A DNA stretch of 64,000 nucleotides. It comes from Thermobifida alba (lineage in GTDB: Bacteria > Actinomycetota > Actinomycetes > Streptosporangiales > Streptosporangiaceae). Positions 1-64,000 of the stretch are shown one piece after another; the first letter of the stretch is position 1, and every line of letters begins with the position of its first letter. A program made the position numbers and the translations under genes. The stretch covers positions 3,452,422 through 3,516,421 of the forward strand of contig NZ_CP051627.1 of the NCBI RefSeq assembly GCF_023208015.1. The letters run 5' to 3'. The notes under the pieces were generated by a model. That model searched no databases. It worked only from the letters and a program-made list of their open reading frames with translations, and had not been told where the DNA came from.

Positions 1-3000
1 AGCGTGCCGTCGTAGCGGCGGCCGAGCGTGCGCAGCCCCGCCAGGACGTCGGCGGGCACCTCGAAGCTCCGGGTGGCGCCCGCCGTGCCGCGCACCGGGG
101 GCCGCGGACGGTCGGTGGGCAGTTCCAGCGGGACCGCGCCGTCGAGGTGCTCCCGCCAGTGCTCCAGGCCGCCGGCGAACTCGGCGCTGTCGAGGTAGCG
201 CTCCTGCCACACCGCGTAGTCGGCGTACTGGAGGGGAGCGGGGTCCAGCCCCGCGCGGTCGGCCAGCCGGTCGGCGGACTCGCCGGGATGGGCGGCCGCC
301 GCGCTGTAGAGGGCGCCGAGTTCGCGGGTGAGCACCGACATCGACCAGGCGTCCGTGACGATGTGGTGGAGGACGAGCAGCAGCACGTGCTCCTCTTCGG
401 CCGTCCGCGCCAGCAGCATCCGCACGGGCGGTCGCGCGTCGAGTTCGAAGGGCGTGTTCACCTGTTCGGCGAGCCGCCGTTCCAGTTCGGCGTCCCGGTC
501 GGGGTGCGCCGACAGGTCCGCGACCTCCAGGGGCGCGCCCGCCGGCGGGTGCACCACCTGCACGGGGCGGCCGCCGCGGTCGTGGAAGGTGGTGCGCAGC
601 GCCTCGTGCCGGTGGACCAGCGCGTCGAGCGCGGTCCGCAGGGCCGTGGCGTCGAGGGGGCCGGTCAGCCGCAGCGCGCCGCCGGAGTTGTACTCGGCTC
701 CGCCCGACTCGTAGCGGTCGAGGAACCACAGGCGGCGCTGCGCGGCGGACATCGGCAGCTCCCCGTCCCGGGGGACGGGGGTGATACGGGACACCGGTCC
801 GGCGGTTCCGGCGGAGCGCAGCGCCTCCGCGAGTCCGGCGACGGTGGGGCGGTCGAAGACGGTGCGCGGGGGCAGGCGCACCCCGAAGACGTCGGCGATC
901 CGGGAGACCAGCCGGATCGCGCCGACCGAGTCGCCTCCGGAGCGGAAGAAGTCGTCGTGGACGCCGACCTCCGCCACGCCGAGCAGGTCGGTCCACAGGT
1001 CGGCGAGCCGCTGTTCGGTGTCGTCGCGCGGGGCGGTGTACCCGGCGCCGCCGCTCCAGTCGACGGCGGGCAGCGCGCGGCGGTCCACCTTGCCGTTGGC
1101 GTTCAGCGGGATCGTGTCGACGGGGACGACCGCGGCGGGGACCATGTGGTCGGGGAGCACGTCGGCGGCGCGTTTCCGCAGCAGTTCGGGGTCGGCCGCG
1201 TCGTCGGTCGCGGGCACCGCGTAGCCGACCAGCCGCCTGCCGAGGGGGGTGCGGTCCACGACCACCACCGCCTGGGCGATCTCGGGCAGGGCGGTGAGCG
1301 CGGTCTCGACCTCCCCCGGCTCGATCCGGAACCCGCGGATCTTGACCTGGTCGTCCACACGCCCCAGGAACTCCAGCTCACCGTCGGCACGCACCCGCAC
1401 CAGATCCCCCGACCGGTACATCCGGGCCCCGGGAGGACCGAAGGGATCAGCCACGAACCGCGACGCGGTCAACCCCGACCGACCGTGGTACCCACGCGCC
1501 ACCCCCTCCCCCGCGATGTACAACTCCCCCGACACCCCCGCACCCACCGGACGCAGCCAGTCGTCGAGCACGTACACCCGGGTTCCGGCCACCGGGTCGC
1601 CGAGGGGCGGTGCCGTGTCGCCGCTGAGGGGGGCGCTCATGGTGGCGCACACGGTCGCCTCGGTGGGGCCGTAGCCGTTGAACACGCGCCGTCCCGGGGC
1701 GAACCGCGCCACCTGTTCGGCGGGGCACGCCTCACCCGCGACGATCAGGTCGGTGACCGGGCCCAGGTCGTCGGGGGAGAGGCCGGGCAGGACCGCGGGC
1801 GGCAGGGTGACGTGGGTGATGCGGTACCCGCGCAGCACGGCGGGCAGTCCGTCGCCGAGGACGCGGTCCCGGGGCAGCATGACCACGGTGCCGCCGTTGA
1901 GGAGGGCCACGACCAGCTCGGCGATGGCCGCGTCGAAGCTGGGGGAGGCGAACTGCAGCAGGCGGGTTCCGGGGCCGACCTCCATCCGCCGTCCCTGGGT
2001 GTGGGCGAGGGCGGCGATGCCGCGGTGGGTCACCACCACCCCCTTGGGGGTCCCGGTGGAACCGGACGTGTAGATGACGTAGGCCGCGTCGTCCAGGCCC
2101 GTCCCGTCGGCGGCGGGCGCGGCCTCCCCGGTGGTCCTCTCCTCGTCCGGGCGCAGCACCGCGGTCCCGTCCGGCACCCGGTCGGCGGTGCGCGCGTCCG
2201 CCACCACCAGCCGGGCCCCGGCGTCCGCCACCATGAACTCCAGCCGCTCCCCCGGATACGCCGGGTCCAGCGGCAGGTACACGCCCCCCGCGCGCACCAC
2301 CGCCAGCAGCGCCACCACCGAGTCCGCGCCCCGCTCCAGGCACACCCCGACCCGGTCGCCCCGGCCCACGCCCCGCGCACGCAGCCCCGCGGCCAGCCGC
2401 TCCACCCGTTCCGCCAGCTCCGCGTAGGTGAGTTCACGCTCGGCGTCGACAACGGCGACGGCGTCGGGGTGGGCGGCGACCACGTCGGCGAACAGGTGCG
2501 GCAGGGGACGCGGCGCGGGAGCGGGCGCTCCTGGCCGGATTCCCTCCGCCTCGTGGGAGGGGCCGGTCCGGTGCAGCGGCCGCGGATCGCGCACCGCGGC
2601 GAAGACCGCACGCAGGTCCGCGGTCAGCGCCTCGACGGTGGCGCGGTCGAAGATCTCGGTGTTGTACTCGACGGCAGCCTCGATCCCGTCGTCCCGGGGG
2701 TGGAACTCGGCGGTCAGGTCGAACACCGAGTCGCGGCGCCGCACCGGGAACGGCCGGGCGTCCAGGCCGCCCAGCGAGGCCGGGGCGTCGCCTCCGGCGT
2801 TCTGCAGCACCACCGCGGCCTGCACCAGCGGTGGGACGGCCGGGTCGCGTTCGTCCAGCACCGCGTCCACGACGACGTCGAACGGCACCCCGGCGTGGTC
2901 GAGGTCGGTGAGCACGTCGTCGCGGACGCGTTCCAGGAACTCACCGAAGGAGAGCCGCTCGTCGACGGTGCCGCGCAGCGCGACCGTGTTGACGAAGAAC

Positions 3001-4013
3001 CCGACGGCGTCGTGCAGGCGCGGGTCGTCACGGCCGGCGGTGACCGTGCCGAGCACCACGTCGTCGGCGCGGGTCCAGCGCGCCATGGCCAGGCGCATTC
3101 CGGCGACCAGGACGGTGAAGAGGTTCGCGCCGTGCTCGCGGGCGGTCTGCTCCATGGCCGCGGCGGTGTCGGCGGGGATTCGGAAGGAGACCGAGTCGCC
3201 GCTGCCGCCGCGCACCGGCGGGCGGGGCCGGTCGGTGGGGAACTGGAGGGGCTCGGCTCCGGCGAGCCGGTCGCGCCAGTAGGCGACGGACCGCTCGTGG
3301 CGCTCGCCGCTGAGCCGGCCGCGCTGCCAGGAGGCGTAGTCGGCGTACTGGAGGGGAGGGTCCGCCAGTGACGCGGCGGCGAGCAGGTCCGCTCCCCGCA
3401 GGCCGGGGGCGGCGGCGGCCGCCGTGTACAGCCGGTCCAGTTCGCCGCGGAGCAGGCCGATGGACCAGCCGTCGGTGACGATGTGGTGCATGACCGCGAG
3501 GAGCACGTGCCGGTCGGCGGCGACGCGGACCACGTGGAACCGCAGCGGCGGCCCGGTCTCCAGGTCGAAGGGGCGGGCGTAGCACTCGTCGACGAGGGCG
3601 CGCAGGGCCTCCTCGCCTCCCGGGGGTGCCGGCACGACGTCGACCGCCGCGTCCGTGGGCGCGTGCACGACCTGGACGCCTTCGCCGTCCACCTCGTGGA
3701 AGGTGGTGCGCAGCGACTCGTGCCGGTGGACCAGGGCGGTGGCCGCCCGGCGCAGCGCGTCCTCGTCGAGGCCGCCGCGCAGGTCGAGGGCGAAACCCGA
3801 GTTGTAGTCGGTGCGTCCGGGGTTCATCCGGTCGAGGAACCACAGGCGCTGCTGGGCGTGCGACAGCGGCAGCGGGGCGTCCCGGGACACCCGGGGGATC
3901 TCCGCGGTGCGTTCGCGCCGCGCCGCCAGTCGCCGCCGCATCTCCTCCTGGAGCCGGGTCCTGGTCGCGGCATCGGTCTGACCGGTGCGATTCGTCGCGC
4001 GGTCGACGGTCAT
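1..4013 (-). CDS. Non-ribosomal peptide synthetase, 5'-partial in window (continues past position 1). C-A-T-C... Start ATG at 4011-4013 (reverse strand), preceded by GGAGGAG.
   Basis: Reverse-strand translation from 4013 gives MTVDRATNR...[24 protein letters not shown] (LCL-type C-domain C1 motif). HHIVTDGWS (C3) follows. An A domain follows (SGSTG...; [30 protein letters not shown] at ~1440-1380, verified codon by codon), then T (GGDS), then a second C domain towards position 1. Not in the ORF track because it has no in-window stop. Confidence 0.9.
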
Positions 4014-4072
4014 GGGGTCTGCTCCTCCGCTGGTGGGGTCGTGGGTCGGTGACAGGCGGTGTCCCGGCGGGA

Positions 4073-7000
4073 TCAGTCGGTCATCTCCTTCAGGACGGCT
4101 TCTTCGACCGCGGCCGCGAACTCGCGGAGGGTGGGGTGGTCGAACACCGTCCGGGTGGGGACGCGCACCCCGAAGGCGGACTCGATTCCGGAGACGACCC
4201 GGATTCCGGCCACCGAGTCGCCGCCGATGTCGAAGAAGTTGTCGCGCGCGCCGACCCGCTCCCGGCCCAGGGCTTCGGCCCACAGTTGCGCGACGACCTC
4301 CTCGGTGACGGTCTCGGGCGGTTCGTAGGGGGCCGCGGAGGAGCCGTCCGGTCGGGGCAGGGCGCGGCGGTCCACCTTGCCGTTGCGGTTGAGCGGCAGC
4401 TCGTCGAGGAGCAGCAGCGTCGCGGGAACCATGTAGGCGGGCAGGGAGCGCGCCAGTTCCGCGGTGACGGCGTCGGGGTCGGGGGCGGCGCCGGGCTCGG
4501 GGACGAGGTAGCCGACCAGTGTCCGCGACCCCGAGGGCGTGTCGACGACGGCGGCCGCGGCGTGGGCGACCCCCGGGCACGCGGCGAGCGCGTTCTCGAT
4601 CTCCCCGAGTTCGATGCGGTGGCCGCGCAGTTTGATCTGGCCGTCGGCGCGGCCCAGGAATTCGATGCGGCCGTCGGCGTTCCACCGCACCAGGTCGCCG
4701 GTGCGGTAGAGCCGTCCTCCGGGGGTGAAGGGGTCGGCCACGAACCGTTCGGCGGTCAGTCCGGGCCGTCCCTCGTAGCCGCGGGCGGTCCCGTGTCCGG
4801 CCAGGTACAGTTCGCCCACCGCGCCGACGGGGACCGGGTGCAGGAAGTCGTCCAGCACGTGCGCGCGGGTGCCGTCCATCGGGCGGCCGATGGGGGCCGC
4901 TCCGTGCTCGGCCTCGGCCGCGCTGATGGGGGTGCAGGTGGCGAAGGTGGTCGTCTCGGTCGGCCCGTAGACGTGCACCACCTCGGTGTCGGGGCAGGCG
5001 GCCAGGACCTTGGCGAAGGACGCCGGGTGGGCGGCCTCACCGCCGGTCCACACCTCGCGCAGCCCGGTGAAGCACCCGGGGTCCTGCTGGGCGAACAGGT
5101 TGAACAGGGCGGTGGTGAGGAAGACCGCGGTCACGCCGTGGTCGCGGACGCAGCGGCGGAGCGTGTCGGCGGTGACGTCGTCGGGCGGGGCGACCACGAC
5201 GGTGCCGCCGCCCAGCAGCGGTGCCCAGATCTCGTAGGTCGCGGCGTCGAACGCGTGCGGGGAGTGCCACAGGACGCGTTCGTGGCCGGACGTCCAGTGC
5301 CGGTCGCGGGCCAGGGCGACGATGTTGCCGTGGTCGACCACGACGCCCTTGGGGACGCCGGTGGAGCCGGAGGTGAACATCGTGTACGCGGCCGTGGCGG
5401 GGGAGACCGGCACGGTGTCGGCCGCGGGGCCGGGGTCGGGGCCCTGCGGGGTGCGGGGGCCGAACTCGACGACGGGGACGGCCGGTTCGCCGGGGAGGCG
5501 GTCGCGCAGGTCCGGGTCGACGACCGCGGCGCGGGCGCCGGTGTCGGTGAGGACGCGGGCGATCCGGTCGGGCGGGAAGTCCACGTGCACCGGGACGTAG
5601 GCGGCTCCGGTCTTGAGGACGGCGAGCATGGCGACGACGGTCCGCGGTGACCGGGGCATGAGGAGCAGCACCCGGTCCTCGCGGCCGACGCCGTGGCCGC
5701 GCAGCCGCGCCGCGAACCGGTCGGCGGCGGCGTCGAGTTCGGCGTAGCTGAGGGCGCCGCCGTCCCAGACCAGGGCGGGCGCGTCGGGCCGTTCGGCGGC
5801 CTGCGCGGCGAACAGGTCGGTGACCGACCGGGTCGGCGGCTGCGCCTGGGGGCCGTGGACGACGTCGGGGCCCGGTGCGGCGGTGGTGCGCCGCAGCCGT
5901 CCCAGGGGCGCATCGGGGTCGGCGGCGAGTCCGGCGAGGACGTCGACCAGGTCGCTGAGCAGGCGGTGGGCGGTGTCGGTGTGGAAGGCCGACGGGTCGT
6001 GGCCGAGCAGCAGGCGGATGTGGTCGCCGTCGTAGGCGGCCAGGGTCAGGGGATAGTTGGTGGCCTCGTCGGCGTCGACCCGCTCCACGGTGATGCCGTG
6101 GGCCCGGGCCGCCTCGGTGTCCACCGGATAGTTCTCGAACACCACCAGACTGTCGAACAACGGCGTCTGCGCACCCAGCGTCTCGGCCTGGATACGGTGC
6201 AACGGCACATGGTCGTACTCACGCGCCTCCAACTGCGCCTCCTGCAGAGCACGCAGCCACCGGACCACCGGCACCCCCGGCTCCACCCCCACCCGCACCG
6301 GCAGCGTGTTGATGAACAGGCCCACCGCCGAGTCCATGCCCGCCACCTCGGCACGACGCCCCGACGTCGTCGCCCCGAACACCACGTCACGCTGCCCCGA
6401 CCACGCCGACAACACCAACGCCCACGCCCCCTGAACCAGGGTGTTCAGCGTGATGCGACGGGAACGGGCGAAGTCGCGCAGTCTCCGGGTCTGTTCGACG
6501 GACAGTTCGCGGGGCAGGCGCGCGGTGGAGCGGGCGGTGCGTACGTCGCGGGGCGCCTGGTCGTAGGGCAGCGCCGTGGGCCCCTCGACCCCCTCCAAAA
6601 CCCGCCGCCAGTACGCCAGCCCCGACTCGGTGTCCCGCCCGGACAACCACTCCAGATGGTCGGCGAACGGCCGACGCCGCGGCAGCTCCTCCCCCGCATA
6701 CGCCGCGAACACGTCCGACAGCACCAGCGGCAGACTCCACCCGTCCAACAACAGATGGTGGAACGTCCACACCACCACCACACGGCCCCCGGCCAACCGC
6801 ACCAACCCCACACGCACGGGGGGTTCGTCGGCGAGGCGGAACTCCCGGGCCCTGTCCTCGGCCAGGAACTCCCTCAGGGCGGTGTCCCGGTCGCAGTGGC
6901 GCCGGTCGTGCACGGTCACCGACGCCTCCCGGTTCTGGTGGACCACTTGGACGGGGGAGTCCAGCCCCTCCCAGACCACCGTGGTCCGCAGCACCGGCGT

Positions 7001-10000
7001 TGCCCGGATCACCCGCCGCCACGCCCCGGCCAACCGCTCCACATCGTCCACCCCGGACAACTCCACGACCACCTGCTCCAGGTAGGCCGCCGAATCCGGC
7101 TCCAACAACGAGTGGAACAGCATCCCCTCCTGCATCGGCGTCAACGGCAACACGTCGACCACACCACGCCCGTCACCGACCAACCGGTCCACCCGCGCCT
7201 GGTCCAACGCCACCAACGGAAAGTCCGACGGCGTCGCACCCCCCACACCCCCGGACCGGCACAACTCCACCAACGCGACCACCTCGGCCACGAACCGCTC
7301 CGCCACCGCCACCACCGTCTCCCGGTCGTGGATCTCGTGCGAGTAGGCCCAGTCGAAGACGAGGCGGTCGCCGTCGTGGCGTCCGACGACGTCGATCAGG
7401 TGGGCCCTGGGGTGGTCGGGGTCCTGGGTGCCGCGCAGTACGGCCGAGGTGAAGGGCGTGCCGGTGGCGGTGTCGAAGCGGCCGAGGTAGTTGAAGCCGA
7501 CCGCAGGCACCGGAACCCGACCCAGCACCTCCCGCGCCCGCTCACCCCCCAGATAACGCAGCGCCCCGAACCCCACCCCCCGGTTCGGCACCGCACGCAA
7601 CGCCTCCTTGGTCCGCTTCAACAGCACCACCGGATCGGCGTCGTCCTCCAACGCCACCGGATACACACTGGTGAACCAGCCCACCGTCCGCGAGACATCC
7701 ACCCCGTCGAACAACTCCTCGCGGCCGTGGCCCTCCACATCCACCAACACCCGGCCCGCACCGGTCCACCCGCACAACACCCGACCCAACGCCGCCAGCA
7801 GCACATCGTCCACCCGCGCCCGAAACACCGACGCAGCCCCCCGCAACAACCCCTCCACGACATCGGGGGGAAGCGCGACCGACACCGTGCGCTGGGTGGA
7901 GACGGTGTTGGCTCCGTCGGCGTCCACCGGCACCTCGGCTTCGGCGTCGTCGGCGGCGACGGCAGTCCAGTGGTCGAGTTCGGTGTCGAAACCGCCCGCG
8001 GCGGTGAACTCCACCAACCGCCGCGCCCACTCCGCGAACGCCGTACTCCCCGCCCCCAGATCCACCGGCTCACCAGCCACCGCACTCCGGTAACCAGCCG
8101 CCAGATCCTCCAACAACACCCGCCACGACACCCCGTCCACCACCAGGTGGTGCGCCGCCAACAACAACCGCGCCCCCCGCACACCCCCGTCGAACACCAC
8201 CGCCCGCACCACGGGGCCGTCCGTCAGCGACAGTTCGGCCTCCACCCGGGCGGCGGTCTCGGCGATCACCGTGTCGGGGTCGTCCGCGGCGTCGAGGGTC
8301 ACGGTCTCGACGGCGGGGGCGGCCGCGGCGTCGTCGATGCGTGCCGCACCGTCCTCGACACGCAGTCGGAGCATGGCGTGCCGGTCGGCCAGCGCGGCCA
8401 CCGCCACCCCCAACGCCTCCCGGTCCACCCCCTCGACCAGATCCACCAGCACCGACATCGCGAAATGGTCCACACCGGCCGCATACACGTCGAAGAACCA
8501 CCGCATGATCGGCGTCAACGGCACCGGACCCGACACCGCCCCGCCGTCCACCCCACCCCCGGCAGCCTCCTCAACCACCGCCACCTCGGCCAACGCCGCC
8601 ACACACTGCCGCGCGAACACATCCCGCGACGTCACCACCACACCCTCACGCCGCGCCCGCGCCACCACCTGCAAACTCAGAATCGAATCCCCGCCCAACG
8701 CGAAGAAGTTGTCGTACACACCAACCCGATCCACCCCCAACACCACCGCGAACACCTCCGCCAACACCCGCTCCACCCCACTACGCGGAGCCACATACTC
8801 ATCGGCGGCGTTCGCGTTCCAGTCGGGTTCGGGGAGCGCGGACCGGTCCACCTTGCCGTTGCGGGTGACCGGGACGGTGTCGAGGACGAGCACGGAGTCG
8901 GGGACCATGGCGGGCGGCAGCGAGGCGGTGAGGGCCGAACGCAGTTCGGCGGCGTCCAGTTCGGTCTCCGCCTCCGCGACGACGTAGCCGACGAGGCGGC
9001 TCGCGTTCCGGTGGTCGGAGCGGACCACGGCCACGGCCTGGCGGACTCCGGGCAGCGCGGTGAGTGCTGCCTCGACCTCGCCGAGTTCGATCCGCACGCC
9101 GCGCACCTTGACCTGGTCGTCGGCGCGGCCGGCGAACTCCAGCTCGCCGTCGGCGTTCCACCGCACCAGGTCCCCGGTCCGGTAGAGCCGCCCACCCGAG
9201 GAGAACGGATCCGCCACGAACCGCGACGCGGTCAGCCCCGGACGACCGTGGTACCCACGCGCCACCCCGGCACCACCCACATACAGCTCACCGACCACCC
9301 CCACGGGCACCGGACGCAGAAAACCGTCCAGCACGTAGACCCGGGTGCCGAGGATCGGGCTGCCGATCGGCGGGGTCCGCCCCGGTGCGAGGGGTCCGCT
9401 GAGGGTGGCGGCGACGGTGATCTCGGTGGGGCCGTAGGCGTTGACCATCCTGCGGCCCGGCGCCCAGCGGCGCACCAGGTCGGCCGAGCACGCCTCCGCG
9501 CCGACGACGAGCGTGCGCAGGTCGGGGAAGTCGCCCTCGGGCACGGTGGCCAGCACGGACGGCGGGATGATGGTGAGGTTGACGCGGTGGTCGCGCAGCA
9601 CGTCGGCGAGGTCGTCCCCGACGAGCCCGCCCGGCGGCGGGAGGACCAGCGCGGCTCCGGCGCCGAACGCCATCAGCACCTCCATCACGGAGGCGTCGAA
9701 GCTGGCGGAGGCCAGTTGCAGCACCCGGAAGCCGGGTTCGGTGCCGAACCGGTCGCGCATGGCGGCGGCGAGTTCGGCGATGCCGCGGTGGGTCACCACC
9801 ACCCCCTTGGGGGTCCCGGTGGAACCGGACGTGTAGATCAGGTAGGCGGCGTCGTCCAGGGTGAGGTCCGGGCGCGGCGCACGCGGCGGCGCGTCCGCCG
9901 GGTCGGACAGGGTCACCCGGCGCACCCCGGCGGGCAGGTCGAGGGCGTCGTCACCGGTGACGACGGTGTCGGTGCCGGAGTCGTCGACCATGAACGCCAG

Positions 10001-13000
10001 CCGGTCGGCGGGGTAGTCGGGATCCAGCGGCAGGTAGACCGCCCCGATCCGGACCGCGGCGAGCAGCGCGGTGACCAGGTCCGGGCCTCGTTCCAGGCAG
10101 ACGCCCACGACGGAGCCGCGTCCCACGCCCAGGGCGGCGAGCCGGTCGGCGAACCGGTCGGCGGCGGCGTCGAGTTCGGCGTAGCTGAGGGCGCCGCCGT
10201 CCCAGACCAGGGCGGGCGCGTCGGGCCGTTCGGCGGCCTGCGCGGCGAACAGGTCGACCAGGGTCTGCGCGCGCAGCGGTCCGGGGTCGGCGTTCCACTC
10301 GGTGAGCACGCGGGCGCGCTCGTCGGGGTCCTGGAGGGGCAGGGCCGCGAGTCCGCGTCCGGGGTCGGCGGTCAGTTCGCGCAGCAGCCGTGCCACCCGG
10401 TCCAGCAGCTGGCGGGCGGTGTCGGCGTGGAACGCGGACGGATCGTACCTGAGGTGCAGGCGGATGTGGTCGCCGTCGTAGGCGGCCAGGGTCAGGGGAT
10501 AGTTGGTGGCCTCGTCGGCGTCGACCCGCTCCACGGTGATGCCGTGGGCCCGGGCCGCCTCGGTGTCCACCGGATAGTTCTCGAACACCACCAGACTGTC
10601 GAACAACGGCGTCTGCGCACCCAGCGTCTCGGCCTGGATACGGTGCAACGGCACATGGTCGTACTCACGCGCCTCCAACTGCGCCTCCTGCAGAGCACGC
10701 AGCCACCGGACCACCGGCACCCCCGGCTCCACCCCCACCCGCACCGGCAGCGTGTTGATGAACAGGCCCACCGCCGAGTCCATGCCCGCCACCTCGGCAC
10801 GACGCCCCGACGTCGTCGCCCCGAACACCACGTCACGCTGCCCCGACCACGCCGACAACACCAACGCCCACGCCCCCTGAACCAGGGTGTTGACCGTCAT
10901 CCGGTGGGTTCGGGCGAACCGGTGGAGGGCAGCGGTGTCCTGCTGGGGGAGGTGGTGCTCGATCCGTGCGGTGGAGCGGGCGGTGCGTACGTCGCGGGGC
11001 GCCTGGTCGTAGGGCAGCGCCGTGGGCCCCTCGACCCCCTCCAAAACCCGCCGCCAGTACGCCAGCCCCGACTCGGTGTCCCGCCCGGACAACCACTCCA
11101 GATGGTCGGCGAACGGCCGACGCCGCGGCAGCTCCTCCCCCGCATACGCCGCGAACACGTCCGACAGCACCAGCGGCAGACTCCACCCGTCCAACAACAG
11201 ATGGTGGAACGTCCACACCACCACCACACGGCCCCCGGCCAACCGCACCAACCCCACACGCACGGGAGGACGGGACCACGTGTCCATGCCTTCGGCCCGG
11301 TCCGCGGCGAGGTACTGCTCCAGGTGGGCACGCCGGGAGTCGGCGTCGTGGTCGCTGAGGTCGTGGACGCGCACCTCCGGTTCGGTGCTGCGGTGGACCA
11401 CTTGGACGGGGGAGTCCAGCCCCTCCCAGACCACCGTGGTCCGCAGCACCGGCGTCGCCCGGATCACCCGCCGCCACGCCCCGGCCAACCGCTCCACATC
11501 GTCCACCCCGGACAACTCCACGACCACCTGCTCCAGGTAGGCCGCCGAATCCGGCTCCAACAACGAGTGGAACAGCATCCCCTCCTGCATCGGCGTCAAC
11601 GGCAACACGTCGACCACACCACGCCCGTCACCGACCAACCGGTCCACCCGCGCCTGGTCCAACGCCACCAACGGAAAGTCCGACGGCGTCGCACCCCCCA
11701 CACCCCCGGACCGGCACAACTCCACCAACGCGACCACCTCGGCCACGAACCGCTCCGCCACCGCCACCACCGTCTCCCGGTCGTGCAGCGCCTCGGAGTA
11801 GATCCAGTCGAAGACGAGGCGGTCCTCGACGACCCTGCCGACGACGTCGAGCACGTGCGGGCGGGGCGAGTCGGGCGCGTACTCGCCTCCGGGGTTGAGG
11901 GTCAGCCCGGCGACCGGTCCGTTGTCGCTCTCGGTGTCGAAGCGGCCGAGGTAGTTGAAGCCGACCGCAGGCACCGGAACCCGACCCAGCACCTCCCGCG
12001 CCCGCTCACCCCCCAGATAACGCAGCGCCCCGAACCCCACCCCCCGGTTCGGCACCGCACGCAACGCCTCCTTGGTCCGCTTCAACAGCACCACCGGATC
12101 GGCGTCGTCCTCCAACGCCACCGGATACACACTGGTGAACCAGCCCACCGTCCGCGAGACATCCACCCCGTCGAACAACTCCTCGCGGCCGTGGCCCTCC
12201 ACATCCACCAACACCCGGCCCGCACCGGTCCACCCGCACAACACCCGACCCAACGCCGCCAGCAGCACATCGTCCACCCGCGCCCGAAACACCGACGCAG
12301 CCCCCCGCAACAACCCCTCCACGGCAGGGGAGGGGACCTCCACGGTGACGGTGCGCTGCGTCGCGGCGGTCGCGGTGCGTCCGCCGGGGGCGGGAAGGTC
12401 GGTGTCGAGGGGGACGTCGGGCTCCGCGCCGGCGGCGACGGCAGTCCAGTGGTCGAGTTCGGTGTCGAAGCCGCCCGCGGCGGTGAACTCCACCAACCGC
12501 CGCGCCCACTCCGCGAACGCCGTACTCCCCGCCCCCAGATCCACCGGCTCACCAGCCACCGCACTCCGGTAACCAGCCGCCAGATCCTCCAACAACACCC
12601 GCCACGACACCCCGTCCACCACCAGGTGGTGCGCCGCCAACAACAACCGCGCCCCCCGCACACCCCCGTCGAACACCACCGCCCGCACCACGGGTCCCTT
12701 CGCCGGGGAGAGGGACGCGTGCACCTGGTGGATGCGGGTCTGCAGGGCCTCGTCGGCCTGTTCGGGGGCGAGGCCGGACAGGTCGACGGTTTCCAGGGTG
12801 AGGTCGGCGGGTTCGGCGGGCAGCCACGCCCGGTCGCCGTCGGCGCGCAGTCGGAGCATGGCGTGCCGGTCGGCCAGCGCGGCCACCGCCACCCCCAACG
12901 CCTCCCGGTCCACCCCCTCGACCAGATCCACCAGCACCGACATCGCGAAATGGTCCACACCGGCCGCATACACGTCGAAGAACCACCGCATGATCGGCGT

Positions 13001-16000
13001 CAACGGCACCGGACCCGACACCGCCCCGCCGTCCACCCCACCCCCGGCAGCCTCCTCAACCACCGCCACCTCGGCCAACGCCGCCACACACTGCCGCGCG
13101 AACACATCCCGCGACGTCACCACCACACCCTCACGCCGCGCCCGCGCCACCACCTGCAAACTCAGAATCGAATCCCCGCCCAACGCGAAGAAGTTGTCGT
13201 ACACACCAACCCGATCCACCCCCAACACCACCGCGAACACCTCCGCCAACACCCGCTCCACCCCACTACGCGGAGCCACATACTCATCGGTGTCCCGGAC
13301 GTCGGGGGCGGGCAGGGCGGAGCGGTCCACCTTGCCGTTGGCGTTGAGCGGCATCGCGTCGAGGCGGACGAGCACCGAGGGGACCAGGTAGTCGGGCAGC
13401 CTGCCCGCGAGCGCGGCGCGGACGGCTTCGACGTCGGCGTCGGCGCCGACGAGGTAGCCGACGAGTTGGCGCACACCGGTCCCGGGCTCGTGGACCACCA
13501 CGACGGCCTCGTCCACTTCCGGCACCGCCAGCAGCGCGGCCTCGATCTCCCCGGGTTCGACGCGGAACCCGCGGATCTTGAGCTGGTCGTCGGCGCGGCC
13601 GGCGAACTCCAGCTCGCCGTCGGCGTTCCACCGCACCAGGTCCCCGGTCCGGTAGAGCCGCCCACCCGAGGAGAACGGATCCGCCACGAACCGCGACGCG
13701 GTCAGCCCCGGACGACCGTGGTACCCACGCGCCACCCCGGCACCACCCACATACAGCTCACCGACCACCCCCACGGGCACCGGACGCAGAAAACCGTCCA
13801 GCACGTAGACCCGGGTGCCGTCCAGGGGTCCGCCGATCGGCGGCGGCTCCGGGACCCCGCCGCCCCGCGGCAGCGTCGCGGTGGTGGCGTACGTCGTCGT
13901 CTCGGTGGGGCCGTAGACGTTGACCAGGTCCAGGTCCGGGCATGCCCGCGACACCCGTTCCAGGGCCGCCCGGTTGGCGGCCTCCCCTCCGGTCAGCACC
14001 TCGCGCAGCCCCGCGAAGCAGGTCGGCTCCTGGTGGGCGAACAGGTTGAACAGCGAGGTCGTCAGGAACACGCCGGTCACTCCGTGGCGGGCGACCTGGT
14101 CGGCGAAGCCCTCGGGGTCGAGGGTGCCGGGCGGGGCGACGGCCACGGTCCCGCCGGTCAGCAGCGGCGTCCAGATCTCGTAGGTCGCGGCGTCGAACGC
14201 GTGCGAGGAGTGGAACAGGACCCGGTCGTGCGCTCCGCCGCGCCAGCGGTGGTCGCTGGCGAGCGCGGTGATGTCCCCGTGGGTGACGGCCACTCCCTTG
14301 GGGGTGCCGGTGGAGCCGGAGGTGAACATCACGTAGGCGAGGTGGTGCGGCGTGACGGCGGGCAGGTCGGAGCCGTCGGGGAGCGTCTTCTCCCCGACGG
14401 GCCGTCCGGCGCGGTCCAGTGTCAGGACCGGGACGTCCACCTCTGCGGTGACGTGGGCGGAGGCCGCGTCGGTGAGCACGCACGCCGCACCGGTGTCCTC
14501 GACCAGCCAGCGCACCCGCGAGGCGGGGTCGCCCGCGTGTGCGGGGACGTAGGCGCCTCCGGCGCGGAGGACCGCGAGCATCGCCACCACGACGTGGGCG
14601 CCGCGCTCCAGGGCCAGGACGACCGGCGTCTCCACGTCCACGCCCTGGCCGCGTAGCAGTCGGGCCAGCCGGTCGGTGCGGGCGTCGAGTTCGGCGTAGC
14701 TGAGGGCGCCGCCGTCCCAGACCAGGGCGGGCGCGTCGGGCCGTTCGGCGACCTGCGCGGCGAACAGGTCGGTGACCGTGGCCGGGGGTGCGGCCGGGGT
14801 GTCGCCCGCCCAGCGCAGCAGGGTGTCGCGCGCGGCGTCGTCGCTCGGGTCCAGCGCCGCGATCCGCAGGTCGGGGTCGGCCGTCGCGGCGTCGACGATC
14901 CTGTCGAACGCGGCGACGAGCGCCTCGATGCGTTCGGGCCGGTACAGGGCGGTGCTGTACTCGACGGTGAGCCGCAGTCCGCCGTCGCGCTCCTCGAACT
15001 CGAAGACGAGGTCGAAGAGGGCGGAGCGGCGCGGAAGGTCGACGGCGTGGACGTCGAGGCCGGGGAGGTCGAGGTCGCCGGAGTGGGCGTTCTGCAGCAC
15101 CACCAGTGCCTGGAAGAGGGGGGTGCGCGAGGGGTCGCGTTCGTCGACGAGCCGCTCCACCAGCAGGTCGAAGGGCACCTCGTGGGCGAAGGCGTCGAGC
15201 ACGGTGCGGCGGATGTCGGCCAGGAAGGACCGCACCGTCGCCGACCGTTCGGGGGCCGTGCGGATCACCAGCGGGTTGACGAAGAATCCGACGACGTCGT
15301 CGAGCCGGTGGTGGTCGCGTCCGGAGGCCGCGATGCCCAGCGCGACGTCCCGGCTGCCCGAGGCGGCGACGAGCAGCAGGTGGACCAGCGCGGTCAGCGT
15401 CATGAACAGGGTGGCGTCCTCGTTGCGGCCCAGGCGCCGCAGCGCGTCGGTCGCCGCTGGGGAGAGCACGTGCCGGTGGACTGCTCCGGCCGTGGACCGG
15501 ATCTCGGGGCGCGGGTGGTCGGTGGGCAGCTCCAGCACCGGGGGGTCGGCCAGGTGCCGCGACCAGTGGTCGAGGCGCCGGCGGGTCTCGGGAGTGTCGC
15601 GGCGGTCCTGCTCCCAGACGGCGAAGTCGAGGTAGCGCAGTCGCGGTTCGGGCAGCGTGCCGCCGTCGCCGTCGACCCTGCTCCGGTAGAGGGCGGCCAG
15701 GTCGCGGTTGACGACGTCCACCGACCATCCGTCGCTGACGATGTGGTGCGAGCTCAGCACGAGGACGTGCTCGTGTGCGTCCATGCGGACCAGCAGCGCC
15801 CGGAACAGCGGTCCGCGGGCGAGGTCGAAGGGCTGCTGCGTCTCGGCTTCGAGCAGGCGGGCCAGTTCCCGGTCGCGTTCGTGCGCGGGCCGGTCGGACA
15901 GGTCTTCCTCGGTGAGGAGGTCGGCGGCCTCGGGGACGGGGGTGATCCGCTGCAGGGGGTGTCCGTCGACGTCGTCGAAGACGGTCCGCAGCGATGCGTG

Positions 16001-17956
16001 GCGGGCGACCAGGTCGACCAGTGCGGCGCGCAGCGCGGGGACGGACAGCGGTCCGCGCACCCGGTAGGCGGTGCCGGTGTAGTACTCGGTCCCGGTCTGC
16101 TCGTACTGGTCGAGGAACCACAGGCGGCGCTGCGCGGCGGACAGCGGCGCCGGTCCGTCCTCCTCGGTCCGTTCGATGGGGTCGGCTGTCCCGCCGTGCT
16201 CGCGCACGTGCTCGGCGAGCTGGGCGGCGGTCGGGTGGGCGAAGAGGACGCGCCGGTCCAGGGCCGTGCCCAGTCGGGCGTCGATGCGTGACAGCGCGCG
16301 GGCGGCCAGGATGGAGTCGCCGCCGAGGTCGGAGAAGAAGTCGTCCTCGACGCTCACCCGGTCCACCGCGAGGACCGCTGCGAACTCCTCGGCGACGGCC
16401 CGCTCGGTGTCGTCCCGCGGGGCGACGTGGTCGCGTCCGGAGGTGTCGGGGGCGGGCAGGGCGGCACGGTCGATCTTGCCGTTGGCGGTCATGGGCAGGG
16501 CGTCGAGCGGTACCACCGCGGAGGGCACCATGTGGTCGGGCAGGGTCGCGGCCAGGGCCGCGCGCACCTCGTCGGGGTCGACCCGGGTGTCGGGGGCGAC
16601 GACGTAGCCGACCAGGCGGCGCACGCCCGGACGGTCCTCGCGGACGGTGACCACGGCGTGGCGGACCCCGGGCAGGGCGGTGAGCGCGGTCTCGACCTCC
16701 CCCGGCTCGACCCGGAACCCGCGGATCTTGACCTGGTCGTCCACACGCCCCAGGAACTCCAGCTCACCGTCGGCACGCACCCGCACCAGATCCCCCGACC
16801 GGTACATCCGGGCCCCGGGAGGACCGAAGGGATCAGCCACGAACCGCGACGCGGTCAACCCCGACCGACCGTGGTACCCACGCGCCACCCCCTCCCCCGC
16901 GATGTACAACTCCCCCGACACCCCCGCACCCACCGGACGCAGCGCGTCGTCCAGGACGTACACCGAGGTGCCGTCGACGGCCCGGCCGATCGGGGGGCGT
17001 CCGGCGCCGCTGAGGGGGGCGCTCATGGTGGCGCACACGGTCGTCTCGGTGGGGCCGTAGCCGTTGAACACGCACCGTCCCCGCGACCACAGGTCGACGA
17101 GTTCCCCGGGGCACGCCTCACCCGCGACCATCAGCGACTCCAGGTCGTCCAGTCCTTCGGGGGAGAGGCCGGGCAGGACCGCGGGCGGCAGGGTGACGTG
17201 GGTGATGCGGTGCCCGCGCAGGGTCCGCACCAGCGCGTCGCCGAGGAGCCGTTCCCTGGGCTGCACCACCAGGGCCGCACCATTGAGCAGGGCCATGCAC
17301 ACCTCGAACACCGAGGCGTCGAAGCTGGGCGAGGCGAACTGCAGCACCCGGGAGTCGGAACGCACCCGCATGCGGACCCTCTGGGTACGGGCCAGGGCGG
17401 CGATGCCGCGGTGGGTCACCACCACCCCCTTGGGGGTCCCGGTGGAACCGGACGTGTAGATGACGTAGGCCGCGTCGTCCAGGCCGAGGTCGAACCGCGG
17501 GGCCGGGGCGGACGCGGCGGGCTCTCCGGTGAACACACGCGTTCCGTCGAGGAGCGTCCCCTTCCGGGCGGGGTCCGTGACGACCAGCGCCGCAGCGGAG
17601 TCGCGGAGCATGAACTCCAGGCGCTGCCGGGGATAGGCCGGGTCGAGGGGCAGGTAGGCACCGCCCGCCCGCATCACGGCGAGCAGGGCGACCACCAGCT
17701 CCGTCCCGCGCTCCAGGCACACCCCGACCCGGTCACCGCGGCCCACGCCCGCCTCGGCCAGCGCGCCGGCCAGTCGTTCGACGCGCTCGTGCAGTTCTCC
17801 GTAGGTCAGAGTCCCGGTCTCGGACACCAGCGCCACCGCGTCCGGGTTGCGTCGCGCCTGCGCGGCGAACAGTTCCGGCAGCGGCCGCGGCGCCTCGGGG
17901 GCGTCCGCGGGGCGGTTGGCACGGTCGGATTCCTGGAAGGACGGCACGGATCCCAC
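4073..17956 (-). CDS. Four-module non-ribosomal peptide synthetase (4627 aa): A-T | C(LCL)-A-T-E | C(DCL)-A-T-E | C(DCL)-A-T. No TE domain.
   Basis: Track ORF. Read from the protein: adenylation cores ([31 protein letters not shown]), PCP GGDS motifs, two epimerization domains ([10 protein letters not shown]..., [10 protein letters not shown]), DCL condensation starts ([13 protein letters not shown]) after each E, and LCL start ([11 protein letters not shown]) after the E-less module 1. Ends in a PCP (...[13 protein letters not shown]...EMTD*). Confidence 0.95.
5700..8805. repeat. Intragenic direct repeat copy 1 (NRPS module 3→4 junction: T-E-DCL C plus A-domain N-terminus). Near-identical to 10150..13289.
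   Basis: Identical ORF-track translations at a constant ~4446-bp offset (6046..6390 vs 10492..10836 are 100% identical; 6387..7022 vs 10833..11477; 7542..8030 vs 12006..12509; 8271..8987 vs 12732..13391). Short divergent islands at ~5815-5990 and ~7880-7990. Confidence 0.85.
10150..13289. repeat. Intragenic direct repeat copy 2 (NRPS module 2→3 junction).
   Basis: See copy 1. Nucleotide strings such as ggcggacgggtcgtggccgagcagcaggcggatgtggtcgccgtcgtaggcggccagggtcaggggatagttggtggcctcgtc occur at both 6000-6080 and 10440-10520. Confidence 0.85.
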
Positions 17957-18040
17957 TCCTGTCGGATCTTGGGCGGGCGGAAACGGGGACGGGCAGGAGG
18001 AGGGGCCGCCACGGGGCGGCCCTTCGCGGGGAGGAGGCGC

Positions 18041-19465
18041 TCAGGCCGCGGTGGCCTGGTCGGTGCGGCGCAGGGTGCGGCCGTTGTACTGCATGAGTTC
18101 GACCGTGTCGGCGGAGTCGGGGGCGCGCAGGAAGCGGCCGCTGAGCAGGAGGCCGCCGTACTCGGCCGCTTCGACGCTGAAGGTGAGGTCGGGCCCGGCC
18201 TCCAGGCTGCCGTGGAGGCCGTTGGAGATGTTGAAGCGGAAGGCGCCGGCCTGGTCGGGGGTGATCCGCACCGACAGTTCTCCGTTGGTGTAGTTGCCGG
18301 TGAACCGCGCGTCGGGCAGGGACGTGCCGGACGCGGGCCTCGGCTGGCGGTAGTGGCCGACGTGCAGTCCGAGGTTGCGCAGCTCGTCGACCAGGTCCTC
18401 CCACATCGCCAGGCCGGTGGTGGAGTTGGTGGTGAGCGCGACCGCGGCCCCGCCCGCCGGATCGAGGCGCACGTTGCAGGTGCCGCCGTCGAGGGTGCCG
18501 TCGTGGCCGAGCCAGCGGGTCCGGTCCGCGTGGAAGACTCCCCAGCCCGCGCACCATCCGTCGGCCAGGCCGAACGGCTCGGCGGCGCGGACCTCGCGTC
18601 CCATCTCCGCGAGCACCTCGGGGTCGGCGATCTCGGTGTCGAGTGCGGCGTGGTCGGCGGCCATGAACGCGCGCGCGAAGGCGACGAGGTCGGTGGCGCT
18701 GCCCGCGAGGCCGCCCGCGGCGGTGAGGGCGGGCTCGACGTAGAAGTCGACCGGTTCGGTGTGTCCGGTCGCGGAGTGCACCGCGTGGCCGCTGACGGTG
18801 TCGGGGCGGGCGGAGGGGGTGCGCGCGTCGTGGACGAAGGCCAGGTCCAGGCCGGTCGGGCCGAACAGGTAGGACTCGATGGCCTCCCACCAGTCCTGGC
18901 CGGTCACGGCCTCCACGACGTAGGCGGCGACCGCGTAGCCGGTGTTGGAGTAGGAGAACGCGGTCCCCGGCGTGCTGATCCACTCGGTGTCCAGGACCGA
19001 GGTGAAGTGGCGGCGCAGTGACGCCGAGCGGAGCGGGGCGCCCTCGTGGTCGGAGACCAGCCCCGAGGTGTGGCTGAGCAGGTGGCGGAGGGTGGTCGAG
19101 CGCATCGGGTGGCCGTGGGGGATCTGGTGGGACGCCAGGTGGTCGGCGACGGGACGGTCGAGTTCGATCTCGCCGTCCTCGACCAGCTGCATGACCAGGG
19201 CCGCGGTGAAGATCTTGCTGACCGATCCGTAGGGGAAGCGGGAGCGGGGGGTGACCGGGTCCGGTCGTCCGGTCCGCGTCACGCCGTGGACCGCTTCGAG
19301 CAACTCTCCGTCCAGGTACACCGCGAGCTGAGCGCCGGGGACCCGATGCCGTTCAGCGAGCTTCTCCAACAGGCCAGAAATCCGGTCGAGTTCCACTCTC
19401 TCCCCCTGAAGAGCATGTGAGCGATCGAGTATTTCCTCTGATCTCCACGTGGTATAGACACACAT
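18041..19465 (-). CDS. β-lactamase/PBP-fold serine hydrolase (class C / DD-peptidase family). Candidate PBP-type trans thioesterase/peptide cyclase (SurE/DsaJ-like) of the NRPS operon. Exact start codon uncertain.
   Basis: Track ORF. SxxK motif (GSVSKIF), YSN motif (FSYSNTGY), and a C-terminal extension after the catalytic domain. Same strand and 84 bp upstream of the TE-less NRPS. Low-GC promoter-like region directly upstream (19400-19560). Confidence 0.8.
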   Translation of the reverse strand: MCVYTTWRSEEILDRSHALQGERVELDRISGLLEKLAERHRVPGAQLAVYLDGELLEAVHGVTRTGRPDPVTPRSRFPYGSVSKIFTAALVMQLVEDGEIELDRPVADHLASHQIPHGHPMRSTTLRHLLSHTSGLVSDHEGAPLRSASLRRHFTSVLDTEWISTPGTAFSYSNTGYAVAAYVVEAVTGQDWWEAIESYLFGPTGLDLAFVHDARTPSARPDTVSGHAVHSATGHTEPVDFYVEPALTAAGGLAGSATDLVAFARAFMAADHAALDTEIADPEVLAEMGREVRAAEPFGLADGWCAGWGVFHADRTRWLGHDGTLDGGTCNVRLDPAGGAAVALTTNSTTGLAMWEDLVDELRNLGLHVGHYRQPRPASGTSLPDARFTGNYTNGELSVRITPDQAGAFRFNISNGLHGSLEAGPDLTFSVEAAEYGGLLLSGRFLRAPDSADTVELMQYNGRTLRRTDQATAA

Positions 19466-20199
19466 AACCGAGTTGGTAGAGCTTGCCCTACCTCGTCCAG
19501 AGAATCAGCTACACCAGGCCGAATATGCAAGCGCATTCAGGTGTAGACCGAAACACGCAGGTGGGAGAGCGTGAACGTCATTCGGGATGACAAAGGCATC
19601 GCGCGGTGCTTCGTCTCGCACAGTCCGGTGTGTTCGGCGGGAATCCCGGTTTCCTTTCCGAACGTCCCGGGGATTCCGGTCCGCCGATCCGTCAGGAGCG
19701 GCGCCTGCGGAAGGAGAAGTGGTGTCCTCCGAGAACGGGTTCGCCTTCGAATTCTCTTCGTAATCCGCCGCCCTCGTTCCACCGGCCGCGCCGGAACGTC
19801 TTCGGGAAGGGCGGACAGCGGTTCGGGGGATTCGTTTTCACCGCTCCGGCAGCCGCTGCCCCGGCTGTCGCGGCGCGGGGACCGCCCCGGCCCCGGTTCG
19901 GCCGGTGGGCTCTGCACGGGTCCCGCCCGGGAGGAGCACCGCGTCCCACTGCCCACCTCGACCACGTGTTTCACCGAGGTCCGCGGTGGTCACCCGCCGG
20001 TGAGCGCAGCGCCTCCGGTGTGATTGATCTCTCATCGGCCCGTCCCCTGGCGGCGGGCACCGTGCGGCGCAGGGCCGTCATGCCGCCGGCGGGCACGGCC
20101 GGGAAAGGAACTCGCGGAACCGGCCCTTCTCGAACACACTCGTGGCCGTCGGTGCGGTGAGCGGACCTGAACGGCGGGCCGAAACCCGCGCGCGGAAAG

Positions 20200-20218
20200 G
20201 ATACGGATTATCCGTATC
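20200..20218. promoter_or_regulatory. 19-bp AT-rich perfect palindrome GATACGGAT-T-ATCCGTATC (candidate transcription-factor operator) in a 1.1-kb non-coding region.
   Basis: The sequence is its own reverse complement apart from the central base. It is conspicuously AT-rich within >70% GC DNA. Confidence 0.4.
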
Positions 20219-20600
20219 AGGGCTACGGCGCTGCCGAAACCGATGGTGGGGGGAGAGTTCACTCCTGACGGAACTCCCGAAGCCGATGGGAAGAGCGTCG
20301 GACAGCCCCGGAGTAGATCTTCGGAACACCGGTCAGTGAGCACAGGAAATCTCTGTGTACGTTTCGGTCCGGGTCCGTGGTGAATTCACGGAATACCGCT
20401 GCCGGGCGCGGTGTCCGCTCCGACTGGAAGCGAAATGGGAATTTCGTTCGGCGTCCCCGGGGCCGTCGTGCGACCGCCGGCCTTCACGCGGGGCCGCCCG
20501 TTCGGAGGCGTTCCGCTCCGGAATGGGCGGGGAGAATCCGGAACCGGGTGCGTTGAATTCCGTCGCGGAGCGGCCGCCGGTCAGTGGAGAGCCGCCGTGC

Positions 20601-20843
20601 TCACCTGCGGTGCCGCACGTGGTGGACGACCAGCAGCATGATGCACGCGACGGTGACCAGGCCGAACGCCGGAGCCACCAGGAGGGGGAACCCGCCGAAC
20701 GAGGTGACGGCGTTTCCCACCGCGCTGATGATCAGCACCGCCCACAGCAGGGCACGCAGCATCCTGCCGTCGCCGCGGCGGTCGTTCCGGCGGCCACCGG
20801 GACCGGAGGCCGGGGTCCGGTCGAGGCGGTACGGGTCTGTCAT
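20601..20843 (-). CDS. Small two-TM membrane protein (80 aa), hypothetical.
   Basis: MTDPYRLDRTP...MLRALLWAVLIISAVGNAVTSFGGFPLLVAPAFGLVTVACIMLLVVHHVRHRR. ATG at 20841-20843 preceded by GGAG. Two hydrophobic helices. Confidence 0.6.
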   Translation of the reverse strand: MTDPYRLDRTPASGPGGRRNDRRGDGRMLRALLWAVLIISAVGNAVTSFGGFPLLVAPAFGLVTVACIMLLVVHHVRHRR

Positions 20844-21317
20844 GGACACTCCACGGATAGGGGGTCGTCGAGGGAGCGGGGGTTCGCCGGCCTTCCGGCG
20901 CACGGTCCGTGCGTCCTCGTCCGCGCGCTCCGGGACTCCGTCACGTCCTCACGGAGTCCGCTGCGACACCGGAGCGGCCCCGCATCGGCCACAGTCAGTG
21001 AGCAACCGCTACTCCCTCTTCCGCACGGCCTCGCGCTCCAAACGGAGACAAAGGAAATTTTCCTGTGGCGTATGACACATGAACTTTCTGTGCCTCGCCG
21101 CGGGAAGGAACCGGCCGCGCCCCGACCGCCCGGGCGAGCCCCGCCATCGGAGCCTTCGGGCCGGGCGGGAACCCGGTGGCCGCCGCGTCCGCCGCACCCC
21201 GCCGTTGCCACGAACAGGTCCCCGACTGTCCCGCGCCTCCCTCCGGAGGAGTGCGGTGTGGGGCGGGGTACGGCGGACGCGATTCCGCCCCACCGGCGCC
21301 CCGGCCGGCGGCGGCCC

Positions 21318-21852
21318 CGGTGGTGAAGCCGGTGCGCCGATCGCGGAAGCGCATCCTGGCGAGGGTGCGGGCGGCGCTGGGGGACGTGCCGCGCGGCGAG
21401 GAGCCGGAGGAGGTCGCGGTACCGCGCGGCCGGGCCGCCGCGGACGGACTGGTGGACCTGTTCGTGGACCGTCTGGAGCACTACCGGGCGCGCCCGCACC
21501 GGGTGCGCGCCGCCGACCTGCCCGAGGCGGTCGCGGCGGCGCTGCGGCGGCGCGGGGCCGAACGGGCGGCGGTGCCCGCCGACCTGCCCGGGGCGTGGAC
21601 GGAGCGGACCGGGACCGGACTGGTCGTCGACGCCGACCTCGACCTGGCCGTGCTGGACGCGGTGGACGGCGTGGTCACCGGATGCGCGGTGGCCGTCGCC
21701 GAGACCGGCACGATCGTGCTGGACGGGGGGCGGCCCAGGGGCGGCGGGCGCTGACACTGGTGCCCGACCACCACCTGTGCGTGGTGCGCGCCGACCAGAT
21801 CGTCGCGGACGTGCCCGACGCGGTGGCGCGGCTGTCCCCACCCGCCCGCTGA
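21318..21852 (+). pseudogene. LutC/LUD-domain (lactate-utilization protein C-like, DUF162) gene interrupted by a 1-bp frameshift in a G6 run (~21735-21745).
   Basis: The frame of ORF 21176..21754 gives ...[17 protein letters not shown]...[27 protein letters not shown]. The -1 frame continues ...[39 protein letters not shown] (end of ORF 21079..21852), matching the conserved LutC C-terminus. The join lies in gacggggggcgg. Confidence 0.55.
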
Positions 21853-22022
21853 CCCGGATCAGCGGCCCCTCGGCCACCAGCGACATCGAACTCGACCGGG
21901 TGGAGGGGGTGCCCGGTCCCCGCGCCCTGGCGGTCCTGGTCGTCACCTCCCCCGAACGGCTGTGACGGCAGGGGCTATCCTGCGCGCCCGGAAGACCCCA
22001 TGCCGTCGAGATCCCCGGAGGG

Positions 22023-22922
22023 GTGCGGGTGAACCTCGAACTGCTGCGCACGTTCCTCGCCGTCCACCGCGCGGGCTCGTTCACCAGGGCCGCCGCCGCG
22101 CTGGGCGTGTCCCAGCCCACCGTCACCGCGCAGATCCGGACGTTGGAGAAGGAGCTGGGCCGGCAGCTGTTCGTCCGCCACCCGGGCGGGGTGAGCCCCA
22201 CCGGCCCGGCCGACCAGCTGGCCCGGCGGGTCGCCCCGCACCTGGACGGGCTGGCGGCGGTCGTGGAGACCGAGGTGCGGCGGCGTCCGCTGTCCGAGCA
22301 GCCGGTGCACCTCGGCGGACCGGCCGAGCTGCTCGCCGCGCGCGTCCTGCCCGCGCTCGCCCCGCTGGTGGACCGGGGGCTGCGGCTGCGGGTGGTCCCG
22401 GGCCTGCCGGAGCCGCTGCTGGACGGCCTGCTCGCGGGCCGCCACGACCTGGTGCTGTGCACCGTGCCGCCGCGGCGGCGCGGGGTGTCGGCCACTCCCC
22501 TGGTGGACGAGGAGTTCCTGCTGGTGGGCCACCCCGACTGGGTGGACCGGCTGCCCGGGGACGTTGCGGCGGACGGCGGCGCGGCGCTGGACGACGTGCC
22601 GGTCGTCGCCTACGCCGAGGAGCTGCCGATCGTCCGCCGCTACTGGCTGACCGTGTTCGAGCGGCGTCCGCCGATGCGGGCCGCCGTCGTGGTGCCGGAC
22701 CTGCGGGCCGTGCTGTCCGCGGTCACCGCCGGAGCGGGGATCAGCGTCCTGCCCGACTACCTCGTCTCCGGGGCGCTGGCCCGGGGCGAGCTGGCCGTGC
22801 TGCACCGCCCCGAGCTGCCGCCGCTCAACACCGTGCACCTGGCCGTGCGTGCGGGGACGCTCGCCCTGCCGCACGTGCGGGCGGTGCACGAGAGGCTCCT
22901 GGCCGGGGTCGGGGGACGGTAG
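22023..22922 (+). CDS. LysR-family transcriptional regulator.
   Basis: N-terminal HTH LELLRTFLAVHRAGSFTRAAAALGVSQPTVTAQIRTLEKELG. LysR substrate-binding-domain-like remainder. GTG start. Confidence 0.85.
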   Translation: MRVNLELLRTFLAVHRAGSFTRAAAALGVSQPTVTAQIRTLEKELGRQLFVRHPGGVSPTGPADQLARRVAPHLDGLAAVVETEVRRRPLSEQPVHLGGPAELLAARVLPALAPLVDRGLRLRVVPGLPEPLLDGLLAGRHDLVLCTVPPRRRGVSATPLVDEEFLLVGHPDWVDRLPGDVAADGGAALDDVPVVAYAEELPIVRRYWLTVFERRPPMRAAVVVPDLRAVLSAVTAGAGISVLPDYLVSGALARGELAVLHRPELPPLNTVHLAVRAGTLALPHVRAVHERLLAGVGGR

Positions 22923-23606
22923 TCAGCCGGCCAGCAGCTTGACCACGGCCTCGGCCACCCCGGCCGCCGAGGCCGGGTTCTGGCCGGTGACCAGCCGTTC
23001 GCTGGCCACGATGCACGGCTGGAACTTCGGGGCCCGGACATGGACGCCGCCGCGCTCCTCCAGCTTCTCCTGGAGCAGGAACGGCACGGTGTCCGCGAGG
23101 CCGACCGCTTCCTCCTCCTCGTTGGTGAAGGCGGCGAACGCCTTGCCCGCCACGAGCGGGCGGCCGTCGGACCGGGTGAGGTTGACCAGCGCGGCCGGTC
23201 CGTGGCAGACCGCGGCGACCACGCCGCCCGCCTCGTAGACGTCGCGGGCCAGCGCGGCCAGGTCGGCGGCGTCGGGGAAGTCCCACATGGTGCCGTGGCC
23301 GCCGACGAAGTACACGGCGGCGTAGTCGGCCGGGTCGAGGCGGTCGGCCGTGGGGGTGTCGGCCAGGGCCTTCGCCACGTCGGGGTCGTCGCGGAACGCC
23401 CGCTGGACCGGGTCGTCGGGGTCGTAGCCGGTCTCGGGCGGCCGCCCGCCCCGGACCGACACGAAGGAGACCTCGTGGCCCGCCCTGCGGAACACCTCCC
23501 ACGGGTGCGCGGCCTCCGGAACGTAGTAGCCGGTGGGACCGCCGCCGTCGCCGAGCCGGTCCTGGCTGGTCAGTGCGAGCAGGATGCGCCTGGGGGGAGT
23601 CGGCAT
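22923..23606 (-). CDS. DJ-1/PfpI family protein (class I glutamine amidotransferase-like; Hsp31/glyoxalase III-like).
   Basis: AAVCHGPAAL nucleophile-elbow motif, YFVGGHG. ATG at 23604-23606 (MPTPPRRILLAL...). Convergent and abutting the LysR gene. Confidence 0.8.
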   Translation of the reverse strand: MPTPPRRILLALTSQDRLGDGGGPTGYYVPEAAHPWEVFRRAGHEVSFVSVRGGRPPETGYDPDDPVQRAFRDDPDVAKALADTPTADRLDPADYAAVYFVGGHGTMWDFPDAADLAALARDVYEAGGVVAAVCHGPAALVNLTRSDGRPLVAGKAFAAFTNEEEEAVGLADTVPFLLQEKLEERGGVHVRAPKFQPCIVASERLVTGQNPASAAGVAEAVVKLLAG

Positions 23607-23768
23607 CGTCGTCCGCCCTTCGTTCGCGGTGGTGGACCCTGCGGTCCGCTGTCGCCCACGACGGTAGACGGCGACCGCCTCCCCCACCCCATCAGCGTTT
23701 CGAGGGGGAGCCATAGGGCTGGTCATCGCTCCACGCAGGACGGCCTTCCGAAGGGCGTGTGATCCGCG

Positions 23769-24770
23769 TCACCCGGTCCCGTGGGGGTCCGTGCCGCCGT
23801 CCGCCGCCGGGCCGCACCACTCCGGCAGCCGCTCCCGGAGTCCCCGCAGCAGGGTCCTGACCTCCTCGGAGGCGTCCACCAGGGTGACGGCGGCGTCCAG
23901 CACCGCGATCGCGGCGACGTACTGCGCGACCAGCTCGGCGGAGTCCGCACTGAGCCGGACGGCGCACGCCTTCGGCCCCCGCGCCTCGATCTCCCCCGGG
24001 ACGTGCGAGAACAGCCGGGCCCGCACCGCGTCGGCCCCCAGTGCGACCTCCAGCCGGGCGGTGTGGCGGTAGGTGGCGGCGGCAAACGACCGGGTGAGGT
24101 AGGTGACCGCGTCCGGGGCCGGCAGCGGGCGCGGGAGGAAGCGGTCGTGCGAGGGCCGCGGACCGGTGATCCGGTCGGCCCGGAAGACCCGCCAGTCCTC
24201 CCGGGAGGGGTCGTAGGCGACCAGGTACCACCGGCCTCCGAAGGTGACCAGGCGCAGCGGTTCGACGCGGCGCGCGCTGCCCGCTCCGGCGCGGTCGAGG
24301 TAGTCGAAGGCCAGCACCCTGCGGTCGCGGCAGCACGCGGCGAGGACGGCCAGCACCGCGGGGTCGACACGGGGGGCGCCGCGCGCGGGGACGGCCTCGG
24401 CGCTGCCGCCGAGGGCCGCCAGCCGGGGGCGCAGCCGGGCGGGAAGGAGCCGCTCCAGTTTGGCCAGCGCCCGCAGCGCGCTCTCCCCGAGCCCGGCGAC
24501 GCCGCTGCCTCCCGCCGTGACCAGGCCGAGCGCGACGGCGACGGCCTCCTCCTCGTCCAGCAGCAGCGGCGGCAGGTTCCGGCCGGACACGAGGCGGTAG
24601 CCGCCCGCGGTGCCGGTGGTGCTCTCCACCGGGTAGTCGAGCGCACGCAGCCGGTCGACGTCGCGGCGCACGGTACGGGTGCTGACGCCGAGCCGTTCGG
24701 CGAGTTCGGCGCCCGACCACTCGCGTCGGCCCTGCAGCAGCGACAGCAGGCGCAGCAGGCGTCCGGGCAT
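23769..24770 (-). CDS. HTH + WYL-domain transcriptional regulator (YafY family).
   Basis: MPGRLLRLLSLLQGRREWSGAELAERLGVSTRTVRRDVDRLR (HTH_11). WYL core RVLAFDYLDRAGAGSARRVEPLRLVTFGGRWYLVAYD. Divergent from the FAD oxidase gene. Confidence 0.85.
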   Translation of the reverse strand: MPGRLLRLLSLLQGRREWSGAELAERLGVSTRTVRRDVDRLRALDYPVESTTGTAGGYRLVSGRNLPPLLLDEEEAVAVALGLVTAGGSGVAGLGESALRALAKLERLLPARLRPRLAALGGSAEAVPARGAPRVDPAVLAVLAACCRDRRVLAFDYLDRAGAGSARRVEPLRLVTFGGRWYLVAYDPSREDWRVFRADRITGPRPSHDRFLPRPLPAPDAVTYLTRSFAAATYRHTARLEVALGADAVRARLFSHVPGEIEARGPKACAVRLSADSAELVAQYVAAIAVLDAAVTLVDASEEVRTLLRGLRERLPEWCGPAADGGTDPHGTG

Positions 24771-24866
24771 ACTCCCGCGCGCCGGTCCCGACTCCTCGCT
24801 CACGGACACCAGACTGGCATTCCTTGAGGACAGGCCGCGTCCTCAAGGGCTCCTAGGGTGAGCCGC

Positions 24867-26228
24867 ATGAACGACCTGGCGACGCAACTCACCGCGCGTG
24901 TGCGCGGCCGGGTGCTCCTGCCCGGCACGGACGGATACGACGACGAGCGGAGCGGTTTCCAACGCCTCGACCCCCACCGCCCCGCGGTGGTCGTGGCCGC
25001 GGCCTGCGCCGAGGACGTGCGTGCCGCGGTGGAGGCCGCCGCCGCGCACCGGCGCCCGCTGGCGGTGCAGGCCGCCGGGCACGGCCTGGCCGCCCCCACC
25101 GGGGGTGTGCTGGTCAGCACGCGCCGCATGTGCGCCGTGCGGGTCGACCCGCGGGCCCGCACCGCGTGGGTCGCGGCGGGCGCGACCTGGCGGCACGTGA
25201 TCGAGGCGGCCGCACCGCACGGGCTGGCTCCGCTGTCGGGCAGCTTCCCGGACGTGGGCGCGGTCCCCTACACGCTGGGCGGCGGCGTGGGCCTGCTGGC
25301 CCGGCGGTACGGCTTCGCCTCCGACCACGTGCGCCGGTTCGACCTGGTCACCCCCGACGCGCGGCTCCGCCGGGCCACGGCGGACTCCGAGCCCGACCTG
25401 TTCTGGGCGCTGCGCGGCGGCGGGGGCAACTTCGGCGTGGTCACCGGTATGGAGATCGGCCTGGTGCCGGTCTCCCGGATCTACGGCGGAAGCCTGTTCT
25501 TCGACGTGGCGCGGGTTCCCGATGTGCTGGACGGCTGGCGCCGCTGGACCGCGGACCTGCCCGAGGAGCTGACCTCGGGGGTGACGGCCCTGACGTACCC
25601 GGACCTGCCGGTGCTGCCCGAACCGCTGCGCGGACGCCAGGTCGCCCAGGTCCAGATCGCCTTTCTCGGCTCCGCACGGGAGGGCCGCCGGCTGGTGGAG
25701 CCGCTGCGCTCCCTCGGCCCGGTCCTGCGCGACACGCTGCGCGACCTCCCCTACACCGAGTCCGGCACGGTGTTCGACGAACCCGACCGGCCGCACGCCT
25801 ACCGTTCGCAGAACCTCCTGGTGCGCGACCTCGCCCCGCGGGCCCTGGCCGGGCTGGCCGAGGCGGCCGCCCCCTCGTCCCCGGTGCTGACCGTGGTGGG
25901 GCTGCGGCACCTGGGCGGCGCGCTGGCGCGTGCGCCGCGCACCGCCGGTGCCGTCGGCCACCGGGACGCCGCCTACTCGGTGACGGTCCTCTCCCCGGTG
26001 GGGGAGGGGGAGCGGGAGACGGTGCGCGAGGTGCACCGCGCCGCCCTGGCACCGCTCGCCGACGCCGCGGTGGGCCGCTCGCTCAACTTCTCCTTCGGGC
26101 CGCTCGACCAGGACGGGGTCCGCTCCGCGTTCGCGCCCGCGGACTACGAGCGGCTCACCCGGCTCAGGGCCCGGTACGACCCGCACGGCCTGCTCCACGC
26201 CAACCACCGCGTCCCCGCCGCCGGGTAG
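24867..26228 (+). CDS. FAD-binding oxidoreductase (PCMH-type FAD-linked oxidase, BBE-like).
   Basis: FAD_binding_4-like N-terminus (PAVVVAAACAEDVRAAVEAAAAHRRPLAVQAAGHG..., GGGGNFGVVTGMEI). ~450 aa. Confidence 0.85.
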   Translation: MNDLATQLTARVRGRVLLPGTDGYDDERSGFQRLDPHRPAVVVAAACAEDVRAAVEAAAAHRRPLAVQAAGHGLAAPTGGVLVSTRRMCAVRVDPRARTAWVAAGATWRHVIEAAAPHGLAPLSGSFPDVGAVPYTLGGGVGLLARRYGFASDHVRRFDLVTPDARLRRATADSEPDLFWALRGGGGNFGVVTGMEIGLVPVSRIYGGSLFFDVARVPDVLDGWRRWTADLPEELTSGVTALTYPDLPVLPEPLRGRQVAQVQIAFLGSAREGRRLVEPLRSLGPVLRDTLRDLPYTESGTVFDEPDRPHAYRSQNLLVRDLAPRALAGLAEAAAPSSPVLTVVGLRHLGGALARAPRTAGAVGHRDAAYSVTVLSPVGEGERETVREVHRAALAPLADAAVGRSLNFSFGPLDQDGVRSAFAPADYERLTRLRARYDPHGLLHANHRVPAAG

Positions 26229-26264
26229 CGGCCGCGTCCGGGCGTCCCGGCGACGGGCCCCGGG

Positions 26265-26828
26265 TCAGCCCGGGGTGACCAGGCGCTGCACGCCCGGCGC
26301 GTACAGCTCCACGAGCCGCTCGGCGTCGGCCGTGCGGCCGGTGGCCCGGTAGTGGATGTTGAGGGTGGCGCCCAGGCCGAGCAGGTGGGCGACGACCAGC
26401 TCCGCGCGCAGGCGGACGTCGGGGCCGCGCAGGCGGGCCGCCACCGCGTCGGTGACCTGGGTGTGGAAGTACTCCCGCACCACGGCGCGCTCGTCCTGGA
26501 CGGAACTGGAGAAGACCGCGCGCAGCAGCGGGTCGGCCCCGTTGCGCTCGCGCAGGTCGAGCAGGGTGCGGACCATGTGCTCGCCGAGCCGCTCCAGGGG
26601 CGCGTCCAGCAGTAGTTCCGCGGCCTTCGCGAAGTCCGCGGAGGCGCGCAGCAGCCGCTCCTTGGTACCGAAGTGCTTGATGACCAGGGCTGCGCTGACG
26701 CCCGCGTCGGCCGCGATGGCGCGGATCGTTACCTCGGCGTAGGGGCGCAGCGCGAAGGCGCGGCGTGCCGCCAGCAGGATCGCCGGACGGCTCGACTCGG
26801 CTGTCTGCTGGCCGCTGCTGTGATTCAC
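26265..26828 (-). CDS. TetR-family transcriptional regulator.
   Basis: N-terminal TetR HTH (ILLAARRAFALRPYAEVTIRAIAADAGVSAALVIKHFGTKERLL). Immediately downstream of and co-oriented with MFS gene 26842..28278. Confidence 0.9.
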   Translation of the reverse strand: MNHSSGQQTAESSRPAILLAARRAFALRPYAEVTIRAIAADAGVSAALVIKHFGTKERLLRASADFAKAAELLLDAPLERLGEHMVRTLLDLRERNGADPLLRAVFSSSVQDERAVVREYFHTQVTDAVAARLRGPDVRLRAELVVAHLLGLGATLNIHYRATGRTADAERLVELYAPGVQRLVTPG

Positions 26829-26841
26829 CCGTGGCTCCCGG

Positions 26842-28278
26842 TCACGACTGCTGGGGGTTCTTCTGTATACCGGAACCGGGCCCGAGGTCGCGCACCGGCA
26901 GGGTGACCACCAGGGCGCCCAGTGCCACGCAGCCCGCGAGGAAGAAGGTCGTGAGGTAGGCCCCGAAGGTGGGCGCGGTGCCGCCGTCGACCTCCATCGT
27001 CATCCCGGCGAAGACGGCGGCCACGACGGCGCTGCAGATCGCCTGTCCCACGGCCCGCATGAGGACGTTGACGCCGTTGGCCGCGCCGGTCTGCGCCCGG
27101 GGCACGTGCTGCATGAGCAGGGCGGGCAGCGTGGAGTAGGGAAAGGCCGTGCCGATGCCCACGATCGCGGCCCCCACGATGATCATGCCCAGGCTCTCGC
27201 TGGTGAACAGCCGCAGCACGTAGCCGACGACCATCAGCGCGAGGCCGAACACGATGGGGGCCTTGGGTCCCCGTGAGGCGGCGATCCGCGCGGCGACCGG
27301 GGAGAACAGCAGCATGGTGATGGAGGCGGGCAGCATGCACAGTCCTCCGGCGACGACGGAGAGCCCCAGGCCGTAGCCGGTCTCGGTGGATTCCTGCACC
27401 AGTTGGGAGGTGACCAGGGAGTTGACGAAGAAGGAGAACCCGATCAGCAGGGTGGCGAGGTTGGTCAGCAGCACGGCGGGATTGGCCATGCTGCTCAGTT
27501 CCACGATGGGGTCGGCGACGCGTGTCTCGTGGCGGACCCAGACCGCGCCGACGGCCAGGGACACGGCGAACAGGCCGAGGACCGCCGGGGAGGTCCACCC
27601 CCACTCCGTTCCCCGCGACACCGCCGCCAGGAAGCAGACCAGGACGACGGTGAGCCCGAGGGTGCCCGCGGCGTCGAAGCGGCCGCCGGTGCGCGTCTCC
27701 GCCCGGGGGACGAAGGCCAGCACCAGCGTCAGGGCGAGCAGGCCGAGCCCGCCGCTCATCCAGAACACCGCGTGCCAGTCGGCGTAGCGGGCGATCAGCG
27801 AGGTCAGCGGGACGCCGACGGCCGCGCCGACGCCCATCGTGGTGCTCATCAGCGCCGCCGAGGAGGCCACCCGGGCGGGGGGCAGCACGTCGCGGAGGAT
27901 GCCGATGCCCAGCGGCACCACTGCCAACGCGACCCCCTGGAGGGTGCGTCCGGCCACCAGGAGCAGGATGTGCGTGCTGAGGGCGGCCAGCAGGGAGCCC
28001 GCGACGAGGCAGAGGAGCGCGGCCACCAGCACCTCGCGTCTGCCGTACATGTCGCCGAGGCGTCCCAGGACGGGGGTGGACACGGCTCCGGCGATCAGCG
28101 AGGCGGTGACCACCCAGCTCACCGCCTCGTGGGTGGTGTCCAGGGCCTCGATGAGGGTGGGCACCAGCGGCACCGCGAGGGTCTGCATGACCGCGGTGAC
28201 CACTCCGGCGAAGGCCATCGCGGTGAGGAGGAGGCGGGGGCGGCGGATGGGGGCGGGGCTGGCGGAAGCTTCGGTCAC
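26842..28278 (-). CDS. MFS drug:H+ antiporter, DHA2 (14-TMS, EmrB/QacA-like). Start assigned to GTG at 28276-28278 with GGGAG upstream. The track ORF extends to a TTG at 28326.
   Basis: Track ORF. MFS signature GRLGDMYGRREV, 14 hydrophobic segments. 66% identical to the paralog 28397..29803. Confidence 0.85.
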   Translation of the reverse strand: MTEASASPAPIRRPRLLLTAMAFAGVVTAVMQTLAVPLVPTLIEALDTTHEAVSWVVTASLIAGAVSTPVLGRLGDMYGRREVLVAALLCLVAGSLLAALSTHILLLVAGRTLQGVALAVVPLGIGILRDVLPPARVASSAALMSTTMGVGAAVGVPLTSLIARYADWHAVFWMSGGLGLLALTLVLAFVPRAETRTGGRFDAAGTLGLTVVLVCFLAAVSRGTEWGWTSPAVLGLFAVSLAVGAVWVRHETRVADPIVELSSMANPAVLLTNLATLLIGFSFFVNSLVTSQLVQESTETGYGLGLSVVAGGLCMLPASITMLLFSPVAARIAASRGPKAPIVFGLALMVVGYVLRLFTSESLGMIIVGAAIVGIGTAFPYSTLPALLMQHVPRAQTGAANGVNVLMRAVGQAICSAVVAAVFAGMTMEVDGGTAPTFGAYLTTFFLAGCVALGALVVTLPVRDLGPGSGIQKNPQQS

Positions 28279-28313
28279 GCGGGCTCCCTTCGGCCTCGGA
28301 GGACCATGTCGAA

Positions 28314-28339
28314 CTGGGGTAAACAAGTGTTCACCCCAG
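28314..28339. promoter_or_regulatory. Operator-like inverted repeat CTGGGGTAAACAAGTGTTCACCCCAG upstream of MFS gene 1 (candidate TetR site).
   Basis: Half-sites GGGGTAAACA / GGGGTGAACA (9/10) with extended CTGGGG..CCCCAG arms. 36-60 bp upstream of the start. Near-identical motif at 29841..29866. Confidence 0.6.
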
Positions 28340-28396
28340 TGGATCCTAGTCGCCCCCGATCGGCGGCCGCCGTCGAGGCCCGGTCCGGCCGCCGCG

Positions 28397-29803
28397 TCAC
28401 GGCGCGGGGCGGGACCGCTCGGGCACGCACTGCACGGCGGCCGCCCCGGCCAGCGCCAGGACCCCGGACAGGGCGAAGACCAGCAGGTACGCCTCGAAGG
28501 CGGGCGCGGTCACACCGCCGGCGTCCACCGTCACGCCCGCCAGCACGGTGGCCACGACCGCGCTGCAGACCGCTTGACCCGCGGCCCGCAGCAGGAAGTT
28601 GACGCCGTTGGCCGCCCCGGTCCGCCCCCGTGGGACGTGCCGCATGAGCAGGGTGGGCAGCGCCGCGTAGGAGACGGCGCCGCCGATGCCGACCACCGTG
28701 GCCCCCGCGACGATCATGGCCAGGCTCTCGCTGGTGAACAGCCGCACCAGGAAGCCGACCGCGATGACCAGCGCGCCGAGCACGGTGGTGGACCGGGGGC
28801 CGAGGGCCGTCGACAGCCACGCCGCGACCGGGGAGAACACCAGCATCGTGATCCCCGCGGGCAGCAGGGTCAGGCTGCCGGCGAAGACGGAGAGCCCCAG
28901 GCCGTAGCCGGTCTCGGGGGGCTCCTGCACCAGTTGGGAGGTGGCCAGGGAGTTGGCGAGGGTGGTGAAGCCGAGCAGCAGGGTGGCGAGGTTGGTCAGC
29001 AGCACGGCCGGACTGGCCATGACCCGCAGCTCCACGATGGGGTCGGCGACGCGCGTCTCGTGGCGGGCCCAGACCGCGCCGACGGCCAGGGACACGGCGA
29101 ACAGGCCGAGGACCGCCGGGGAGGTCCACCCCCACGTGGTCCCCTGGGTCACCGCGAGCAGGAGGCAGACCAGGACGACGGTGAGGCCGAGGGTGCCGAG
29201 GAGGTCGAGGCGGCCGCCGGTCCGCGCCTCCGCCCGGGGAACGGAGGCGGACACCAGCACGGCGCAGAGCAGGCCGAGCGCCCCGCAGCCCCAGAACACC
29301 GCGTGCCAGTCGGCGTACTGGGCGACCAGGGCGGACAGGGGGACTCCGACGGTCGCTCCGATCCCGACCGTGGCGCTCATCAGTCCCACCGCGGCCGCCA
29401 CCCGCTCGGGCGGCAGCACGTCGCGCAGGACGCTGATGCCCAGCGGCACCACCGCCACCGCGGCCCCCTGCAGCGCCCGGCCGGCGACGAGGGCGAGGAC
29501 GTGGGAGCTGAGCGCGCACAGCAGGCAGCCGGCCACCAGGATGGCCAGGGCGGACAGCAGCATCCGGCGTTTGCCGTACAGGTCGCCGAGCCGTCCGAGC
29601 ACCGGGGTGGCGACGGCTCCGACGACCAGGGTGGCGGTGACCGCCCAGCTCACCGTCTCCGGAGTGCTGTCGACCAGGTCGGGGAGGTGGGGCAGGAGCG
29701 GGACGGTGACGGTCTGGACGGCCGCGGTGAGCACTCCTCCGCAGGCCAGCGCGGCGACGAGCAGCCGGGGACGGCGACTGGGCACGGGGACCGCCTCGGG
29801 CAC
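28397..29803 (-). CDS. MFS drug:H+ antiporter, DHA2 family. Tandem paralog of 26842..28278.
   Basis: Track ORF. Near-identical TM topology and motifs (GRLGDLYGKRRM, WGWTSPAVLGLFAVSLAVGAVW shared verbatim with the paralog). Confidence 0.85.
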   Translation of the reverse strand: MPEAVPVPSRRPRLLVAALACGGVLTAAVQTVTVPLLPHLPDLVDSTPETVSWAVTATLVVGAVATPVLGRLGDLYGKRRMLLSALAILVAGCLLCALSSHVLALVAGRALQGAAVAVVPLGISVLRDVLPPERVAAAVGLMSATVGIGATVGVPLSALVAQYADWHAVFWGCGALGLLCAVLVSASVPRAEARTGGRLDLLGTLGLTVVLVCLLLAVTQGTTWGWTSPAVLGLFAVSLAVGAVWARHETRVADPIVELRVMASPAVLLTNLATLLLGFTTLANSLATSQLVQEPPETGYGLGLSVFAGSLTLLPAGITMLVFSPVAAWLSTALGPRSTTVLGALVIAVGFLVRLFTSESLAMIVAGATVVGIGGAVSYAALPTLLMRHVPRGRTGAANGVNFLLRAAGQAVCSAVVATVLAGVTVDAGGVTAPAFEAYLLVFALSGVLALAGAAAVQCVPERSRPAP

Positions 29804-29840
29804 GGGGACTCCCCTCGGTCGGGAGGACGGCAGTGAACCA

Positions 29841-29866
29841 ACGGGGTAAACAACTGTTCACCCCGT
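29841..29866. promoter_or_regulatory. Second copy of the MFS operator-like palindrome ACGGGGTAAACAACTGTTCACCCCGT.
   Basis: Same GGGGTAAACA-NN-TGTTCACCCC core as 28314..28339. ~38 bp upstream of the second MFS start. Confidence 0.6.
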
Positions 29867-30210
29867 TGTGTACACCATCACCCCGCGTTTGACGACCCTT
29901 TTCGCCCCAATTCGTCACCGGATGAGCATCCGAACAACTTTTCTTGGGATTTCTGGCGCTCACCGGGAACCGGAGCCTCCCCCGAAGCGTCCCAACCATC
30001 GCAAGACCGCCACCGCGGCCGACGCGGTGGCGATCGCGGGCGCGCACTATCGTCCGGTCCGGCACGACAGCGCCGGACCGGACGATGACCGGTTGTGGAC
30101 AGTGCCATTGCCCTCCCCTGGCTCCCCGGCTAGGTTCCGGCACAGCGGTTCCACTCACCGCCTCGTCCCGCGGAACCGTGACACGCGGAGAGGGGTTGCG
30201 GCAGACCGGC

Positions 30211-30852
30211 ATGAGCGACTTCTTCACGGCCGCCCTCGGGTTTCCCACCGCCCTGTTCAGCTTCGCCCTGATCGTGGTCGTCGGCTACTGGTGCCTCGTC
30301 GTCCTCGGCGTGCTCGGGATCGACACGCTCGACGCCGACGCCGACTCCGACGTGGGCGGTCTCACGGAAGCCATGTCCGCCATCGGTCTCAGAGGAGTCC
30401 CGGTCACCGTGTCGCTCTCCGTCATGATCGCCGTGGCGTGGTTCGCCTCCCTCAGCGGCTCCGCCCTCCTGGACGGCGTCGACCTGTCCGACCCGATGAC
30501 CATCGCGCTGGGGGTCGTCGTCCTCGCCCTCGCCGTGGTCTGCGCCTGGGCCGCGGCCAGTTTCTTCGCCCTGCTGTGGCGGCGCTTCCTGCCGGGCGGC
30601 CGCGAACCCTCCCGGCACGACTTCGTCGGACGGGTCTGCGTGGTCCGCACCGGACGCGTGGGCACCGACTTCGGCCAGGCCGAGGTCACCGCCGCCGACG
30701 GCTCCACCGCGCTCATCCAGGTACGGCAGACCGGCGAGGAGGCCCTCACCTCCGGCAGCACCGCGCTGATCGTCGACCACGATCCCGACGGCTCCTTCTT
30801 CTGGGTCACCGCCTACCACGCCGAACTCGACCCGAACCGCCCGACCCCCTGA
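30211..30852 (+). CDS. NfeD/YqiJ-like (DUF1449) membrane protein with C-terminal OB-fold. Partner of the flotillin gene.
   Basis: Three TM helices (MSDFFTAALGFPTALFSFALIVVVGYWCLVVLGVLGI...). C-terminal NfeD-like β-barrel region (GRVCVVRTGRVGTDFGQAEVTAADGSTALIQVRQ...STALIVDHDPDGSFFWV). ATG at 30211, in frame with track ORF 29944..30852. Confidence 0.75.
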   Translation: MSDFFTAALGFPTALFSFALIVVVGYWCLVVLGVLGIDTLDADADSDVGGLTEAMSAIGLRGVPVTVSLSVMIAVAWFASLSGSALLDGVDLSDPMTIALGVVVLALAVVCAWAAASFFALLWRRFLPGGREPSRHDFVGRVCVVRTGRVGTDFGQAEVTAADGSTALIQVRQTGEEALTSGSTALIVDHDPDGSFFWVTAYHAELDPNRPTP

Positions 30853-30953
30853 CCGCCGCGGCCGCCGCCTCCGGTGCCCGGCGGTCGGCCGCCTACCGCC
30901 GCCCTGCCCGCGGCCCGCCCGAGACTCCGAACACCCGACCCTAGGAACCGCCT

Positions 30954-33047
30954 ATGGACACCATCGCCGCAGGGGCCGGCGTACTCGTCGCTGTCCTCCT
31001 CCTCGTCCTGATCGGACTGCTCATCGTCATCAGCCGCCTGTTCCGCAAGGTGGAGCAGGGCAAGGCGCTGATCATCTCCAAGATCCGCAAGGTCGACGTC
31101 ACCTTCACCGGCGCGGTCGTGCTGCCCGTGCTGCACAAGGCTGAGGTCATGGACATCTCGGTGAAGACCATCGAGATCTCCCGCACCGGCAAGGAAGGCC
31201 TCATCTGCCGGGACAACATCCGCGCCGACATCCGCATCACGTTCTTCGTGCGGGTCAACAAGACCGTCGAGGACGTCATCAAGGTCGCCCAGGCCATCGG
31301 CACCGAACGCGCCAGCGACCAGGCCACCCTCCAGGAGCTGTTCAACGCGAAGTTCTCCGAGGCGCTCAAGACCGTCGGCAAGCACCTGGACTTCGAGGAC
31401 CTCTACACCCAGCGCGCGGAGTTCCGCGACCAGATCATCAGCGTCATCGGCACCGACCTCAACGGCTACAGCCTGGAGGACGTGGCGATCGACTACCTGG
31501 AGCAGACCCCGCTGGTCCAGCTCGACCCGGCCAACATCCTCGACGCCCAGGGCATCCGCAAGATCACCGAGCTGACCGCGCAGCAGAACGTCAGCACCAA
31601 CGAGCACCGCCGCAACGAGGAGAAGGAGATCGAGCGCCAGAACGTCGAGGCGCGCGAGACCATCCTCGAACTGGAGCGCCGCCGCGAGGAGGCCGAGGCC
31701 AAGCAGAAGCGCGAAGTCGAGTCGCTGCGCGCGCAGACCGAGGCCGAGACCGAGATCGTGCGCGCCGAGGAGATGCTGCGCGCCGAGACCGCCCGCATCC
31801 GCGCCGAACAGGAACTGGGCGTGCAGCGGGAGAACCGGGAGCGCGAGATCGCGGTGGCGGCGAAGAACCGCGAACGGGTCATCGCCGTGGAGAGCGAGCG
31901 CATCGAGAAGGACCGCCTGCTGGAGGTCATCGCCCGGGAGCGCGAGACCGAGCTGTCGCGCTACGCCAAGGACAAGGAGCTGGAGGCCGAGCGGCGCGAG
32001 ATCGCCGAGGTCGTCCGCGAACGCGTGGCCGTGGAGAAGACCGTCGCCGAGCAGGAGGAGAGCATCAAGAGGCTGCGCGCGGTCGAGGAGGCCGAGCGCC
32101 AGCGCCAGTCCGCGGTCATCCTCGCCGAGGGCGCGGCCCAGGAGCAGCTGGTCAAGGACATCAAGGCCGCCGAGGCCGCGGCGCAGGCCGCCGAGCACGC
32201 CGCCCGCGAACAGCTCACCCTCGCCGAGGCGCGCCAGCAGGCCGCCGAACTGGACGCCGCCGCCAGCATCCGCCTGGCCGAGGGCAAGCAGGCCGAAGCC
32301 GCCGCCGAGGGGCTGGCCCGGGTGCAGGTCAGCGAACGCGAGGCCGAGGTCCTGGAGAAGACGGGCCGCGCCGAGGCGGTCGTCGCCCGCGAGAAGGCGC
32401 TCGCCCAGGCCGAGGAGGTCGAGAAGGTCGGTCTCGCGCAGGCCGCCGCCGACCGGCAGCGGGCCCTCGCCGAGGCCGAGGCCGTCCGCGAGAAGCTCAA
32501 GGCCGAGGCCGAGGGCATCCACGACAAGGCCGAGGCGATGGCCGCGCTGGACGAAGCCACCCGCGAGCACGAGGAGTACCGCCTGCGCCTGGAGGCCGAC
32601 AAGGAGGTCCGCCTCGCCGGGATCGAGGCGCAGCGCCAGATCGCCGCGGCCCAGGCCGACGTGCTCGGCAAGGGCCTGGAGAGCGCCGACATCGACATCG
32701 TCGGCGGCGACGGGGCGTTCTTCGACCGCGTCGTCAACGCAGTCGGCGCGGGCAAGGCCGTGGACGGCTTCCTGGAGCACTCCCAGGCCGCCCGCACCCT
32801 CGCCGGGCCGTGGCTGGACGGCTCCCGCGACCTGCCCTCCGACCTGACCAGGATGCTGGGCGCGGTCGACTCCGCCGACGTCAAGAACCTCACCCTGTCG
32901 GCGCTGCTGCTCAAGCTGATCAACGAGGGCGGCCCCCAGGCCTCCGGCCTGTCCAGCCTGCTGAAGTCGGCCCGGAAGCTGGGCCTGGCCGACACGCCGC
33001 TGTCCGAACTCGCCTCCGCCGCGCCGACCCCGTCGAAGCAGCTGTGA
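30954..33047 (+). CDS. Flotillin-like SPFH/band-7 protein (YqiK/FloT family), 697 aa, with a long Ala/Glu/Arg-rich coiled-coil region.
   Basis: N-terminal TM anchor, then SPFH domain (ISKIRKVDVTFTGAVVLPVLHKAEVMDISVKTIEISRTGKEGLICRDNIRADIRITFFVRV...). Extended EA-repeat helical region. 100 bp downstream of the NfeD-like gene. Confidence 0.9.
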   Translation: MDTIAAGAGVLVAVLLLVLIGLLIVISRLFRKVEQGKALIISKIRKVDVTFTGAVVLPVLHKAEVMDISVKTIEISRTGKEGLICRDNIRADIRITFFVRVNKTVEDVIKVAQAIGTERASDQATLQELFNAKFSEALKTVGKHLDFEDLYTQRAEFRDQIISVIGTDLNGYSLEDVAIDYLEQTPLVQLDPANILDAQGIRKITELTAQQNVSTNEHRRNEEKEIERQNVEARETILELERRREEAEAKQKREVESLRAQTEAETEIVRAEEMLRAETARIRAEQELGVQRENREREIAVAAKNRERVIAVESERIEKDRLLEVIARERETELSRYAKDKELEAERREIAEVVRERVAVEKTVAEQEESIKRLRAVEEAERQRQSAVILAEGAAQEQLVKDIKAAEAAAQAAEHAAREQLTLAEARQQAAELDAAASIRLAEGKQAEAAAEGLARVQVSEREAEVLEKTGRAEAVVAREKALAQAEEVEKVGLAQAAADRQRALAEAEAVREKLKAEAEGIHDKAEAMAALDEATREHEEYRLRLEADKEVRLAGIEAQRQIAAAQADVLGKGLESADIDIVGGDGAFFDRVVNAVGAGKAVDGFLEHSQAARTLAGPWLDGSRDLPSDLTRMLGAVDSADVKNLTLSALLLKLINEGGPQASGLSSLLKSARKLGLADTPLSELASAAPTPSKQL

Positions 33048-33054
33048 GGACTGT

Positions 33055-36000
33055 GTGACCGACCTCGTCACCACCGCTTCCGACGACGACCGGGCCGGGC
33101 TCGACATGGGCACCTACGAGGTGCTCCGGGCCCGGCTGGGCGAACAGGCCGCCGAGCTGGCGCGGCGCGCCGAAGCCCTCAACGCCGCACGGCTGGAGGT
33201 CTTCGGCGGCACCGAGCTGCGCCTGCTCGGCACCGAGCGCGTGCGCACCGCCAACCACTGCGTGCCGCGCGACATCGTGCCCGTCGGCGACCTGATGCTG
33301 TTCGGCTACAACGTCTTCATCGGCATGAAGACCGAGACGCACGTGGCCGACGTGTTCTCCCTGCACCGCTTCGACTCCGCCGACGGGGCCCTCTCCTTCA
33401 CCGAGGCGCAGGCGGGCGAACTGCCGGAACTGCTGGAGGACGAGCGGTTCCGGCGGGACTTCGCGGAACTGTACCGGTACTTCCGCGACACGCGGCTGCT
33501 GCAGCTGCGGCGCGTCGAGGGCCGCCTGCTCGCGGTGTTCCAGACCGGCCCCTCCGTCTCCGACATCCGGGTGCTGCGCTGGCGGATCGGCGCCGACGGC
33601 TCCCTGTCCTACCTGGACAACAAGGGCGAACGGGACCACGTCTTCCCCCCGCAGCAGGACTTCACCTGGATCGAGACCACCCGCGACGACCACGTGCCGG
33701 GCCGCCACCCGCACATCTCCATCGACGACGAGGTGTTCGTGGAGACGGTCGGCGGCGACCTGACCGTCAAGGTCGAGAACAACACGGAGAGCGGCGAGGG
33801 CGTCTACAGCGAACCGGTCGCCGAACCGCTGCAGAGCCTCGCCGACGCCGACGTGCGCTACGCCCGGGTCGGACCGCTCATCCTGCTGCGCATCCTGCCG
33901 TACAAGGAGACCGAGTACCGGCACCTGGTGTTCAACACCCGCACCCGGGACGTGGTCCGCCTCGACGGCATCGGACAGGCCTGCCAGCGGCTCCCCGACG
34001 ACCAGGGCCTGATCTTCCCCGGCGGCTACTACCTGTCCACGGGCACGGTCAAGACCTTCGACACCGACGTCACCGACCTGGAGTTCCAGGCGCTGGTCCG
34101 CTCCCCCAACGGCGAGGACGTGCTCTACGTCTTCCACTCCCGGGCGGAGGGCCGCAGCCTGCTGCTGCCCTACAACGTGATCCGCAAGGAGGTCGCCACC
34201 CCCCTCTCCTGCCACGGCTACTCGATCTTCGACGACGGCGTCATGGTGGTGTTCCGCGCCCTGTCGGACGAACCCACCCGGGTCCATCCGATGCAGGTGT
34301 GGCAGACGCCGTTCCAGTCCGACGCGTACGCGGCCCGCCAGCCCGCCGGGACCGGGCCGCTGGAGCGGGTCGGCAACGCCGACCTGGTGCGCGGCGTCTC
34401 CGACGCGCTGTCGGTGGCCCGCATGGTGCACGAGATGACCCCGTCCGCGCCGGTGTTCGAAGGGCTGATCGCCGCCTGCACGCGCGCCCTCGACCAGTAC
34501 CACTGGCTGGACGACCCGGACCTGCACGACCTGGCGGAGCCGCTCAGGCAGGTGCGCTCCACCGCCGAGCAGGTGCTGGAGGAGTTCGAGAAGGTCCAGG
34601 AGCTCACCGCGCAGGCCGCCCGCGCGCTGGACGAGGCGGAGGCCGACGCCGCTGCCCTGGTGCGCCGGGTCCGCTCCGAGACGCCCGCCTCCGCCGACGA
34701 GTGGGTGCGCCGCCTCGCCGAACTGCGCCGCGCCCGCGGCCACCTGGAAACCCTGCGCGACCTGCGGTACGTCGACACCGCGCGGCTGGACTCCCTCGTC
34801 TCCTCCCTGGAGGCCGACACCGCCGACGCGGGACGGCGCGCCGTGGAGTTCCTCAGCGGCGCGGACGCGTTCACCAGCTACCACGCCGCGGTGGACGCCC
34901 TGGTCGGCGAGGCCGAGGCCATCGAGACCGTCGCCGCTGCCGAACCGGTCCGGCAGCGCCTGGCCGAGCAGACCGAGGGCTTGGAGACCGTCACCGAGGT
35001 CGTCGGCTCCCTCGACATCGCCGACGCGACCGTGCGCACCCGCATCCTGGAGCGGGTCGCCGAGGTGCTGGGCACCGTCAACCGGGCGCGCGCCACCCTG
35101 GACGCGCGCCGCCGCGAACTGCTGTCCGTGGAGGGGCGGGCCGCGTTCGCCGCCGAGTTCGCGCTGCTGGGGCAGTCCGTGGCCGGCGCGCTGGCGATGG
35201 CCGACACGCCCGAGGCGTGCGACGAGCAGCTGGGGACCCTGCTGCTGCAGGTGGAGAACCTGGAGTCGCGGTTCGCGGAGTTCGACGACTTCCTCGCCGA
35301 GCTGGAGGCCAAACGCGAGGACGTCTACGAGGCGTTCAGCGCACGCAAGCAGGCCCTGCTGGACGAGCGGACCCGGCGCGCCGACCGGCTCGCCGAGTCC
35401 GCCGAGCGCATCCTGGCCAGTGTGCGCCGCCGCGCCGCCGCCCTCGGCTCCCTCGACGAGGTCAACACCTACTTCGCCGCCGACGCGATGGTGGCCAAGC
35501 TCCGCTCCCTCGCCGAGGAGCTGCGCGGCCTCGGCGACCAGGTGCGCGCCGAGGAGGTCGAGGGGCAGGTCAAGGCGGCCCGCCAGGAAGCCGGCCGGGC
35601 GCTGCGCGACCGCCTCGACCTGTTCACCGACGGCGGCGAGACGATCCGGCTGGGCCACCACCGGTTCGCCGTCAACACCCAGCCCCTGGACCTGACGATG
35701 GTGCCGCACGAGGAGCGCATGGCGTTCACCGTCACCGGCACCGACTACCGGTCCCCGGTGGCCGACCCCGGCTTCGCGGAGACCCGGCCGTTCTGGGACC
35801 AGCCGCTGGTCTCGGAGTCGCCCGAGGTGTACCGGGCCGAGTACCTGGCCGGGGAGATCCTCGCCGCCGCCGAGGCGGGACGGGACGGGCTGTCCACGGC
35901 CGCGCTGCGGCAGGCCGCGGAGAGCCCCGACGGGCTGCTGTCCGTGGCGCGCCGGGAAGCGGAGTCCCGCTACGACGAGGGCTACGAGCGCGGCGTGCAC

Positions 36001-38028
36001 GACCACGACGCCGCCGCGATCCTGGCCGCGCTGCTGCGCCTGTCCGAGGACGCGGGACTGCTGCGCTACCCGGGGGCCGCGCGCGCCACGGCCCAGCTGT
36101 TCTGGGCGTTCGGCACCGAGGAGGCGGACCGGCGGACGTGGGCGACGCGGGCCCGCTCCCTGGTGCGGGCGCGGTCGGTGTTCGGGCCGGGGGCCGCCGG
36201 CGCGGTCGCGGAGCTCGCCGGGGAGCTCGCGGCGCGCATCACTGCGTTCCTCGACGCCAACGCGCTGGCCGACCACCGCGACCGCGCCGCGGCCGCGGGC
36301 GAGTACCTGGTGGAGGAGCTGGCCGCCGACGACGGCGGGTTCGCGGTGAGCGCCGGGGCGCGCGCGTTCGTCGACCGGTTCCTGCGCGGCCTGGGACCGT
36401 CCGGTTCGGCCGAGCGCCGCGCGTTCACCGACGACCTGGCCGCCCTCGGAGCGGACCTGGCGGCCCGCCACCAGCTGGCGGACGCGTGGCTGACCGCGTT
36501 CCGCGCCACCCGCGACGACGTGGCCGCCGCCGACCAGCCCGAGGCGGTCGCGCTGCTGCTCGCCGACGGCCTGGACCGCTACGAGCCGCCGGGGGCGCTC
36601 ACCGCGACGGTCGACGGCCTGCTGGGCGCACACCCGCGCGTCCGGGAGCGGCGGCTGGAGCTGCGCCTGGACGAGACGTGGGAGCGGCTGCGCCGCTTCC
36701 GCACCGAACGGGTCCCCGCCTACCGCGCCTACCTGCGGCGGCGCAACGAGCTGGTGGCGGCCGAGCGCGCCCGGCTGCGCCTGGACGAGTACCACCCCCG
36801 GGTGCTCAGCTCGTTCGTGCGCAACCAGCTGCTGGACGAGGTGTACCTGCCGCTGATCGGCGACAACCTCGCCAAGCAGCTGGGCGCGACCGGCGACGGC
36901 AAGCGCACCGACCAGATGGGGCTGCTGCTGCTCATCTCCCCGCCCGGCTACGGCAAGACCACGCTCATGGAGTACGTGGCCAGCCGGCTGGGCCTGCTGT
37001 TCGTGAAGGTGAACGGCCCGTCGCTGGGGCACGCGGTGACCTCGCTGGACCCGGAGGAGGCGCCCAACGCCACCGCGCGCCAGGAGGTCGAGAAGATCTC
37101 CTTCGCGTTGGAGGCGGGCAACAACGTGCTGCTGTACCTGGACGACATCCAGCACACCTCGCCGGAGCTGCTGCAGAAGTTCGTCTCGCTGTGCGACGGC
37201 CAGCGCCGCATGGAGGGCGTGTGGGGCGGCCGCACCCGCACCTACGACCTGCGCGGCAAGCGGTTCGCGGTGTGCATGGCCGGCAACCCCTACACCGAGG
37301 AGGGCAAGCGGTTCCGCATCCCCGACATGCTCGCCAACCGCGCCGACGTGTGGAACCTCGGCGACGTGCTCAGCGGCCGGGACGACCTGTTCGCGCTGAG
37401 CTACGTGGAGAACGCGCTGACCGCCAACCCGGTGCTGGCGCCGCTGTCCACCCGGGACCGCGGCGACGTGCGGCTGCTGGTGCGGATGGCCCGCGGCGAG
37501 GAGGGGATCCAGGCCGACCAGCTGTCCCACCCCTACTCGGCGGTGGAGCTGGACCAGGTCCTGTCGGTGCTGCGCAAGCTGCTGCGGGTACAGGAGGTGG
37601 TGCTGGCCGCGAACCGCGCCTACATCGCCTCGGCCGCGCAGTCGGACGCCGCGCGCACCGAACCGCCGTTCCTGCTCCAGGGCTCCTACCGGAACATGAA
37701 CGCGATGGCGGAGCGGATCGTGCCGGTGATGAACGACGCCGAGGTGGAGTCGCTGATCGACGACCACTACCTGGGCGAGGCGCAGACGCTGGCGTCGGGC
37801 GCGGAGGCCAACCTGCTGAAGCTGGCCGAGCTGCGCGGGCGGATGTCGGAGGAGCAGCGGGCCCGCTGGGCCGAGGTGAAGGCGGCGTTCCGGCGGGCCC
37901 GGGCGCTGGGCGGCGCCGAGGACGATCCGCTGGTCCGGGCCGTGGGCGCGGTCGGCCTGCTCGCCGACCGGGTGGGCGCGGTGGAGGAGGCCATCGACCG
38001 CGCGGCCCGGCGGTTCGGCCCCGGGTGA
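33055..38028 (+). CDS. Giant (1657 aa) protein: ~1250-aa mostly helical N-terminal region of unknown function plus a C-terminal MoxR/AAA_5-type ATPase domain. Third gene of the NfeD-flotillin operon.
   Basis: GTG start 7 bp after the flotillin stop with GAGGA RBS. Walker A LLLISPPGYGKTTLMEYV (~36940-36990), Walker B NVLLYLDDIQH, AAA_5-like sensor/arginine region FAVCMAGNPYTEEGKRFRIPDMLANRADVWNL. No other recognisable domain by eye. Confidence 0.85.
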   Translation: MTDLVTTASDDDRAGLDMGTYEVLRARLGEQAAELARRAEALNAARLEVFGGTELRLLGTERVRTANHCVPRDIVPVGDLMLFGYNVFIGMKTETHVADVFSLHRFDSADGALSFTEAQAGELPELLEDERFRRDFAELYRYFRDTRLLQLRRVEGRLLAVFQTGPSVSDIRVLRWRIGADGSLSYLDNKGERDHVFPPQQDFTWIETTRDDHVPGRHPHISIDDEVFVETVGGDLTVKVENNTESGEGVYSEPVAEPLQSLADADVRYARVGPLILLRILPYKETEYRHLVFNTRTRDVVRLDGIGQACQRLPDDQGLIFPGGYYLSTGTVKTFDTDVTDLEFQALVRSPNGEDVLYVFHSRAEGRSLLLPYNVIRKEVATPLSCHGYSIFDDGVMVVFRALSDEPTRVHPMQVWQTPFQSDAYAARQPAGTGPLERVGNADLVRGVSDALSVARMVHEMTPSAPVFEGLIAACTRALDQYHWLDDPDLHDLAEPLRQVRSTAEQVLEEFEKVQELTAQAARALDEAEADAAALVRRVRSETPASADEWVRRLAELRRARGHLETLRDLRYVDTARLDSLVSSLEADTADAGRRAVEFLSGADAFTSYHAAVDALVGEAEAIETVAAAEPVRQRLAEQTEGLETVTEVVGSLDIADATVRTRILERVAEVLGTVNRARATLDARRRELLSVEGRAAFAAEFALLGQSVAGALAMADTPEACDEQLGTLLLQVENLESRFAEFDDFLAELEAKREDVYEAFSARKQALLDERTRRADRLAESAERILASVRRRAAALGSLDEVNTYFAADAMVAKLRSLAEELRGLGDQVRAEEVEGQVKAARQEAGRALRDRLDLFTDGGETIRLGHHRFAVNTQPLDLTMVPHEERMAFTVTGTDYRSPVADPGFAETRPFWDQPLVSESPEVYRAEYLAGEILAAAEAGRDGLSTAALRQAAESPDGLLSVARREAESRYDEGYERGVHDHDAAAILAALLRLSEDAGLLRYPGAARATAQLFWAFGTEEADRRTWATRARSLVRARSVFGPGAAGAVAELAGELAARITAFLDANALADHRDRAAAAGEYLVEELAADDGGFAVSAGARAFVDRFLRGLGPSGSAERRAFTDDLAALGADLAARHQLADAWLTAFRATRDDVAAADQPEAVALLLADGLDRYEPPGALTATVDGLLGAHPRVRERRLELRLDETWERLRRFRTERVPAYRAYLRRRNELVAAERARLRLDEYHPRVLSSFVRNQLLDEVYLPLIGDNLAKQLGATGDGKRTDQMGLLLLISPPGYGKTTLMEYVASRLGLLFVKVNGPSLGHAVTSLDPEEAPNATARQEVEKISFALEAGNNVLLYLDDIQHTSPELLQKFVSLCDGQRRMEGVWGGRTRTYDLRGKRFAVCMAGNPYTEEGKRFRIPDMLANRADVWNLGDVLSGRDDLFALSYVENALTANPVLAPLSTRDRGDVRLLVRMARGEEGIQADQLSHPYSAVELDQVLSVLRKLLRVQEVVLAANRAYIASAAQSDAARTEPPFLLQGSYRNMNAMAERIVPVMNDAEVESLIDDHYLGEAQTLASGAEANLLKLAELRGRMSEEQRARWAEVKAAFRRARALGGAEDDPLVRAVGAVGLLADRVGAVEEAIDRAARRFGPG

Positions 38029-38043
38029 GCGGGAGACGTCGGT

Positions 38044-38097
38044 GATCATGCCCCCAGCGCCAGAATCGGCCGTGCCGATGGCCCTGGGGGCATGATC
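38044..38097. terminator. Bidirectional terminator-like hairpin between convergent genes (14-bp stem GATCATGCCCCCAG / CTGGGGGCATGATC, 26-nt loop).
   Basis: Perfect inverted repeat read directly from the sequence. Sits in the 88-bp gap between the giant ATPase gene (+) and the monooxygenase gene (-). Confidence 0.55.
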
Positions 38098-38116
38098 GTC
38101 AATTCTCCGGGGCGGG

Positions 38117-39775
<1,659 letters not shown>

Positions 39776-42628
39776 TCACCCTTCCGCCTCCTCCTTCCGG
39801 GCGCTCTCCCCTCCCCGCAGCAGGGTGGCCAGGTGGACCGGACGGGCCTCCGGGTGGGCCTGTTCCACCTGCACCCGGCAGCTGAAGCCCTCGGTCAGCA
39901 CCGTGTCGTCGGCCCCAGCGGCGCGCACCGCGGGCAGCAGTCCCTGCTCCGCGCAGGCCATCGACACCTCGTAGTGGCCCTCCACGAACCCGAAGTCGCC
40001 CGCCAGGCCGCAGCAGGAATCCTGCGGCACCTCCACCGCGGCCCCGGCCCGCTCCAGCAGGGCGCGCTCGGCCTGCCAGCCCGAACCGGCACGCTGGTGG
40101 CAGTGGACCTGCGCGACCACGCGGCCCCCGATCCGGGGCGGCTGCCAGTCGGGGGTGAACTCGGCGAGCGCCTGGGCGAGGGTGCGGACCGCACCCGCCA
40201 CCTCGGCGGCCTCGGCGGTGCCGAGCAGGCGCGGCAGCTCCCGGCGCAGCTGCTCGGTGCAGCTGGGTTCCAGGCCCACCACGACCGCGCCCGCGCGCAC
40301 GGCGGGCAGCAGGGCGCGCACCGTCCGCGCCGCCGCGGCCCGCGCCGTCCCCAACTGCCCGGTGGACGTCCACGTCAGTCCGCAGCACAGGCGGGCCGGA
40401 GCGTCCAGCACCTCCCAGCCCGCGTCCCGCAGCACCGCGCGGCCGTCGGCGAGCACCTCCGGGGAGAACGCTGGGTTGAAGCTGTCGGTCCACAGCACCG
40501 CGCGCGGCCGGTCCGCGGCGAACCCGCGCCGCAGCGGAGCACCGCCCGCGCGCGCGGCGCGCCGCCGGCTGCGGGAGGCGAACACCGGCAGCTCCCTGCG
40601 CCGGTCGATGCCCGCGACCCGTTTGAGCAGCCCCGCCAGCGGAGACCGGGTCACCGCGTTGACCAGCCCCGGCACCAGGCCCGCGGGTTTCAGCCACACC
40701 GGCAGCCAGCCCAGCGCGTAGTGGGCGCGCGGCCGGATCCTGCCCCGGTAGTGGTGGTGCAGGAACTCCGACTTGTAGGCGGCCACGTCCACCCCGACCG
40801 GGCACTCCTTCGCGCACGCCTTGCAGGACAGGCACAGTTCCAGCGCCTCGCGCACCTCGGGGGAGCGCCAGCCGTCGGTGACGACCTCCCCGGCGAGCAT
40901 CTCCCCCAGCACGCGGGCCCGGCCCCGCGTGGAGTCCTTCTCCTCGCGGGTCACCTGGTAGCTGGGGCACATCGCCCCGGTGTGGGCGCGGCACTTGCCC
41001 ACGCCGACGCAGCGGCGCACCGCGCGCGCGAAGTCGTCGCGGTCCTCGGCGAGGTGCAGGACCGGGCGGACCGGGTCGGCCATGGCGAGCGGGCGCACGT
41101 CGGCGTCGAGCGGGCGGGGCCGCACCACCGCGCCGGGGTTGAGCGTGTCGTCGGGGTCCCACACCTGTTTGGCCTCGGCGAACGCCGTGAGCAGGGCGGG
41201 CGAGTAGACCCGGGACAGCAGTTCGGAGCGGGCCTGCCCGTCGCCGTGCTCGCCGGAGGGCACGCCGCCGTGCCGGACCACGATGTCGCAGGCGGCCTCG
41301 GCGAAGCGGCGGTAGCGGGCCACGCCCTCGGGGCTGGTCAGGTCGGTGTTGAGCCGCACGTGCAGGCAGCCTTCGCCGAAGTGGCCGTAGACCGGGCCGG
41401 ACAGGCCCTCCTCGCGGCAGAGCGCGTCGAAGTCGCGCAGGTAGGCGGCGAGGTTCTCGGCGGGCACGGACGCGTCCTCCCAGCCGGGCCAGGCTTCGTC
41501 GCCGCTGGGCGGGCGGGTGGCCAGTCCGGCGGCGTCCTCGCGGATGCGCCACAGCCGGGCCCGGTCGGCGGGGTCGGCGACGACGAGGGTGGAGCGGACG
41601 TGCGGGGCGAAGGCGCGTTCGGCGCGGCGGGCCGCGGCCGCCGCTTCGGCGGGGGTGTCCCCGCCGAACTCCACGTACAGCCACGCGCCGCCCTCGGGCA
41701 GGTCGGCGACGCGGGGGCCGAGCAGTTCGGTGTCCATGCCCTCCACGGTGAGCGGGCCGTACGCCAGGAACTCGTGGGCGATCTCGGCGGCGGCGTAGCG
41801 GTCGGCGCAGCCGACGAGCAGCAGCGCCCGTGCCGCGGGGGCGGGCACCAGGGCGAGGGTGGCGGAGGTGACGACGGCGCACCCGCCCTCGGTGCCGACG
41901 AGGCTGCGCGCGTAGTCGCGGCGTTCCGGCAGCAGGTGCTGCAACGGGTATCCGGACACCTGCCTGTGGAAGCGGTCCAGTTCGGTGCGGATGGGCGCGA
42001 GGTGGCGGGCGGCGACGGCGTCGAGGCCGTCCATGAGGGCGCGGTCGGGCAGGCCGTCGGGGGTGGCGATCCGGTCGGCGGTGACGGTGCGGCGGCGGCC
42101 GTCGGCGGTGACGACCTCCAGCGCGGTGACGTTGTCGGCGGTGGTGCCCCAGGCCACCGAGTGGGAACCGCAGGCGTTGTTGCCGATCATGCCGCCGAGG
42201 GTGCACCGGTTGCGGGTGGAGGGGTCGGGGCCGAAGGTGAGTCCGTGTGCGGCGACGGCGGCGTGCAGGGTGTCCAGGACCGTTCCGGGCTCCACGACGG
42301 CGCGGCGCGCCTCGGGGTCCACGCTGAGGACGCGGTTGAGGTGACGGGAGGTGTCGACGACCACTCCCGCGCCGAGCGCCTGGCCGCCGCAGGAGGTGCC
42401 GCCGCCGCGCATGGTGACGCCCACCCCGGCCGCGCGGCAGATCTCCAGCACGGCCGCGATGTCGTCGGTGTGGCGGGGATGGACGACGCCGAGGGGGACA
42501 CGGCGATAGATCGAGGCGTCGGCGGAGTAGAGGGCCCGGGCCAGCGGGGAGAAGTCCACCTCGCCGCGCACGGCCGCGGCGAGGTCCCTGGCGAGCGGGG
42601 CGTGTTCCTGGGATGCGACGGTGGTCAT
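39776..42628 (-). CDS. Fused FAD-linked oxidase (GlcD-like) + Fe-S/cysteine-rich CCG-domain (GlcF-like) protein. Putative D-lactate/glycolate-type dehydrogenase.
   Basis: N-terminal FAD_binding_4 + FAD-oxidase_C. Two Cys clusters (CVGVGKCRAHTGAMCPS; CLSCKACAKECPVGVD) and C-terminal CCG-type cysteine motifs (CCGLTW..., CCGLAGDFGF). Confidence 0.9.
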   Translation of the reverse strand: MTTVASQEHAPLARDLAAAVRGEVDFSPLARALYSADASIYRRVPLGVVHPRHTDDIAAVLEICRAAGVGVTMRGGGTSCGGQALGAGVVVDTSRHLNRVLSVDPEARRAVVEPGTVLDTLHAAVAAHGLTFGPDPSTRNRCTLGGMIGNNACGSHSVAWGTTADNVTALEVVTADGRRRTVTADRIATPDGLPDRALMDGLDAVAARHLAPIRTELDRFHRQVSGYPLQHLLPERRDYARSLVGTEGGCAVVTSATLALVPAPAARALLLVGCADRYAAAEIAHEFLAYGPLTVEGMDTELLGPRVADLPEGGAWLYVEFGGDTPAEAAAAARRAERAFAPHVRSTLVVADPADRARLWRIREDAAGLATRPPSGDEAWPGWEDASVPAENLAAYLRDFDALCREEGLSGPVYGHFGEGCLHVRLNTDLTSPEGVARYRRFAEAACDIVVRHGGVPSGEHGDGQARSELLSRVYSPALLTAFAEAKQVWDPDDTLNPGAVVRPRPLDADVRPLAMADPVRPVLHLAEDRDDFARAVRRCVGVGKCRAHTGAMCPSYQVTREEKDSTRGRARVLGEMLAGEVVTDGWRSPEVREALELCLSCKACAKECPVGVDVAAYKSEFLHHHYRGRIRPRAHYALGWLPVWLKPAGLVPGLVNAVTRSPLAGLLKRVAGIDRRRELPVFASRSRRRAARAGGAPLRRGFAADRPRAVLWTDSFNPAFSPEVLADGRAVLRDAGWEVLDAPARLCCGLTWTSTGQLGTARAAAARTVRALLPAVRAGAVVVGLEPSCTEQLRRELPRLLGTAEAAEVAGAVRTLAQALAEFTPDWQPPRIGGRVVAQVHCHQRAGSGWQAERALLERAGAAVEVPQDSCCGLAGDFGFVEGHYEVSMACAEQGLLPAVRAAGADDTVLTEGFSCRVQVEQAHPEARPVHLATLLRGGESARKEEAEG

Positions 42629-42676
42629 GGTCCACGTCTACCCCGCCGCTTCGGCCTCACCGGTGCCGGGGACCGG

Positions 42677-43873
42677 TCAGGCCGTGGGACGCCAGCACAG
42701 GTGCCGGGGCACCCCTGTCCGGCGGAGGTCCTCCTCCAGCAGGGACGTCCAGTCCGGCCGCCACCGGGGGTCGCGGGAGCGCAGCTCGGCGCGCAGCACC
42801 CCCCACTGGCTGTGGAGCACGAGGGAGGAGCCCCACCAGGCGGGGAGGTGGTCGTAGGCGCGGTCGACCTCGACCCCGGCGCCGGTCGGCCGGATCCGCG
42901 CGTACAGCCAGCGCCCCCGCTCGGGGTGGGCCTCCTCCTCCCGCCAGGCGGACAGCGCGTCCGACAGCTCCGGGTCGACCCACTTCCCGTCGGCGTCGAG
43001 GAACTCGCTGCGGGGGCCGAAGAAGCCGGCGGGACGCCATTCGAGGCCGCCGAGGTGGGCCACCGTGATCCCGGCGCCGGCGCGGTGGTCGCGCAGCCAC
43101 TCCGCCACCCGGTCCAGCGCCGGTCCGGGGACGGGTGCGGGACGGTCCAGTTCGGCCGCCCCGCGCATGACATGGGAGACCAGGTCCTGCGGGGGGCATG
43201 CGGAGACGACGCGCCGGTCCGCGGGTTCGCCCCGGCCCGCGGGCAGTTCCGGCCGGGTCGAGCCGGGGGCCACGCCGAGCCTCTCGGCCGTGGCGAGCGC
43301 CCCCGCGATGTCGGGCTCCCACTCCTCGTCCTGCTGGACCTCCCGGTCCAGCGCGTCGGCCAGCGGTTCGACGACCGAACGGTCCACCGCGCGCCGCAGC
43401 GCCGCCTCCCTGAGGGCGTCGAACGCCTCCGCCGCCTCCTCCTCGTGGTCGGGGTCGGCCAGGTCCAGGTAGCACTGCTCGACGGCGGAGCCGCCGAACC
43501 AGTCCCCCTCGCCCGACGACACCCCCTCCGGGAAGGGCGCCCGAGACCACGCCGTCCCGTCCCACCACTCGACGCAGGAGACGAGCAGCAGCGTCCGCAG
43601 GACCTCGTCGAGCCACTCCCAGGGCAGCCAGTCCGGTGCCCCGGCGAGGAGGTCCACGGGGGGAACGTGCTGGGCCAGTTCGTTGTGGTCGGCGTCGTAG
43701 CCGTAGAAGACCGCGCGTCCGCCCTCGATCCAGCTCATGCCCCAGCAGCCGTTGCCGATGTCCTCGTTGCGCAGTCCGTCCCGTCCGATGTGGAAACCCG
43801 GGATCCGCTGCGGGACCAGCGCGGCCACCACGGCGTAGGCGGCGGCCTCGTTCCAGCGTTCTTCGGCGTTCAT
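42677..43873 (-). CDS. Hypothetical protein (398 aa), acidic and Trp-rich, function unknown.
   Basis: Track ORF with a non-repetitive, diverse composition unlike the R/G/P-rich shadow frames. Upstream of and co-oriented with the oxidase gene. An 11-bp inverted repeat CGGTTCCCGAC/GTCGGGAACCG (43893-43923) lies just upstream of its start. Confidence 0.55.
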   Translation of the reverse strand: MNAEERWNEAAAYAVVAALVPQRIPGFHIGRDGLRNEDIGNGCWGMSWIEGGRAVFYGYDADHNELAQHVPPVDLLAGAPDWLPWEWLDEVLRTLLLVSCVEWWDGTAWSRAPFPEGVSSGEGDWFGGSAVEQCYLDLADPDHEEEAAEAFDALREAALRRAVDRSVVEPLADALDREVQQDEEWEPDIAGALATAERLGVAPGSTRPELPAGRGEPADRRVVSACPPQDLVSHVMRGAAELDRPAPVPGPALDRVAEWLRDHRAGAGITVAHLGGLEWRPAGFFGPRSEFLDADGKWVDPELSDALSAWREEEAHPERGRWLYARIRPTGAGVEVDRAYDHLPAWWGSSLVLHSQWGVLRAELRSRDPRWRPDWTSLLEEDLRRTGVPRHLCWRPTA

Positions 43874-44299
43874 GCTCCTGCTCTCTAGGTCGGGTCGGTT
43901 CCCGACGCGGTGGGGGTCGGGAACCGGTCGGGTCGTGGGGCGCAGGCGCGGGGCGGCCCTGGTTCCGGGTCTTCTCGCCCGGTCCGGCCCTCGCCCCGGC
44001 GGCCGCTGCCCGCGTCGATGCCGGGCAAGGTGGGGCCGGTCCTCCCAACCGGCCGCTGCCCGGGGGCTCCGAAGGGTCGGCGGCCGGCGGCGTCCCCCGT
44101 GCCTCCCGCTGCGGAGCCCCCCGTTTCGACTGCGGGGCGGGGCCGCCGGTTCCCCGCGGCGCGGGGGTTTCTCCGCGGCGTCGGGGACGGGGCCGCCGGG
44201 AGGTTTTCCCTTTTGAGACCTGACCTCGGGAAAACAGGCGACGTTTTCCCAGATCGTGTCCGTCCGGGGGAAAACCCGAACTTTCCTGCGCCGAACCCA

Positions 44300-44329
44300 T
44301 TGACATCTATGAAGCGCGACACAAATAAT
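44300..44329 (+). promoter_or_regulatory. Near-consensus sigma70-type promoter on the + strand: TTGACA -35 (6/6), 18-bp spacer, AATAAT -10 (5/6).
   Basis: ccatTGACAtctatgaagcgcgacacaAATAATgggtatcg. Followed at +6..+21 by the perfect 16-bp palindrome TTGGGAGCGCTCCCAA (44343-44358). No convincing protein-coding ORF downstream. Confidence 0.5.
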
Positions 44330-44550
44330 GGGTATCGACCGCTTGGGAGCGCTCCCAAAAGGTCAGGAGAAGATCCCTTGTTGGGCGGTGGCTGCCTTCC
44401 TCCACTCCTCCCATCCTCAGGGTGGCCACCGTTCATCCCCCAACAGGAGATCTTTGAGCCCCCCGACCGTCGGCCCTTCCCGGGAAGGGCCGACCAGGTC
44501 ACCGGAACCTTCACCGCGGATGGCTCATCCCCCACCAGAGCCACTCCCGG

Positions 44551-44730
44551 AGGGGCCGGGGTGCGTGCGGGCGCCCCGGCTCCTCACCCCCGAAGGGCTC
44601 GTCTCCGAAGGCTTGAGCCAGCCCTGGAAGGGTTGGGGTGCGTGCGGGCGCCCTGGCTCTTCACCGCCAAAGAGCTCGCCTGGAGACTTGAGCCGCCCAG
44701 GGGCCGGGGTGCGTGCGGGCGCCCCGGCCC
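44551..44730. repeat. Three tandem ~71-80-bp units, each containing a GC-rich hairpin motif GCCGGGGTGCGTGCGGGCGCCCCGGC. In the 3' flank of the Ser/Thr kinase gene.
   Basis: Motif copies at 44555-44580, 44635-44657 (variant with TTGGGG..CCCTGG arms) and 44703-44728. Units 1 and 2 are ~80% identical over ~72 bp. Additional perfect palindromes nearby (TCGGCCCTTCCCGGGAAGGGCCGA at 44470-44493; GGGAAAAC-N7-GTTTTCCC at 44228-44250). Confidence 0.7.
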
Positions 44731-44748
44731 CGAATTCTTCCCGCCGCC

Positions 44749-46428
44749 TCACGCGGCGGGCTCGAAACTCTCCGTCATCCGGTCCAGCAGCGCCGCTCCG
44801 GTCTGCTCCCAGTCGTCCTCCGGGTACACCAGGAACAGCGCGTAGCCCTTCTTCTCGGTGTGGAAGCCCCGGTTGAGCGCGTGCATCGGACGCCCCCCGC
44901 TGGTGAAGGTGAACTCCCAGTCCGAGGCCGTGAGGTAGCGCTCCATGACCGGATGGTCGGTGTACTCGATCCCGATCAGGCGGTAGTTCGAGAACCGTCC
45001 GGACGCACCCCGCTCCTGGTTCTCCCAGTCCCTCTTCGCGTCGTCGCCGGGCGAGTCGGTCTGGTCGACCTGGAGGTAGCCGCCGTCGGGGTTGCGGAAG
45101 AAGACGCTGCTGCCCCGCCGGTCCACCGACCAGCCCTCCGGGACGTCCAGGGAGAAACCGGTGGGGTCCTCGTGCCGAACCAGCGGCGGACCGGAGTAGT
45201 CGTCCTCCTCGTCGTCCTTCTCGTCCTCCTCGCCGCCGTCCTCCGGCTGCGGCTCCGCATCTGGGTCCGCCGGCTCCGGACGGTCCGTCTCCGCCTCCCC
45301 CGGCTCCCCGGTCCCCTCCTGGGTCTGCGTTCCCGTCTGCTCCCCGCCCGCCCGGCTCCCGCCTGCCGGGGGCACCAGCAGCACCACGGTCGTGATCACC
45401 GCCGCCACCACGACGAGCGCCAGGGCCACCAGGCCGGCGGTCACCAGCCCGCCGCGCCGTCCCCCGCCCTCCGGCACCGTGGCCAGCGGCAGCGAACTGG
45501 TGTCGTCGACGGGCTCCGCGACGACGTCGGCGGCCACCGTGGCCCCCGTCTGGGCGGGACGCGCCCCGGAGGAGGCCGTCGGACTCTGCGGGGGCGCGCT
45601 CAGCACGATCCGCTGCAACTCCTCGACGGCCTCGTGCACCGTGGGGCGCTCCCGCGGGTCCTTGTTGAGCAGCCGCTCCAGCAGTGGCCGCAGCGGCCCC
45701 GCCTGCACCGGCGGGGGCACCTCGTCGACCACGACCGCGGTGAGGGTCGCCATCGGGGTGGCGCGCTGGAACGGCGGGGTCCCGTGGACGGCCGCGTACA
45801 GGGTGGTGCCCAGCGCCCACATGTCCGCGGCCGGGCTGGCCGGCTCCCCCCGGGCCTGCTCGGGGGCGAGGTAGCTGGGCGAGCCCAGCAGGTTCCCGGT
45901 CCGGGTCAGCTTGCTGCTGCCCTCCAGGTAGGCGATGCCGAAGTCGGTGAGCACCGCCCGGTCCCCGCGGGCCACGAGCACGTTGCCGGGCTTGATGTCG
46001 CGGTGCACGATCCCGCGCTGGTGCGCCACCGACAGCGCCGCGGCCACCTGGAGCCCGAGGTTGGCGGCCCGCTCGGGGGTGATGGTCCCCTCCTGCTTGA
46101 TGATCTCGCTGAGGGACCTGCCCTGGACGAGTTCCATGACGATCCACGGAAAACCGTCCTTCTCCACCACGTCGAACACGGTGATGATCGACGGATGGCT
46201 GAGCTGGGCGGCGCTGCGGGCCTCCCGCAGCATCCGGGCGCGCAGGACCTCGATCTCCTGCGGCGGCAGGTGCTCGTTGATGGTGAGTTCCTTGATGGCC
46301 ACCGGCCGGTCCAGGAGTTCGTCGACGCCCTCCCAGACGCGTCCCATCCCTCCCTCGCCGATGAGCCCGTGCAGCCGGTACCGACCGGCGAGAAGGAAAT
46401 CGGGGGGTCGGGGGGAATCATTGCTCAT
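44749..46428 (-). CDS. Hanks-type Ser/Thr protein kinase with single TM helix and extracytoplasmic C-terminal domain.
   Basis: ATG at 46426-46428 (MSNDSPRPPDFLLAGRYRL...). GEGGMGRVW (P-loop), VAIK, HRDIKPGNVLV (catalytic loop), DFG, APE. TM segment LVTAGLVALALVVVAAVITTVVLLV. Acidic linker. Confidence 0.9.
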   Translation of the reverse strand: MSNDSPRPPDFLLAGRYRLHGLIGEGGMGRVWEGVDELLDRPVAIKELTINEHLPPQEIEVLRARMLREARSAAQLSHPSIITVFDVVEKDGFPWIVMELVQGRSLSEIIKQEGTITPERAANLGLQVAAALSVAHQRGIVHRDIKPGNVLVARGDRAVLTDFGIAYLEGSSKLTRTGNLLGSPSYLAPEQARGEPASPAADMWALGTTLYAAVHGTPPFQRATPMATLTAVVVDEVPPPVQAGPLRPLLERLLNKDPRERPTVHEAVEELQRIVLSAPPQSPTASSGARPAQTGATVAADVVAEPVDDTSSLPLATVPEGGGRRGGLVTAGLVALALVVVAAVITTVVLLVPPAGGSRAGGEQTGTQTQEGTGEPGEAETDRPEPADPDAEPQPEDGGEEDEKDDEEDDYSGPPLVRHEDPTGFSLDVPEGWSVDRRGSSVFFRNPDGGYLQVDQTDSPGDDAKRDWENQERGASGRFSNYRLIGIEYTDHPVMERYLTASDWEFTFTSGGRPMHALNRGFHTEKKGYALFLVYPEDDWEQTGAALLDRMTESFEPAA

Positions 46429-46674
46429 CGGCGGCTTCCTCGGTCTGATGCTGGCGCGGCCTACCAATGCGGCGCCCCATCCGGAATTTTAGAAGGATCG
46501 GCCCGTCAACAGCCCCTTCCCGCGGGCGCAATCGCCGCCTCTCCTGCCGCACCGGCCAGAAAACCGAGATGACCTGCGATCTTTCAGGGACAGAACCGAC
46601 ATTGCCGTTTTCGGTTCGCGCGGGTTCGCCTACGGTACCGCGCACCGGAACGTCCCGCCGCATACGATGGCACC

Positions 46675-46995
46675 GTGATTTGTCCTAAGTGCCAAGGCCG
46701 CATGCGCACCTTCGACCGCATGGGCGTCCACATCGACCAGTGCGAACGATGCCGGGGTATCTTCCTCGACGCCGGCGAACTGGAGCAGATCGTCGCCGCC
46801 GAGCAGCGCCACTACACTCCGGCTCCCCCTCCTCCCCCGCCCCACGGCGCGCCGCCGCCGGTGTACCACCCCCGGCCGGACTCGCCGCACCCCTACGGCT
46901 ACGCCGACTCGCCCCGCCCCTACTACGGCGACTCCCCTCGCCCCTACGGGTACAAGCGGCGTCGCAAGAGCTTCCTTGAGGAACTGTTCGACTAG
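46675..46995 (+). CDS. Zinc-ribbon (TFIIB-type, CxxC..CxxC) domain protein with Pro/Tyr-rich C-terminal tail.
   Basis: MICPKCQGRMRTFDRMGVHIDQCERCRGIFLDAGELEQIV... Four Cys in a CPxC...CxxC arrangement. GTG start. 10 bp upstream of the next gene. Confidence 0.7.
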   Translation: MICPKCQGRMRTFDRMGVHIDQCERCRGIFLDAGELEQIVAAEQRHYTPAPPPPPPHGAPPPVYHPRPDSPHPYGYADSPRPYYGDSPRPYGYKRRRKSFLEELFD

Positions 46996-47004
46996 ACCCC
47001 GGCC

Positions 47005-47640
47005 GTGAACCTGTTGATCTGTGCGCGCTGCGGCGCGTACACGGACACTCCCGTGGTCGAACCGGACGGGCCGGTGCTCCGCTGCGTCGAGTGCGGGCAC
47101 CGGCAGCCGTTCCGGCGGCTCCCACTGTTCTCCGTGGCCGGCCCCAGCGGCACCGGCAAGTCCACGGTCGGACGGCTGCTGACCGAGTGGCTGTCCGACC
47201 GCTACGTGGTGGTGGAGCAGGACGTCCTGTGGGTGGGCGGCCTGCGCGACCCCTCCCACCACCACCGGCTGTTCCGGTCGACGTGGCTGCGGATGGCCGC
47301 GATGCTCCACCAGAGCGGCCGTCCCGTGGTGCTGTGCGGCACGGTCGTCCCCCCGGAGTTCGAGCCGCTGCCGGAACGCGCGCTGTTCTCCGAGATCCGC
47401 TACCTGTCCCTGATGTGCGACCCCGACGTGCTGGCCGAACGGCTGCGGGCCCGCCCCGCCTGGCGGGAGTGGGACGAGCCGCGCATCGCGGAGATGCTGG
47501 AGTACGCGGAGTGGATCCGGGAGAACGCCGCGACGATGTCTCCGCCGATGACGCTGCTGGACACCACGCACGCCGCGGTGGAGGAGACCGCGCAGGCCGT
47601 CCACGCCTGGATCACGGGGGAGTCGCGTCCGCCGCGCTGA
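47005..47640 (+). CDS. Zn-ribbon + P-loop NTPase (AAA_33/nucleoside-kinase-like) protein.
   Basis: N-terminal CARC...CVEC. Walker A VAGPSGTGKSTVGRLL. Confidence 0.75.
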   Translation: MNLLICARCGAYTDTPVVEPDGPVLRCVECGHRQPFRRLPLFSVAGPSGTGKSTVGRLLTEWLSDRYVVVEQDVLWVGGLRDPSHHHRLFRSTWLRMAAMLHQSGRPVVLCGTVVPPEFEPLPERALFSEIRYLSLMCDPDVLAERLRARPAWREWDEPRIAEMLEYAEWIRENAATMSPPMTLLDTTHAAVEETAQAVHAWITGESRPPR

Positions 47641-47682
47641 CACCGCGGAGGGGGACACGTGCCTCCCTCGCCCCCGGGACGT

Positions 47683-47708
47683 GGGGCGCGGAAGGGGTTC
47701 CGCGCCCC
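47683..47708. terminator. Bidirectional terminator-like hairpin GGGGCGCGGAA-gggg-TTCCGCGCCCC (11-bp stem) between convergent P-loop and copA genes.
   Basis: Perfect inverted repeat in the 80-bp convergent intergenic region. Confidence 0.55.
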
Positions 47709-47720
47709 GGGGCCGGCGGC

Positions 47721-49979
47721 TCAGTCCGCGGCGGACGGCCGGAAGCCGCGGAGCCGCAGGCTGTTGCTGACCACGAAGACGCTGGAGAACGCCATGGCCG
47801 CGCCCGCGATCATCGGGTTGAGCAGACCGGCGGCGGCCAGCGGCAGCGCGGCCACGTTGTAGGCGAAGGCCCAGAACAGGTTGCCCTTGATGACGGCCAG
47901 GGTGCGCCGCGACAGCCGGATGGCGTCGGCGGCCACCCGCAGGTCGCCGCGGACCAGGGTGAGGTCGGCGGCCTCGATGGCGGCGTCGGTGCCGGTGCCC
48001 ATCGCCAGTCCCAGGTCGGCCTGGGCGAGGGCGGCGGCGTCGTTGACGCCGTCGCCGACCATCGCCACCGTGCGGCCCTCGTCCTGGAGCCGTTTGACCA
48101 CGTCGACCTTGTCGGCGGGCAGCACCTCGGCGATGACCTCGGCGATGCCGACCCGGTCGGCGACCGTGCGCGCCACCGCCGCGTTGTCGCCGGTGAGCAG
48201 GATCGGGGTCAGGCCCAGCCGGCGCAGGCGGGCCACCGCCTCGGCGCTGGTGGGTTTGACCGCGTCGGCGACGGTGAGCACTCCGCGCGCCTTCCCGTCC
48301 CAGGCGACCGCGACGGCGGTGTGTCCCGCCGCCTCCGCCTCCGCGCCGACCCGCGCCAGCTCCTCGGGCAGGCTCAGCGACCACTCGTCGAGCAGGGCGG
48401 CCCGTCCGACGACGACCGCGTGGCCGTCGACCACGCCCCGCACCCCCAGACCGGCGGTGCTGGCGAAGTCGGCCACCGGCGGCAGGTCGCCGAACCGGTC
48501 GGCGGCGCCGCGGGCGACGGCCCGGGCGACGGGGTGCTCGGAGGCGTGCTCCACGGCTCCGGCCAGGCGCAGCACCTCGTCGGCGTCCTCGCCGTCGGCG
48601 GCGACCACGTCGACGAGGGTCATGGTGCCGGTGGTGACGGTGCCGGTCTTGTCGAGCACGACCGTGTCGACGCGGCGGGTGTCCTCCAGCACCTCGGGGC
48701 CCCTGATGAGGATGCCGAGCTGGGCGCCGCGGCCGGTGCCCACGAGCAGCGCGGTGGGGGTGGCCAGGCCCAGCGCGCACGGGCAGGCGATGATGAGCAC
48801 CGCGACCGCGGCGGTGAACGCCGCCTCCACCGGCCCCCCGAGGCCCAGCCAGAATCCGAGCGTGGCCGCGGCCAGCGCGATCACGGCGGGCACGAACACG
48901 CCGGAGATCCGGTCGGCGAGCCGCTGCACCTCGGCCTTGCCGCTCTGCGCCTCCTCCACCAGCTTCGCCATCCGCGCGAGCTGGGTGTCGGCGCCCACGC
49001 GGGTGGCGCGCACCACGATCCGGCCCCCGGCGTTGACGGTGGCGCCCGTCACCGGGTCGCCGACGCCGACCTCGACCGGCACGGACTCGCCGGTGAGCAT
49101 GCTCGCGTCGACCGCGGAGGCGCCCTCCTCCACCACGCCGTCGGTGGCGATCTTCTCGCCGGGCCGCACCACGAAGCGGTCGCCGACCGCGAGCCGGTCG
49201 GCCGGGACGCGCGTCTCCCGGCCGTCGCGCAGGACCGTGACCTCCTTGGCGCCCAGTTCCAGCAGGGCGCGCAGGGCGGCTCCGGCGCGCCGCTTGGAGC
49301 GGGCCTCGAAGTAGCGTCCGGCCAGGATGAAGGTGGTGACTCCGGCGGCGACCTCCAGGTAGATGTTGGCGGAGCCGTCGGTGCGGGCGATGGTGAGCTC
49401 GAACGGGTGCGTCATACCGGGCATGCCCGCGTCGCCGAGGAACAGCGCGTACAGCGACCAGGCGAAGGCGGCCAGGGTCCCCAGGGACACCAGCGTGTCC
49501 ATGGTGGCCTCGCCCAGTCTCAGGTTCTTCCACGCGGCGACGTGGAACGGCAGCGCGCCCCACACCACGACCGGCGCGGCCAGGGTGAGGGAGGCCCACT
49601 GCCAGTAGGTGAACTGCAGCGCCGGGACCATCGCCAGGGCGATGACCGGGACCGACAGCACCGCGCTGACGAGGAGCCGGGTGCGCAGCGCGGCCACCGG
49701 GTCGGCCTGCGGCGGCGGTCCGCTCTCCTCCGTCGGGGGCGGTTCGGGCAGGGCCGCGGTGTACCCGGCCTTCTCGACCGTGGCGATCAGGTCGTCGGTG
49801 GTCACGCCGTCGCCGAACTCCACCGACGCCTTCTCGGTGGCGTAGTTGACGCTGGCGCGGACCCCGTCGAGCTTGTTGAGTTTGCGTTCGACCCGGTTGG
49901 CGCACGACGCGCAGGTCATCCCGCCGATGAGGAGTTCGACCCGCTCGACGCCGCGGCGCTGTGTGGTGTCGTCGCTCAT
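47721..49979 (-). CDS. copA: Copper-translocating P1B-type ATPase (CopA-like), 752 aa.
   Basis: ATG at 49977-49979 with AGGAGA RBS. HMA domain [15 protein letters not shown] motif ([13 protein letters not shown]), DKTGT phosphorylation site, [10 protein letters not shown]. The track ORF starts further upstream at an artefactual start. Confidence 0.95.
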
Positions 49980-50116
49980 CTGCTCTCCTGCTCCCGCACG
50001 GCCGCGGGCGCGCTCCCGGCCTCGGCGGAGCCGACCAGCGTCCCCGCCCAGAAGGCGACTCCGAACACGGCCGCGAGAACCAGCCCGTAGATTCCGAGTC
50101 TGCGCAGCACGCTCAC
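49976..50116 (-). CDS. Small hydrophobic ORF (~46 aa) translationally coupled to copA by ATGA stop/start overlap. Hypothetical.
   Basis: Reverse-strand GTG at 50114-50116 preceded by [50 protein letters not shown]. Its TGA overlaps the copA ATG. Codon usage consistent with the genome, but it is short. Confidence 0.4.
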
Positions 50117-50164
50117 GGTCGGCTGCTCCGGTGTCGACGGCATTCGCTACCACCCCCGAGAACC

Positions 50165-50185
50165 AATATACCCCCGTGGGGTATT
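50165..50185. promoter_or_regulatory. CsoR-type operator-like GC-rich inverted repeat AATATACCCC-CGT-GGGGTATT ~50 bp upstream of the small-ORF/copA operon.
   Basis: ATACCCC / GGGGTAT arms are exact reverse complements. Overlaps a TATATT -10-like element on the minus strand. The form matches copper-sensitive operon repressor operators described in Firmicutes/Streptomyces. Confidence 0.5.
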
Positions 50186-50380
50186 CCGTCGCGCGGGGCC
50201 TCCGGGGGACGGGCCCCCGTCCGGGGCGGCCGAGAGGGCGCCGAACGCCCCCTCCCCGCCGGTCCTCCGCGGCGTGCCGCCTCCGGCCTCCCGAACGCTT
50301 CCCGCCACCGGTTCGGAACTCTGTGCGACTCCGGGCCATCGGAAGGGTAGAGGGGAACGGGCCGCGGAGGAGGAGGCGCG

Positions 50381-50566
50381 ATGGAGCAGAGGCAGTCGAT
50401 TCCGCTGGGCCTGGGCATCGGAACCGGTATGGGCATCGCCCTGGGCAGCGTGGTGGGCCTGGTGCTCGGTGTGGTCCCCGTGGGCATCGGGGTCGGTTTC
50501 GCCGCCGGGGCGAGCACCGGGATCCTCCTCGGCGTGCTGTGCGGCAGGCGCGGGACCGAGGTGTGA
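50381..50566 (+). CDS. Small glycine-zipper membrane protein (61 aa).
   Basis: Strong [14 protein letters not shown] before the ATG. GxxxG-rich ([43 protein letters not shown]). Confidence 0.7.
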
Positions 50567-50622
50567 GCCCCCGGCATGCCTCCGGAGCCCGTGCTCTTTG
50601 AGTCGGGACACGGCCACCGAAT

Positions 50623-51222
50623 GTGATTAGATGGGCGAAAATTAAGAAAGGGTGCATATGGGAGAAGCCCCACACCAACGTCCCAGCCCCGTCCTTCGAC
50701 ATCGTGCTGCGCGGCTACGACCGCGCCCAGGTGGACCAGTTCGTCGCGCTCCTGCGCGCCGCGGACGGCGACACCTCGGCCCTTCCCGACGGCCACCGTC
50801 CCCCGTCCTTCGACATCGTGCTGCGCGGCTACGACCGCGCTCAGGTGGACCAGTGGATCGCCGAGGCCACGGGCGAGTCCGCGCCCTCGGCCCCCGCCCC
50901 CGCCCGGGAGGGCGTGCGGCTGCCCGGAACATACGCGGCTCCCGCGTTCGACGTGGTGCTGCGCGGCTACGACCGCACCCGGGTCGACCCGGTGGTCCGG
51001 CGCGTCGTCGCGACCCTCGCCCGCGACGGCTCCGCCAAGCCCGTCACCCGCGTGGAGATCGCGGCCGCGGCCTTCCGCCGGGCCCTGTTCGGCTACGACC
51101 GCGACCAGGTGGACGCCTGGCTCCGGGAGATCGCCCCCGCCTCCCCGACTAGCGGCGCCTTCCGGGGAACCGGACCTCCGCCGCGGCCGTCGGAGAGGAG
51201 AGGCGACACGGAAGGCGACTGA
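50623..51222 (+). CDS. DivIVA-domain repeat protein (four tandem F-x4-RGYD-x3-VD-x-[FW] modules).
   Basis: Repeats [19 protein letters not shown] / [19 protein letters not shown] / [19 protein letters not shown] / [16 protein letters not shown]. Only an in-frame ATG at 50623 precedes the first repeat. The first 20 codons are unusually AT-rich ([10 protein letters not shown]...). Confidence 0.7.
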
Positions 51223-51422
51223 TGTCCGCACAGAACAACGGCACGGCAGTGGGAGCGGGTTTGGGGCTCGCCATCGGCATGGGTCTCGGCGTGGCCCTGG
51301 GGGTGGCGCTCGACAACATCGCCCTGGGCCTCGGCATCGGCATCGGCATGGGCGCCGGCATCGGCGCCGGCCTGGGAGTCGGGCTCACCCGGAAGAACGG
51401 AGAACGCGACTCCGGGGACTGA
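51222..51422 (+). CDS. Small glycine-zipper membrane protein (66 aa). Paralog of 50381..50566. Start overlaps the upstream stop (TGATG).
   Basis: [55 protein letters not shown]... Confidence 0.7.
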   Translation: MSAQNNGTAVGAGLGLAIGMGLGVALGVALDNIALGLGIGIGMGAGIGAGLGVGLTRKNGERDSGD

Positions 51423-51569
51423 CCCGAGGCGTCGGCGGCCGGTCCGCGCGAGCGCCGGCCGGGCGGAGCGGCCGCCGGGGCGCCTTCCCGCCCCGGGCCC
51501 GGTGGGATCGCGGGCCGGGAAGCACGGACACGGCGGTCGCCGGCGGGGGAGCGCTGTTCGGGTACACGG

Positions 51570-51602
51570 AAAAGCCCGGGACCGCGAGGGTTCCGGGCTT
51601 TG
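51570..51602 (-). terminator. Intrinsic-terminator-like hairpin downstream of the minus-strand tRNA cluster (AGCCCGGGACC-gcga-GGTTCCGGGCT followed by a T-run on the minus strand).
   Basis: aaaagcccgggaccgcgagggttccgggctttg. GC stem with a 4-U tail on the reverse strand. ~17 bp downstream of the tRNA-Phe 3' end. Confidence 0.5.
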
Positions 51603-51618
51603 ACGATGTCCGTCGAAG

Positions 51619-51692
51619 TGGCCAGGGGCGGGGTCGAACCGCCGACCTTCCGCTTTTCAGGCGGACGCTCGTACCAACTGAGCTACCTGGCC
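51619..51692 (-). tRNA. tRNA-Phe (anticodon GAA).
   Basis: Reverse complement GGCCAGGTAGCTCAGTTGGTACGAGCGTCCGCCTGAAAAGCGGAAGGTCGGCGGTTCGACCCCGCCCCTGGCCA. Canonical cloverleaf, T-loop GGTTCGA. CCA not encoded. Confidence 0.95.
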
Positions 51693-51718
51693 CCAGCCAC
51701 ACTCTACCGTGAGCCGAG

Positions 51719-51793
51719 CGGTCCTGACGGGATTTGAACCCGCGGCCTCCACCTTGACAGGGTGGCGAGCACTCCAAACTGCTCCACAGGACC
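51719..51793 (-). tRNA. tRNA-Asp (anticodon GTC).
   Basis: Reverse complement GGTCCTGTGGAGCAGTTTGGAGTGCTCGCCACCCTGTCAAGGTGGAGGCCGCGGGTTCAAATCCCGTCAGGACCG. Confidence 0.95.
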
Positions 51794-51903
51794 TTGTATT
51801 CTTTTGTCCGCTTTGTCCGCGTCTTTCCTGATTCTATCAGGCTTTCCGCGTCCTCCGCGTGGTCTTCATTCTGCCAGACCTCGGCAGTACTTCAGACCGT
51901 TCG

Positions 51904-51976
51904 TACCCCCAACGGGATTCGAACCCGCGTTACCGCCTTGAAAGGGCGGCGTCCTAGGCCACTAGACGATGGGGGC
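51904..51976 (-). tRNA. tRNA-Glu (anticodon TTC).
   Basis: Reverse complement GCCCCCATCGTCTAGTGGCCTAGGACGCCGCCCTTTCAAGGCGGTAACGCGGGTTCGAATCCCGTTGGGGGTA. Confidence 0.95.
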
Positions 51977-52080
51977 CTCGACGACGACCGAGTCGTCACA
52001 ATCCCGTTCCGCCTGCCGTCGGGGACGGGTTAAGCATAGGGGACATCGGGACCAAGTGCCAAAGCGGTTTCCCCGGCAGG

Positions 52081-53694
52081 TCACTGCGGCGGCCCCGAGA
52101 CCGTGGGAGACGGCGCGGGGGTGGGCGACCCGGTGGGCGTGGGAGTGCGCGCGACCGTCTCCAGCGGCCCCGGCGTCTCCTCCGCCGGGGTGACCTCCCG
52201 GTCCGGATCGCTCTCCAGGTGCCGCTCGATCTGCGCCGAACTCAGCCCCAGACCGCCCAGGGTGATGTCGTCCCACGCCTGCAGCCGCTTGGTCTCGGCG
52301 TCGAAGTACAGCACCGACGCCTGGTACGGGGTGGGCTCGTCGTGCTCCAGGCCCCGCAGCCCCGCGCCGCCCGTGGACCCCTGCACGAAGATCCGGGTGC
52401 CGGTCTCGCGCACCTCGGTCCAGCGGTCGTGGCCGTGTCCGGACAGCACCAGCGGCACCACCCCGCTGAACCCCTCCCCCTGCAGCGGATCGTGCAGCAC
52501 CGCCACGTCCACCGGCGGGTCGGCCTCCGCCACACCGCGCGCCTGCTCCACGCCGAGCGCCGCGACCTCCTCGTTGGTCGGGTTCTCCAGCGCCTTGTCC
52601 GGGGTGAACCGGGGATCGCCCGCACCGTAGAAGCGCAGCCCCGCCACCTCGACGATGTCGTCGTCGAGCACCACCGCGTTGGGCTGGGCCGCGACCGCGC
52701 GCTGGGTGCCCATCGAGTCGTGGTTGCCGCGCACCCACACGTAGGGGACGTCCAGCTCGGCGATCCGGTCCATGAAGACGTCCTCGGCGGCGCTGCCGCG
52801 GTCGCTGATGTCCCCGGAGTCGACCACCGCGGCCACCTGGAACTGCTCCACCAGGGAGCCGATGACCTCCCACGCGGCCGGATTGAGGTGCAGGTCCGAG
52901 ACGTGCAGCACCCGGATGGTGGCGGCGTCCTCCTCGTAGACGGGCAGCGCCGACGTCACCTGGTACAGCTGCGAGACGTTGCCGACCAGGCCCGCCAGCT
53001 GCGCCTGGTACTCGGAGAAGTGGTTGATCACGTCCTCCGCGCTGCCCACCACCTGCGGGGCGCCGGCGAGCAGGCCGGTGTAGCGGGGCTCCGCGATCGC
53101 CCCCGGGTTGAAGGTGAGGTATGTCACCCCGCCGGCCGTGGCCAGCATCACCAGCGCGGTGAGGGCGCTCCCCAGGGAACGCAGCCAACTGCGGAAGAGC
53201 AGCAGCGACACCAGGGCCGCGGTGCCGACCGAGAACAGCACGGCCCGCCACGCCAGGGCGACGACCCCCCGCTTCAGGTCCGCGACGATGCTCGCGCCGA
53301 GCCGGTTGATCGAGTCCGGGTTCTGGAACATCTCCTCGGCCGCGGCGAGCCGGATCTCGGCGATCGTGGCCTCGAACCGCAGCGGCGCGGCGTGCGTGTC
53401 GAAGGCGAGTTTGCCGAGCGGGGCGATGTTGATGACGGTCTCGCCGCGCCACGACGGGCTGACGCCCAGGTTGACGTCCGCCGGGCCGATGGGGGTGAGC
53501 ACCTGGCCGCCCACGGCCAGGCCGACCCACCCCCCGGCGATCCCGGCGAGGACGACCGCCGCGACCCGCCAGAACCGGCCCCGGCGCAGCCGCGCGAACC
53601 GGTCCCGCTGCCTCCGCCACGCCTCCGGCCGGAAGGCCGACCCGATCCGGGCCAGGACCGCTCGCCGCTCCACAGCGTCGCCTCCCAAGGTCAC
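52081..53694 (-). CDS. Membrane-anchored metallophosphoesterase (calcineurin-like phosphoesterase).
   Basis: Start assigned to GTG at 53692-53694 with GGGAG RBS. The track ORF extends further upstream, to 53820, and would overlap the divergent gene. N-terminal TM helices. Metallophos motifs (VLHVSDLH, GDISDRGS, GNHD, GHGH). Confidence 0.8.
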   Translation of the reverse strand: MTLGGDAVERRAVLARIGSAFRPEAWRRQRDRFARLRRGRFWRVAAVVLAGIAGGWVGLAVGGQVLTPIGPADVNLGVSPSWRGETVINIAPLGKLAFDTHAAPLRFEATIAEIRLAAAEEMFQNPDSINRLGASIVADLKRGVVALAWRAVLFSVGTAALVSLLLFRSWLRSLGSALTALVMLATAGGVTYLTFNPGAIAEPRYTGLLAGAPQVVGSAEDVINHFSEYQAQLAGLVGNVSQLYQVTSALPVYEEDAATIRVLHVSDLHLNPAAWEVIGSLVEQFQVAAVVDSGDISDRGSAAEDVFMDRIAELDVPYVWVRGNHDSMGTQRAVAAQPNAVVLDDDIVEVAGLRFYGAGDPRFTPDKALENPTNEEVAALGVEQARGVAEADPPVDVAVLHDPLQGEGFSGVVPLVLSGHGHDRWTEVRETGTRIFVQGSTGGAGLRGLEHDEPTPYQASVLYFDAETKRLQAWDDITLGGLGLSSAQIERHLESDPDREVTPAEETPGPLETVARTPTPTGSPTPAPSPTVSGPPQ

Positions 53695-53761
53695 CTGTGC
53701 TCCCGGACGCCGCTGCCGGGCCTCTTCGCTTCCCCTACCCCCGTGGCGCACAATACGGGAT

Positions 53762-54106
53762 GTGATCGAAACCTCCCGCCGCCACTTCGAAGAGCTCGTC
53801 GCGGACGCCCTGGACTCCATTCCACCCGAACTGACGGCCTACATGGACAACGTGGTGATCACCCTGGCCGAGGACCCGCCCACCCCGGGGCTGCTCGGCC
53901 TGTACGAGGGCGTGCCCCTGACCGAGCGGGGCGACAGCTACGGCGGGGTGCTGCCGGACCAGATCCTCATCTACTGGCGGGAGATCCTCGCGATCTGCGA
54001 CACCGCGGAGGACGTCGTGGAGGAGGTGCGGATCACCGTGATCCACGAGATCGCCCACCACTTCGGCATCGACGACGACCGGCTGCACGAACTCGGGTGG
54101 TCCTGA
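53762..54106 (+). CDS. Small zincin-like metallopeptidase-family protein (114 aa, HExxH).
   Basis: GTG start. ...RITVIHEIAHHFGIDDDRLHELGWS* carries the HEIAHH zinc-binding motif. Divergent from the phosphoesterase gene. Confidence 0.7.
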   Translation: MIETSRRHFEELVADALDSIPPELTAYMDNVVITLAEDPPTPGLLGLYEGVPLTERGDSYGGVLPDQILIYWREILAICDTAEDVVEEVRITVIHEIAHHFGIDDDRLHELGWS

Positions 54107-54259
54107 CCGGAGGACCGGGGCGACATTACGGCGGAAAACCTCCGTCTTCGCCGCGCCGACAGCGGAATTCGACCGACAGGACCGCGGAATTCCACTAAAC
54201 CGCTTGCTATTCCCACCCCTCCCAGGGACGCTATGTCATCAGACGACGACATAAAGTGA

Positions 54260-55642
54260 TTGAACGTGAGGGGTCGGCGAAGAGTGCGTGATCCGCGGGC
54301 AGGCGGCTTCGGCCACGGCATTCCACGACAGAGCGACGGGCGGCACGAACGACTGCCCGCCTTCGAGGTTCCCGATCCTCCCACGGCCGCCGAGACCGTC
54401 GAGACCCCCCGCTCCGACTGGCGCAACGGCTACCGCGACGTGCTCCGCCTCGGCGAGTTCCGGGCGCTGTGGCTGGCCCACGCCCTCTCGATGACCGGCA
54501 ACTACCTGCTGAACATCGCCGTCGCGGTACTCGTGTACCAGCGCACCGACTCCGCCCTGGCCGCCGGCCTGACCCTGGCGCTGACCTTCCTGCCGCCGCT
54601 GATCGCGGGGCCGCTGCTGTCGGGACTGGCCGACCTGCTGCCCCGCCGCCGCGTCATGATCGCCAGCGACGTGGTGCGCGCCGCGCTGGTCATGTGCATC
54701 GGCGTCCCCGGACTGCCGCTGGCGGTCATCTGGCTGCTGCTGTTCTGCTCGGTGCTGCCGACCATCCCCTTCGGCGCCGCGCGGGCCGCGCTGCTGACCC
54801 AGATCGCCCAGGGCGAGCGCTTCGTCGCCGGCTCCACCCTCATCAACCTCACCTCCCAGGCGGGGTCCCTGGTGGGGCTGGCCCTAGGGGGCGTGGTGAT
54901 CGCCCTCGTCGACGCGCGTTTCGCCGTGTTCTGCAACGGGCTGGCGTTCCTGGCCTCGGCGGCCATCGTCGCGCTGTGGGTGCGACCGAGGCCCGCTCCC
55001 GCGGCCCGGGAGTCCGAGCGCCCCACCCTGTGGCAGATCACCCGGGAGGGCCCGCGTCTGGTCTTCACCGACCCCCGGCTGCGCACCCTGGCGCTGCTCG
55101 CCTGGCTCGCCGGGTGCTACATCGTCCCCTACGGGGTGGCCACCCCGATGGCCGCCGAGATCGGCGGCGGTCCGGCGACCGCGGGACTGGTCATGGCGGC
55201 CCCGGCGATCGGGGCGGTCCTCGGCGGCCTGCCGCTGACCCGCATGGTTCCGCCCCCGGTGCGCACCCGCCTGCTGGGCCTGCTGGCGGTGGTCGCGTCG
55301 TTCCCGTTGACGGTGTGGGTGCTGGAGCCGCCACTGTGGGCGATGGTGCTGCTCCTGGTGGTCTCCGGAATGGCCGCGTCCTACCAGTTCGTGGCCAACG
55401 CCACCTTCGTGCTGTGCGCGCCCCCGGTGGGCCGTGGCACGGCGTTCGGGCTGGTGGCGGCAGGACTCCAGGTCGCCCAGGGGGTCGGTATCGCGGTGGC
55501 CAGCCTCATGGTGGAGTACGTCGGCACCCACCTCGTGGTCACCGTGGCGGGTGTCGTGGGCACCGCGGGCGCCGCGGCCCTGGCCCTGCCCTGGTCCCGC
55601 CTGTCCGCCGGCGCCGTGAAGATGATGCACGACCCCGAGTGA
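54260..55642 (+). CDS. MFS transporter (12-TMS, EntS/macrolide-efflux-like). Start uncertain (TTG 54260 / GTG 54266 / GTG ~54440).
   Basis: Track ORF. Hydrophobic helices throughout (FRALWLAHALSMTGNYLLNIAVAVLVY...). Upstream 150 bp contains the direct repeat GCGGAATTC x2 (54161-54192) and the palindrome TATGTC-N10-GACATA. Confidence 0.8.
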   Translation: MNVRGRRRVRDPRAGGFGHGIPRQSDGRHERLPAFEVPDPPTAAETVETPRSDWRNGYRDVLRLGEFRALWLAHALSMTGNYLLNIAVAVLVYQRTDSALAAGLTLALTFLPPLIAGPLLSGLADLLPRRRVMIASDVVRAALVMCIGVPGLPLAVIWLLLFCSVLPTIPFGAARAALLTQIAQGERFVAGSTLINLTSQAGSLVGLALGGVVIALVDARFAVFCNGLAFLASAAIVALWVRPRPAPAARESERPTLWQITREGPRLVFTDPRLRTLALLAWLAGCYIVPYGVATPMAAEIGGGPATAGLVMAAPAIGAVLGGLPLTRMVPPPVRTRLLGLLAVVASFPLTVWVLEPPLWAMVLLLVVSGMAASYQFVANATFVLCAPPVGRGTAFGLVAAGLQVAQGVGIAVASLMVEYVGTHLVVTVAGVVGTAGAAALALPWSRLSAGAVKMMHDPE

Positions 55643-55797
55643 TCAGCGGCGGTCGGCCGGCTCCTCCGGCCGGTCCCGTCGGTACGCGCACTCCGACCGC
55701 TCCGGTGCTCCGGTCGTGTCCCCCGGCTCCCCTGCCCGCTGGAAGAGGTCGCGGGGAAGCCGGGAGACCCGTCCGGACAGGGCGCGCAGGGTCCAGT

Positions 55798-56061
55798 TCA
55801 CAGCTTGGACTCCTTGCCCTGGAAGGTGCGGATGATGTGCTCCAGCACCGAGGAGCCCGCCCCCTCCTCCGGAATCACCAGCCAGGCGATGAGGTACACC
55901 AGGACACCGCTGCCGCCCAGCAGGGTGAAGACGGCGAAGGCGAGCCGGACGAGGTTGGCGTCCACGCCGAGGAACTCGCCGATGCCGCCGCACACGCCGG
56001 TGAGGATCCGGTTGCTGTTGCTGCGTCGCAGGGTCTTCTTCTTCGAGAGGTTCTCGTTCAT
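55798..56061 (-). CDS. PspC-domain protein (87 aa).
   Basis: ATG at 56059-56061. MNENLSKKKTLRRSNSNRILTGVCGGIGEFLGVDANLVRLAFAVFTLLGGSGVLVYLIAWLVIPEE matches the PspC N-terminal domain. Confidence 0.8.
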   Translation of the reverse strand: MNENLSKKKTLRRSNSNRILTGVCGGIGEFLGVDANLVRLAFAVFTLLGGSGVLVYLIAWLVIPEEGAGSSVLEHIIRTFQGKESKL

Positions 56062-56149
56062 ACTTCGAGCGTGCCCGCTACAGGCGGGTTTTCCCATCGG
56101 GAAGCACCCTGGAGCGTCCCTGAACCGACCCTGACGGGGGCCGGGAACG

Positions 56150-56812
56150 TCAGGCCAGCCCTCCGGAGACCCCGATCCGCTGCCCGGTGACCCACCGCGC
56201 GTCGTCCCCGGCGAGGAACGCCACGACGTCGGCGATGTCCTCCGGACGCCCCATGCGGCCCAGCGGGGTCATGGCGATCACCTCCTCCGCGTTGGCGCGG
56301 ATGTCCGGCCGCACCCCCTCGGTGTCGGTGAGCCCCGGCAGCACCGAGTTGACGGTGATCTGGCGCGGTCCCAGCTCCTTGGCCAGGGCCAGCCCCATCT
56401 GCTCGGCGAACGCCTTGGTGCCCGCGTAGACGCCGGTGGCGGGGAGGGTGGCCCGGGTGTTGCCGCTGGAGACGATGATGATGCGGCCGCCGTCGCGAAC
56501 CGTGGCCGCGGCCTGCCGCAGCACCAGGAACATCCCCTTGACGTTGACCGCGATCACCCGGTCGAACTCGGCCTCGTCGAGGTCGGCGGTGGCGCCGACG
56601 ATGTTGTGGCCCGCGTTGCCGACCACCACGTCGACGCCGCCGAACGCTTCCCGGGCCGCGGCGAACAGGCGCGCCACGTCCTCCCGGACCGCCACGTCCG
56701 CCCGGACCGCCACGGCGTTCCCGCCCCTGTCGGTGATCCGCCGGACCGTTTCGGCGGCGGCTTCGGCGTCGCGGTGCCAGTTGACGACGACGTCGGCTCC
56801 CTCCTCCGCCAA
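56150..56812 (-). pseudogene. Short-chain dehydrogenase/reductase (SDR) lacking its N-terminal start and dinucleotide-binding loop. Apparent 5' truncation.
   Basis: Frame encodes (W-A-T-P-R-R-P-P-A-)SRGIGRAIAIRLAEEGADVVVNWHRD...NAG...YAGTKAF...PG. It is preceded in frame by TGA with no ATG/GTG/TTG before the TTG at 56812, and the T-G-x3-G-x-G residues before SRGIG are absent. Confidence 0.6.
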
Positions 56813-56827
56813 CCGGATCGCGATCGC

Positions 56828-57638
56828 GCGGCCGATTCCCCGCGACGCGGGGGGCCGCCGCGGCGTCGCCCATCAGGCGGCGCAGCAGCCGCACCCCCTG
56901 CGCCACGGGGAGCCGGTCCAGCGGGTACCGCCGCACGGTGTAGCCGGTGCTGTCGGCGAACGAGTTCCGGCTGGTGATGAGGACCGCGCAGCCCGCCCCC
57001 TTGGGGAGCAGCGGCTCCACCTGGGCGAAGTCCTTGGCGTTGTCCAGCACGAGCAGCAGGCGGTGGTTCCGGGTGAGGGTGCGCCACTGCCCCCGCAGCT
57101 CGTCCAGCGGCAGGTCGGGGTGGGGCGGGGCGCCGATCTGGGCGAGCAGCTGCGCGAGGACCCGCTCGGGCCGTCGGGGGGTGTGCCGTGCCGGTGCCAG
57201 CCCCCGGTACCTCTGGTCGCGCGGTTCGGCCGGTTCGCCGTAGAGCTGGAACTCCAGCTTGCCGTCGGGGAACCGGTCCTCGATCCGGCTGATCACCTGG
57301 TTGACCAGCTCGGTCTTGCCCGTTCCGCCCTCTCCGGTGACCACGACGACCAGGGGGGAGGCGGCGGTGCGCGTGAAACGGGAGCGGACCCTGGTCCGCC
57401 AGCGCGCACGTCCGCGGGGGAAGCGGCGGAACAGCCGCACGATCTCGTCGAGGGTCTCGGTGTGGCCGGTGAAGTGCTCGCTGGGCGGCGGCAGTTCCTC
57501 ACGGAGCACGCGGCCGGGGACGCGGTGCGGCGACCGGGTCCCGGGCCGGGACTCCCCGCCGTCGTCCCGGAGGGACAGCACGAGGTCGAAGACGACCGTG
57601 AGCACCGCGCCGGCCGCGAGGACGAGCACGCTCCACAT
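56828..57638 (-). pseudogene. N-terminal fragment of an NB-ARC/STAND-type P-loop NTPase with N-terminal TM helix. The reading frame runs on out-of-frame into the SDR remnant.
   Basis: ATG at 57636-57638. MWSVLVLAAGAVLTVVFDLVLSL (TM). Walker A VVVTGEGGTGKTELV, Walker B LLLVLDNAKD, GCAVLITSRN (RNBS-B-like). After ...RLLRRLMGDAAAAP the translation becomes R/G-rich nonsense to 56058. Confidence 0.55.
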
Positions 57639-58024
57639 CCAGTTGTCGCCGGGGAGCTGATCCCCCAGTTCCGTGAGGAGGGTTCCGGCGATGCCGAGCG
57701 CGCTCAGGAGGGGCAGGGAGCTCCAGCGCCGCCTCCGGCCGTGCCCGGGGGCGGCGGGGAGGCCCGGAGCGGGGCTGTCCGCGGTGGGCGAGGGGGATCG
57801 TTCACCGACAATCAGGGTTCCTGTGTCGCCGGGGCACTGCTGCTTCGGTGGCCGGTTGCCGACGGGGCCTCCCAGTGTTCGCAGAAACCTCCGCAGCGTC
57901 CACAGTCGGTCACCGCACCCAGGAGGAATTCACGGATTCTTCACCGGAGCGCCACGCCCCGATCCCACGACGACGGGGCGCGCCGGCCCCTGCCCGGCAC
58001 GCCCCGTCCGACCGTCAGCTCAGA

Positions 58025-59995
<1,971 letters not shown>

Positions 59996-60208
59996 GTCAA
60001 CTCCTGACCGGTGTGATGCACGCTACTGTCCCCCACCGTAGGGCGTGAGGTGTTTCATAGGAAACAGGTGGTGCGGCGAAGTGCGGGTTTCTCGCGACGG
60101 AAAGTCGTTGAAACGGGACGAACGGTCGGTGAAGACTCCCCCTGCGGCCGGTCACAAACTAGTATTTACCTTGACATATCCGTCTCACGGGAGTCGCCGG
60201 TCATATCG

Positions 60209-61303
60209 ATGCTGAGGCCGTCCCAAGAACCGTCGGCCGGTCCACCGTCCCGCCGGGAGCCGTCCAGGCCGTGGCGGACCCGAGCACGCCACGACCCCCT
60301 GCACACGCTGCGCACCGCACGCGCCGTCGTGGCCGACCTCAAGGACGGGCTCTCGGGGCCGGGCGCCCGCCGGGCCGCGCGGCGGCTGCGGCGGCTGCTG
60401 AACGTCACCGGCCTGGGCCTGGCCGACCTGTCCGGCACCCTGGTGTGGTCGGGGCGCACCGCCGACCCCGACGCCGTCTCCGCACTGGTCGACCAGGTGC
60501 TGCACGGCGAGACCGCCAAGGACCGCCCGCCCCTGGTGGCGGTCCCGGTGTACGCGGGCGACGGACTCGCCGGGGCGCTGGTGGTCGTCGGCCAGGTGCG
60601 CCGCTCCGCGGTGCGCGAGGCCGCCGCCTGGGTCGCCGACGCGGTGGAGCGCGGCCGCATGGAAGCCTCCGTGGACCGCGCCGAACAGGCCGAGCTGCGG
60701 GCGCTGCGCGCCGAGATCTCCCCGCACTTCGTCTACAACGCGCTCACCGTGATCTCCTCGCTGATGCGGTCCGACCCGGACCAGGCCAGCGAGCTGATGC
60801 TCGACTTCGCCGACTACACCCGCTACAGCCTCGCCCAGCGCGGCGACTACACGACGCTGTCCGACGAGTTCCACGCCATCGAGACCTACCTCGCCCTGCA
60901 GCGGGCGGTGCTGGGCGACCGGCTCCGCGTCCAGGTCCGGGTCGCCCCCGAGGTCCTCGGGGTGGCCGTGCCCTACCTGGTGCTGCAGCCGCTGGTGGAG
61001 AACGCCGTCCGGCACGGCATCGAACCGCGGGCGGGCGCCGGGCTGATCCAGGTCACCGGAGAGGCCGAGGGCAACGACTGCGTGATCAGCGTGGAGGACG
61101 ACGGCGTGGGCATGGACCCCGAGCACGCCCGGGCCATCCTGGCGGGCCGGGGCGGCTCCGACAGCGTGGGGCTGGCGAACGTGGACCGTCGACTGCGTCA
61201 CGTCTACGGTCCCTGGTACGGACTTGTCGTGGAGACCGCGGTGGACGCGGGCACCCGAGTGGTCGTGCGCGTCCCCAGATTCCAGCCAGGAGTGATGCCG
61301 TGA
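60209..61303 (+). CDS. Cytoplasmic LytS/YehU-family sensor histidine kinase (GAF-like N-terminal domain + His_kinase/HATPase_c). No TM segments.
   Basis: ATG at 60209 (MLRPSQEPSAG...) in frame with track ORF 60050..61303. LytS-type phosphoacceptor region LRALRAEISPHFVYNALTVISSLMRSDPDQASELMLDFADYTRYSL. HATPase_c (VENAVRHG..., GVGM). Confidence 0.85.
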   Translation: MLRPSQEPSAGPPSRREPSRPWRTRARHDPLHTLRTARAVVADLKDGLSGPGARRAARRLRRLLNVTGLGLADLSGTLVWSGRTADPDAVSALVDQVLHGETAKDRPPLVAVPVYAGDGLAGALVVVGQVRRSAVREAAAWVADAVERGRMEASVDRAEQAELRALRAEISPHFVYNALTVISSLMRSDPDQASELMLDFADYTRYSLAQRGDYTTLSDEFHAIETYLALQRAVLGDRLRVQVRVAPEVLGVAVPYLVLQPLVENAVRHGIEPRAGAGLIQVTGEAEGNDCVISVEDDGVGMDPEHARAILAGRGGSDSVGLANVDRRLRHVYGPWYGLVVETAVDAGTRVVVRVPRFQPGVMP

Positions 61304-62097
61304 TGCTGCCCTCCCCCAACGGCCTACGTGTGCTTGCGGTCGACGACGTCCCCTTGGCGCTGGCCGAACTGTGCCGCCTGCTGCGCGCGGCGCCGGAGGT
61401 CGGTGAGGTGGTCGCCGCCGACGACCCGATCAGCGCGCTCCGGAGCATCCAGGGCGACCGGTTCGACGCGGTGTTCCTGGACATCTCCATGCCCGGACTC
61501 GACGGAGTGGAGCTCGCCTCGCTGCTGGCCAAGCTCAGCGAGCCGCCGGTGATCGTGTTCGTGACCGCGCACGAGGAGCACGCGGTCACCGCCTACGGCA
61601 TCGGCGCGGTGGACTACCTGCTCAAACCGGTGCGGGCGGAACGGCTGGCCACGGCGTTGACGAAGGTGGTGCGCATGGCCTCGGCCGGCGGCTCCCCGGC
61701 GTCCCCGAGCCCCGTGCGGCGGCCGGACGCGATGGCGGTGCTGCCGGTGGAGACGGCGGGACGCACCCGCTACGTGCGCCGCAGCGACGTGCGGTTCGTC
61801 GAGGCCAACGGCGACTACGTGCGCCTGCACACGCCCGACGGCGTCCACCTGGTGCGGATGCCGATCTCCCGGTTGGAGGAGTACTGGTCGGACTCGGGTT
61901 TCCTGCGGGTGCACCGCGGCTACTTGGTGGCGCTGGGCGCGATCCGGGAACTGCGCAGCGACTCCGCGGGCGGCCTGCTGGCCCACACCGACCTGGGAGA
62001 CGTCCCGGTGAGCCGCCGCCACGCCCGCGAACTGCGGGAGCAGCTGCTCCGCGCGGCCCAGACCGGCATGTTCGACGGCTCCGAGCGGGGGGCGTGA
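61303..62097 (+). CDS. LytTR/AlgR-family response regulator (REC + LytTR DNA-binding domain). Start overlaps the HK stop (GTGATG).
   Basis: MLPSPNGLRVLAVDDVPLAL...FDAVFLDISMPGLDGVEL (REC). C-terminal LytTR (YVRRSDVRFVEANGDYVRLHTPDGVHLVRMPISRLEE). Confidence 0.9.
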   Translation: MLPSPNGLRVLAVDDVPLALAELCRLLRAAPEVGEVVAADDPISALRSIQGDRFDAVFLDISMPGLDGVELASLLAKLSEPPVIVFVTAHEEHAVTAYGIGAVDYLLKPVRAERLATALTKVVRMASAGGSPASPSPVRRPDAMAVLPVETAGRTRYVRRSDVRFVEANGDYVRLHTPDGVHLVRMPISRLEEYWSDSGFLRVHRGYLVALGAIRELRSDSAGGLLAHTDLGDVPVSRRHARELREQLLRAAQTGMFDGSERGA

Positions 62098-62447
62098 TGC
62101 CGCACCGACCCAAGCGGGTGGCGGTGACGAGCCCGCAGACCCGGCTCGCGCACCTGCGCGGCAGGGCGCGCGGCCGGTGGCGGGTGCCGAGGCTGGACCC
62201 CGACGACGCCGAACGCGCGGCCGTGCTCTACCGGAAGCAGCGCGGGCAGGGCCTGCTCGCCCTGGTGGCGGGCATGGCGGCGCTGGCGGGACTGCCGCTG
62301 GTCTTCGCCGCCTGGCCGGCGCTGGACGAGGTCCGGCTGTGGAGCATCCCGCTGTCCTGGCTGATGCTGGCGGTGCTGCCCTACCCGACCCTGGCCGCGT
62401 TGGCCTTCTGGCAGCTGCACCGGGCCGAACGGATCGAGCGGCGCTGA
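62097..62447 (+). CDS. DUF485 (YjcH-like) small inner-membrane protein. Start overlaps the RR stop.
   Basis: MPHRPKRVAV...GLLALVAGMAALAGLPLVFAAWPALDEVRLWSIPLSWLMLAVLPYPTLAALAFWQLH. Two TM helices. Sits immediately before an SSS-family acetate permease, as in acs-yjcH-actP loci. Confidence 0.75.
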   Translation: MPHRPKRVAVTSPQTRLAHLRGRARGRWRVPRLDPDDAERAAVLYRKQRGQGLLALVAGMAALAGLPLVFAAWPALDEVRLWSIPLSWLMLAVLPYPTLAALAFWQLHRAERIERR

Positions 62448-64000
62448 TGGCGGCCCTGGTCTCGGTCGCCGCCGTCATGGTGGTGACCCTGCTGATCGGG
62501 CTGCACGGGGTGGCCGCCATGCGCACCACCTCGGACTTCCTGGTGGCCTCGCGCCGGGTCTCGCCGCTGCTGAACTCCGCGGCGGTGTCGGGGGAGTACC
62601 TGTCGGCGGCGTCGTTCCTGGGCGTGGCGGGCCTGGTGGTCCGCGACGGCATCGGCGCACTGTGGTACCCGGTGGGGTTCACCGCGGGGTACATCGCGAT
62701 GCTCATCCTGGTCGCCGCGCCGATGCGCCGCTCGGGGGCGCTGACCGTGCCGGACTTCGCCGAGGCCCGGCTGGCCTCCCCGGGGCTGCGCCGCCTCAGC
62801 GCGGCGGTGGTGCTGGTCATCGGGGCGCTCTACCTGGTGCCGCAGCTGCGCACCGCCGGGCTGGTGCTCAGCACGGTCAGCGACCTGCCCTACTGGGTGG
62901 GCGTGGTCATCGCGGGCGTGGTGGTGAGCGCGACGCTGGCGCTCGGCGGCATGCGCGCCGCCACCTACGTGCAGGCGTTCCAGTTCCTGGTGAAACTGCT
63001 GCTGTTCATCGTGCCCGCGGTGTGGCTGGTCGTGGTGGTGGGGCCGCAGGTGCGGCACGCGGCCGTGCACCCGGTGGAGTTCACCCGCTTCCCGGCGGAG
63101 ACCGCCGTGGAGTTCCAGGTGGGCGTCACGTTGACGCTGTCCGAGGAGGTGACGGTGCGCTCCCCCGACGGGACCGAGGCGGTGCTCGGTCCGGGCGAGG
63201 TGCCCGTGGCCGCGGAGCAGACCCTGGTGTTCCCGGAGGGGGCGCCCGTGCCCGAGGTGGCCGGCGGCGGCGTCCCGGGCGGCGAGCGGTGGCACCGCCC
63301 GCTGCTCAACCTGAGCGACTACGGGTACCCGCTGCTGGCGACCCTGGCGGTGCTGACCGCCACCGCGCTGGGCACGATGGGGCTGCCGCACGTCCTCATG
63401 CGGTTCCACACCAGCCCCGACGGGCGTTCGGCGCGGCGCACCGCCGCGTTCACGGTGGCGCTGCTGGGGGTCTTCTACCTGTTCCCCGGCGTCTACGGGG
63501 CCCTGGGCCGGGTGCTGGTGCCGGAACTGTACCTGTCGGGGGTCACCGACACCGTGGTGGTGGCGCTGCCGTCCCAGGTGTCGGGCGACTGGGTGGGCGT
63601 GTTGATGACCACGCTGCTGGCGGTGGGCGCGTTCGCGGCGTTCCTGGCGACCTCGGTGGGGCTGCTGCTGGTCATCTCCGGGGCCATCTCCTACGACCTG
63701 CTGCCCGGGGGGCTGCGCCGGCTGCGCATCACGGTGCTGCTGGCGGCGGCCGCGCTGGTGCTGCTGGCGCTGCCGTCCGCGCCGCTGGCCGCGGGCATGC
63801 TGGTGACCTGGGGGTTCACGGTGGCCGCGTCGACGTTCTGCCCGCTGCTGGTGCTGGGCATCTGGTGGCCGCGGTTGACCAAGGCGGGGGCGGTCAGCGG
63901 GGTGCTGGTGGGGCTGTCGAGTACGCTGGGCGCGATCGCGGCAGCGCTGTTCGGCCCCCCGCTGGAGGGCTGGCAGGCGATCCTCATCACCCAGCCGGCG
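62447..64000 (+). CDS. actP: Cation/acetate symporter ActP-like (sodium:solute symporter family), 3'-partial at the window end. Start overlaps the DUF485 stop (TGATG).
   Basis: Read from the sequence: MAALVSVAAVMVVTLLIGLHGVAAMRTTSDFLVASRRVSPLLNSAAVSGEYLSAASFLGVAGLVVRDGIGALWYPVGFTAGY... Absent from the ORF track because it has no in-window stop. Confidence 0.8.
   Translation, partial: MAALVSVAAVMVVTLLIGLHGVAAMRTTSDFLVASRRVSPLLNSAAVSGEYLSAASFLGVAGLVVRDGIGALWYPVGFTAGYIAMLILVAAPMRRSGALTVPDFAEARLASPGLRRLSAAVVLVIGALYLVPQLRTAGLVLSTVSDLPYWVGVVIAGVVVSATLALGGMRAATYVQAFQFLVKLLLFIVPAVWLVVVVGPQVRHAAVHPVEFTRFPAETAVEFQVGVTLTLSEEVTVRSPDGTEAVLGPGEVPVAAEQTLVFPEGAPVPEVAGGGVPGGERWHRPLLNLSDYGYPLLATLAVLTATALGTMGLPHVLMRFHTSPDGRSARRTAAFTVALLGVFYLFPGVYGALGRVLVPELYLSGVTDTVVVALPSQVSGDWVGVLMTTLLAVGAFAAFLATSVGLLLVISGAISYDLLPGGLRRLRITVLLAAAALVLLALPSAPLAAGMLVTWGFTVAASTFCPLLVLGIWWPRLTKAGAVSGVLVGLSSTLGAIAAALFGPPLEGWQAILITQPA

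Follow-up and report, generated by a model that had tools for sequence, protein, structure and literature searches.

NRPS scaffolds are reportedly kept while A cores or subdomains are swapped, as in the hormaomycin-type A subdomain exchange of Crusemann et al., and Calcott et al. are said to have described A-domain substitution in NRPS evolution. A known but poorly understood type of repeat, which copies itself between modules, is the genetic repeat of intense nucleotide skews (GRINS). This published class was defined on PKSs, with examples in cis-AT assembly-line systems such as the tylactone, mycinamicin and chalcomycin synthases (Nivina et al. 2021, PMC8256042); formally, it comprises repeats of >500 bp with >80% identity and mean |GC| and |TA| skew >0.15. 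NRPSs get one sentence in the source paper, whose authors put forward, as a hypothesis, that the skew promotes gene conversion (PMC8256042). The repeat described here is probably a GRINS inside an NRPS gene, in which the scaffold blocks of old modules have been overwritten by gene conversion.

The window, a stretch of 64,000 nucleotides from Thermobifida alba, contains the following genes around the repeat:

4073..17956, minus strand: NRPS gene, 4627 aa (ORF list, Pfam, core-motif map)
3..4070, minus strand: next NRPS, beginning only (C5-A5-T5-C6...), extending past the window edge (Pfam)
18041..19465, minus strand: gene for a SurE-like PBP-type (beta-lactamase-fold) offloading cyclase (Pfam PF00144, PDB matches)

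The complete NRPS has four modules in the order A1-T1-C2-A2-T2-E2-C3-A3-T3-E3-C4-A4-T4 (Pfam: Condensation x5, AMP-binding x4, PP-binding x4), and its unbroken ORF has a GC3 of 0.91. An earlier note on this DNA had counted three C domains; the window has C2-C5 plus a partial C6, together with two E domains. The cyclase gene adjoins the NRPS directly on its upstream side, and its product matches PDB 6KSU/6KSV over the full length (E 1.8e-96) and PDB 8FEK, ‘PBP cyclase Ulm16’ (5.6e-72). A PBP-type cyclase beside multimodular NRPS genes, and modules shaped by intra-cluster recombination, also characterise the desotamide/wollamide clusters as summarised in PMC13500794. There, according to the same summary, the event was duplication and neofunctionalisation of an entire module, whereas here the spared patches show that the modules themselves are old and the blocks alone are young.

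Modules 2 and 3 share a unit of ~3.65 kb at an offset of 4.44-4.49 kb, beginning in the A6-A8 part of the A domain, taking in T, E and C, and reaching 35 residues into the next A domain. By self-BLAST, 5680-9447 and 10117-13926 are 87.8% identical over 3864 columns, which bears out the kilobase-scale direct repeat proposed from a first reading, and in a repeat search of the window 300-nt pieces of the unit match at 91-100% with offsets of 4446-4485. How similar are the two copies along their length? A codon-level alignment resolves the unit into a mosaic of eight identical blocks (105-441 nt) alternating with seven divergent patches:

10151..13819, minus strand: upstream copy (A6-A8 part of A2, Asub2, T2, E2, C3, first 35 aa of A3; self-BLAST, codon-level alignment)
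5714..9349, minus strand: downstream copy (A6-A8 part of A3, Asub3, T3, E3, C4, first 35 aa of A4; self-BLAST, codon-level alignment)
13583..13819 / 9113..9349, minus strand: ID1, A-domain A6-A8, 237 nt, 100% identical; coding-strand GC skew +0.21, AT skew -0.38
12848..13288 / 8363..8803, minus strand: ID2, PCP and start of E, 441 nt, 100% identical; GC/AT skew +0.43/-0.44
12431..12694 / 7952..8215, minus strand: ID3, E-domain HHxxxDG region, 264 nt, one synonymous difference; GC/AT skew +0.34/-0.41
11933..12322 / 7469..7858, minus strand: ID4, E domain up to the FNYLG motif, 390 nt, 100% identical; GC/AT skew +0.38/-0.41
11393..11785 / 6938..7330, minus strand: ID5, end of E and start of C, 393 nt, one synonymous difference; GC/AT skew +0.34/-0.35
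10970..11266 / 6524..6820, minus strand: ID6, C-domain HHxxxDG region, 297 nt, 100% identical; GC/AT skew +0.21/-0.37
10457..10891 / 6011..6445, minus strand: ID7, C-terminal half of C, 435 nt, 100% identical; GC/AT skew +0.17/-0.14
10151..10255 / 5714..5818, minus strand: ID8, first 35 aa of A3 / A4, 105 nt, 100% identical, unskewed (GC/AT -0.15/+0.04)
13289..13582 / 8804-9112, minus strand: largest spared patch (Asub2 and A-T linker in the upstream copy), 46/103 aa identical, unskewed
12695-12847, 12323-12430, 11786-11932, 11267-11392, 10892-10969, 10256-10456, minus strand: other spared patches, upstream copy (codon-level alignment)
8216-8362, 7859-7951, 7331-7468, 6821-6937, 6446-6523, 5819-6010, minus strand: the same patches in the same order, downstream copy (codon-level alignment)
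9350..10150, minus strand: unique A3 core separating the two copies, code DAMIVGAVAK, unskewed

Over the eight blocks (~2.95 kb) the copies differ at two positions, in each case by a transition at a synonymous third codon position (GGC/GGT and GCG/GCA). The long perfectly identical stretches noticed earlier are thus real, and the last of them covers exactly the 35 residues of the following A domain that had been estimated. The T-E-C block is duplicated as claimed, but the near-identity is not continuous, being interrupted by the patches; nor does the unit start at 13289, as ID1 lies further upstream within the A domain. A third copy of ID8, 87-90% identical, is found at the start of A2 (14632-14771). 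The patches span 26-103 codons each with 30-45% amino acid identity, and all their indels are in frame. One lies in the Asub/A-T linker, three in E, two in C and one in the C-A linker. These are intrinsically variable T/E/C regions, and an equally low score was reached in only 2 of 1045 circular shifts.

Both repeat boundaries fall within an A domain: one comes just past the A5 motif, the other ~35 residues after the start of the following A domain. As the earlier note had stated, the A cores differ: the specificity codes are DAYFLGVTYK for A2, that of the A3 core listed above, and DAYFWGVTFK for A4, and of the code residues only the invariant Lys falls within a block. Since the specificity cores are spared, the substrate choice of each module is retained. 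Near-identical carrier and condensation scaffolds around divergent A specificity regions, and boundaries within the A domain, recall the hormaomycin-type exchange and A-domain substitution, for which, however, we found no skew, recoding or T/E/C block-patch mosaic described. The works on both are listed among references 30-32 of bioRxiv 10.1101/2022.12.02.518901.

The blocks are distinguished by composition as well. Seven of the eight are intensely skewed on the coding strand (GC +0.17 to +0.43, AT -0.14 to -0.44; pooled GC +0.28, TA +0.34), the exception being ID8, whereas the pooled GC/AT skew is -0.15/+0.13 in the spared patches and -0.09/-0.01 in the remainder of the NRPS. The skew is strongest at codon position 3 (GC3 +0.43, TA3 +0.90); at the same columns, 40 outgroup T-E-C homologues have mean position-3 skews of -0.11/-0.08 and all-position maxima of 0.08/0.15. 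Four-fold boxes end in G in 70% and C in 20% of cases within blocks, against 55-62% C elsewhere, and G-runs are part of the signature. Amino acid usage shifts towards Val (x1.69) and Gly (x1.22) and away from Pro (x0.72), Thr (x0.71), His (x0.68) and Gln (x0.48), in agreement with the published GRINS trend (PMC8256042). Along the repeat, skew switches no more than ~10-30 nt from where identity begins or ends, identity correlates with skew (r = 0.75) and GC with TA skew (r = 0.94). Across the 64 kb, 69 windows of 150 nt are strongly skewed; the repeat region accounts for 63 of them and A5 for the other 6. Both the skew and the inverted codon usage of the identical blocks had been overlooked at first reading, which also needs the correction that the gene lies on the minus strand. 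Identity is not strictly tied to skew, since ID8 is identical yet unskewed, as are the last 30-100 nt at the 3' ends of ID3-ID7 (in ID7 the skew fades to none over the last ~100 nt).

Because intense, correlated skews and inverted codon usage mark just the identical segments, these are identified as GRINS. By the formal definition, 13340-12831, 10940-10401, 8870-8361, 6500-5961 and 17150-16641 all qualify, the first containing the upstream copy of ID2 and the second that of ID7; several blocks individually fall short of 500 bp because patches interrupt them, and the shorter duplicated segments all exceed the skew thresholds. The repeat of modules 2 and 3 is a very clean GRINS example whose fine structure is partly unexplained. 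In common with PKS GRINS (PMC8256042) it has intra-cluster duplicated DNA, intense and correlated GC and TA skews, the strongest skew at the third codon position, raised Gly/Val and lowered Pro/Thr/His/Gln, homologous synthases unskewed at the equivalent region and an association with gene conversion. Unlike them, it has a stand-alone NRPS as its host, of which it covers T, E, C and part of A; unskewed patches of unrelated sequence divide it into eight, and only the G+T-rich sign occurs on the coding strand. While PKS GRINS typically show 75-95% identity and frequently extend over the AT domain (PMC8256042), the copies here are 100% identical and leave out the part of the selecting domain that determines specificity.

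Is this repeat peculiar to one gene? GRINS-type repeats occur in at least seven other sampled actinomycete NRPS loci (L057, L042, L043, L079, L059, L066 and L052), none of which has a mosaic as sharp. A uniform repeat for comparison is offered by L057, from a Pseudonocardiaceae MAG:

L057, 8248-10807 vs 11443-14005: uniform skewed repeat, skews +0.32/+0.40, 2375-nt exact run

As in modules 2 and 3, the exchange unit runs from the A5 motif through Asub, T and C to the next A start; unlike there, an E domain is lacking and no patches were spared, the whole unit having been converted, Asub and C-A linker included. Among module-3 homologues, the equivalents of ID1-ID3 are skewed in Salinactinospora (+0.52/+0.42/+0.70) and Nocardiopsis sp. 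(+0.38), weakly so in N. sinuspersici and not in N. xinjiangensis or N. kunsanensis, so that the presence of skew in the same blocks varies among homologues.

Did the unit arise by recent duplication of the whole T-E-C module, as had been suggested, with the seven patches then diverging locally or being replaced from elsewhere? The in-frame unit has a kilobase scale and a tandem-like arrangement, its offset equals a module length (~4.45 kb), and module duplication with neofunctionalisation is documented for SurE-type clusters (desotamide/wollamide, cited in PMC13500794). Even so, this origin is extremely improbable. In patch columns modules 2 and 3 are 37% identical at the protein level, and either copy reaches a best of 37-39% against T-E-C units of other genera; among 780 natural T-E-C pairs, those equally diverged in the patches reach at most 65% identity in block columns, never 100%. 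Patches as diverged as modules of other genera therefore argue for gene conversion over old modules, as point mutation could not have produced them between flanks with zero substitutions. One-sided patch replacement predicts skewed patches in the other copy, but both copies have -0.14 to -0.15, and the A cores differ too. Identity at synonymous sites means that protein-level selection cannot explain the blocks; together with code residues outside them, it upholds the other half of the suggestion, ongoing intragenic recombination or gene conversion with A-specific divergence.

It is also very unlikely that repeat collapse, consensus polishing or mis-joining made the blocks identical. Exact repeats of 237-441 nt are longer than short-read k-mers, other Nocardiopsaceae assemblies have the homologous genes split over 2-4-kb contigs, and short-read assembly could mis-phase which patch variant sits in which copy. 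An assembler cannot, however, create intrinsic skew, inverted codon usage and G-runs coincident with the blocks; the ORF is intact with in-frame patch indels, both variants of every patch align to outgroup T/E/C domains, and independent assemblies of other genera hold equivalent skewed blocks, with a long exact repeat in L057. An unlikely but less remote alternative is ordinary homology-driven conversion, or a third skewed donor, with the skew as incidental baggage and the mosaic marking where homology sufficed. The patches do sit where T/E/C domains are least conserved, unskewed stretches (ID8, 3' tails) are identical too, the uniform L057 repeat implies that patches are not structurally obligatory, and identity does not follow skew in L079 (r = -0.30) or L052 (r = 0.09). 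Against this, the block regions before conversion would have had ~50% protein identity, a poor substrate for RecA-type recombination; duplicated NRPS segments in the sampled loci are nearly always skewed, and the 10:1 G+T-rich bias of strongly skewed windows on the matched gene's strand argues for a systematic link, not coincidence.

On the favoured reading, modules 2 and 3 are old, well-diverged modules in which non-reciprocal homologous recombination probably wrote one sequence over the more conserved A(C-terminal)-T-E-C stretches. That sequence is G+T-rich on the coding strand and recoded chiefly at third codon positions, and the seven variable patches and the specificity cores were left untouched. 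The conversion may have been recurrent (concerted evolution) or a single very recent event, and a third copy beyond the window may have served as donor. Tract ends were probably set by loss of homology and/or selection for module-specific patches, and the skewed composition may itself favour conversion, as the GRINS authors proposed.

A second repeat family connects this gene with the next NRPS:

16641..17150, minus strand: A1 copy (A6-A8 region), a GRINS by definition with mean GC/TA skew +0.15/+0.22
1281..1670, minus strand: A5 copy in the next NRPS (repeat search, skew analysis)

The shared A1/A5 segment pointed out earlier is confirmed, 1264-1563 and 16650-16949 being 97% identical with ~200 nt at 100%. 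The pair is a second, independent GRINS linking A6-A8 regions, and it behaves like the repeat of modules 2 and 3.

The NRPS gene that carries the repeat lies in a window of 73% G+C, between a gene of the beta-lactamase fold and a second synthetase:

4073-17956, minus strand: NRPS gene, 4627 aa, GC3 = 0.91
18041-19465, minus strand: gene of the beta-lactamase fold, directly upstream of the NRPS gene
Downstream of the NRPS gene, running off the window start: second NRPS, C5-A5-T5-C6..., from Pfam

Pfam matches and a core-motif map give the domain order A1-T1-C2-A2-T2-E2-C3-A3-T3-E3-C4-A4-T4, and we infer from their position after E domains that C3 and C4 are of the DCL subtype. The kilobase-scale repeat that an earlier note had described inside this gene is real. 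Self-BLAST aligns 5680-9447 with 10117-13926 at 87.8% over 3864 columns, and in a repeat scan 300-nt pieces match at 91-100% with offsets of 4446-4485. The whole unit is 3.65 kb long with an overall identity of 85-88%. Its start lies ~34 residues past an A-domain A5 motif; from there it spans Asub, T, E and C, and in the codon-anchored alignment its end is exactly 35 residues inside the next A domain, where the earlier note had placed it; the downstream limit was thus right, but the first block (13583-13819 / 9113-9349) had been overlooked. The 100-nt identity profile and the codon-anchored alignment show that 87.8% is the average over two kinds of sequence. Eight blocks (ID1-ID8, numbered in coding order) of 237, 441, 264, 390, 393, 297, 435 and 105 nt have a nucleotide identity of 100%, two synonymous third-position transitions (GGC/GGT and GCG/GCA) being the sole differences inside them. 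Between the blocks lie seven patches of 26-103 codons with 30-45% amino acid identity, 52-65% nucleotide identity and in-frame indels; which patch variant sits in which copy is as phased by the assembly of one strain.

The A-domain cores between the copies do differ, as had been noticed from the sequence, and their specificity codes are distinct:

A1: DAFTMAGVCK
A2: DAYFLGVTYK
A3: DAMIVGAVAK
A4: DAYFWGVTFK
A5: DAATIAGVCK

The reference for code extraction was a GrsA-PheA fragment, whose numbering is consistent at 10/10 positions. All code positions, the invariant Lys excepted, fall outside the blocks. A family of three copies with 87-100% identity is also seen on the minus strand at 14632-14771, 10117-10256 and 5680-5819, in the C-A linker and the start of A2, A3 and A4; it has no skew and is therefore a duplicated segment outside the composition described next.

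The blocks stand out not only by identity. A 2-kb composition table shows that between 6 and 14 kb the GC and AT skews are opposite in sign to those of the flanking NRPS sequence. On the coding strand all blocks except the short ID8 are rich in G and T, with GC skews of +0.17 to +0.43 and AT skews of -0.14 to -0.44; ID8 by itself (105 nt) is unskewed.

Pooled skews in the NRPS gene
Identical blocks: GC skew +0.28, AT skew -0.34
Spared patches, both copies: GC skew -0.14 to -0.15, AT skew +0.13
Rest of the NRPS gene: GC skew -0.09, AT skew -0.01

The aggregate skew profile jumps from -0.06 to +0.34 inside 30 nt of the block boundaries, and skew and perfect identity are co-extensive to ~10-30 nt, apart from unskewed 3' tails of ID3-ID7. 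In 60-nt windows, identity and G+T excess correlate with r = 0.75. Strongly skewed 150-nt windows number 69 in the 64 kb, 63 of them in the repeat region and six in A5 of the next NRPS. The bias is largest at codon position 3 of the blocks (GC +0.43, TA +0.90), with +0.39/+0.34 at position 1 and -0.03/+0.23 at position 2. At the same columns, 40 full-length T-E-C homologues taken from the comparison loci as outgroups have position-3 means of -0.11/-0.08 and all-position maxima of 0.08/0.15. Against these outgroups the blocks are richer in Val (x1.69) and Gly (x1.22) and poorer in Pro (x0.72), Thr (x0.71), His (x0.68) and Gln (x0.48), the shifts in Cys (1.14) and Trp (0.99) being negligible. 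In four-fold codon boxes of the blocks 70% of codons end in G and 20% in C, against 55-62% in C elsewhere, and GGG runs occur at 63 per kb compared with 10-23 per kb elsewhere. A long antisense ORF (2987 aa, 5693-14656, plus strand) covers nearly exactly this region. It failed the GC3 coding filter, and the simplest view is that it results from the G+T-richness of the coding strand, since an antisense strand rich in C+A contains few stop codons.

Do these features place the element in a known class? GRINS, genetic repeats with intense nucleotide skews, were described in 2021 for PKSs, and some occur within the NRPS modules that hybrid clusters contain or within other families of genes. They are defined as intra-cluster duplicated regions of >500 bp with >80% identity (150-nt windows, step 30, five-window mean) and mean absolute GC and TA skews both >0.15 (Nivina et al. 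2021, PMC8256042). When the published procedure is applied here with a word size of 11, 16 segments exceed 80% DNA identity, and five of 510-540 bp qualify on all counts:

13340-12831, minus strand: formal GRINS segment
10940-10401, minus strand: formal GRINS segment
8870-8361, minus strand: formal GRINS segment
6500-5961, minus strand: formal GRINS segment
17150-16641, minus strand: formal GRINS segment

Eleven other duplicated segments reach the identity and skew thresholds at lengths of 270-480 bp, short of 500 bp because the divergent patches cut them. Mean absolute skews in every duplicated segment are 0.17-0.43 (GC) and 0.20-0.44 (TA). The two skews correlate with a Pearson r of 0.94 in the formal GRINS windows, and with 0.70 outside that set because the blocks below 500 bp are still included there. 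In published GRINS the skews are likewise correlated and strongest at third codon positions, and the G+T-skewed ones are enriched in Gly, Val, Cys and Trp and depleted in Pro, Thr, His and Gln (PMC8256042). The blocks share the third-position maximum and, but for the negligible Cys and Trp part, the amino acid pattern; the occurrence of the same protein region without skew in homologous synthetases, another GRINS trait, holds here too (PMC8256042). The sole departure is the host, an NRPS instead of the assembly-line PKS genes on which GRINS were defined, and a PKS host is the context of discovery, no criterion of the written definition. Since identity, length, skew, codon usage and amino acid composition all agree, the element is a GRINS by definition and by signature.

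A second family is present in the same cluster. The third repeat of the earlier note was also found, between A1 and A5, with ~200 nt at 100% (about 16900-16720 and 1514-1334) and a G+T excess of +0.2 to +0.4. It occupies the same A6-A8 position as ID1 with a different sequence, and the cluster therefore contains no fewer than two GRINS families that are independent of each other. An older pair on the minus strand (17779-17600 and 2402-2222), ~77% identical and G+T-skewed, lies close to the N-termini of A1 and A5; it resembles a GRINS copy undergoing erosion and differs from the A6-A8 block.

How did two modules come to share perfect blocks separated by unlike patches? The earlier note proposed recent module duplication or ongoing intragenic recombination. 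Recent duplication of the whole unit, or of modules in tandem, is excluded, as identity is not uniform and the seven patches, with 30-45% amino acid identity, are at the inter-genus level. Over the patch columns, identity between the two copies is 37%, and each copy compared with T-E-C units of other genera gives 28-29% on average and 37-39% at best. Among 780 outgroup pairs, those with 30-40% patch identity have a mean block identity of 52% and a maximum of 65%. Judged by the spared patches, modules 2 and 3 are therefore old, with an expected block identity of ~50%, not 100%. Could the patches instead have been replaced in one copy of a young duplication? This is unlikely because the patches are unskewed in both copies. 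Self-BLAST of the first 22 kb of the window returned no donors of the divergent patches, only background paralogy of ~70-75%. Selection on the protein would preserve residues, but synonymous sites are identical as well, and it is therefore excluded as the cause of block identity. With these three removed, what remains would be gene conversion of the blocks, a non-reciprocal copying whose source may have been either the partner module or some third copy unseen here. The earlier interpretation was thus half right: blocks at 100% against patches at 37% speak, indirectly, for gene conversion, and the age of the patches speaks against recent duplication.

Why is the repeat a mosaic? Mean column conservation is 0.45 in patches and 0.60 in blocks, each patch scores below each block, and of 1045 circular shifts just 2 are equally good; the patches coincide with those stretches of T, E and C where conservation is intrinsically lowest. 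Their positions fit conversion tracts stopping where homology fails, and they also fit selection for module-specific Asub, C-A linker and E/C parts. That the patches are structurally obligatory is rejected, as the repeat of a Pseudonocardiaceae MAG (L057) is gap-free across Asub, T, C and the C-A linker. In the A-T-E-C unit the conserved T, E and C cores and the A6-A8 region are exchanged freely; what stays module-specific is the core that sets A-domain specificity, together with Asub, the C-A linker and several small parts of E and C, a pattern useful when picking fusion points in NRPS engineering. Phylogenies of these T, E and C domains report conversion history, not module ancestry, and such clusters will break or be mis-phased in short-read assemblies.

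A genome-contig search with the unique A3 core gave no close relative among the matches listed (best 65%, Nocardiopsaceae, on 2-4-kb contigs), and there is no full-length orthologue among the 120 protein matches listed, all of which are below ~960 aa and none above 68%. The closest module-3 homologues among the matches listed are from Nocardiopsaceae, with 62-68% protein identity, all on 2-4-kb contigs. Loci L080 and L081 and all 40 outgroup T-E-C units are unskewed, L002 is weak, and L001 (Salinactinospora qingdaonensis) and L003 (Nocardiopsis sp.) are skewed at the same blocks. In S. qingdaonensis the G+T excess is +0.52, +0.42 and +0.70 at the equivalents of ID1, ID2 and ID3, with no skew in the intervening patches or at ID7/ID8; in Nocardiopsis sp. 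both ID1 and ID2 have +0.38. The excess is weak in N. sinuspersici (+0.10 to +0.16) and absent from N. xinjiangensis and N. kunsanensis. Both ends of the S. qingdaonensis contig lie inside block equivalents, as expected if exact repeats like these are present in the relatives' genomes and interrupt assembly from short reads. There are thus two versions of the same protein regions, skewed and unskewed, and the skew, where present, keeps the same block edges.

Kilobase-scale, G+T-skewed intragenic repeats are also seen in unrelated actinomycete NRPS loci (L057, L042, L043, L079, L059, L066 and L052), counted as GRINS-type in this wider sample when at least 80% identical, at least 200 nt long and skewed. 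The L057 repeat (8248-10807 and 11443-14005) is the equivalent unit from the A5 motif to the next A domain without an E domain, gap-free and with a 2375-nt exact run; the intervals of L059 overlap in a tandem array and its pairwise profile was left out. At least 10 strongly skewed windows occur in 21 of 81 loci. Read on the matched gene's strand, 929 strongly skewed windows are G+T-rich and 91 are C+A-rich (~10:1), which suggests that NRPSs commonly carry GRINS and that most of these share one sign. A repeat with at least 95% identity is found in 1 of 61 long loci. Here, out of 64 windows, 32 show 100% identity and 19 fall below 70%, and no sampled locus is as bimodal. Repeats of this kind recur; the present one is unusual in how fresh and how segmented it is.

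The skew has an orientation within the blocks. In coding sense, the first 60 nt are more skewed than the last 60 nt in all seven skewed blocks (mean +0.49 vs -0.04; two-sided sign test, p ~0.016). The onset is sharp at the sense 5' edges, and the last 30-100 nt of ID3-ID7 and the whole of ID8 are identical yet unskewed, giving a clear unskewed 3' tail in five of the seven. Highly conserved motifs are rejected as a general account of these tails, whose conservation is 0.45-0.72 against 0.58-0.65 in the block bodies; only ID4 has a clearly conserved one (FNYLG). The 5'-strong skew may mark tract polarity. The G-run-rich skew is on the non-template strand, and ~91% of strongly skewed windows in the 81 NRPS loci have one sign. 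The GRINS authors suggested tautomer-driven errors and reduced complexity favouring conversion (PMC8256042). We consider it improbable, and offer it as speculation, that this locus is a GRINS at its activity peak that exposes its origin, with skew and conversion as one transcription-oriented process and the patches as selection-protected interfaces. A candidate process would start from a non-template strand left exposed in an R-loop or as ssDNA; the exposed strand would then undergo C->T and A->G changes and transcription-associated recombination, and the spared patches would mark module-specific interface regions under protective selection. The searched literature gave no dedicated study of GRINS in NRPSs, only a passing remark. 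This locus is a very clean NRPS GRINS: its copies are perfect, its edges sharp, its families two and independent, and its homologues include both skewed and unskewed ones. Its mosaic may help to explain how GRINS arise.

What does the cluster make? The 18041-19465 product matches 6KSU/6KSV over its full length (residues 12-467, E 1.8e-96) and 8FEK, 'PBP cyclase Ulm16', with E 5.6e-72. 6KSU is SurE, deposited under the name 'Alpha/beta hydrolase'. Because these are its best solved relatives, the product is predicted to be a SurE-like PBP-type offloading cyclase, and probably the cluster encodes a pathway of the SurE type whose macrocyclic peptide carries D-residues as its second and third units. 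An exact-sequence search with the cyclase gene matched no record. The genes past ~19.5 kb (regulators, MFS transporters, oxidoreductases) do not look like members of an assembly line. A large two-gene unit on the plus strand (30945-38028) has no relation to the NRPS; its first gene is a 700-aa ORF without a Pfam match, and the second encodes 1687 aa in which DUF3686 ('ATPase involved in DNA repair'), DUF7902 and AAA domains are recognised. At 23769-24842 (minus strand) lies a WYL-domain / HTH_11 transcriptional regulator; a gene of the DJ-1/PfpI family (22923-23768) adjoins it, and an FAD-binding oxidase (24828-26228) is divergent to it.

What the first reader, a model, noticed from the sequence alone, without database searches (positions are those of the whole stretch)
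18041..19465. Stand-alone PBP/β-lactamase-fold hydrolase directly upstream of a TE-less, E-domain-rich NRPS (SurE-like offloading cyclase architecture)
The 4-module NRPS ends in a PCP with no thioesterase. The next NRPS begins with a C domain, so the assembly line continues. The gene immediately upstream in the same orientation is a class-C β-lactamase/DD-peptidase-fold protein (SVSK, YSN motifs) with a C-terminal extension. This is the genetic arrangement of the surugamide, desotamide and ulleungmycin families, where a PBP-type TE releases and head-to-tail cyclises a peptide with a C-terminal D-residue. Two E domains show the product contains at least two D-amino acids.
Basis: partly seen in the sequence, partly recalled or inferred. 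Interest (0 to 1): 0.65.

Follow-up and report, generated by a model that had tools for sequence, protein, structure and literature searches.

The report
SurE-like peptide cyclase beside TE-less NRPS
This Thermobifida alba gene encodes a stand-alone SurE-type (penicillin-binding-protein-fold) cyclase that sits in front of a six-module peptide synthetase with no thioesterase and a terminal epimerase, so it most likely releases and head-to-tail cyclises a still unidentified hexapeptide; this is a new example of a known arrangement.

Summary
The gene is real, but its true start is the GTG at 19396, giving 451 aa rather than 474. The window comes from Thermobifida alba.

**The enzyme.** Its best matches among solved structures are SurE (E = 1.8e-96 over the full length, including the C-terminal lipocalin-like domain) and Ulm16. 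Ordinary β-lactamases and DD-peptidases score far lower. The residues corresponding to SurE S63, K66, Y154, N156, H305 and G235 are all conserved. An AlphaFold model (pLDDT 90.5) superposes on SurE with TM 0.86–0.88.

**The synthetase.**
- NRPS1 is A-T-C-A-T-E-C-A-T-E-C-A-T.
- NRPS2 runs off the window. I completed it from a conspecific assembly with a 100% identical overlap. It is C-A-T-C-A-T-E, has no TE, and is followed by an MbtH gene.
- Together they make six modules with predicted chirality L-D-D-L-L-D. That means a free L N-terminus and a D C-terminus, which PBP-type thioesterases require.

**Conservation.** The same cluster occurs in Nocardiopsis, Marinitenerispora, Salinactinospora and several Streptomyces species.

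**What remains open.** The product is unknown, and I found no paper linking Thermobifida to this enzyme class. It is a new member of a known kind, of modest interest. Its main appeal is as a possibly thermostable cyclase and an orphan cyclohexapeptide family.

The parts
18041..19396 (-). Stand-alone PBP-type thioesterase (SurE/DsaJ/Ulm16-like peptide cyclase), 451 aa. The PBP domain covers roughly aa 1-350 and the lipocalin-like β-domain roughly aa 355-445. Predicted catalytic residues are S58 (19223-19225), K61, Y149, N151 and H298. Pocket residue G228 corresponds to SurE G235.
   Evidence: Pfam PF00144. PDB sequence search: SurE 6KSU E = 1.8e-96 over residues 12-467 of the 474-aa ORF, and Ulm16 8FEK E = 5.6e-72. 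Residue mapping. AF2 pLDDT 90.5, with 8 β-strands at aa 367-445. Foldseek SurE TM 0.86/0.88. The start GTG at 19396 follows GGGGGAG, and the product is identical to the T. alba protein P0001.
4073..17956 (-). NRPS1, four modules: A1-T1 | C2-A2-T2-E2 | C3-A3-T3-E3 | C4-A4-T4, with no TE and no starter C domain. Approximate domain coordinates: A1 16397-17884, T1 16157-16384, C2 14819-16150, A2 13277-14764, T2 13037-13249, E2 11657-13024, C3 10277-11614, A3 8807-10249, T3 8552-8764, E3 7187-8539, C4 5837-7159, A4 4337-5812, T4 4106-4297.
   Evidence: Pfam counts of 4 A, 4 T and 5 Condensation stretches, with no PF00975. Motif map and Stachelhaus codes. Grouping of C and E domains. Domain boundaries are approximate, taken from motif positions and Pfam best stretches.
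1..4013 (-). 5' part of NRPS2: C5-A5-T5 and the N-terminal part of C6. The gene continues 3802 nt beyond the left end of the window. The complete protein is 2604 aa, C-A-T-C-A-T-E, and is followed by an mbtH-like gene.
   Evidence: Start ATG at 4013 after GGAGGAG. Pfam on the visible part. Composite with L080, whose positions 16108-17516 are the exact reverse complement of window 1-1409. Pfam on the composite gives 3 Condensation, 2 A and 2 T stretches and no TE. The terminal domain carries the E motifs [16 protein letters not shown] and FNYLG.
5958..13791 (-). Intragenic near-identical direct repeat inside NRPS1. The T-E-C stretch of module 3 (5958-9321) and that of module 2 (10404-13791) are 91-100% identical. 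The A domains between them differ.
   Evidence: the repeat finder families D2 and D5-D11. It explains the gapped and collapsed forms of this locus in a draft assembly.

Best explanation
The gene at 18041-19396 (minus strand) encodes a cytoplasmic, stand-alone PBP-type thioesterase. It is the first gene of a probable operon: cyclase, NRPS1 (4 modules), NRPS2 (2 modules plus a terminal E domain), then MbtH.

**Assembly (inferred from domain order).** The six-module line starts with a plain A-T loading module, so the peptide has a free L N-terminus. It builds a hexapeptide of predicted chirality L-D-D-L-L-D that stays thioester-bound on the last carrier domain. The terminal E domain epimerises residue 6.

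**Release (inferred by homology to SurE, Ulm16 and WolJ).** The cyclase acts in trans. Ser58 is activated through Lys61 and Tyr149, with Asn151 and His298 completing the catalytic set. It attacks the thioester of the D-configured C-terminal residue to form an acyl-enzyme. The α-amine of L-residue 1 then attacks the acyl-enzyme, releasing a head-to-tail cyclohexapeptide. The lipocalin-like C-terminal domain forms part of the substrate cleft.

**Predicted residues, from 10-residue specificity codes (tentative).** Phe-like aromatic, D-Val/Ile-like, D-aliphatic, Val, Phe-like aromatic, then a D-polar or charged residue that I could not assign.

**Shown versus inferred.** Shown here: sequence and fold membership, domain order, absence of a TE, and conserved synteny. 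Inferred: activity, the cyclic nature of the product, and its composition.
For: **The enzyme**
- SurE (6KSU) is the top sequence hit among solved structures, E = 1.8e-96, aligned end to end including the C-terminal domain. Ulm16 is second.
- SurE S63, K66, Y154, N156, H305 and G235 all have identical counterparts, and these positions are invariant across 38 homologues.
- The AF2 model has pLDDT 90.5 and pTM 0.92, with an eight-strand C-terminal β-domain. Its best Foldseek hits are SurE (TM 0.86/0.88) and Ulm16 (0.81/0.89).
- All NCBIfam β-lactamase, AmpH and D-aminopeptidase models score far below their cut-offs.
- The N-terminus MELDRISGLLEKLAERHR... shows no signal-peptide-like segment (read directly from the sequence).

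**The synthetase**
- NRPS1 and the completed NRPS2 contain no TE, and the line ends in an E domain.
- The domains that follow E domains form their own group (C3 and C4, 85% identical). The others (C2, C5, C6) form another group, as expected for DCL versus LCL condensation domains.
- No thioesterase-family protein turned up among the other window ORFs I scanned.

**Conservation**
- A cyclase homologue lies directly upstream of an NRPS in a Streptomyces relative, where the NRPS is 4785 aa.
- The same adjacency holds in Nocardiopsis ansamitocini, whose cyclase is 68% identical.
- NRPS2 orthologues in 11 further genomes have the same C-A-T-C-A-T-E plus MbtH layout and near-identical A5 and A6 codes. 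ABC/FtsX exporter genes follow them.

**Family features and residue assignment**
- The defining features of the family (two domains, stand-alone, L N-terminus with D C-terminus) come from the review PMC11735501.
- The A4 code DAYFWGVTFK is listed as Val in PMC9113097.
Against: - There are no biochemical or metabolite data for this enzyme or for any member of its roughly 50-68% identity clade.
- The closest characterised enzymes are only 40-43% identical.
- The 3' part of NRPS2 is not in the window. It comes from a draft assembly that is visibly broken at this repeat-rich locus: a single-N gap in L080 and a collapsed copy in L081. What lies beyond mbtH in T. alba was not seen.
- SurE also yields linear product on some substrates, so hydrolytic release cannot be excluded.
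- The specificity codes for A1, A3, A5 and A6 have no exact match that I could verify, so the residue predictions are weak.
- C6 has HHIVTDA in place of the canonical HHxxxDG. I do not expect this to matter, but I did not test it.
Confidence: 0.85

Rival explanations
1. The protein is an ordinary serine β-lactamase, DD-peptidase or D-aminopeptidase involved in cell-wall metabolism or resistance, and it lies next to the NRPS genes by chance.
For: It matches Pfam Beta-lactamase and carries the SxxK and YxN motifs shared by the whole superfamily. Weak similarity to class C β-lactamases, R61 DD-peptidase and D-aminopeptidase is detectable.
Against: - Scores to SurE and Ulm16 are 2.4-3.2 times higher than to any other solved protein, and only those two align through the C-terminal domain.
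- The class C model scores 65 bits against a cut-off of 415.
- No signal peptide is visible in the sequence.
- The third motif is HDG, as in SurE, not KTG.
- The gene is 84 nt from NRPS1 on the same strand, and this adjacency is conserved across genera.
- The NRPS otherwise has no release domain.
Confidence: 0.03
2. The enzyme is a true PBP-type thioesterase homologue, but in this pathway it releases something other than a head-to-tail monomeric ring. Candidates are a linear hexapeptide released by hydrolysis, or a cyclodimer or oligomer.
For: The review PMC11735501 reports three relevant behaviours. Surugamide F occurs in linear form, SurE cyclodimerises short substrates, and PenA gives mixed cyclisation and hydrolysis on a tetrapeptide.
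Against: - All PBP-type thioesterases characterised so far give head-to-tail macrolactams on their native substrates (PMC8610019).
- Hexapeptides are native substrates of the homologues Ulm16 and WolJ/DsaJ.
- The substrate here has the required L N-terminus and D C-terminus.
Confidence: 0.08
3. The cluster is a decaying or silent remnant and makes no product. The NRPS would be inactivated by recombination between its internal repeats or by other lesions.
For: - NRPS1 contains a 3.3-kb near-identical repeat that is prone to recombination.
- One public assembly shows 3-module and gapped versions of the locus.
- No product has been reported from Thermobifida.
Against: - In the window all reading frames are intact over 13.9 kb and 4 kb, with strong GC3 bias (0.86-0.91).
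- All core motifs are present: A3, A10, the carrier-domain GGDS, and HHxxxD.
- The aberrant versions are 100% identical to the window up to the repeat, and one contains an N. That points to assembly artefacts rather than biology.
- The cluster is conserved in many genera.
Confidence: 0.04

Closest known systems
SurE (surugamide cyclase, Streptomyces albidoflavus; PDB 6KSU/6KSV)
   Same: - It has the same two-domain architecture: a PBP domain plus a lipocalin-like domain.
- The residues equivalent to S63, K66, Y154, N156, H305 and the pocket residue G235 are identical.
- The gene is stand-alone and lies directly upstream of, and co-oriented with, a four-module first NRPS that lacks a TE.
- The substrate has an L N-terminus and a D C-terminus.
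- Supporting calls: 6, 33, 45.
   Different: - Identity is only 41%.
- SurE serves two assembly lines (an octapeptide and a decapeptide) encoded by four NRPS genes. Here there is one six-module line on two genes.
- SurE prefers neutral C-terminal D-residues (PMC11735501). The code for the last A domain here (DADDTGFVNK) suggests a polar or charged residue, though that is tentative.
DsaJ / WolJ (desotamide and wollamide cyclases)
   Same: At 43% identity it is the most similar named homologue (P0041). Its product is a cyclohexapeptide, it acts with a TE-less NRPS, and WolJ accepts C-terminal D-Orn or D-Arg.
   Different: - The NRPS gene split differs. From my own recollection, untested here, the desotamide line is spread over three NRPS genes, whereas this one is 4+2.
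- The predicted residue pattern and the L-D-D-L-L-D chirality do not match desotamide or wollamide.
- The T. alba enzyme belongs to a separate clade at 52-68% identity, in which nothing has been characterised.
Ulm16 (ulleungmycin cyclase; PDB 8FEK)
   Same: It is the second-best match among solved structures, E = 5.6e-72 and TM 0.81/0.89, and its native substrate is a hexapeptide.
   Different: Identity is about 40%. The sequence alignment to Ulm16 breaks into two stretches and skips query residues 209-243, numbered on the 474-aa ORF. This fits the shortened PBP-domain loop that the review reports for Ulm16. The window contains no halogenase or enduracididine genes.

Membership tests
PBP-type thioesterase (SurE family of stand-alone NRP cyclases) | N-terminal PBP/β-lactamase-fold domain carrying the catalytic residues: the SxxK Ser and Lys, the YxN Tyr and Asn, and the His of HxG. 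| tested here: met
   PF00144 E = 6.4e-59. S58, K61, Y149, N151 and H298 align with SurE S63, K66, Y154, N156 and H305 and are invariant in 38 homologues.
PBP-type thioesterase (SurE family of stand-alone NRP cyclases) | C-terminal lipocalin-like domain made of eight antiparallel β-strands. | tested here: met
   The sequence alignment to SurE runs through to residue 467 of the 474-aa ORF. The AF2 model shows 8 strands between aa 367 and 445, with block-mean pLDDT of about 76-91. Full-length superposition on SurE and Ulm16 covers 441-448 alignment columns.
PBP-type thioesterase (SurE family of stand-alone NRP cyclases) | Closer to characterised PBP-type thioesterases than to β-lactamases, DD-peptidases or esterases. 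| tested here: met
   SurE scores 327 bits and Ulm16 246 bits, against 102 bits for the next best hit, esterase IS11. NCBIfam class C, AmpH and D-aminopeptidase models all fall below their cut-offs. This is a score ranking, not a formal phylogeny.
PBP-type thioesterase (SurE family of stand-alone NRP cyclases) | Stand-alone gene clustered with an NRPS that lacks a C-terminal TE domain. | tested here: met
   The gene is 84 nt upstream of NRPS1 on the same strand. There is no PF00975 hit in NRPS1 or in the completed NRPS2. The last 3.8 kb of NRPS2 was taken from conspecific locus L080 and is corroborated by orthologues.
PBP-type thioesterase (SurE family of stand-alone NRP cyclases) | Substrate with an N-terminal L-residue carrying a free amine, and a C-terminal D-residue or Gly. 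| tested here: met
   This is predicted from domain order only. Module 1 is A-T, with no starter C domain and no E domain. The last module is C-A-T-E with intact E motifs. It has not been verified chemically.
PBP-type thioesterase (SurE family of stand-alone NRP cyclases) | Catalyses head-to-tail macrolactamisation of the carrier-bound peptide. | not testable with these tools
   This needs an enzyme assay with a peptidyl-SNAC or similar thioester, or a knockout combined with metabolite analysis.
Class C β-lactamase / AmpH / D-aminopeptidase (ordinary members of the fold) | Score at or above the curated family cut-off. | tested here: not met
   bla_class_C scores 65.5 bits against 415, AmpH 46.6 against 266, and D-aminopeptidase 59.2 against 443.

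The most novel reading that the evidence does not exclude
The T. alba enzyme and its 52-68% identical relatives form an uncharacterised clade of PBP-type thioesterases. The relatives occur in Nocardiopsis, Marinitenerispora, Salinactinospora, Haloactinospora and several Streptomyces species, including S. somaliensis.

This clade would be dedicated to a new, widely conserved cyclohexapeptide family with L-D-D-L-L-D chirality and a polar or charged D-residue at the ring-closing site. The T. alba member comes from a thermophile, so it could be a naturally thermostable cyclase with a C-terminal specificity that complements SurE's.
Probability: 0.45. Interest if true: 0.5.

Novelty: new member of a known kind. 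Interest (0 to 1): 0.35.

Why it matters
PBP-type thioesterases are sought as biocatalysts for head-to-tail peptide macrocyclisation. Only a handful have been characterised (SurE, PenA, Ulm16, FlkO, WolJ), and all come from mesophilic actinomycetes.

A member from the thermophile Thermobifida alba, in a clade with no characterised enzyme, is a reasonable candidate for two things. One is a more robust cyclase. The other is a route to an orphan cyclohexapeptide family shared by Nocardiopsidaceae and several Streptomyces species.

It does not change how these systems are understood. It is a genome-mining lead, not a new mechanism.

Tried and rejected
1. **Protein search with the visible 1337 aa of NRPS2.** I hoped to retrieve the full-length T. 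alba protein, but it was not returned. No listed hit exceeded about 2340 aa, so very long proteins may be missing from that index. The search gave nothing useful.
2. **Scan of the genome collection with the last 400 visible residues of NRPS2.** It did not return T. alba itself. It did return the orthologous clusters used.
3. **Extension beyond the window.** This came instead from the look-up of encoding contigs on the cyclase. L080 joins window position 13291 to 1409 through a single N and then continues 3.8 kb past the window edge. L081 is the same locus with one repeat unit collapsed. I treat both as assembly artefacts, not as paralogous clusters.
4. **Nocardiotide A as a possible product of the orthologous clusters.** I rejected it. 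It is cyclo(Ile-Trp-Ala-Val-Leu-Trp) from a Nocardiopsis strain and is reported as all-L. Neither its residue order nor its chirality fits the predicted L-D-D-L-L-D pattern and codes.
5. **Full-text search for the six specificity codes.** Only DAYFWGVTFK was found, listed as Val. The others remain unassigned.
6. **Supplementary tables of the SNaPP survey of 500 PBP-cyclase clusters.** They are not held in the library, so I could not check whether this cluster was already listed there.
7. **Look-up of the S. enissocaesilis cyclase P0028.** No record was found.
8. **Rfam scan of the window.** It found only three tRNAs and nothing in the 1.2-kb leader upstream of the cyclase gene.
Full report
**Source and gene model.**
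- The window has 70-77% G+C.
- The protein encoded at 18041-19396 is 100% identical to a Thermobifida alba 'serine hydrolase domain-containing protein' (P0001, 451 aa). T. alba belongs to the Nocardiopsidaceae, order Streptosporangiales.
- The GTG at 19396 lies 4 nt after GGGGGAG and gives the deposited 451-aa product. Homologues also begin there. I therefore place the gene at 18041-19396 on the minus strand.

**What the protein is: sequence.**
- Pfam gives Beta-lactamase PF00144 over residues 32-352 of the 474-aa ORF, E = 6.4e-59.
- Against all PDB chains the best hits are SurE (6KSU/6KSV; E = 1.8e-96, 327 bits, query 12-467 against chain 14-470) and the 'PBP cyclase Ulm16' (8FEK; E = 5.6e-72).
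- The next hit, the thermophilic esterase IS11, scores only 102 bits. R61 DD-peptidase, D-aminopeptidase and AmpC enzymes score 38-75 bits and align only to the PBP domain.
- NCBIfam models for class C β-lactamase, AmpH and D-aminopeptidase are hit far below their curated cut-offs, for example 65.5 against 415 bits.

**What the protein is: residues and fold.**
- In a MAFFT alignment with SurE (P0042), DsaJ (P0041) and two close relatives, SurE S63, K66, Y154, N156, H305 and G235 correspond to S58, K61, Y149, N151, H298 and G228. SurE G235 is the residue that sets the size of the pocket for the C-terminal D-residue (PMC11735501).
- Identity is 41% to SurE and 43% to DsaJ.
- The catalytic positions are invariant in a 38-sequence alignment.
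- An AlphaFold2 model built from that alignment has mean pLDDT 90.5 and pTM 0.92. It shows an α/β domain followed by eight β-strands at aa 367-445.
- Foldseek against the PDB ranks SurE first (TM 0.86/0.88 over 446 columns) and Ulm16 next (0.81/0.89).
- The N-terminus has no signal-peptide-like segment, read directly from the sequence. This fits a cytoplasmic enzyme.

**The assembly line: NRPS1.**
- It starts 84 nt downstream on the same strand, at 4073-17956 (4627 aa; the called start in a public annotation is 17947).
- It has 4 AMP-binding, 4 PP-binding and 5 Condensation-family stretches and no thioesterase.
- Motif mapping gives A-T-C-A-T-E-C-A-T-E-C-A-T.

**The assembly line: NRPS2.**
- It starts at the ATG at 4013 after GGAGGAG and runs off the window.
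- L080 comes from assembly GCA_039539925.1 and was retrieved through the cyclase. It is 100% identical to window 29396-13291. It then has a single N, is 100% identical to window 1409-1, and continues for 3.8 kb.
- The composite NRPS2 is 2604 aa. It contains 3 Condensation, 2 AMP-binding and 2 PP-binding stretches and no TE.
- An ORF beginning MSNP follows 26 nt later, and the public annotation calls it MbtH.

**The assembly line: condensation-family domains.** The eight domains fall into three groups:
- C2, C5 and C6 (38-48% identical to each other), which follow carrier domains without epimerisation.
- C3 and C4 (85% identical), which follow E domains.
- E2, E3 and E6 (50-83% identical), which carry [16 protein letters not shown] and FNYLG.

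The line therefore has six modules with predicted chirality L-D-D-L-L-D, a free N-terminal amine because there is no starter C domain, and a terminal E domain in place of a TE. No thioesterase-family protein was found among the other ORFs I scanned in the window.

**Predicted residues.** I aligned each A domain to the GrsA Phe domain. The GrsA sequence was recalled from memory, and it reproduces the published code DAWTIAAICK. This gives:

| A domain | Code | Reading |
|---|---|---|
| A1 | DAFTMAGVCK | Phe-like aromatic (6/10 match to the GrsA Phe code) |
| A2 | DAYFLGVTYK | Val/Ile-like (8/10 match to the A4 code) |
| A3 | DAMIVGAVAK | Probably aliphatic |
| A4 | DAYFWGVTFK | Val (tabulated as Val in PMC9113097) |
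| A5 | DAATIAGVCK | Phe-like aromatic (7/10 match to the GrsA Phe code) |
| A6 | DADDTGFVNK | Acidic pocket residues suggest a polar or cationic substrate; unassigned |

Apart from A4, these readings are inferences.

**Conservation.**
- The cyclase has a distinct set of relatives at 52-68% identity. They occur in Nocardiopsis, Marinitenerispora, Salinactinospora, Haloactinospora, Streptomonospora and several Streptomyces species.
- Identity then drops to 37-43% for the other sampled homologues, which include SurE and DsaJ.
- In relatives of Streptomyces sp. SCUT-3, the homologue is followed by a 4785-aa NRPS.
- In N. ansamitocini it is followed directly by an NRPS with the order A-T-C-A-T-C....
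- Eleven genomes carry NRPS2 orthologues of about 2600-2900 aa with C-A-T-C-A-T-(E) order and codes DAATLAAVCK-like and DAWDTGFVNK-like. An Mbt​H-like motif follows in nine of the eleven.
- In the five of those orthologous loci I checked, what follows on the opposite strand is FtsX-like permease genes, with ABC transporter and HTH regulator genes in two of them, not further NRPS genes.

**Mechanism.** By homology with SurE, Ulm16 and WolJ (PMC11735501), the enzyme should act in trans on the hexapeptidyl thioester held on the last carrier domain. It would form an acyl-Ser58 intermediate at the D-configured C-terminus, and the L-configured N-terminal amine would then close the ring. This step is inferred, and nothing here demonstrates activity.

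**Rivals.** All three are disfavoured by the evidence above, but only experiment can exclude them:
- an ordinary β-lactamase or DD-peptidase;
- hydrolytic or oligomerising release;
- a decaying cluster.

**Comparison and novelty.**
- The arrangement is the one known from the surugamide, desotamide/wollamide, ulleungmycin, pentaminomycin and related clusters.
- Systematic surveys have already used SurE homologues as a handle to find hundreds of such clusters (PMC8610019).
- I found no paper connecting Thermobifida with this enzyme class or with a non-ribosomal peptide of this kind.
- Nocardiotide A, a known Nocardiopsis cyclohexapeptide, does not fit the prediction.
- The finding is therefore a correct identification of a new, uncharacterised member of a known kind. 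Its extra value lies in the thermophilic host and the orphan, widely conserved hexapeptide cluster family.

**Caveats.**
- The 3' end of NRPS2 and the mbtH gene lie outside the window and come from a draft assembly that mishandles this locus.
- That mishandling is explained by the 3.3-kb near-identical repeat inside NRPS1.
- Domain boundaries in the parts list are approximate.
- The grouping with PBP-type thioesterases rests on score ranking and fold comparison, not on a formal tree.

Noticed in passing
window 5958-9321 and 10404-13791 (inside NRPS1): A 3.3-kb direct repeat, 91-100% identical with a period of about 4.46 kb, covers the T-E-C stretches of modules 3 and 2, while the A domains between them differ. 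It suggests recent module duplication or gene conversion. It is also a recombination and assembly hazard.
   Followed up: partly
L080 and L081 (GCA_039539925.1, contig BAABEB010000005.1, ranges 180391-201746 and 326668-348023): The same locus appears twice on one contig of a public draft assembly. Both copies are 100% identical to the window up to position 13291. One then has a single-N gap that jumps to window 1409. The other has one repeat unit collapsed, giving a 3129-aa NRPS1. These are most likely assembly artefacts, not a real duplication.
   Followed up: partly
window 19397-20600: About 1.2 kb upstream of the cyclase gene has no convincing ORF, slightly lower G+C (about 0.70) and no Rfam match. 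It is an unusually long leader or promoter region for the operon. A small 80-100 aa hydrophobic ORF lies at 20601-20903 on the minus strand.
   Followed up: partly
window 26265-29857 (minus strand): A TetR-family regulator is followed by two tandem MFS transporter paralogues that are about 80-82% identical at the DNA level. They are possible exporters, but I have no evidence linking them to the NRPS cluster.
   Followed up: no
window 30945-38028 (plus strand): A 700-aa protein with no Pfam or PADLOC hit and unusually low second-position G+C (0.40) is followed by a 1657-aa DUF3686 + DUF7902 + AAA ATPase. The ATPase gives only very weak PADLOC similarities (IetA, LmuB). The pair is uncharacterised.
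   Followed up: partly
window 51619-51976 (minus strand): A cluster of three tRNA genes, which are the only Rfam matches in the window.
   Followed up: no
window ~368 (NRPS2 residue 1216, domain C6): The active-site motif of the last condensation domain reads HHIVTDA instead of the canonical HHxxxDG.
   Followed up: no
window 21176-21754 (plus strand): This may be a remnant of a LUD-domain (lactate utilisation) gene. A related metagenomic contig (L082) has a 214-aa gene there with a faint LUD_dom hit, but the window ORF has no Pfam hit.
   Followed up: partly

Follow-up and report, generated by a model that had tools for sequence, protein, structure and literature searches.

A YqiJ-like protein, a flotillin and a DUF3686-family AAA+ ATPase form a conserved gene trio in Thermobifida alba, a candidate membrane-stress module

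Results

Gene layout and flanks of the trio

In the 64-kb stretch of Thermobifida alba DNA that was analysed as a whole (the window), three co-directional genes, g1, g2 and g3, lie on the plus strand and encode products of 213, 697 and 1657 residues. The GC3 frame plot supports exactly these frames, which an earlier note on this DNA had also proposed.

30046..30086, plus strand: 5' hairpin ahead of g1, within the 407 nt that separate the divergent genes (RNA fold -37.5 kcal/mol, z = -4.9, 0/200 shuffles as stable)
30211..30852, plus strand: g1, putative YqiJ/YuaF-like (NfeD2 class) membrane protein (GC3 frame plot, homologue N-termini, hydropathy, hhalign)
30954..33047, plus strand: g2, YqiK-type flotillin (BLASTP, composition, hydropathy)
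33046..33050, plus strand: ribosome-binding site GAGGA, overlapping the g2 stop and 4 nt 5' of the g3 GTG start (direct sequence reading)
33055..38028, plus strand: g3, DUF3686-family AAA+ ATPase, predicted cytoplasmic (translation, Pfam, hydropathy)
38041..38100, no strand assigned: 3' hairpin, long and GC-rich, between g3 and the rifampin monooxygenase gene converging on it (RNA fold -53.8 kcal/mol, z = -4.8, 0/200 shuffles as stable)

The gap between g1 and g2 is 101 nt (previously given as 100 bp) and that between g2 and g3 is 7 nt, as reported. This short gap, together with a Shine-Dalgarno sequence lying over the g2 stop, suggests that g2 and g3 are translationally coupled. The trio is a self-contained unit, in line with the earlier reading, with MFS pump genes on the minus strand diverging from it on the 5' side of g1 and a rifampin monooxygenase gene on the minus strand converging on it on the 3' side of g3; its neighbours within the window are efflux pumps and oxidoreductases. 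The further claim that hairpin terminators flank the locus stands only as regards the presence of a stable hairpin on each side. Because the genes on both sides of the 5' hairpin diverge from it, it is not a terminator; it may have a regulatory role or belong to the 5' leader. The 3' hairpin is probably a bidirectional terminator that lacks a T-tract; a scan for consensus T-tract terminators found nothing at the flanks of the trio, and neither hairpin contains such a tract.

A YqiJ-like membrane protein and a flotillin

The g1 product has three hydrophobic segments by hydropathy (residues 4-41, 57-87 and 89-124) and a C-terminal soluble domain of about 90 residues, and the N-termini of 17 homologues fit a start at 30211. 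By hhalign it matches E. coli YqiJ over 125 colinear columns with a probability of 61% (E = 8e-5). Among actinobacterial loci, about 70 of 77 have the gene upstream of g2, as do 45 of 49 metagenomic ones. Taken together, the profile match, the three hydrophobic segments and the gene order argue with moderate strength for the NfeD/YqiJ-like membrane protein suggested earlier. Pfam does not contribute to this assignment, as no model matched even at E = 10 and those for NfeD and DUF1449 were not reached; nor was there a PDB sequence match.

The second gene encodes an SPFH/flotillin, as had been recognised: BLASTP aligns it with E. coli YqiK at E = 2e-38, with 29% identity over 450 residues including the SPFH domain, and the product matches 'flotillin family protein [Thermobifida alba]' at 100% identity. 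No Pfam model matched g2 even at E = 10, and PF01145 is present in about half of its ~70%-identical homologues. Its parts are the following.

Residues 1-34: N-terminal membrane anchor, the only one in g2 (hydropathy)
31059-31553, plus strand (residues ~36-200): SPFH domain
31554-32663, plus strand (residues ~201-570): coiled coil rich in E, A, R, K and Q (composition)
32664-33044, plus strand: C-terminal flotillin tail

Domain architecture of g3

33220..34305, plus strand (residues ~56-417): beta-propeller inside DUF3686 (predicted structure)
34615..35613, plus strand (residues ~521-853): helical stalk with helices of up to 58 residues, holding DUF7902 (AlphaFold secondary structure)
35773..36564, plus strand (residues ~907-1170): unannotated alpha-helical domain (model pLDDT ~90)
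36916..38025, plus strand: AAA+ module and C-terminal helices (Pfam, Foldseek, hhalign)
36937-36963, plus strand (residues 1295-1303): Walker A SPPGYGKTT, with lysine K1301
37135-37155, plus strand (residues 1361-1367): Walker B YLDDIQH, with an invariant D-D, not D-E
37213-37230, plus strand: pre-sensor-1 beta-hairpin with a conserved EGVWGG tip
37273-37290, plus strand: sensor 1, N1411
37315-37353, plus strand: candidate arginine finger R1429
37678-37701, plus strand: conserved QGSYRNMN motif

The roughly 1250 N-terminal residues of g3, described in the earlier note as helical or coiled-coil without any motif, turn out to contain two Pfam matches, PF12458 (DUF3686) at residues 34-483 (nt 33154-34503, E = 2e-219) and PF25472 (DUF7902) at residues 604-688 (nt 34864-35118, E = 1e-30). 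Both are domains of unknown function, and no family of known function was found over the N-terminus. The AlphaFold model of residues 1-520 is beta-rich (pLDDT 87, pTM 0.86) and its structural matches are beta-propellers; we model the N-terminal region as a propeller, with a 41-residue N-terminal helix (residues 10-50) before it and further helices (residues 423-519) after it. Beta-propellers are typical binding platforms. The helical domain at residues ~907-1170, which has no Pfam or PDB match, carries a near-invariant EGYExGVHDHDA motif (GVHDHDA at residues 980-986, nt 35992-36012), conserved in 28 members from several phyla, and most of residues 850-1250, this motif included, could provide a separate activity. 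Hydropathy analysis detected no hydrophobic segment in g3.

The ATPase motifs quoted earlier, SPPGYGKTT, YLDDIQH and CMAGNP...RIPDMLANRADVW (the last at residues 1407-1433), are all found in the translation. Judged by its model, the C-terminal module is a genuine AAA+ fold with a predicted beta-hairpin before sensor 1, and it is the most conserved part of g3, with 80-90% column identity across phyla. Its description as a MoxR/AAA_5-type ATPase and as the sole recognisable module could not be upheld, given the two additional Pfam domains and the profile comparisons. Pfam assigns it 27.8 bits for AAA and 22.0 bits, exactly the cut-off, for AAA_5. The hhalign probabilities are 95.8% for RuvB, in an alignment confined to the generic AAA+ core (43 columns; in a second comparison, the P-loop region only), 90% for ClpX and 87% for Lon, as against 7% for the MoxR protein RavA. 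By Foldseek, RuvB (2e-5) and NorQ (3e-5) are about equal, with CbbQ, MCM and dynein also found. The module thus scores nearer to RuvB, ClpX and Lon than to MoxR and, a VWA-domain partner being absent as well, we rejected a specific MoxR/AAA_5 assignment. A classical aromatic pore loop was not seen when the sequence was read by eye, and the invariant D-D Walker B may indicate slow, switch-like hydrolysis, not that of a processive unfoldase.

Conservation of the trio and its link to PspA

In every one of the 77 actinobacterial loci for which upstream DNA is present, g3 is immediately preceded by a g2 homologue; this also holds for 53 of 56 diverse metagenomic loci, at 43-72% identity to g3. Neighbourhood conservation, proposed earlier as a check, thus shows the trio to be kept as a unit, and the three exceptions (L100, L106 and L130) imply that g3 does not strictly require a flotillin gene next to it. 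Simiduia and Psychrobacter, by which the Gammaproteobacteria are also represented, have the same trio, as do Deinococcus and the megaplasmid pQBR103. Homologues of g3 at 63-88% identity are found across actinobacterial orders, and the g3 family comprises 1412 clusters at 50% identity (E <= 1e-3); no conserved fourth gene was found in 64 actinobacterial loci. Sequence identity rises and falls together in the three genes (g2 vs g3, r = 0.96, n = 139), a pattern for which co-inheritance alone would suffice. As a membrane module the trio is real, and several bacterial phyla share it.

A DUF2170 (CesT/Tir) and PspA gene pair is located directly upstream of g1 in 11 of 43 metagenomic loci (about a quarter) and in Simiduia. 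In locus L169 the pair is adjacent to the trio and divergent from it, and on pQBR103 a PspA gene precedes the trio in the same gene row, accompanied by yjf-type and polyamine genes. No pspA gene was found within the window. The same operon has already been described by comparative genomics and tied to the PspA membrane-stress system by Ravi et al. 2024 (mSystems 9:e00847-23, PMC11237479), who proposed that it acts in membrane dynamics, in a chaperone-like way or as an ESCRT analogue, and found the three-gene 'abbreviated' form to be widely distributed. Our literature search found no experimental study of any family member; the system is thus experimentally uncharacterised, as the earlier note had it, and is not new.

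Discussion

Proposed function and alternatives

We propose, with about as much doubt as belief, that the operon is a membrane-stress or remodelling module working on the cytoplasmic side of the membrane, with g3 remodelling flotillin- or PspA-type assemblies. The flotillin and the YqiJ-like protein would assemble into an SPFH scaffold or cage at the membrane's inner face, while soluble g3 would form a ring via its AAA+ domain, its long helical stalks carrying the beta-propellers at their ends as binding heads. In such an arrangement, g3 would spend ATP on building, reshaping or taking apart the flotillin scaffold and/or recruited PspA (ESCRT-III-like) polymers, in a manner likened to that of Vps4 on ESCRT-III or of FtsH inside the HflK/C cage. 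T. alba has the abbreviated operon, which carries no pspA of its own. The layout of the genes and of their protein domains, the tight linkage of the three genes in different phyla and the repeated association with PspA are demonstrated; g3 oligomerisation, physical contact among the three products, the substrate and the physiological trigger are what we infer. The B. subtilis SPFH protein YdjI is described as bringing PspA to the membrane, and according to a 2025 review (PMC7619361) bacteria appear to be without a Vps4-like ATPase for PspA.

One could also imagine that the flotillin/YqiJ platform gathers damaged or unassembled membrane proteins, and that g3 would then use ATP to unfold them, extract them or chaperone their assembly, by analogy with FtsH-HflK/C minus the protease or with a MoxR-like maturation factor. 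Partnership between an SPFH cage and an AAA+ machine is described for HflK/C-FtsH, and S. aureus FloA-NfeD is reported to stabilise unfolded proteins (PMC11222466); to the eye, the sensor-1 stretch NPYTEEG...IPDMLANRAD of g3 looks like the MoxR/chelatase pattern, NorQ and CbbQ are among the best Foldseek matches, and the g3 homologue in L130 adjoins an M48 (HtpX-like) membrane protease. We nevertheless consider this explanation unlikely, since the operon has no conserved protease, VWA or client gene, RavA reaches only 7%, and both the D-D Walker B and the lack of any evident aromatic pore loop speak against processive unfolding.

The resemblance to phage defence raised in the earlier note, in which the ATPase would sense infection and the flotillin/YqiJ pair would act at the membrane in anti-phage or abortive infection, fared considerably worse, and we consider it very improbable. 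Large NTPases with coiled coils and propellers are common in defence systems, one trio (L086) has two Dam-like methyltransferases and a phage-related gene in its vicinity, one copy is on pQBR103, and IS200-type transposase genes are nearby in L083 and L169. However, PADLOC returned only P-loop-level or coiled-coil noise for g3 (IetA 1.9e-4 over 29 residues, LmuB 3e-4) and nothing for g1 and g2, and homologues occur in 0 of 50,697 phage genomes and 0 of 2.9 million viral contigs; the copies in 13 of 72,556 plasmid records are mostly on megaplasmids or mislabelled chromosomes. The identity across actinobacterial orders broadly follows taxonomy, which suggests vertical inheritance and not the patchy turnover of defence islands. 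It is PspA and polyamine genes that recur beside the trio, not defence genes, and the window neighbours are pumps and oxidoreductases.

That g3 is a DNA repair ATPase with the flotillin genes as mere neighbours, as the title of PF12458 ('ATPase involved in DNA repair'), the NCBI family name ('DNA repair ATPase') and the rank of RuvB as best sequence-profile and structural match of the AAA+ module might suggest, is hardly credible, given that the RuvB likeness is confined to the generic core, that g3 shows no sign of a DNA-binding, nuclease or SMC/Rad50-type domain, that it is almost always in an operon with two membrane proteins and often PspA too, that no conserved repair genes are nearby, and that our literature search found no paper with DUF3686/PF12458 or with 'DNA repair ATPase' paired with flotillin or SPFH.

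Comparison with known systems

E. coli YqiJ-YqiK and B. subtilis YuaF-FloT are NfeD2-SPFH2 pairs (Hinderhofer et al. 2009, PMC2636767), to which the first two genes correspond: g2 is homologous to YqiK, g1 resembles YqiJ, and the small membrane protein comes first in both. The E. coli locus differs in having no downstream ATPase gene; g2, moreover, is longer than YqiK (697 vs 553 residues), and g1 falls below the Pfam NfeD and DUF1449 models. With HflK/C-FtsH the likeness would be one of functional analogy, an SPFH scaffold paired at the membrane with an AAA+ machine, whereas g3 has neither protease domain nor membrane anchor, is predicted to be cytoplasmic with a propeller and stalk, and has a flotillin, not HflK/C, as its SPFH partner.

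The remodelling role proposed for g3 would be similar to that of Vps4 on ESCRT-III, and in a subset of loci g3 is genetically coupled to the gene for PspA, a member of the ESCRT-III superfamily. Yet g3 is not a Vps4 homologue, as it lacks an MIT domain and its top matches lie outside the classical clade, nor is it an enhancer-binding protein like PspF, the AAA+ partner of PspA, and its constant partner is the flotillin, not PspA. The MoxR family (RavA-ViaA, NorQ-NorD, CbbQ-CbbO) shares with g3 the sensor-1 and Foldseek likenesses given above, to which the AAA_5 score at the cut-off may be added, but g3, in addition to its low RavA probability and missing VWA partner, is about five times larger, and the secondary structure of its model shows no beta-hairpin insert between strand 2 and helix 2.

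The closest counterpart is the operon of Ravi et al. 2024 (CesT/Tir-PspA-YqiJ/YuaF-band-7/flotillin-(beta-propeller+coiled-coil+AAA+)), whose five-gene full form we recovered in Simiduia and the 11 metagenomic loci, and with which the T. alba trio agrees in products, order and domain architecture, being its abbreviated form without pspA in the window and no different in kind. To that description we add the identification of the ATPase as Pfam DUF3686 plus DUF7902, confident structure models, linkage counts, the invariant D-D Walker B, the GVHDHD motif, and an AAA+ module that by score is nearer to RuvB/ClpX/Lon than to MoxR.

Layout of the operon and its flanks

The GC content of the window is about 73%, so that long open reading frames crowd every frame. 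A plot of the GC content at codon positions (GC3 plot) singles out three plus-strand genes: g1, encoding a YqiJ-like membrane protein, g2, encoding a flotillin, and g3, encoding a giant AAA+ ATPase. They are listed here with their neighbours and with two long antisense frames.

Features of the operon and its flanks, in window coordinates
26265-26828, minus strand, TetR-family regulator gene, start of a cluster (26265-29803) divergent from the operon
26842-28326, minus strand, DHA2-type MFS efflux pump gene, first of a tandem pair, upstream of g1
28397-29803, minus strand, DHA2-type MFS efflux pump gene, second of the tandem pair, upstream of g1
30211-30852, plus strand, g1, 213 aa, from the GC3 frame plot
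30954-33047, plus strand, g2, 697 aa, from the GC3 frame plot
33055-38028, plus strand, g3, 1657 aa, GTG start, from the GC3 frame plot
38117-39622, minus strand, rifampin monooxygenase (Rox) gene, NCBIfam NF033145 at 890 bits (cut-off 800 bits)
30813-33113, minus strand, antisense ORF to g2, 766 aa, a shadow ORF unsupported by the GC3 plot
32920-38049, minus strand, antisense ORF to g3, 1709 aa, a shadow ORF unsupported by the GC3 plot

The plot thus bears out the three co-directional genes proposed in the earlier note, with intergenic gaps of 101 nt between g1 and g2 and 7 nt between g2 and g3. The g1 start at 30211 agrees with the N-termini of 17 homologues; one public gene call places it 33 nt further upstream. 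A GAGGA ribosome-binding site shares bases with the g2 stop codon and lies 4 nt ahead of the GTG of g3, which suggests that translation of the two genes may be coupled.

The operon had also been described as a self-contained unit, and its borders agree with this: it is enclosed by the MFS pump genes, which are divergent from it since they lie upstream on the minus strand, and by the convergent monooxygenase gene, with a YdiJ-like oxidase gene also downstream on the minus strand and convergent. The TetR/MFS cluster is not kept beside the three genes in other genomes, and the Rox gene and g3 share one intergenic hairpin. The hairpin terminators claimed for both flanks survive in part. Two stable hairpins are present, a strong one in the g3-monooxygenase intergenic region (-53.8 kcal/mol, z = -4.8) and a second in the 5' intergenic region of the operon (z = -4.9), but neither carries a T-tract, and a consensus terminator scan of the flanks found none. 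A sigma-70 promoter scan returned nothing meaningful and an Rfam search of 29000-39000 returned no family. An ECF/SigE-type-like GGAAC-N18-GTT lies directly 5' of the g1 start (30172-30197); we dropped it as regulatory evidence because just 4 actinobacterial loci out of 69 show such a motif. Conserved upstream sequences of their own are seen in Nocardiopsis, in Streptosporangium and in Saccharothrix.

Conservation and spread of the three genes

Homologues of g3 form 1412 clusters at 50% identity (E <= 1e-3), or 489 at E <= 1e-30, and range over Actinomycetota, Gammaproteobacteria, Bacteroidota and Deinococcota, with 63-88% identity to g3 in Streptosporangiales, Pseudonocardiales, Micromonosporales, Glycomycetales and Streptomyces. 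The trio, that is g1, g2 and g3 in this order, does recur across actinobacterial genomes: among 80 sampled loci, 77 of them with upstream DNA, g2 immediately precedes g3 in every one of the 77, and g1 precedes g2 in about 70. The genes that flank the operon in the window are not conserved across these loci, and clustering of the flanking ORFs yielded no fourth conserved gene. The sole extra was an antisense ORF within the g2 coiled coil, seemingly "conserved" in 27 loci, which we rejected as a high-GC shadow ORF.

The same order is found in the distant members from Simiduia, Psychrobacter and two metagenomes, and likewise in Deinococcus and on the P. fluorescens megaplasmid pQBR103. A sample of 80 diverse metagenomic loci includes 56 that could be tested for a neighbouring g2, and 53 of these have it beside g3; g1 occurs in 45 of 49. 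The flotillin is missing beside the g3 homologue at three metagenomic loci (L130, 4494-11822; L100; L106), and at L130 an AIM24-family gene and an M48 (HtpX-like) peptidase gene stand upstream of the g3 homologue in its stead. Identity levels of g1, g2 and g3 co-vary (r = 0.89-0.96), for which co-inheritance alone would suffice. The expectation of a conserved, uncharacterised membrane module was well placed, the trio being adjacent across phyla and the literature that we searched containing no experimental study of any family member.

Transposase genes were seen at two loci with g3 homologues. At L169 (6586-7904) the flotillin and ATPase genes are separated by a PhyH gene and a transposase gene of the IS200 type (Y1_Tnp), and at the Simiduia locus (13897-14589) a Y1_Tnp gene lies just downstream. 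The plasmid collection also contains chromosome-sized carriers of g3 homologues, from Proteus mirabilis (H6 and H7, about 4.08 Mb) and Nonomuraea (H1, 11.85 Mb), which are probably mislabelled chromosomes. Genetically tractable carriers are available in the P. fluorescens SBW25 megaplasmid pQBR103, Proteus mirabilis, Streptomyces and Deinococcus.

The flotillin and the membrane protein

The SPFH/flotillin label first given to g2 is confirmed by a BLASTP match to E. coli YqiK (E = 2e-38, 29% identity) that spans residues 11-452, covering the SPFH domain and the coiled coil, and g2 is 100% identical to the annotated Thermobifida alba flotillin. A single hydrophobic segment at residues 1-34 provides an N-terminal anchor; the SPFH domain is followed by a long coiled coil, with a 370-residue segment (201-570) that is 67% E/A/R/K/Q and a weak NCBIfam FloT match, and by a C-terminal tail. 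The protein itself has no Pfam match at E = 10, PF01145 included, and no PDB sequence match; PF01145 is carried by about half of its approximately 70%-identical homologues. Judged by homology and by this arrangement, g2 is a YqiK-type flotillin (SPFH2).

The NfeD/YqiJ label of g1 has moderate support on its YqiJ side. No Pfam match, to NfeD (PF01957), to DUF1449 or to any other family, was obtained for g1 even at E = 10 or for any of 18 homologues at E <= 1, and a PDB search with the profile of g1 homologues gave no match. The same profile aligns with E. coli YqiJ over 125 colinear columns (hhalign, 61% probability, E = 8e-5). In g1, three hydrophobic segments precede a soluble and conserved C-terminal domain, whose block VG..C.IRT....FGQAEV...G....VQVR has, by eye, a beta-rich appearance, and across loci the gene keeps its place immediately 5' of the SPFH gene. 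Given the colinear alignment, the three hydrophobic segments and the conserved C-terminal domain, "YqiJ-like" seems a reasonable, if only moderately supported, label.

Architecture of the giant ATPase

Every motif quoted for g3 in the earlier note was found in its translation. The description of its N-terminus as helical or coiled-coil and free of motifs has to be abandoned: in Pfam, residues 34-483 match PF12458 (DUF3686; 729 bits, E = 2e-219) and residues 604-688 match PF25472 (DUF7902; 106 bits, E = 1e-30), and weak AAA, AAA_22 and AAA_5 matches follow at residues ~1290-1416. The protein thus belongs to the DUF3686 family, showing PF12458 (N-terminal), PF25472 (central) and the AAA+ module (C-terminal) in succession, and members at 27-35% identity retain this full architecture. 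It contains no hydrophobic segment.

The structure of g3 was predicted in two parts. The AlphaFold model of residues 1-520, built from 28 sequences of several phyla, is confident (pLDDT 87, pTM 0.86) and runs from a 41-residue N-terminal helix through about seven groups of four strands (56-417) to further helices. Its top Foldseek matches are all beta-propellers (paraoxonase, Cdh1, Vps11, YncE), at E ~1e-5 and with TM-scores of only 0.2-0.37. The DUF3686 region is accordingly modelled as a beta-propeller and not as a featureless coiled coil. The model of residues 521-1657 packs less well (pLDDT 81, pTM 0.44) and contains, in order, a helical stalk whose longest helices reach 58 residues, a small beta element, an alpha-domain, well predicted at residues ~907-1170, a linker, the AAA+ core and C-terminal helices. 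Within this second model Foldseek found structural relatives for the AAA+ part only (RuvB, 2e-5; NorQ, 3e-5; CbbQ, MCM and dynein). A PDB search with the whole g3-family profile likewise hit the P-loop region alone, with no solved structure for any relative beyond it, nor for any member of the g3 family.

Of all parts of g3, the AAA+ module is conserved best across phyla. Its specific assignment as a MoxR/AAA_5-type ATPase was rejected on the basis of hhalign and Foldseek. In a clade comparison that is coarse, the templates being single E. coli sequences, the family profile scored 95.8% against RuvB, 90.0% against ClpX and 86.7% against Lon but 7.3% against RavA; with RuvB, ClpX and Lon so far ahead of RavA, the label loses its specific support, and by sequence profile the module is no closer to MoxR than to other AAA+ clades. 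The AAA_5 match reaches 22.0 bits, exactly its cut-off, and PF00004 reaches 27.8 bits. The model shows a pre-sensor-1 beta-hairpin (strands at fragment residues 865-878), its secondary-structure string gives no sign of another one between strand 2 and helix 2, and no VWA gene is conserved near the trio.

Two motifs stand out in the alignments. The Walker B motif YLDDIQH (37135-37155, residues 1361-1367) carries Asp-Asp instead of the usual Asp-Glu, and this pair is invariant among all 28 aligned family members, which come from several phyla; ATP hydrolysis may be slow or switch-like as a result. The near-invariant GVHDHDA (35992-36012, residues 980-986), within EGYExGVHDHDA, sits in a confidently modelled alpha-helical domain with no Pfam or PDB relative, and could form a metal-binding or catalytic site.

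Association with PspA and proposed function

In Simiduia and at 11 of 43 metagenomic loci, g1 is immediately preceded by a pair of genes encoding DUF2170 (CesT/Tir-like) and PspA, and at L169 the pair adjoins the trio in divergent orientation. On pQBR103 (NC_009444.1, 85112-97641) the trio closes a row of genes for PspA, a rhomboid, DUF2491, DUF350, DUF1190 and glutathionylspermidine synthase; this row ties it to a yjf-type polyamine/PspA cluster, and the host strain is genetically tractable.

The reading that we favour, to which we give about an even chance, is that the trio is a membrane-stress or remodelling module at the cytoplasmic face of the membrane, in which g3 remodels flotillin and/or PspA-type assemblies. 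The membrane protein and g2 would construct a flotillin scaffold, and g3, presumably assembled into an AAA+ ring that bears its propeller heads on stalks, would spend ATP on remodelling this scaffold, PspA-type polymers, or both. The architecture, the gene linkage and the PspA association are direct observations, to which this picture adds, as we infer them, the oligomerisation, contacts, substrate and trigger. According to a 2025 review (PMC7619361), the roles of PspA's band-7 partners are undetermined, and bacteria appear to be without a Vps4-like ATPase to drive the dynamics of PspA/ESCRT-III-like polymers. The trio bears on this apparent want and on the regulation of bacterial flotillin microdomains. 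Being a family of very large AAA+ ATPases of about 1,400 clusters, almost always beside a flotillin and frequently beside PspA, the g3 homologues are a plausible candidate for this open membrane-remodelling question. A bolder reading, to which we give rather less than an even chance, is that the DUF3686 ATPase is the missing energy source of bacterial membrane-scaffold dynamics: a ring whose stalk-borne propellers would take hold of flotillin cages, of PspA (ESCRT-III-like) polymers or of both and then disassemble or reset them, making it an independently arisen functional analogue of Vps4, with the GVHDHD domain perhaps adding a second catalytic or metal-binding activity.

Alternatively, the module could be directed at clients, as a chaperone or an extractor, which we think rather unlikely. 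Phage defence, which the architecture had initially called to mind, is improbable, as the defence, phage, viral contig and plasmid collections were all negative or nearly so: PADLOC-DB 2.0 was silent for g1, g2 and four flanking genes and gave for g3 only matches at the P-loop/coiled-coil level (E 1.9e-4 to 4e-3), the phage collection and the viral contig scan yielded no copies and the plasmid collection very few, identity broadly follows taxonomy, and the neighbours are membrane-stress and not defence genes. A role of g3 in DNA repair is very hard to credit and was rejected, since beyond the database title "DNA repair ATPase" and a generic AAA+ similarity to RuvB we found no DNA-related domain in g3, no repair gene conserved nearby and no supporting paper in the literature searched, where DUF3686 (PF12458) goes unmentioned and nothing backs the name; this NCBI label appears to be a database title only, and is unsupported and probably misleading.

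Comparison with the published operon

The operon, which the earlier note offered as a candidate uncharacterised system, is not new. It is already known, having been described computationally by Ravi et al. 2024 (PMC11237479; preprint 2020) as a CesT/Tir-PspA pair together with three genes, including a 3TM YqiJ/YuaF, and the supplement of that study shows the matching gene order in Dokdonia. The three genes of the window, their order and their architectures all agree with this description. The operon of the window differs from the full form in having no CesT/Tir-PspA pair: tblastn at E <= 1 found neither a PspA nor a DUF2170 homologue in the 64-kb window, which therefore carries the abbreviated form of the operon. 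Such PspA-less "abbreviated operons" are, according to Ravi et al. 2024, the more widely distributed, and might act with PspA encoded elsewhere.
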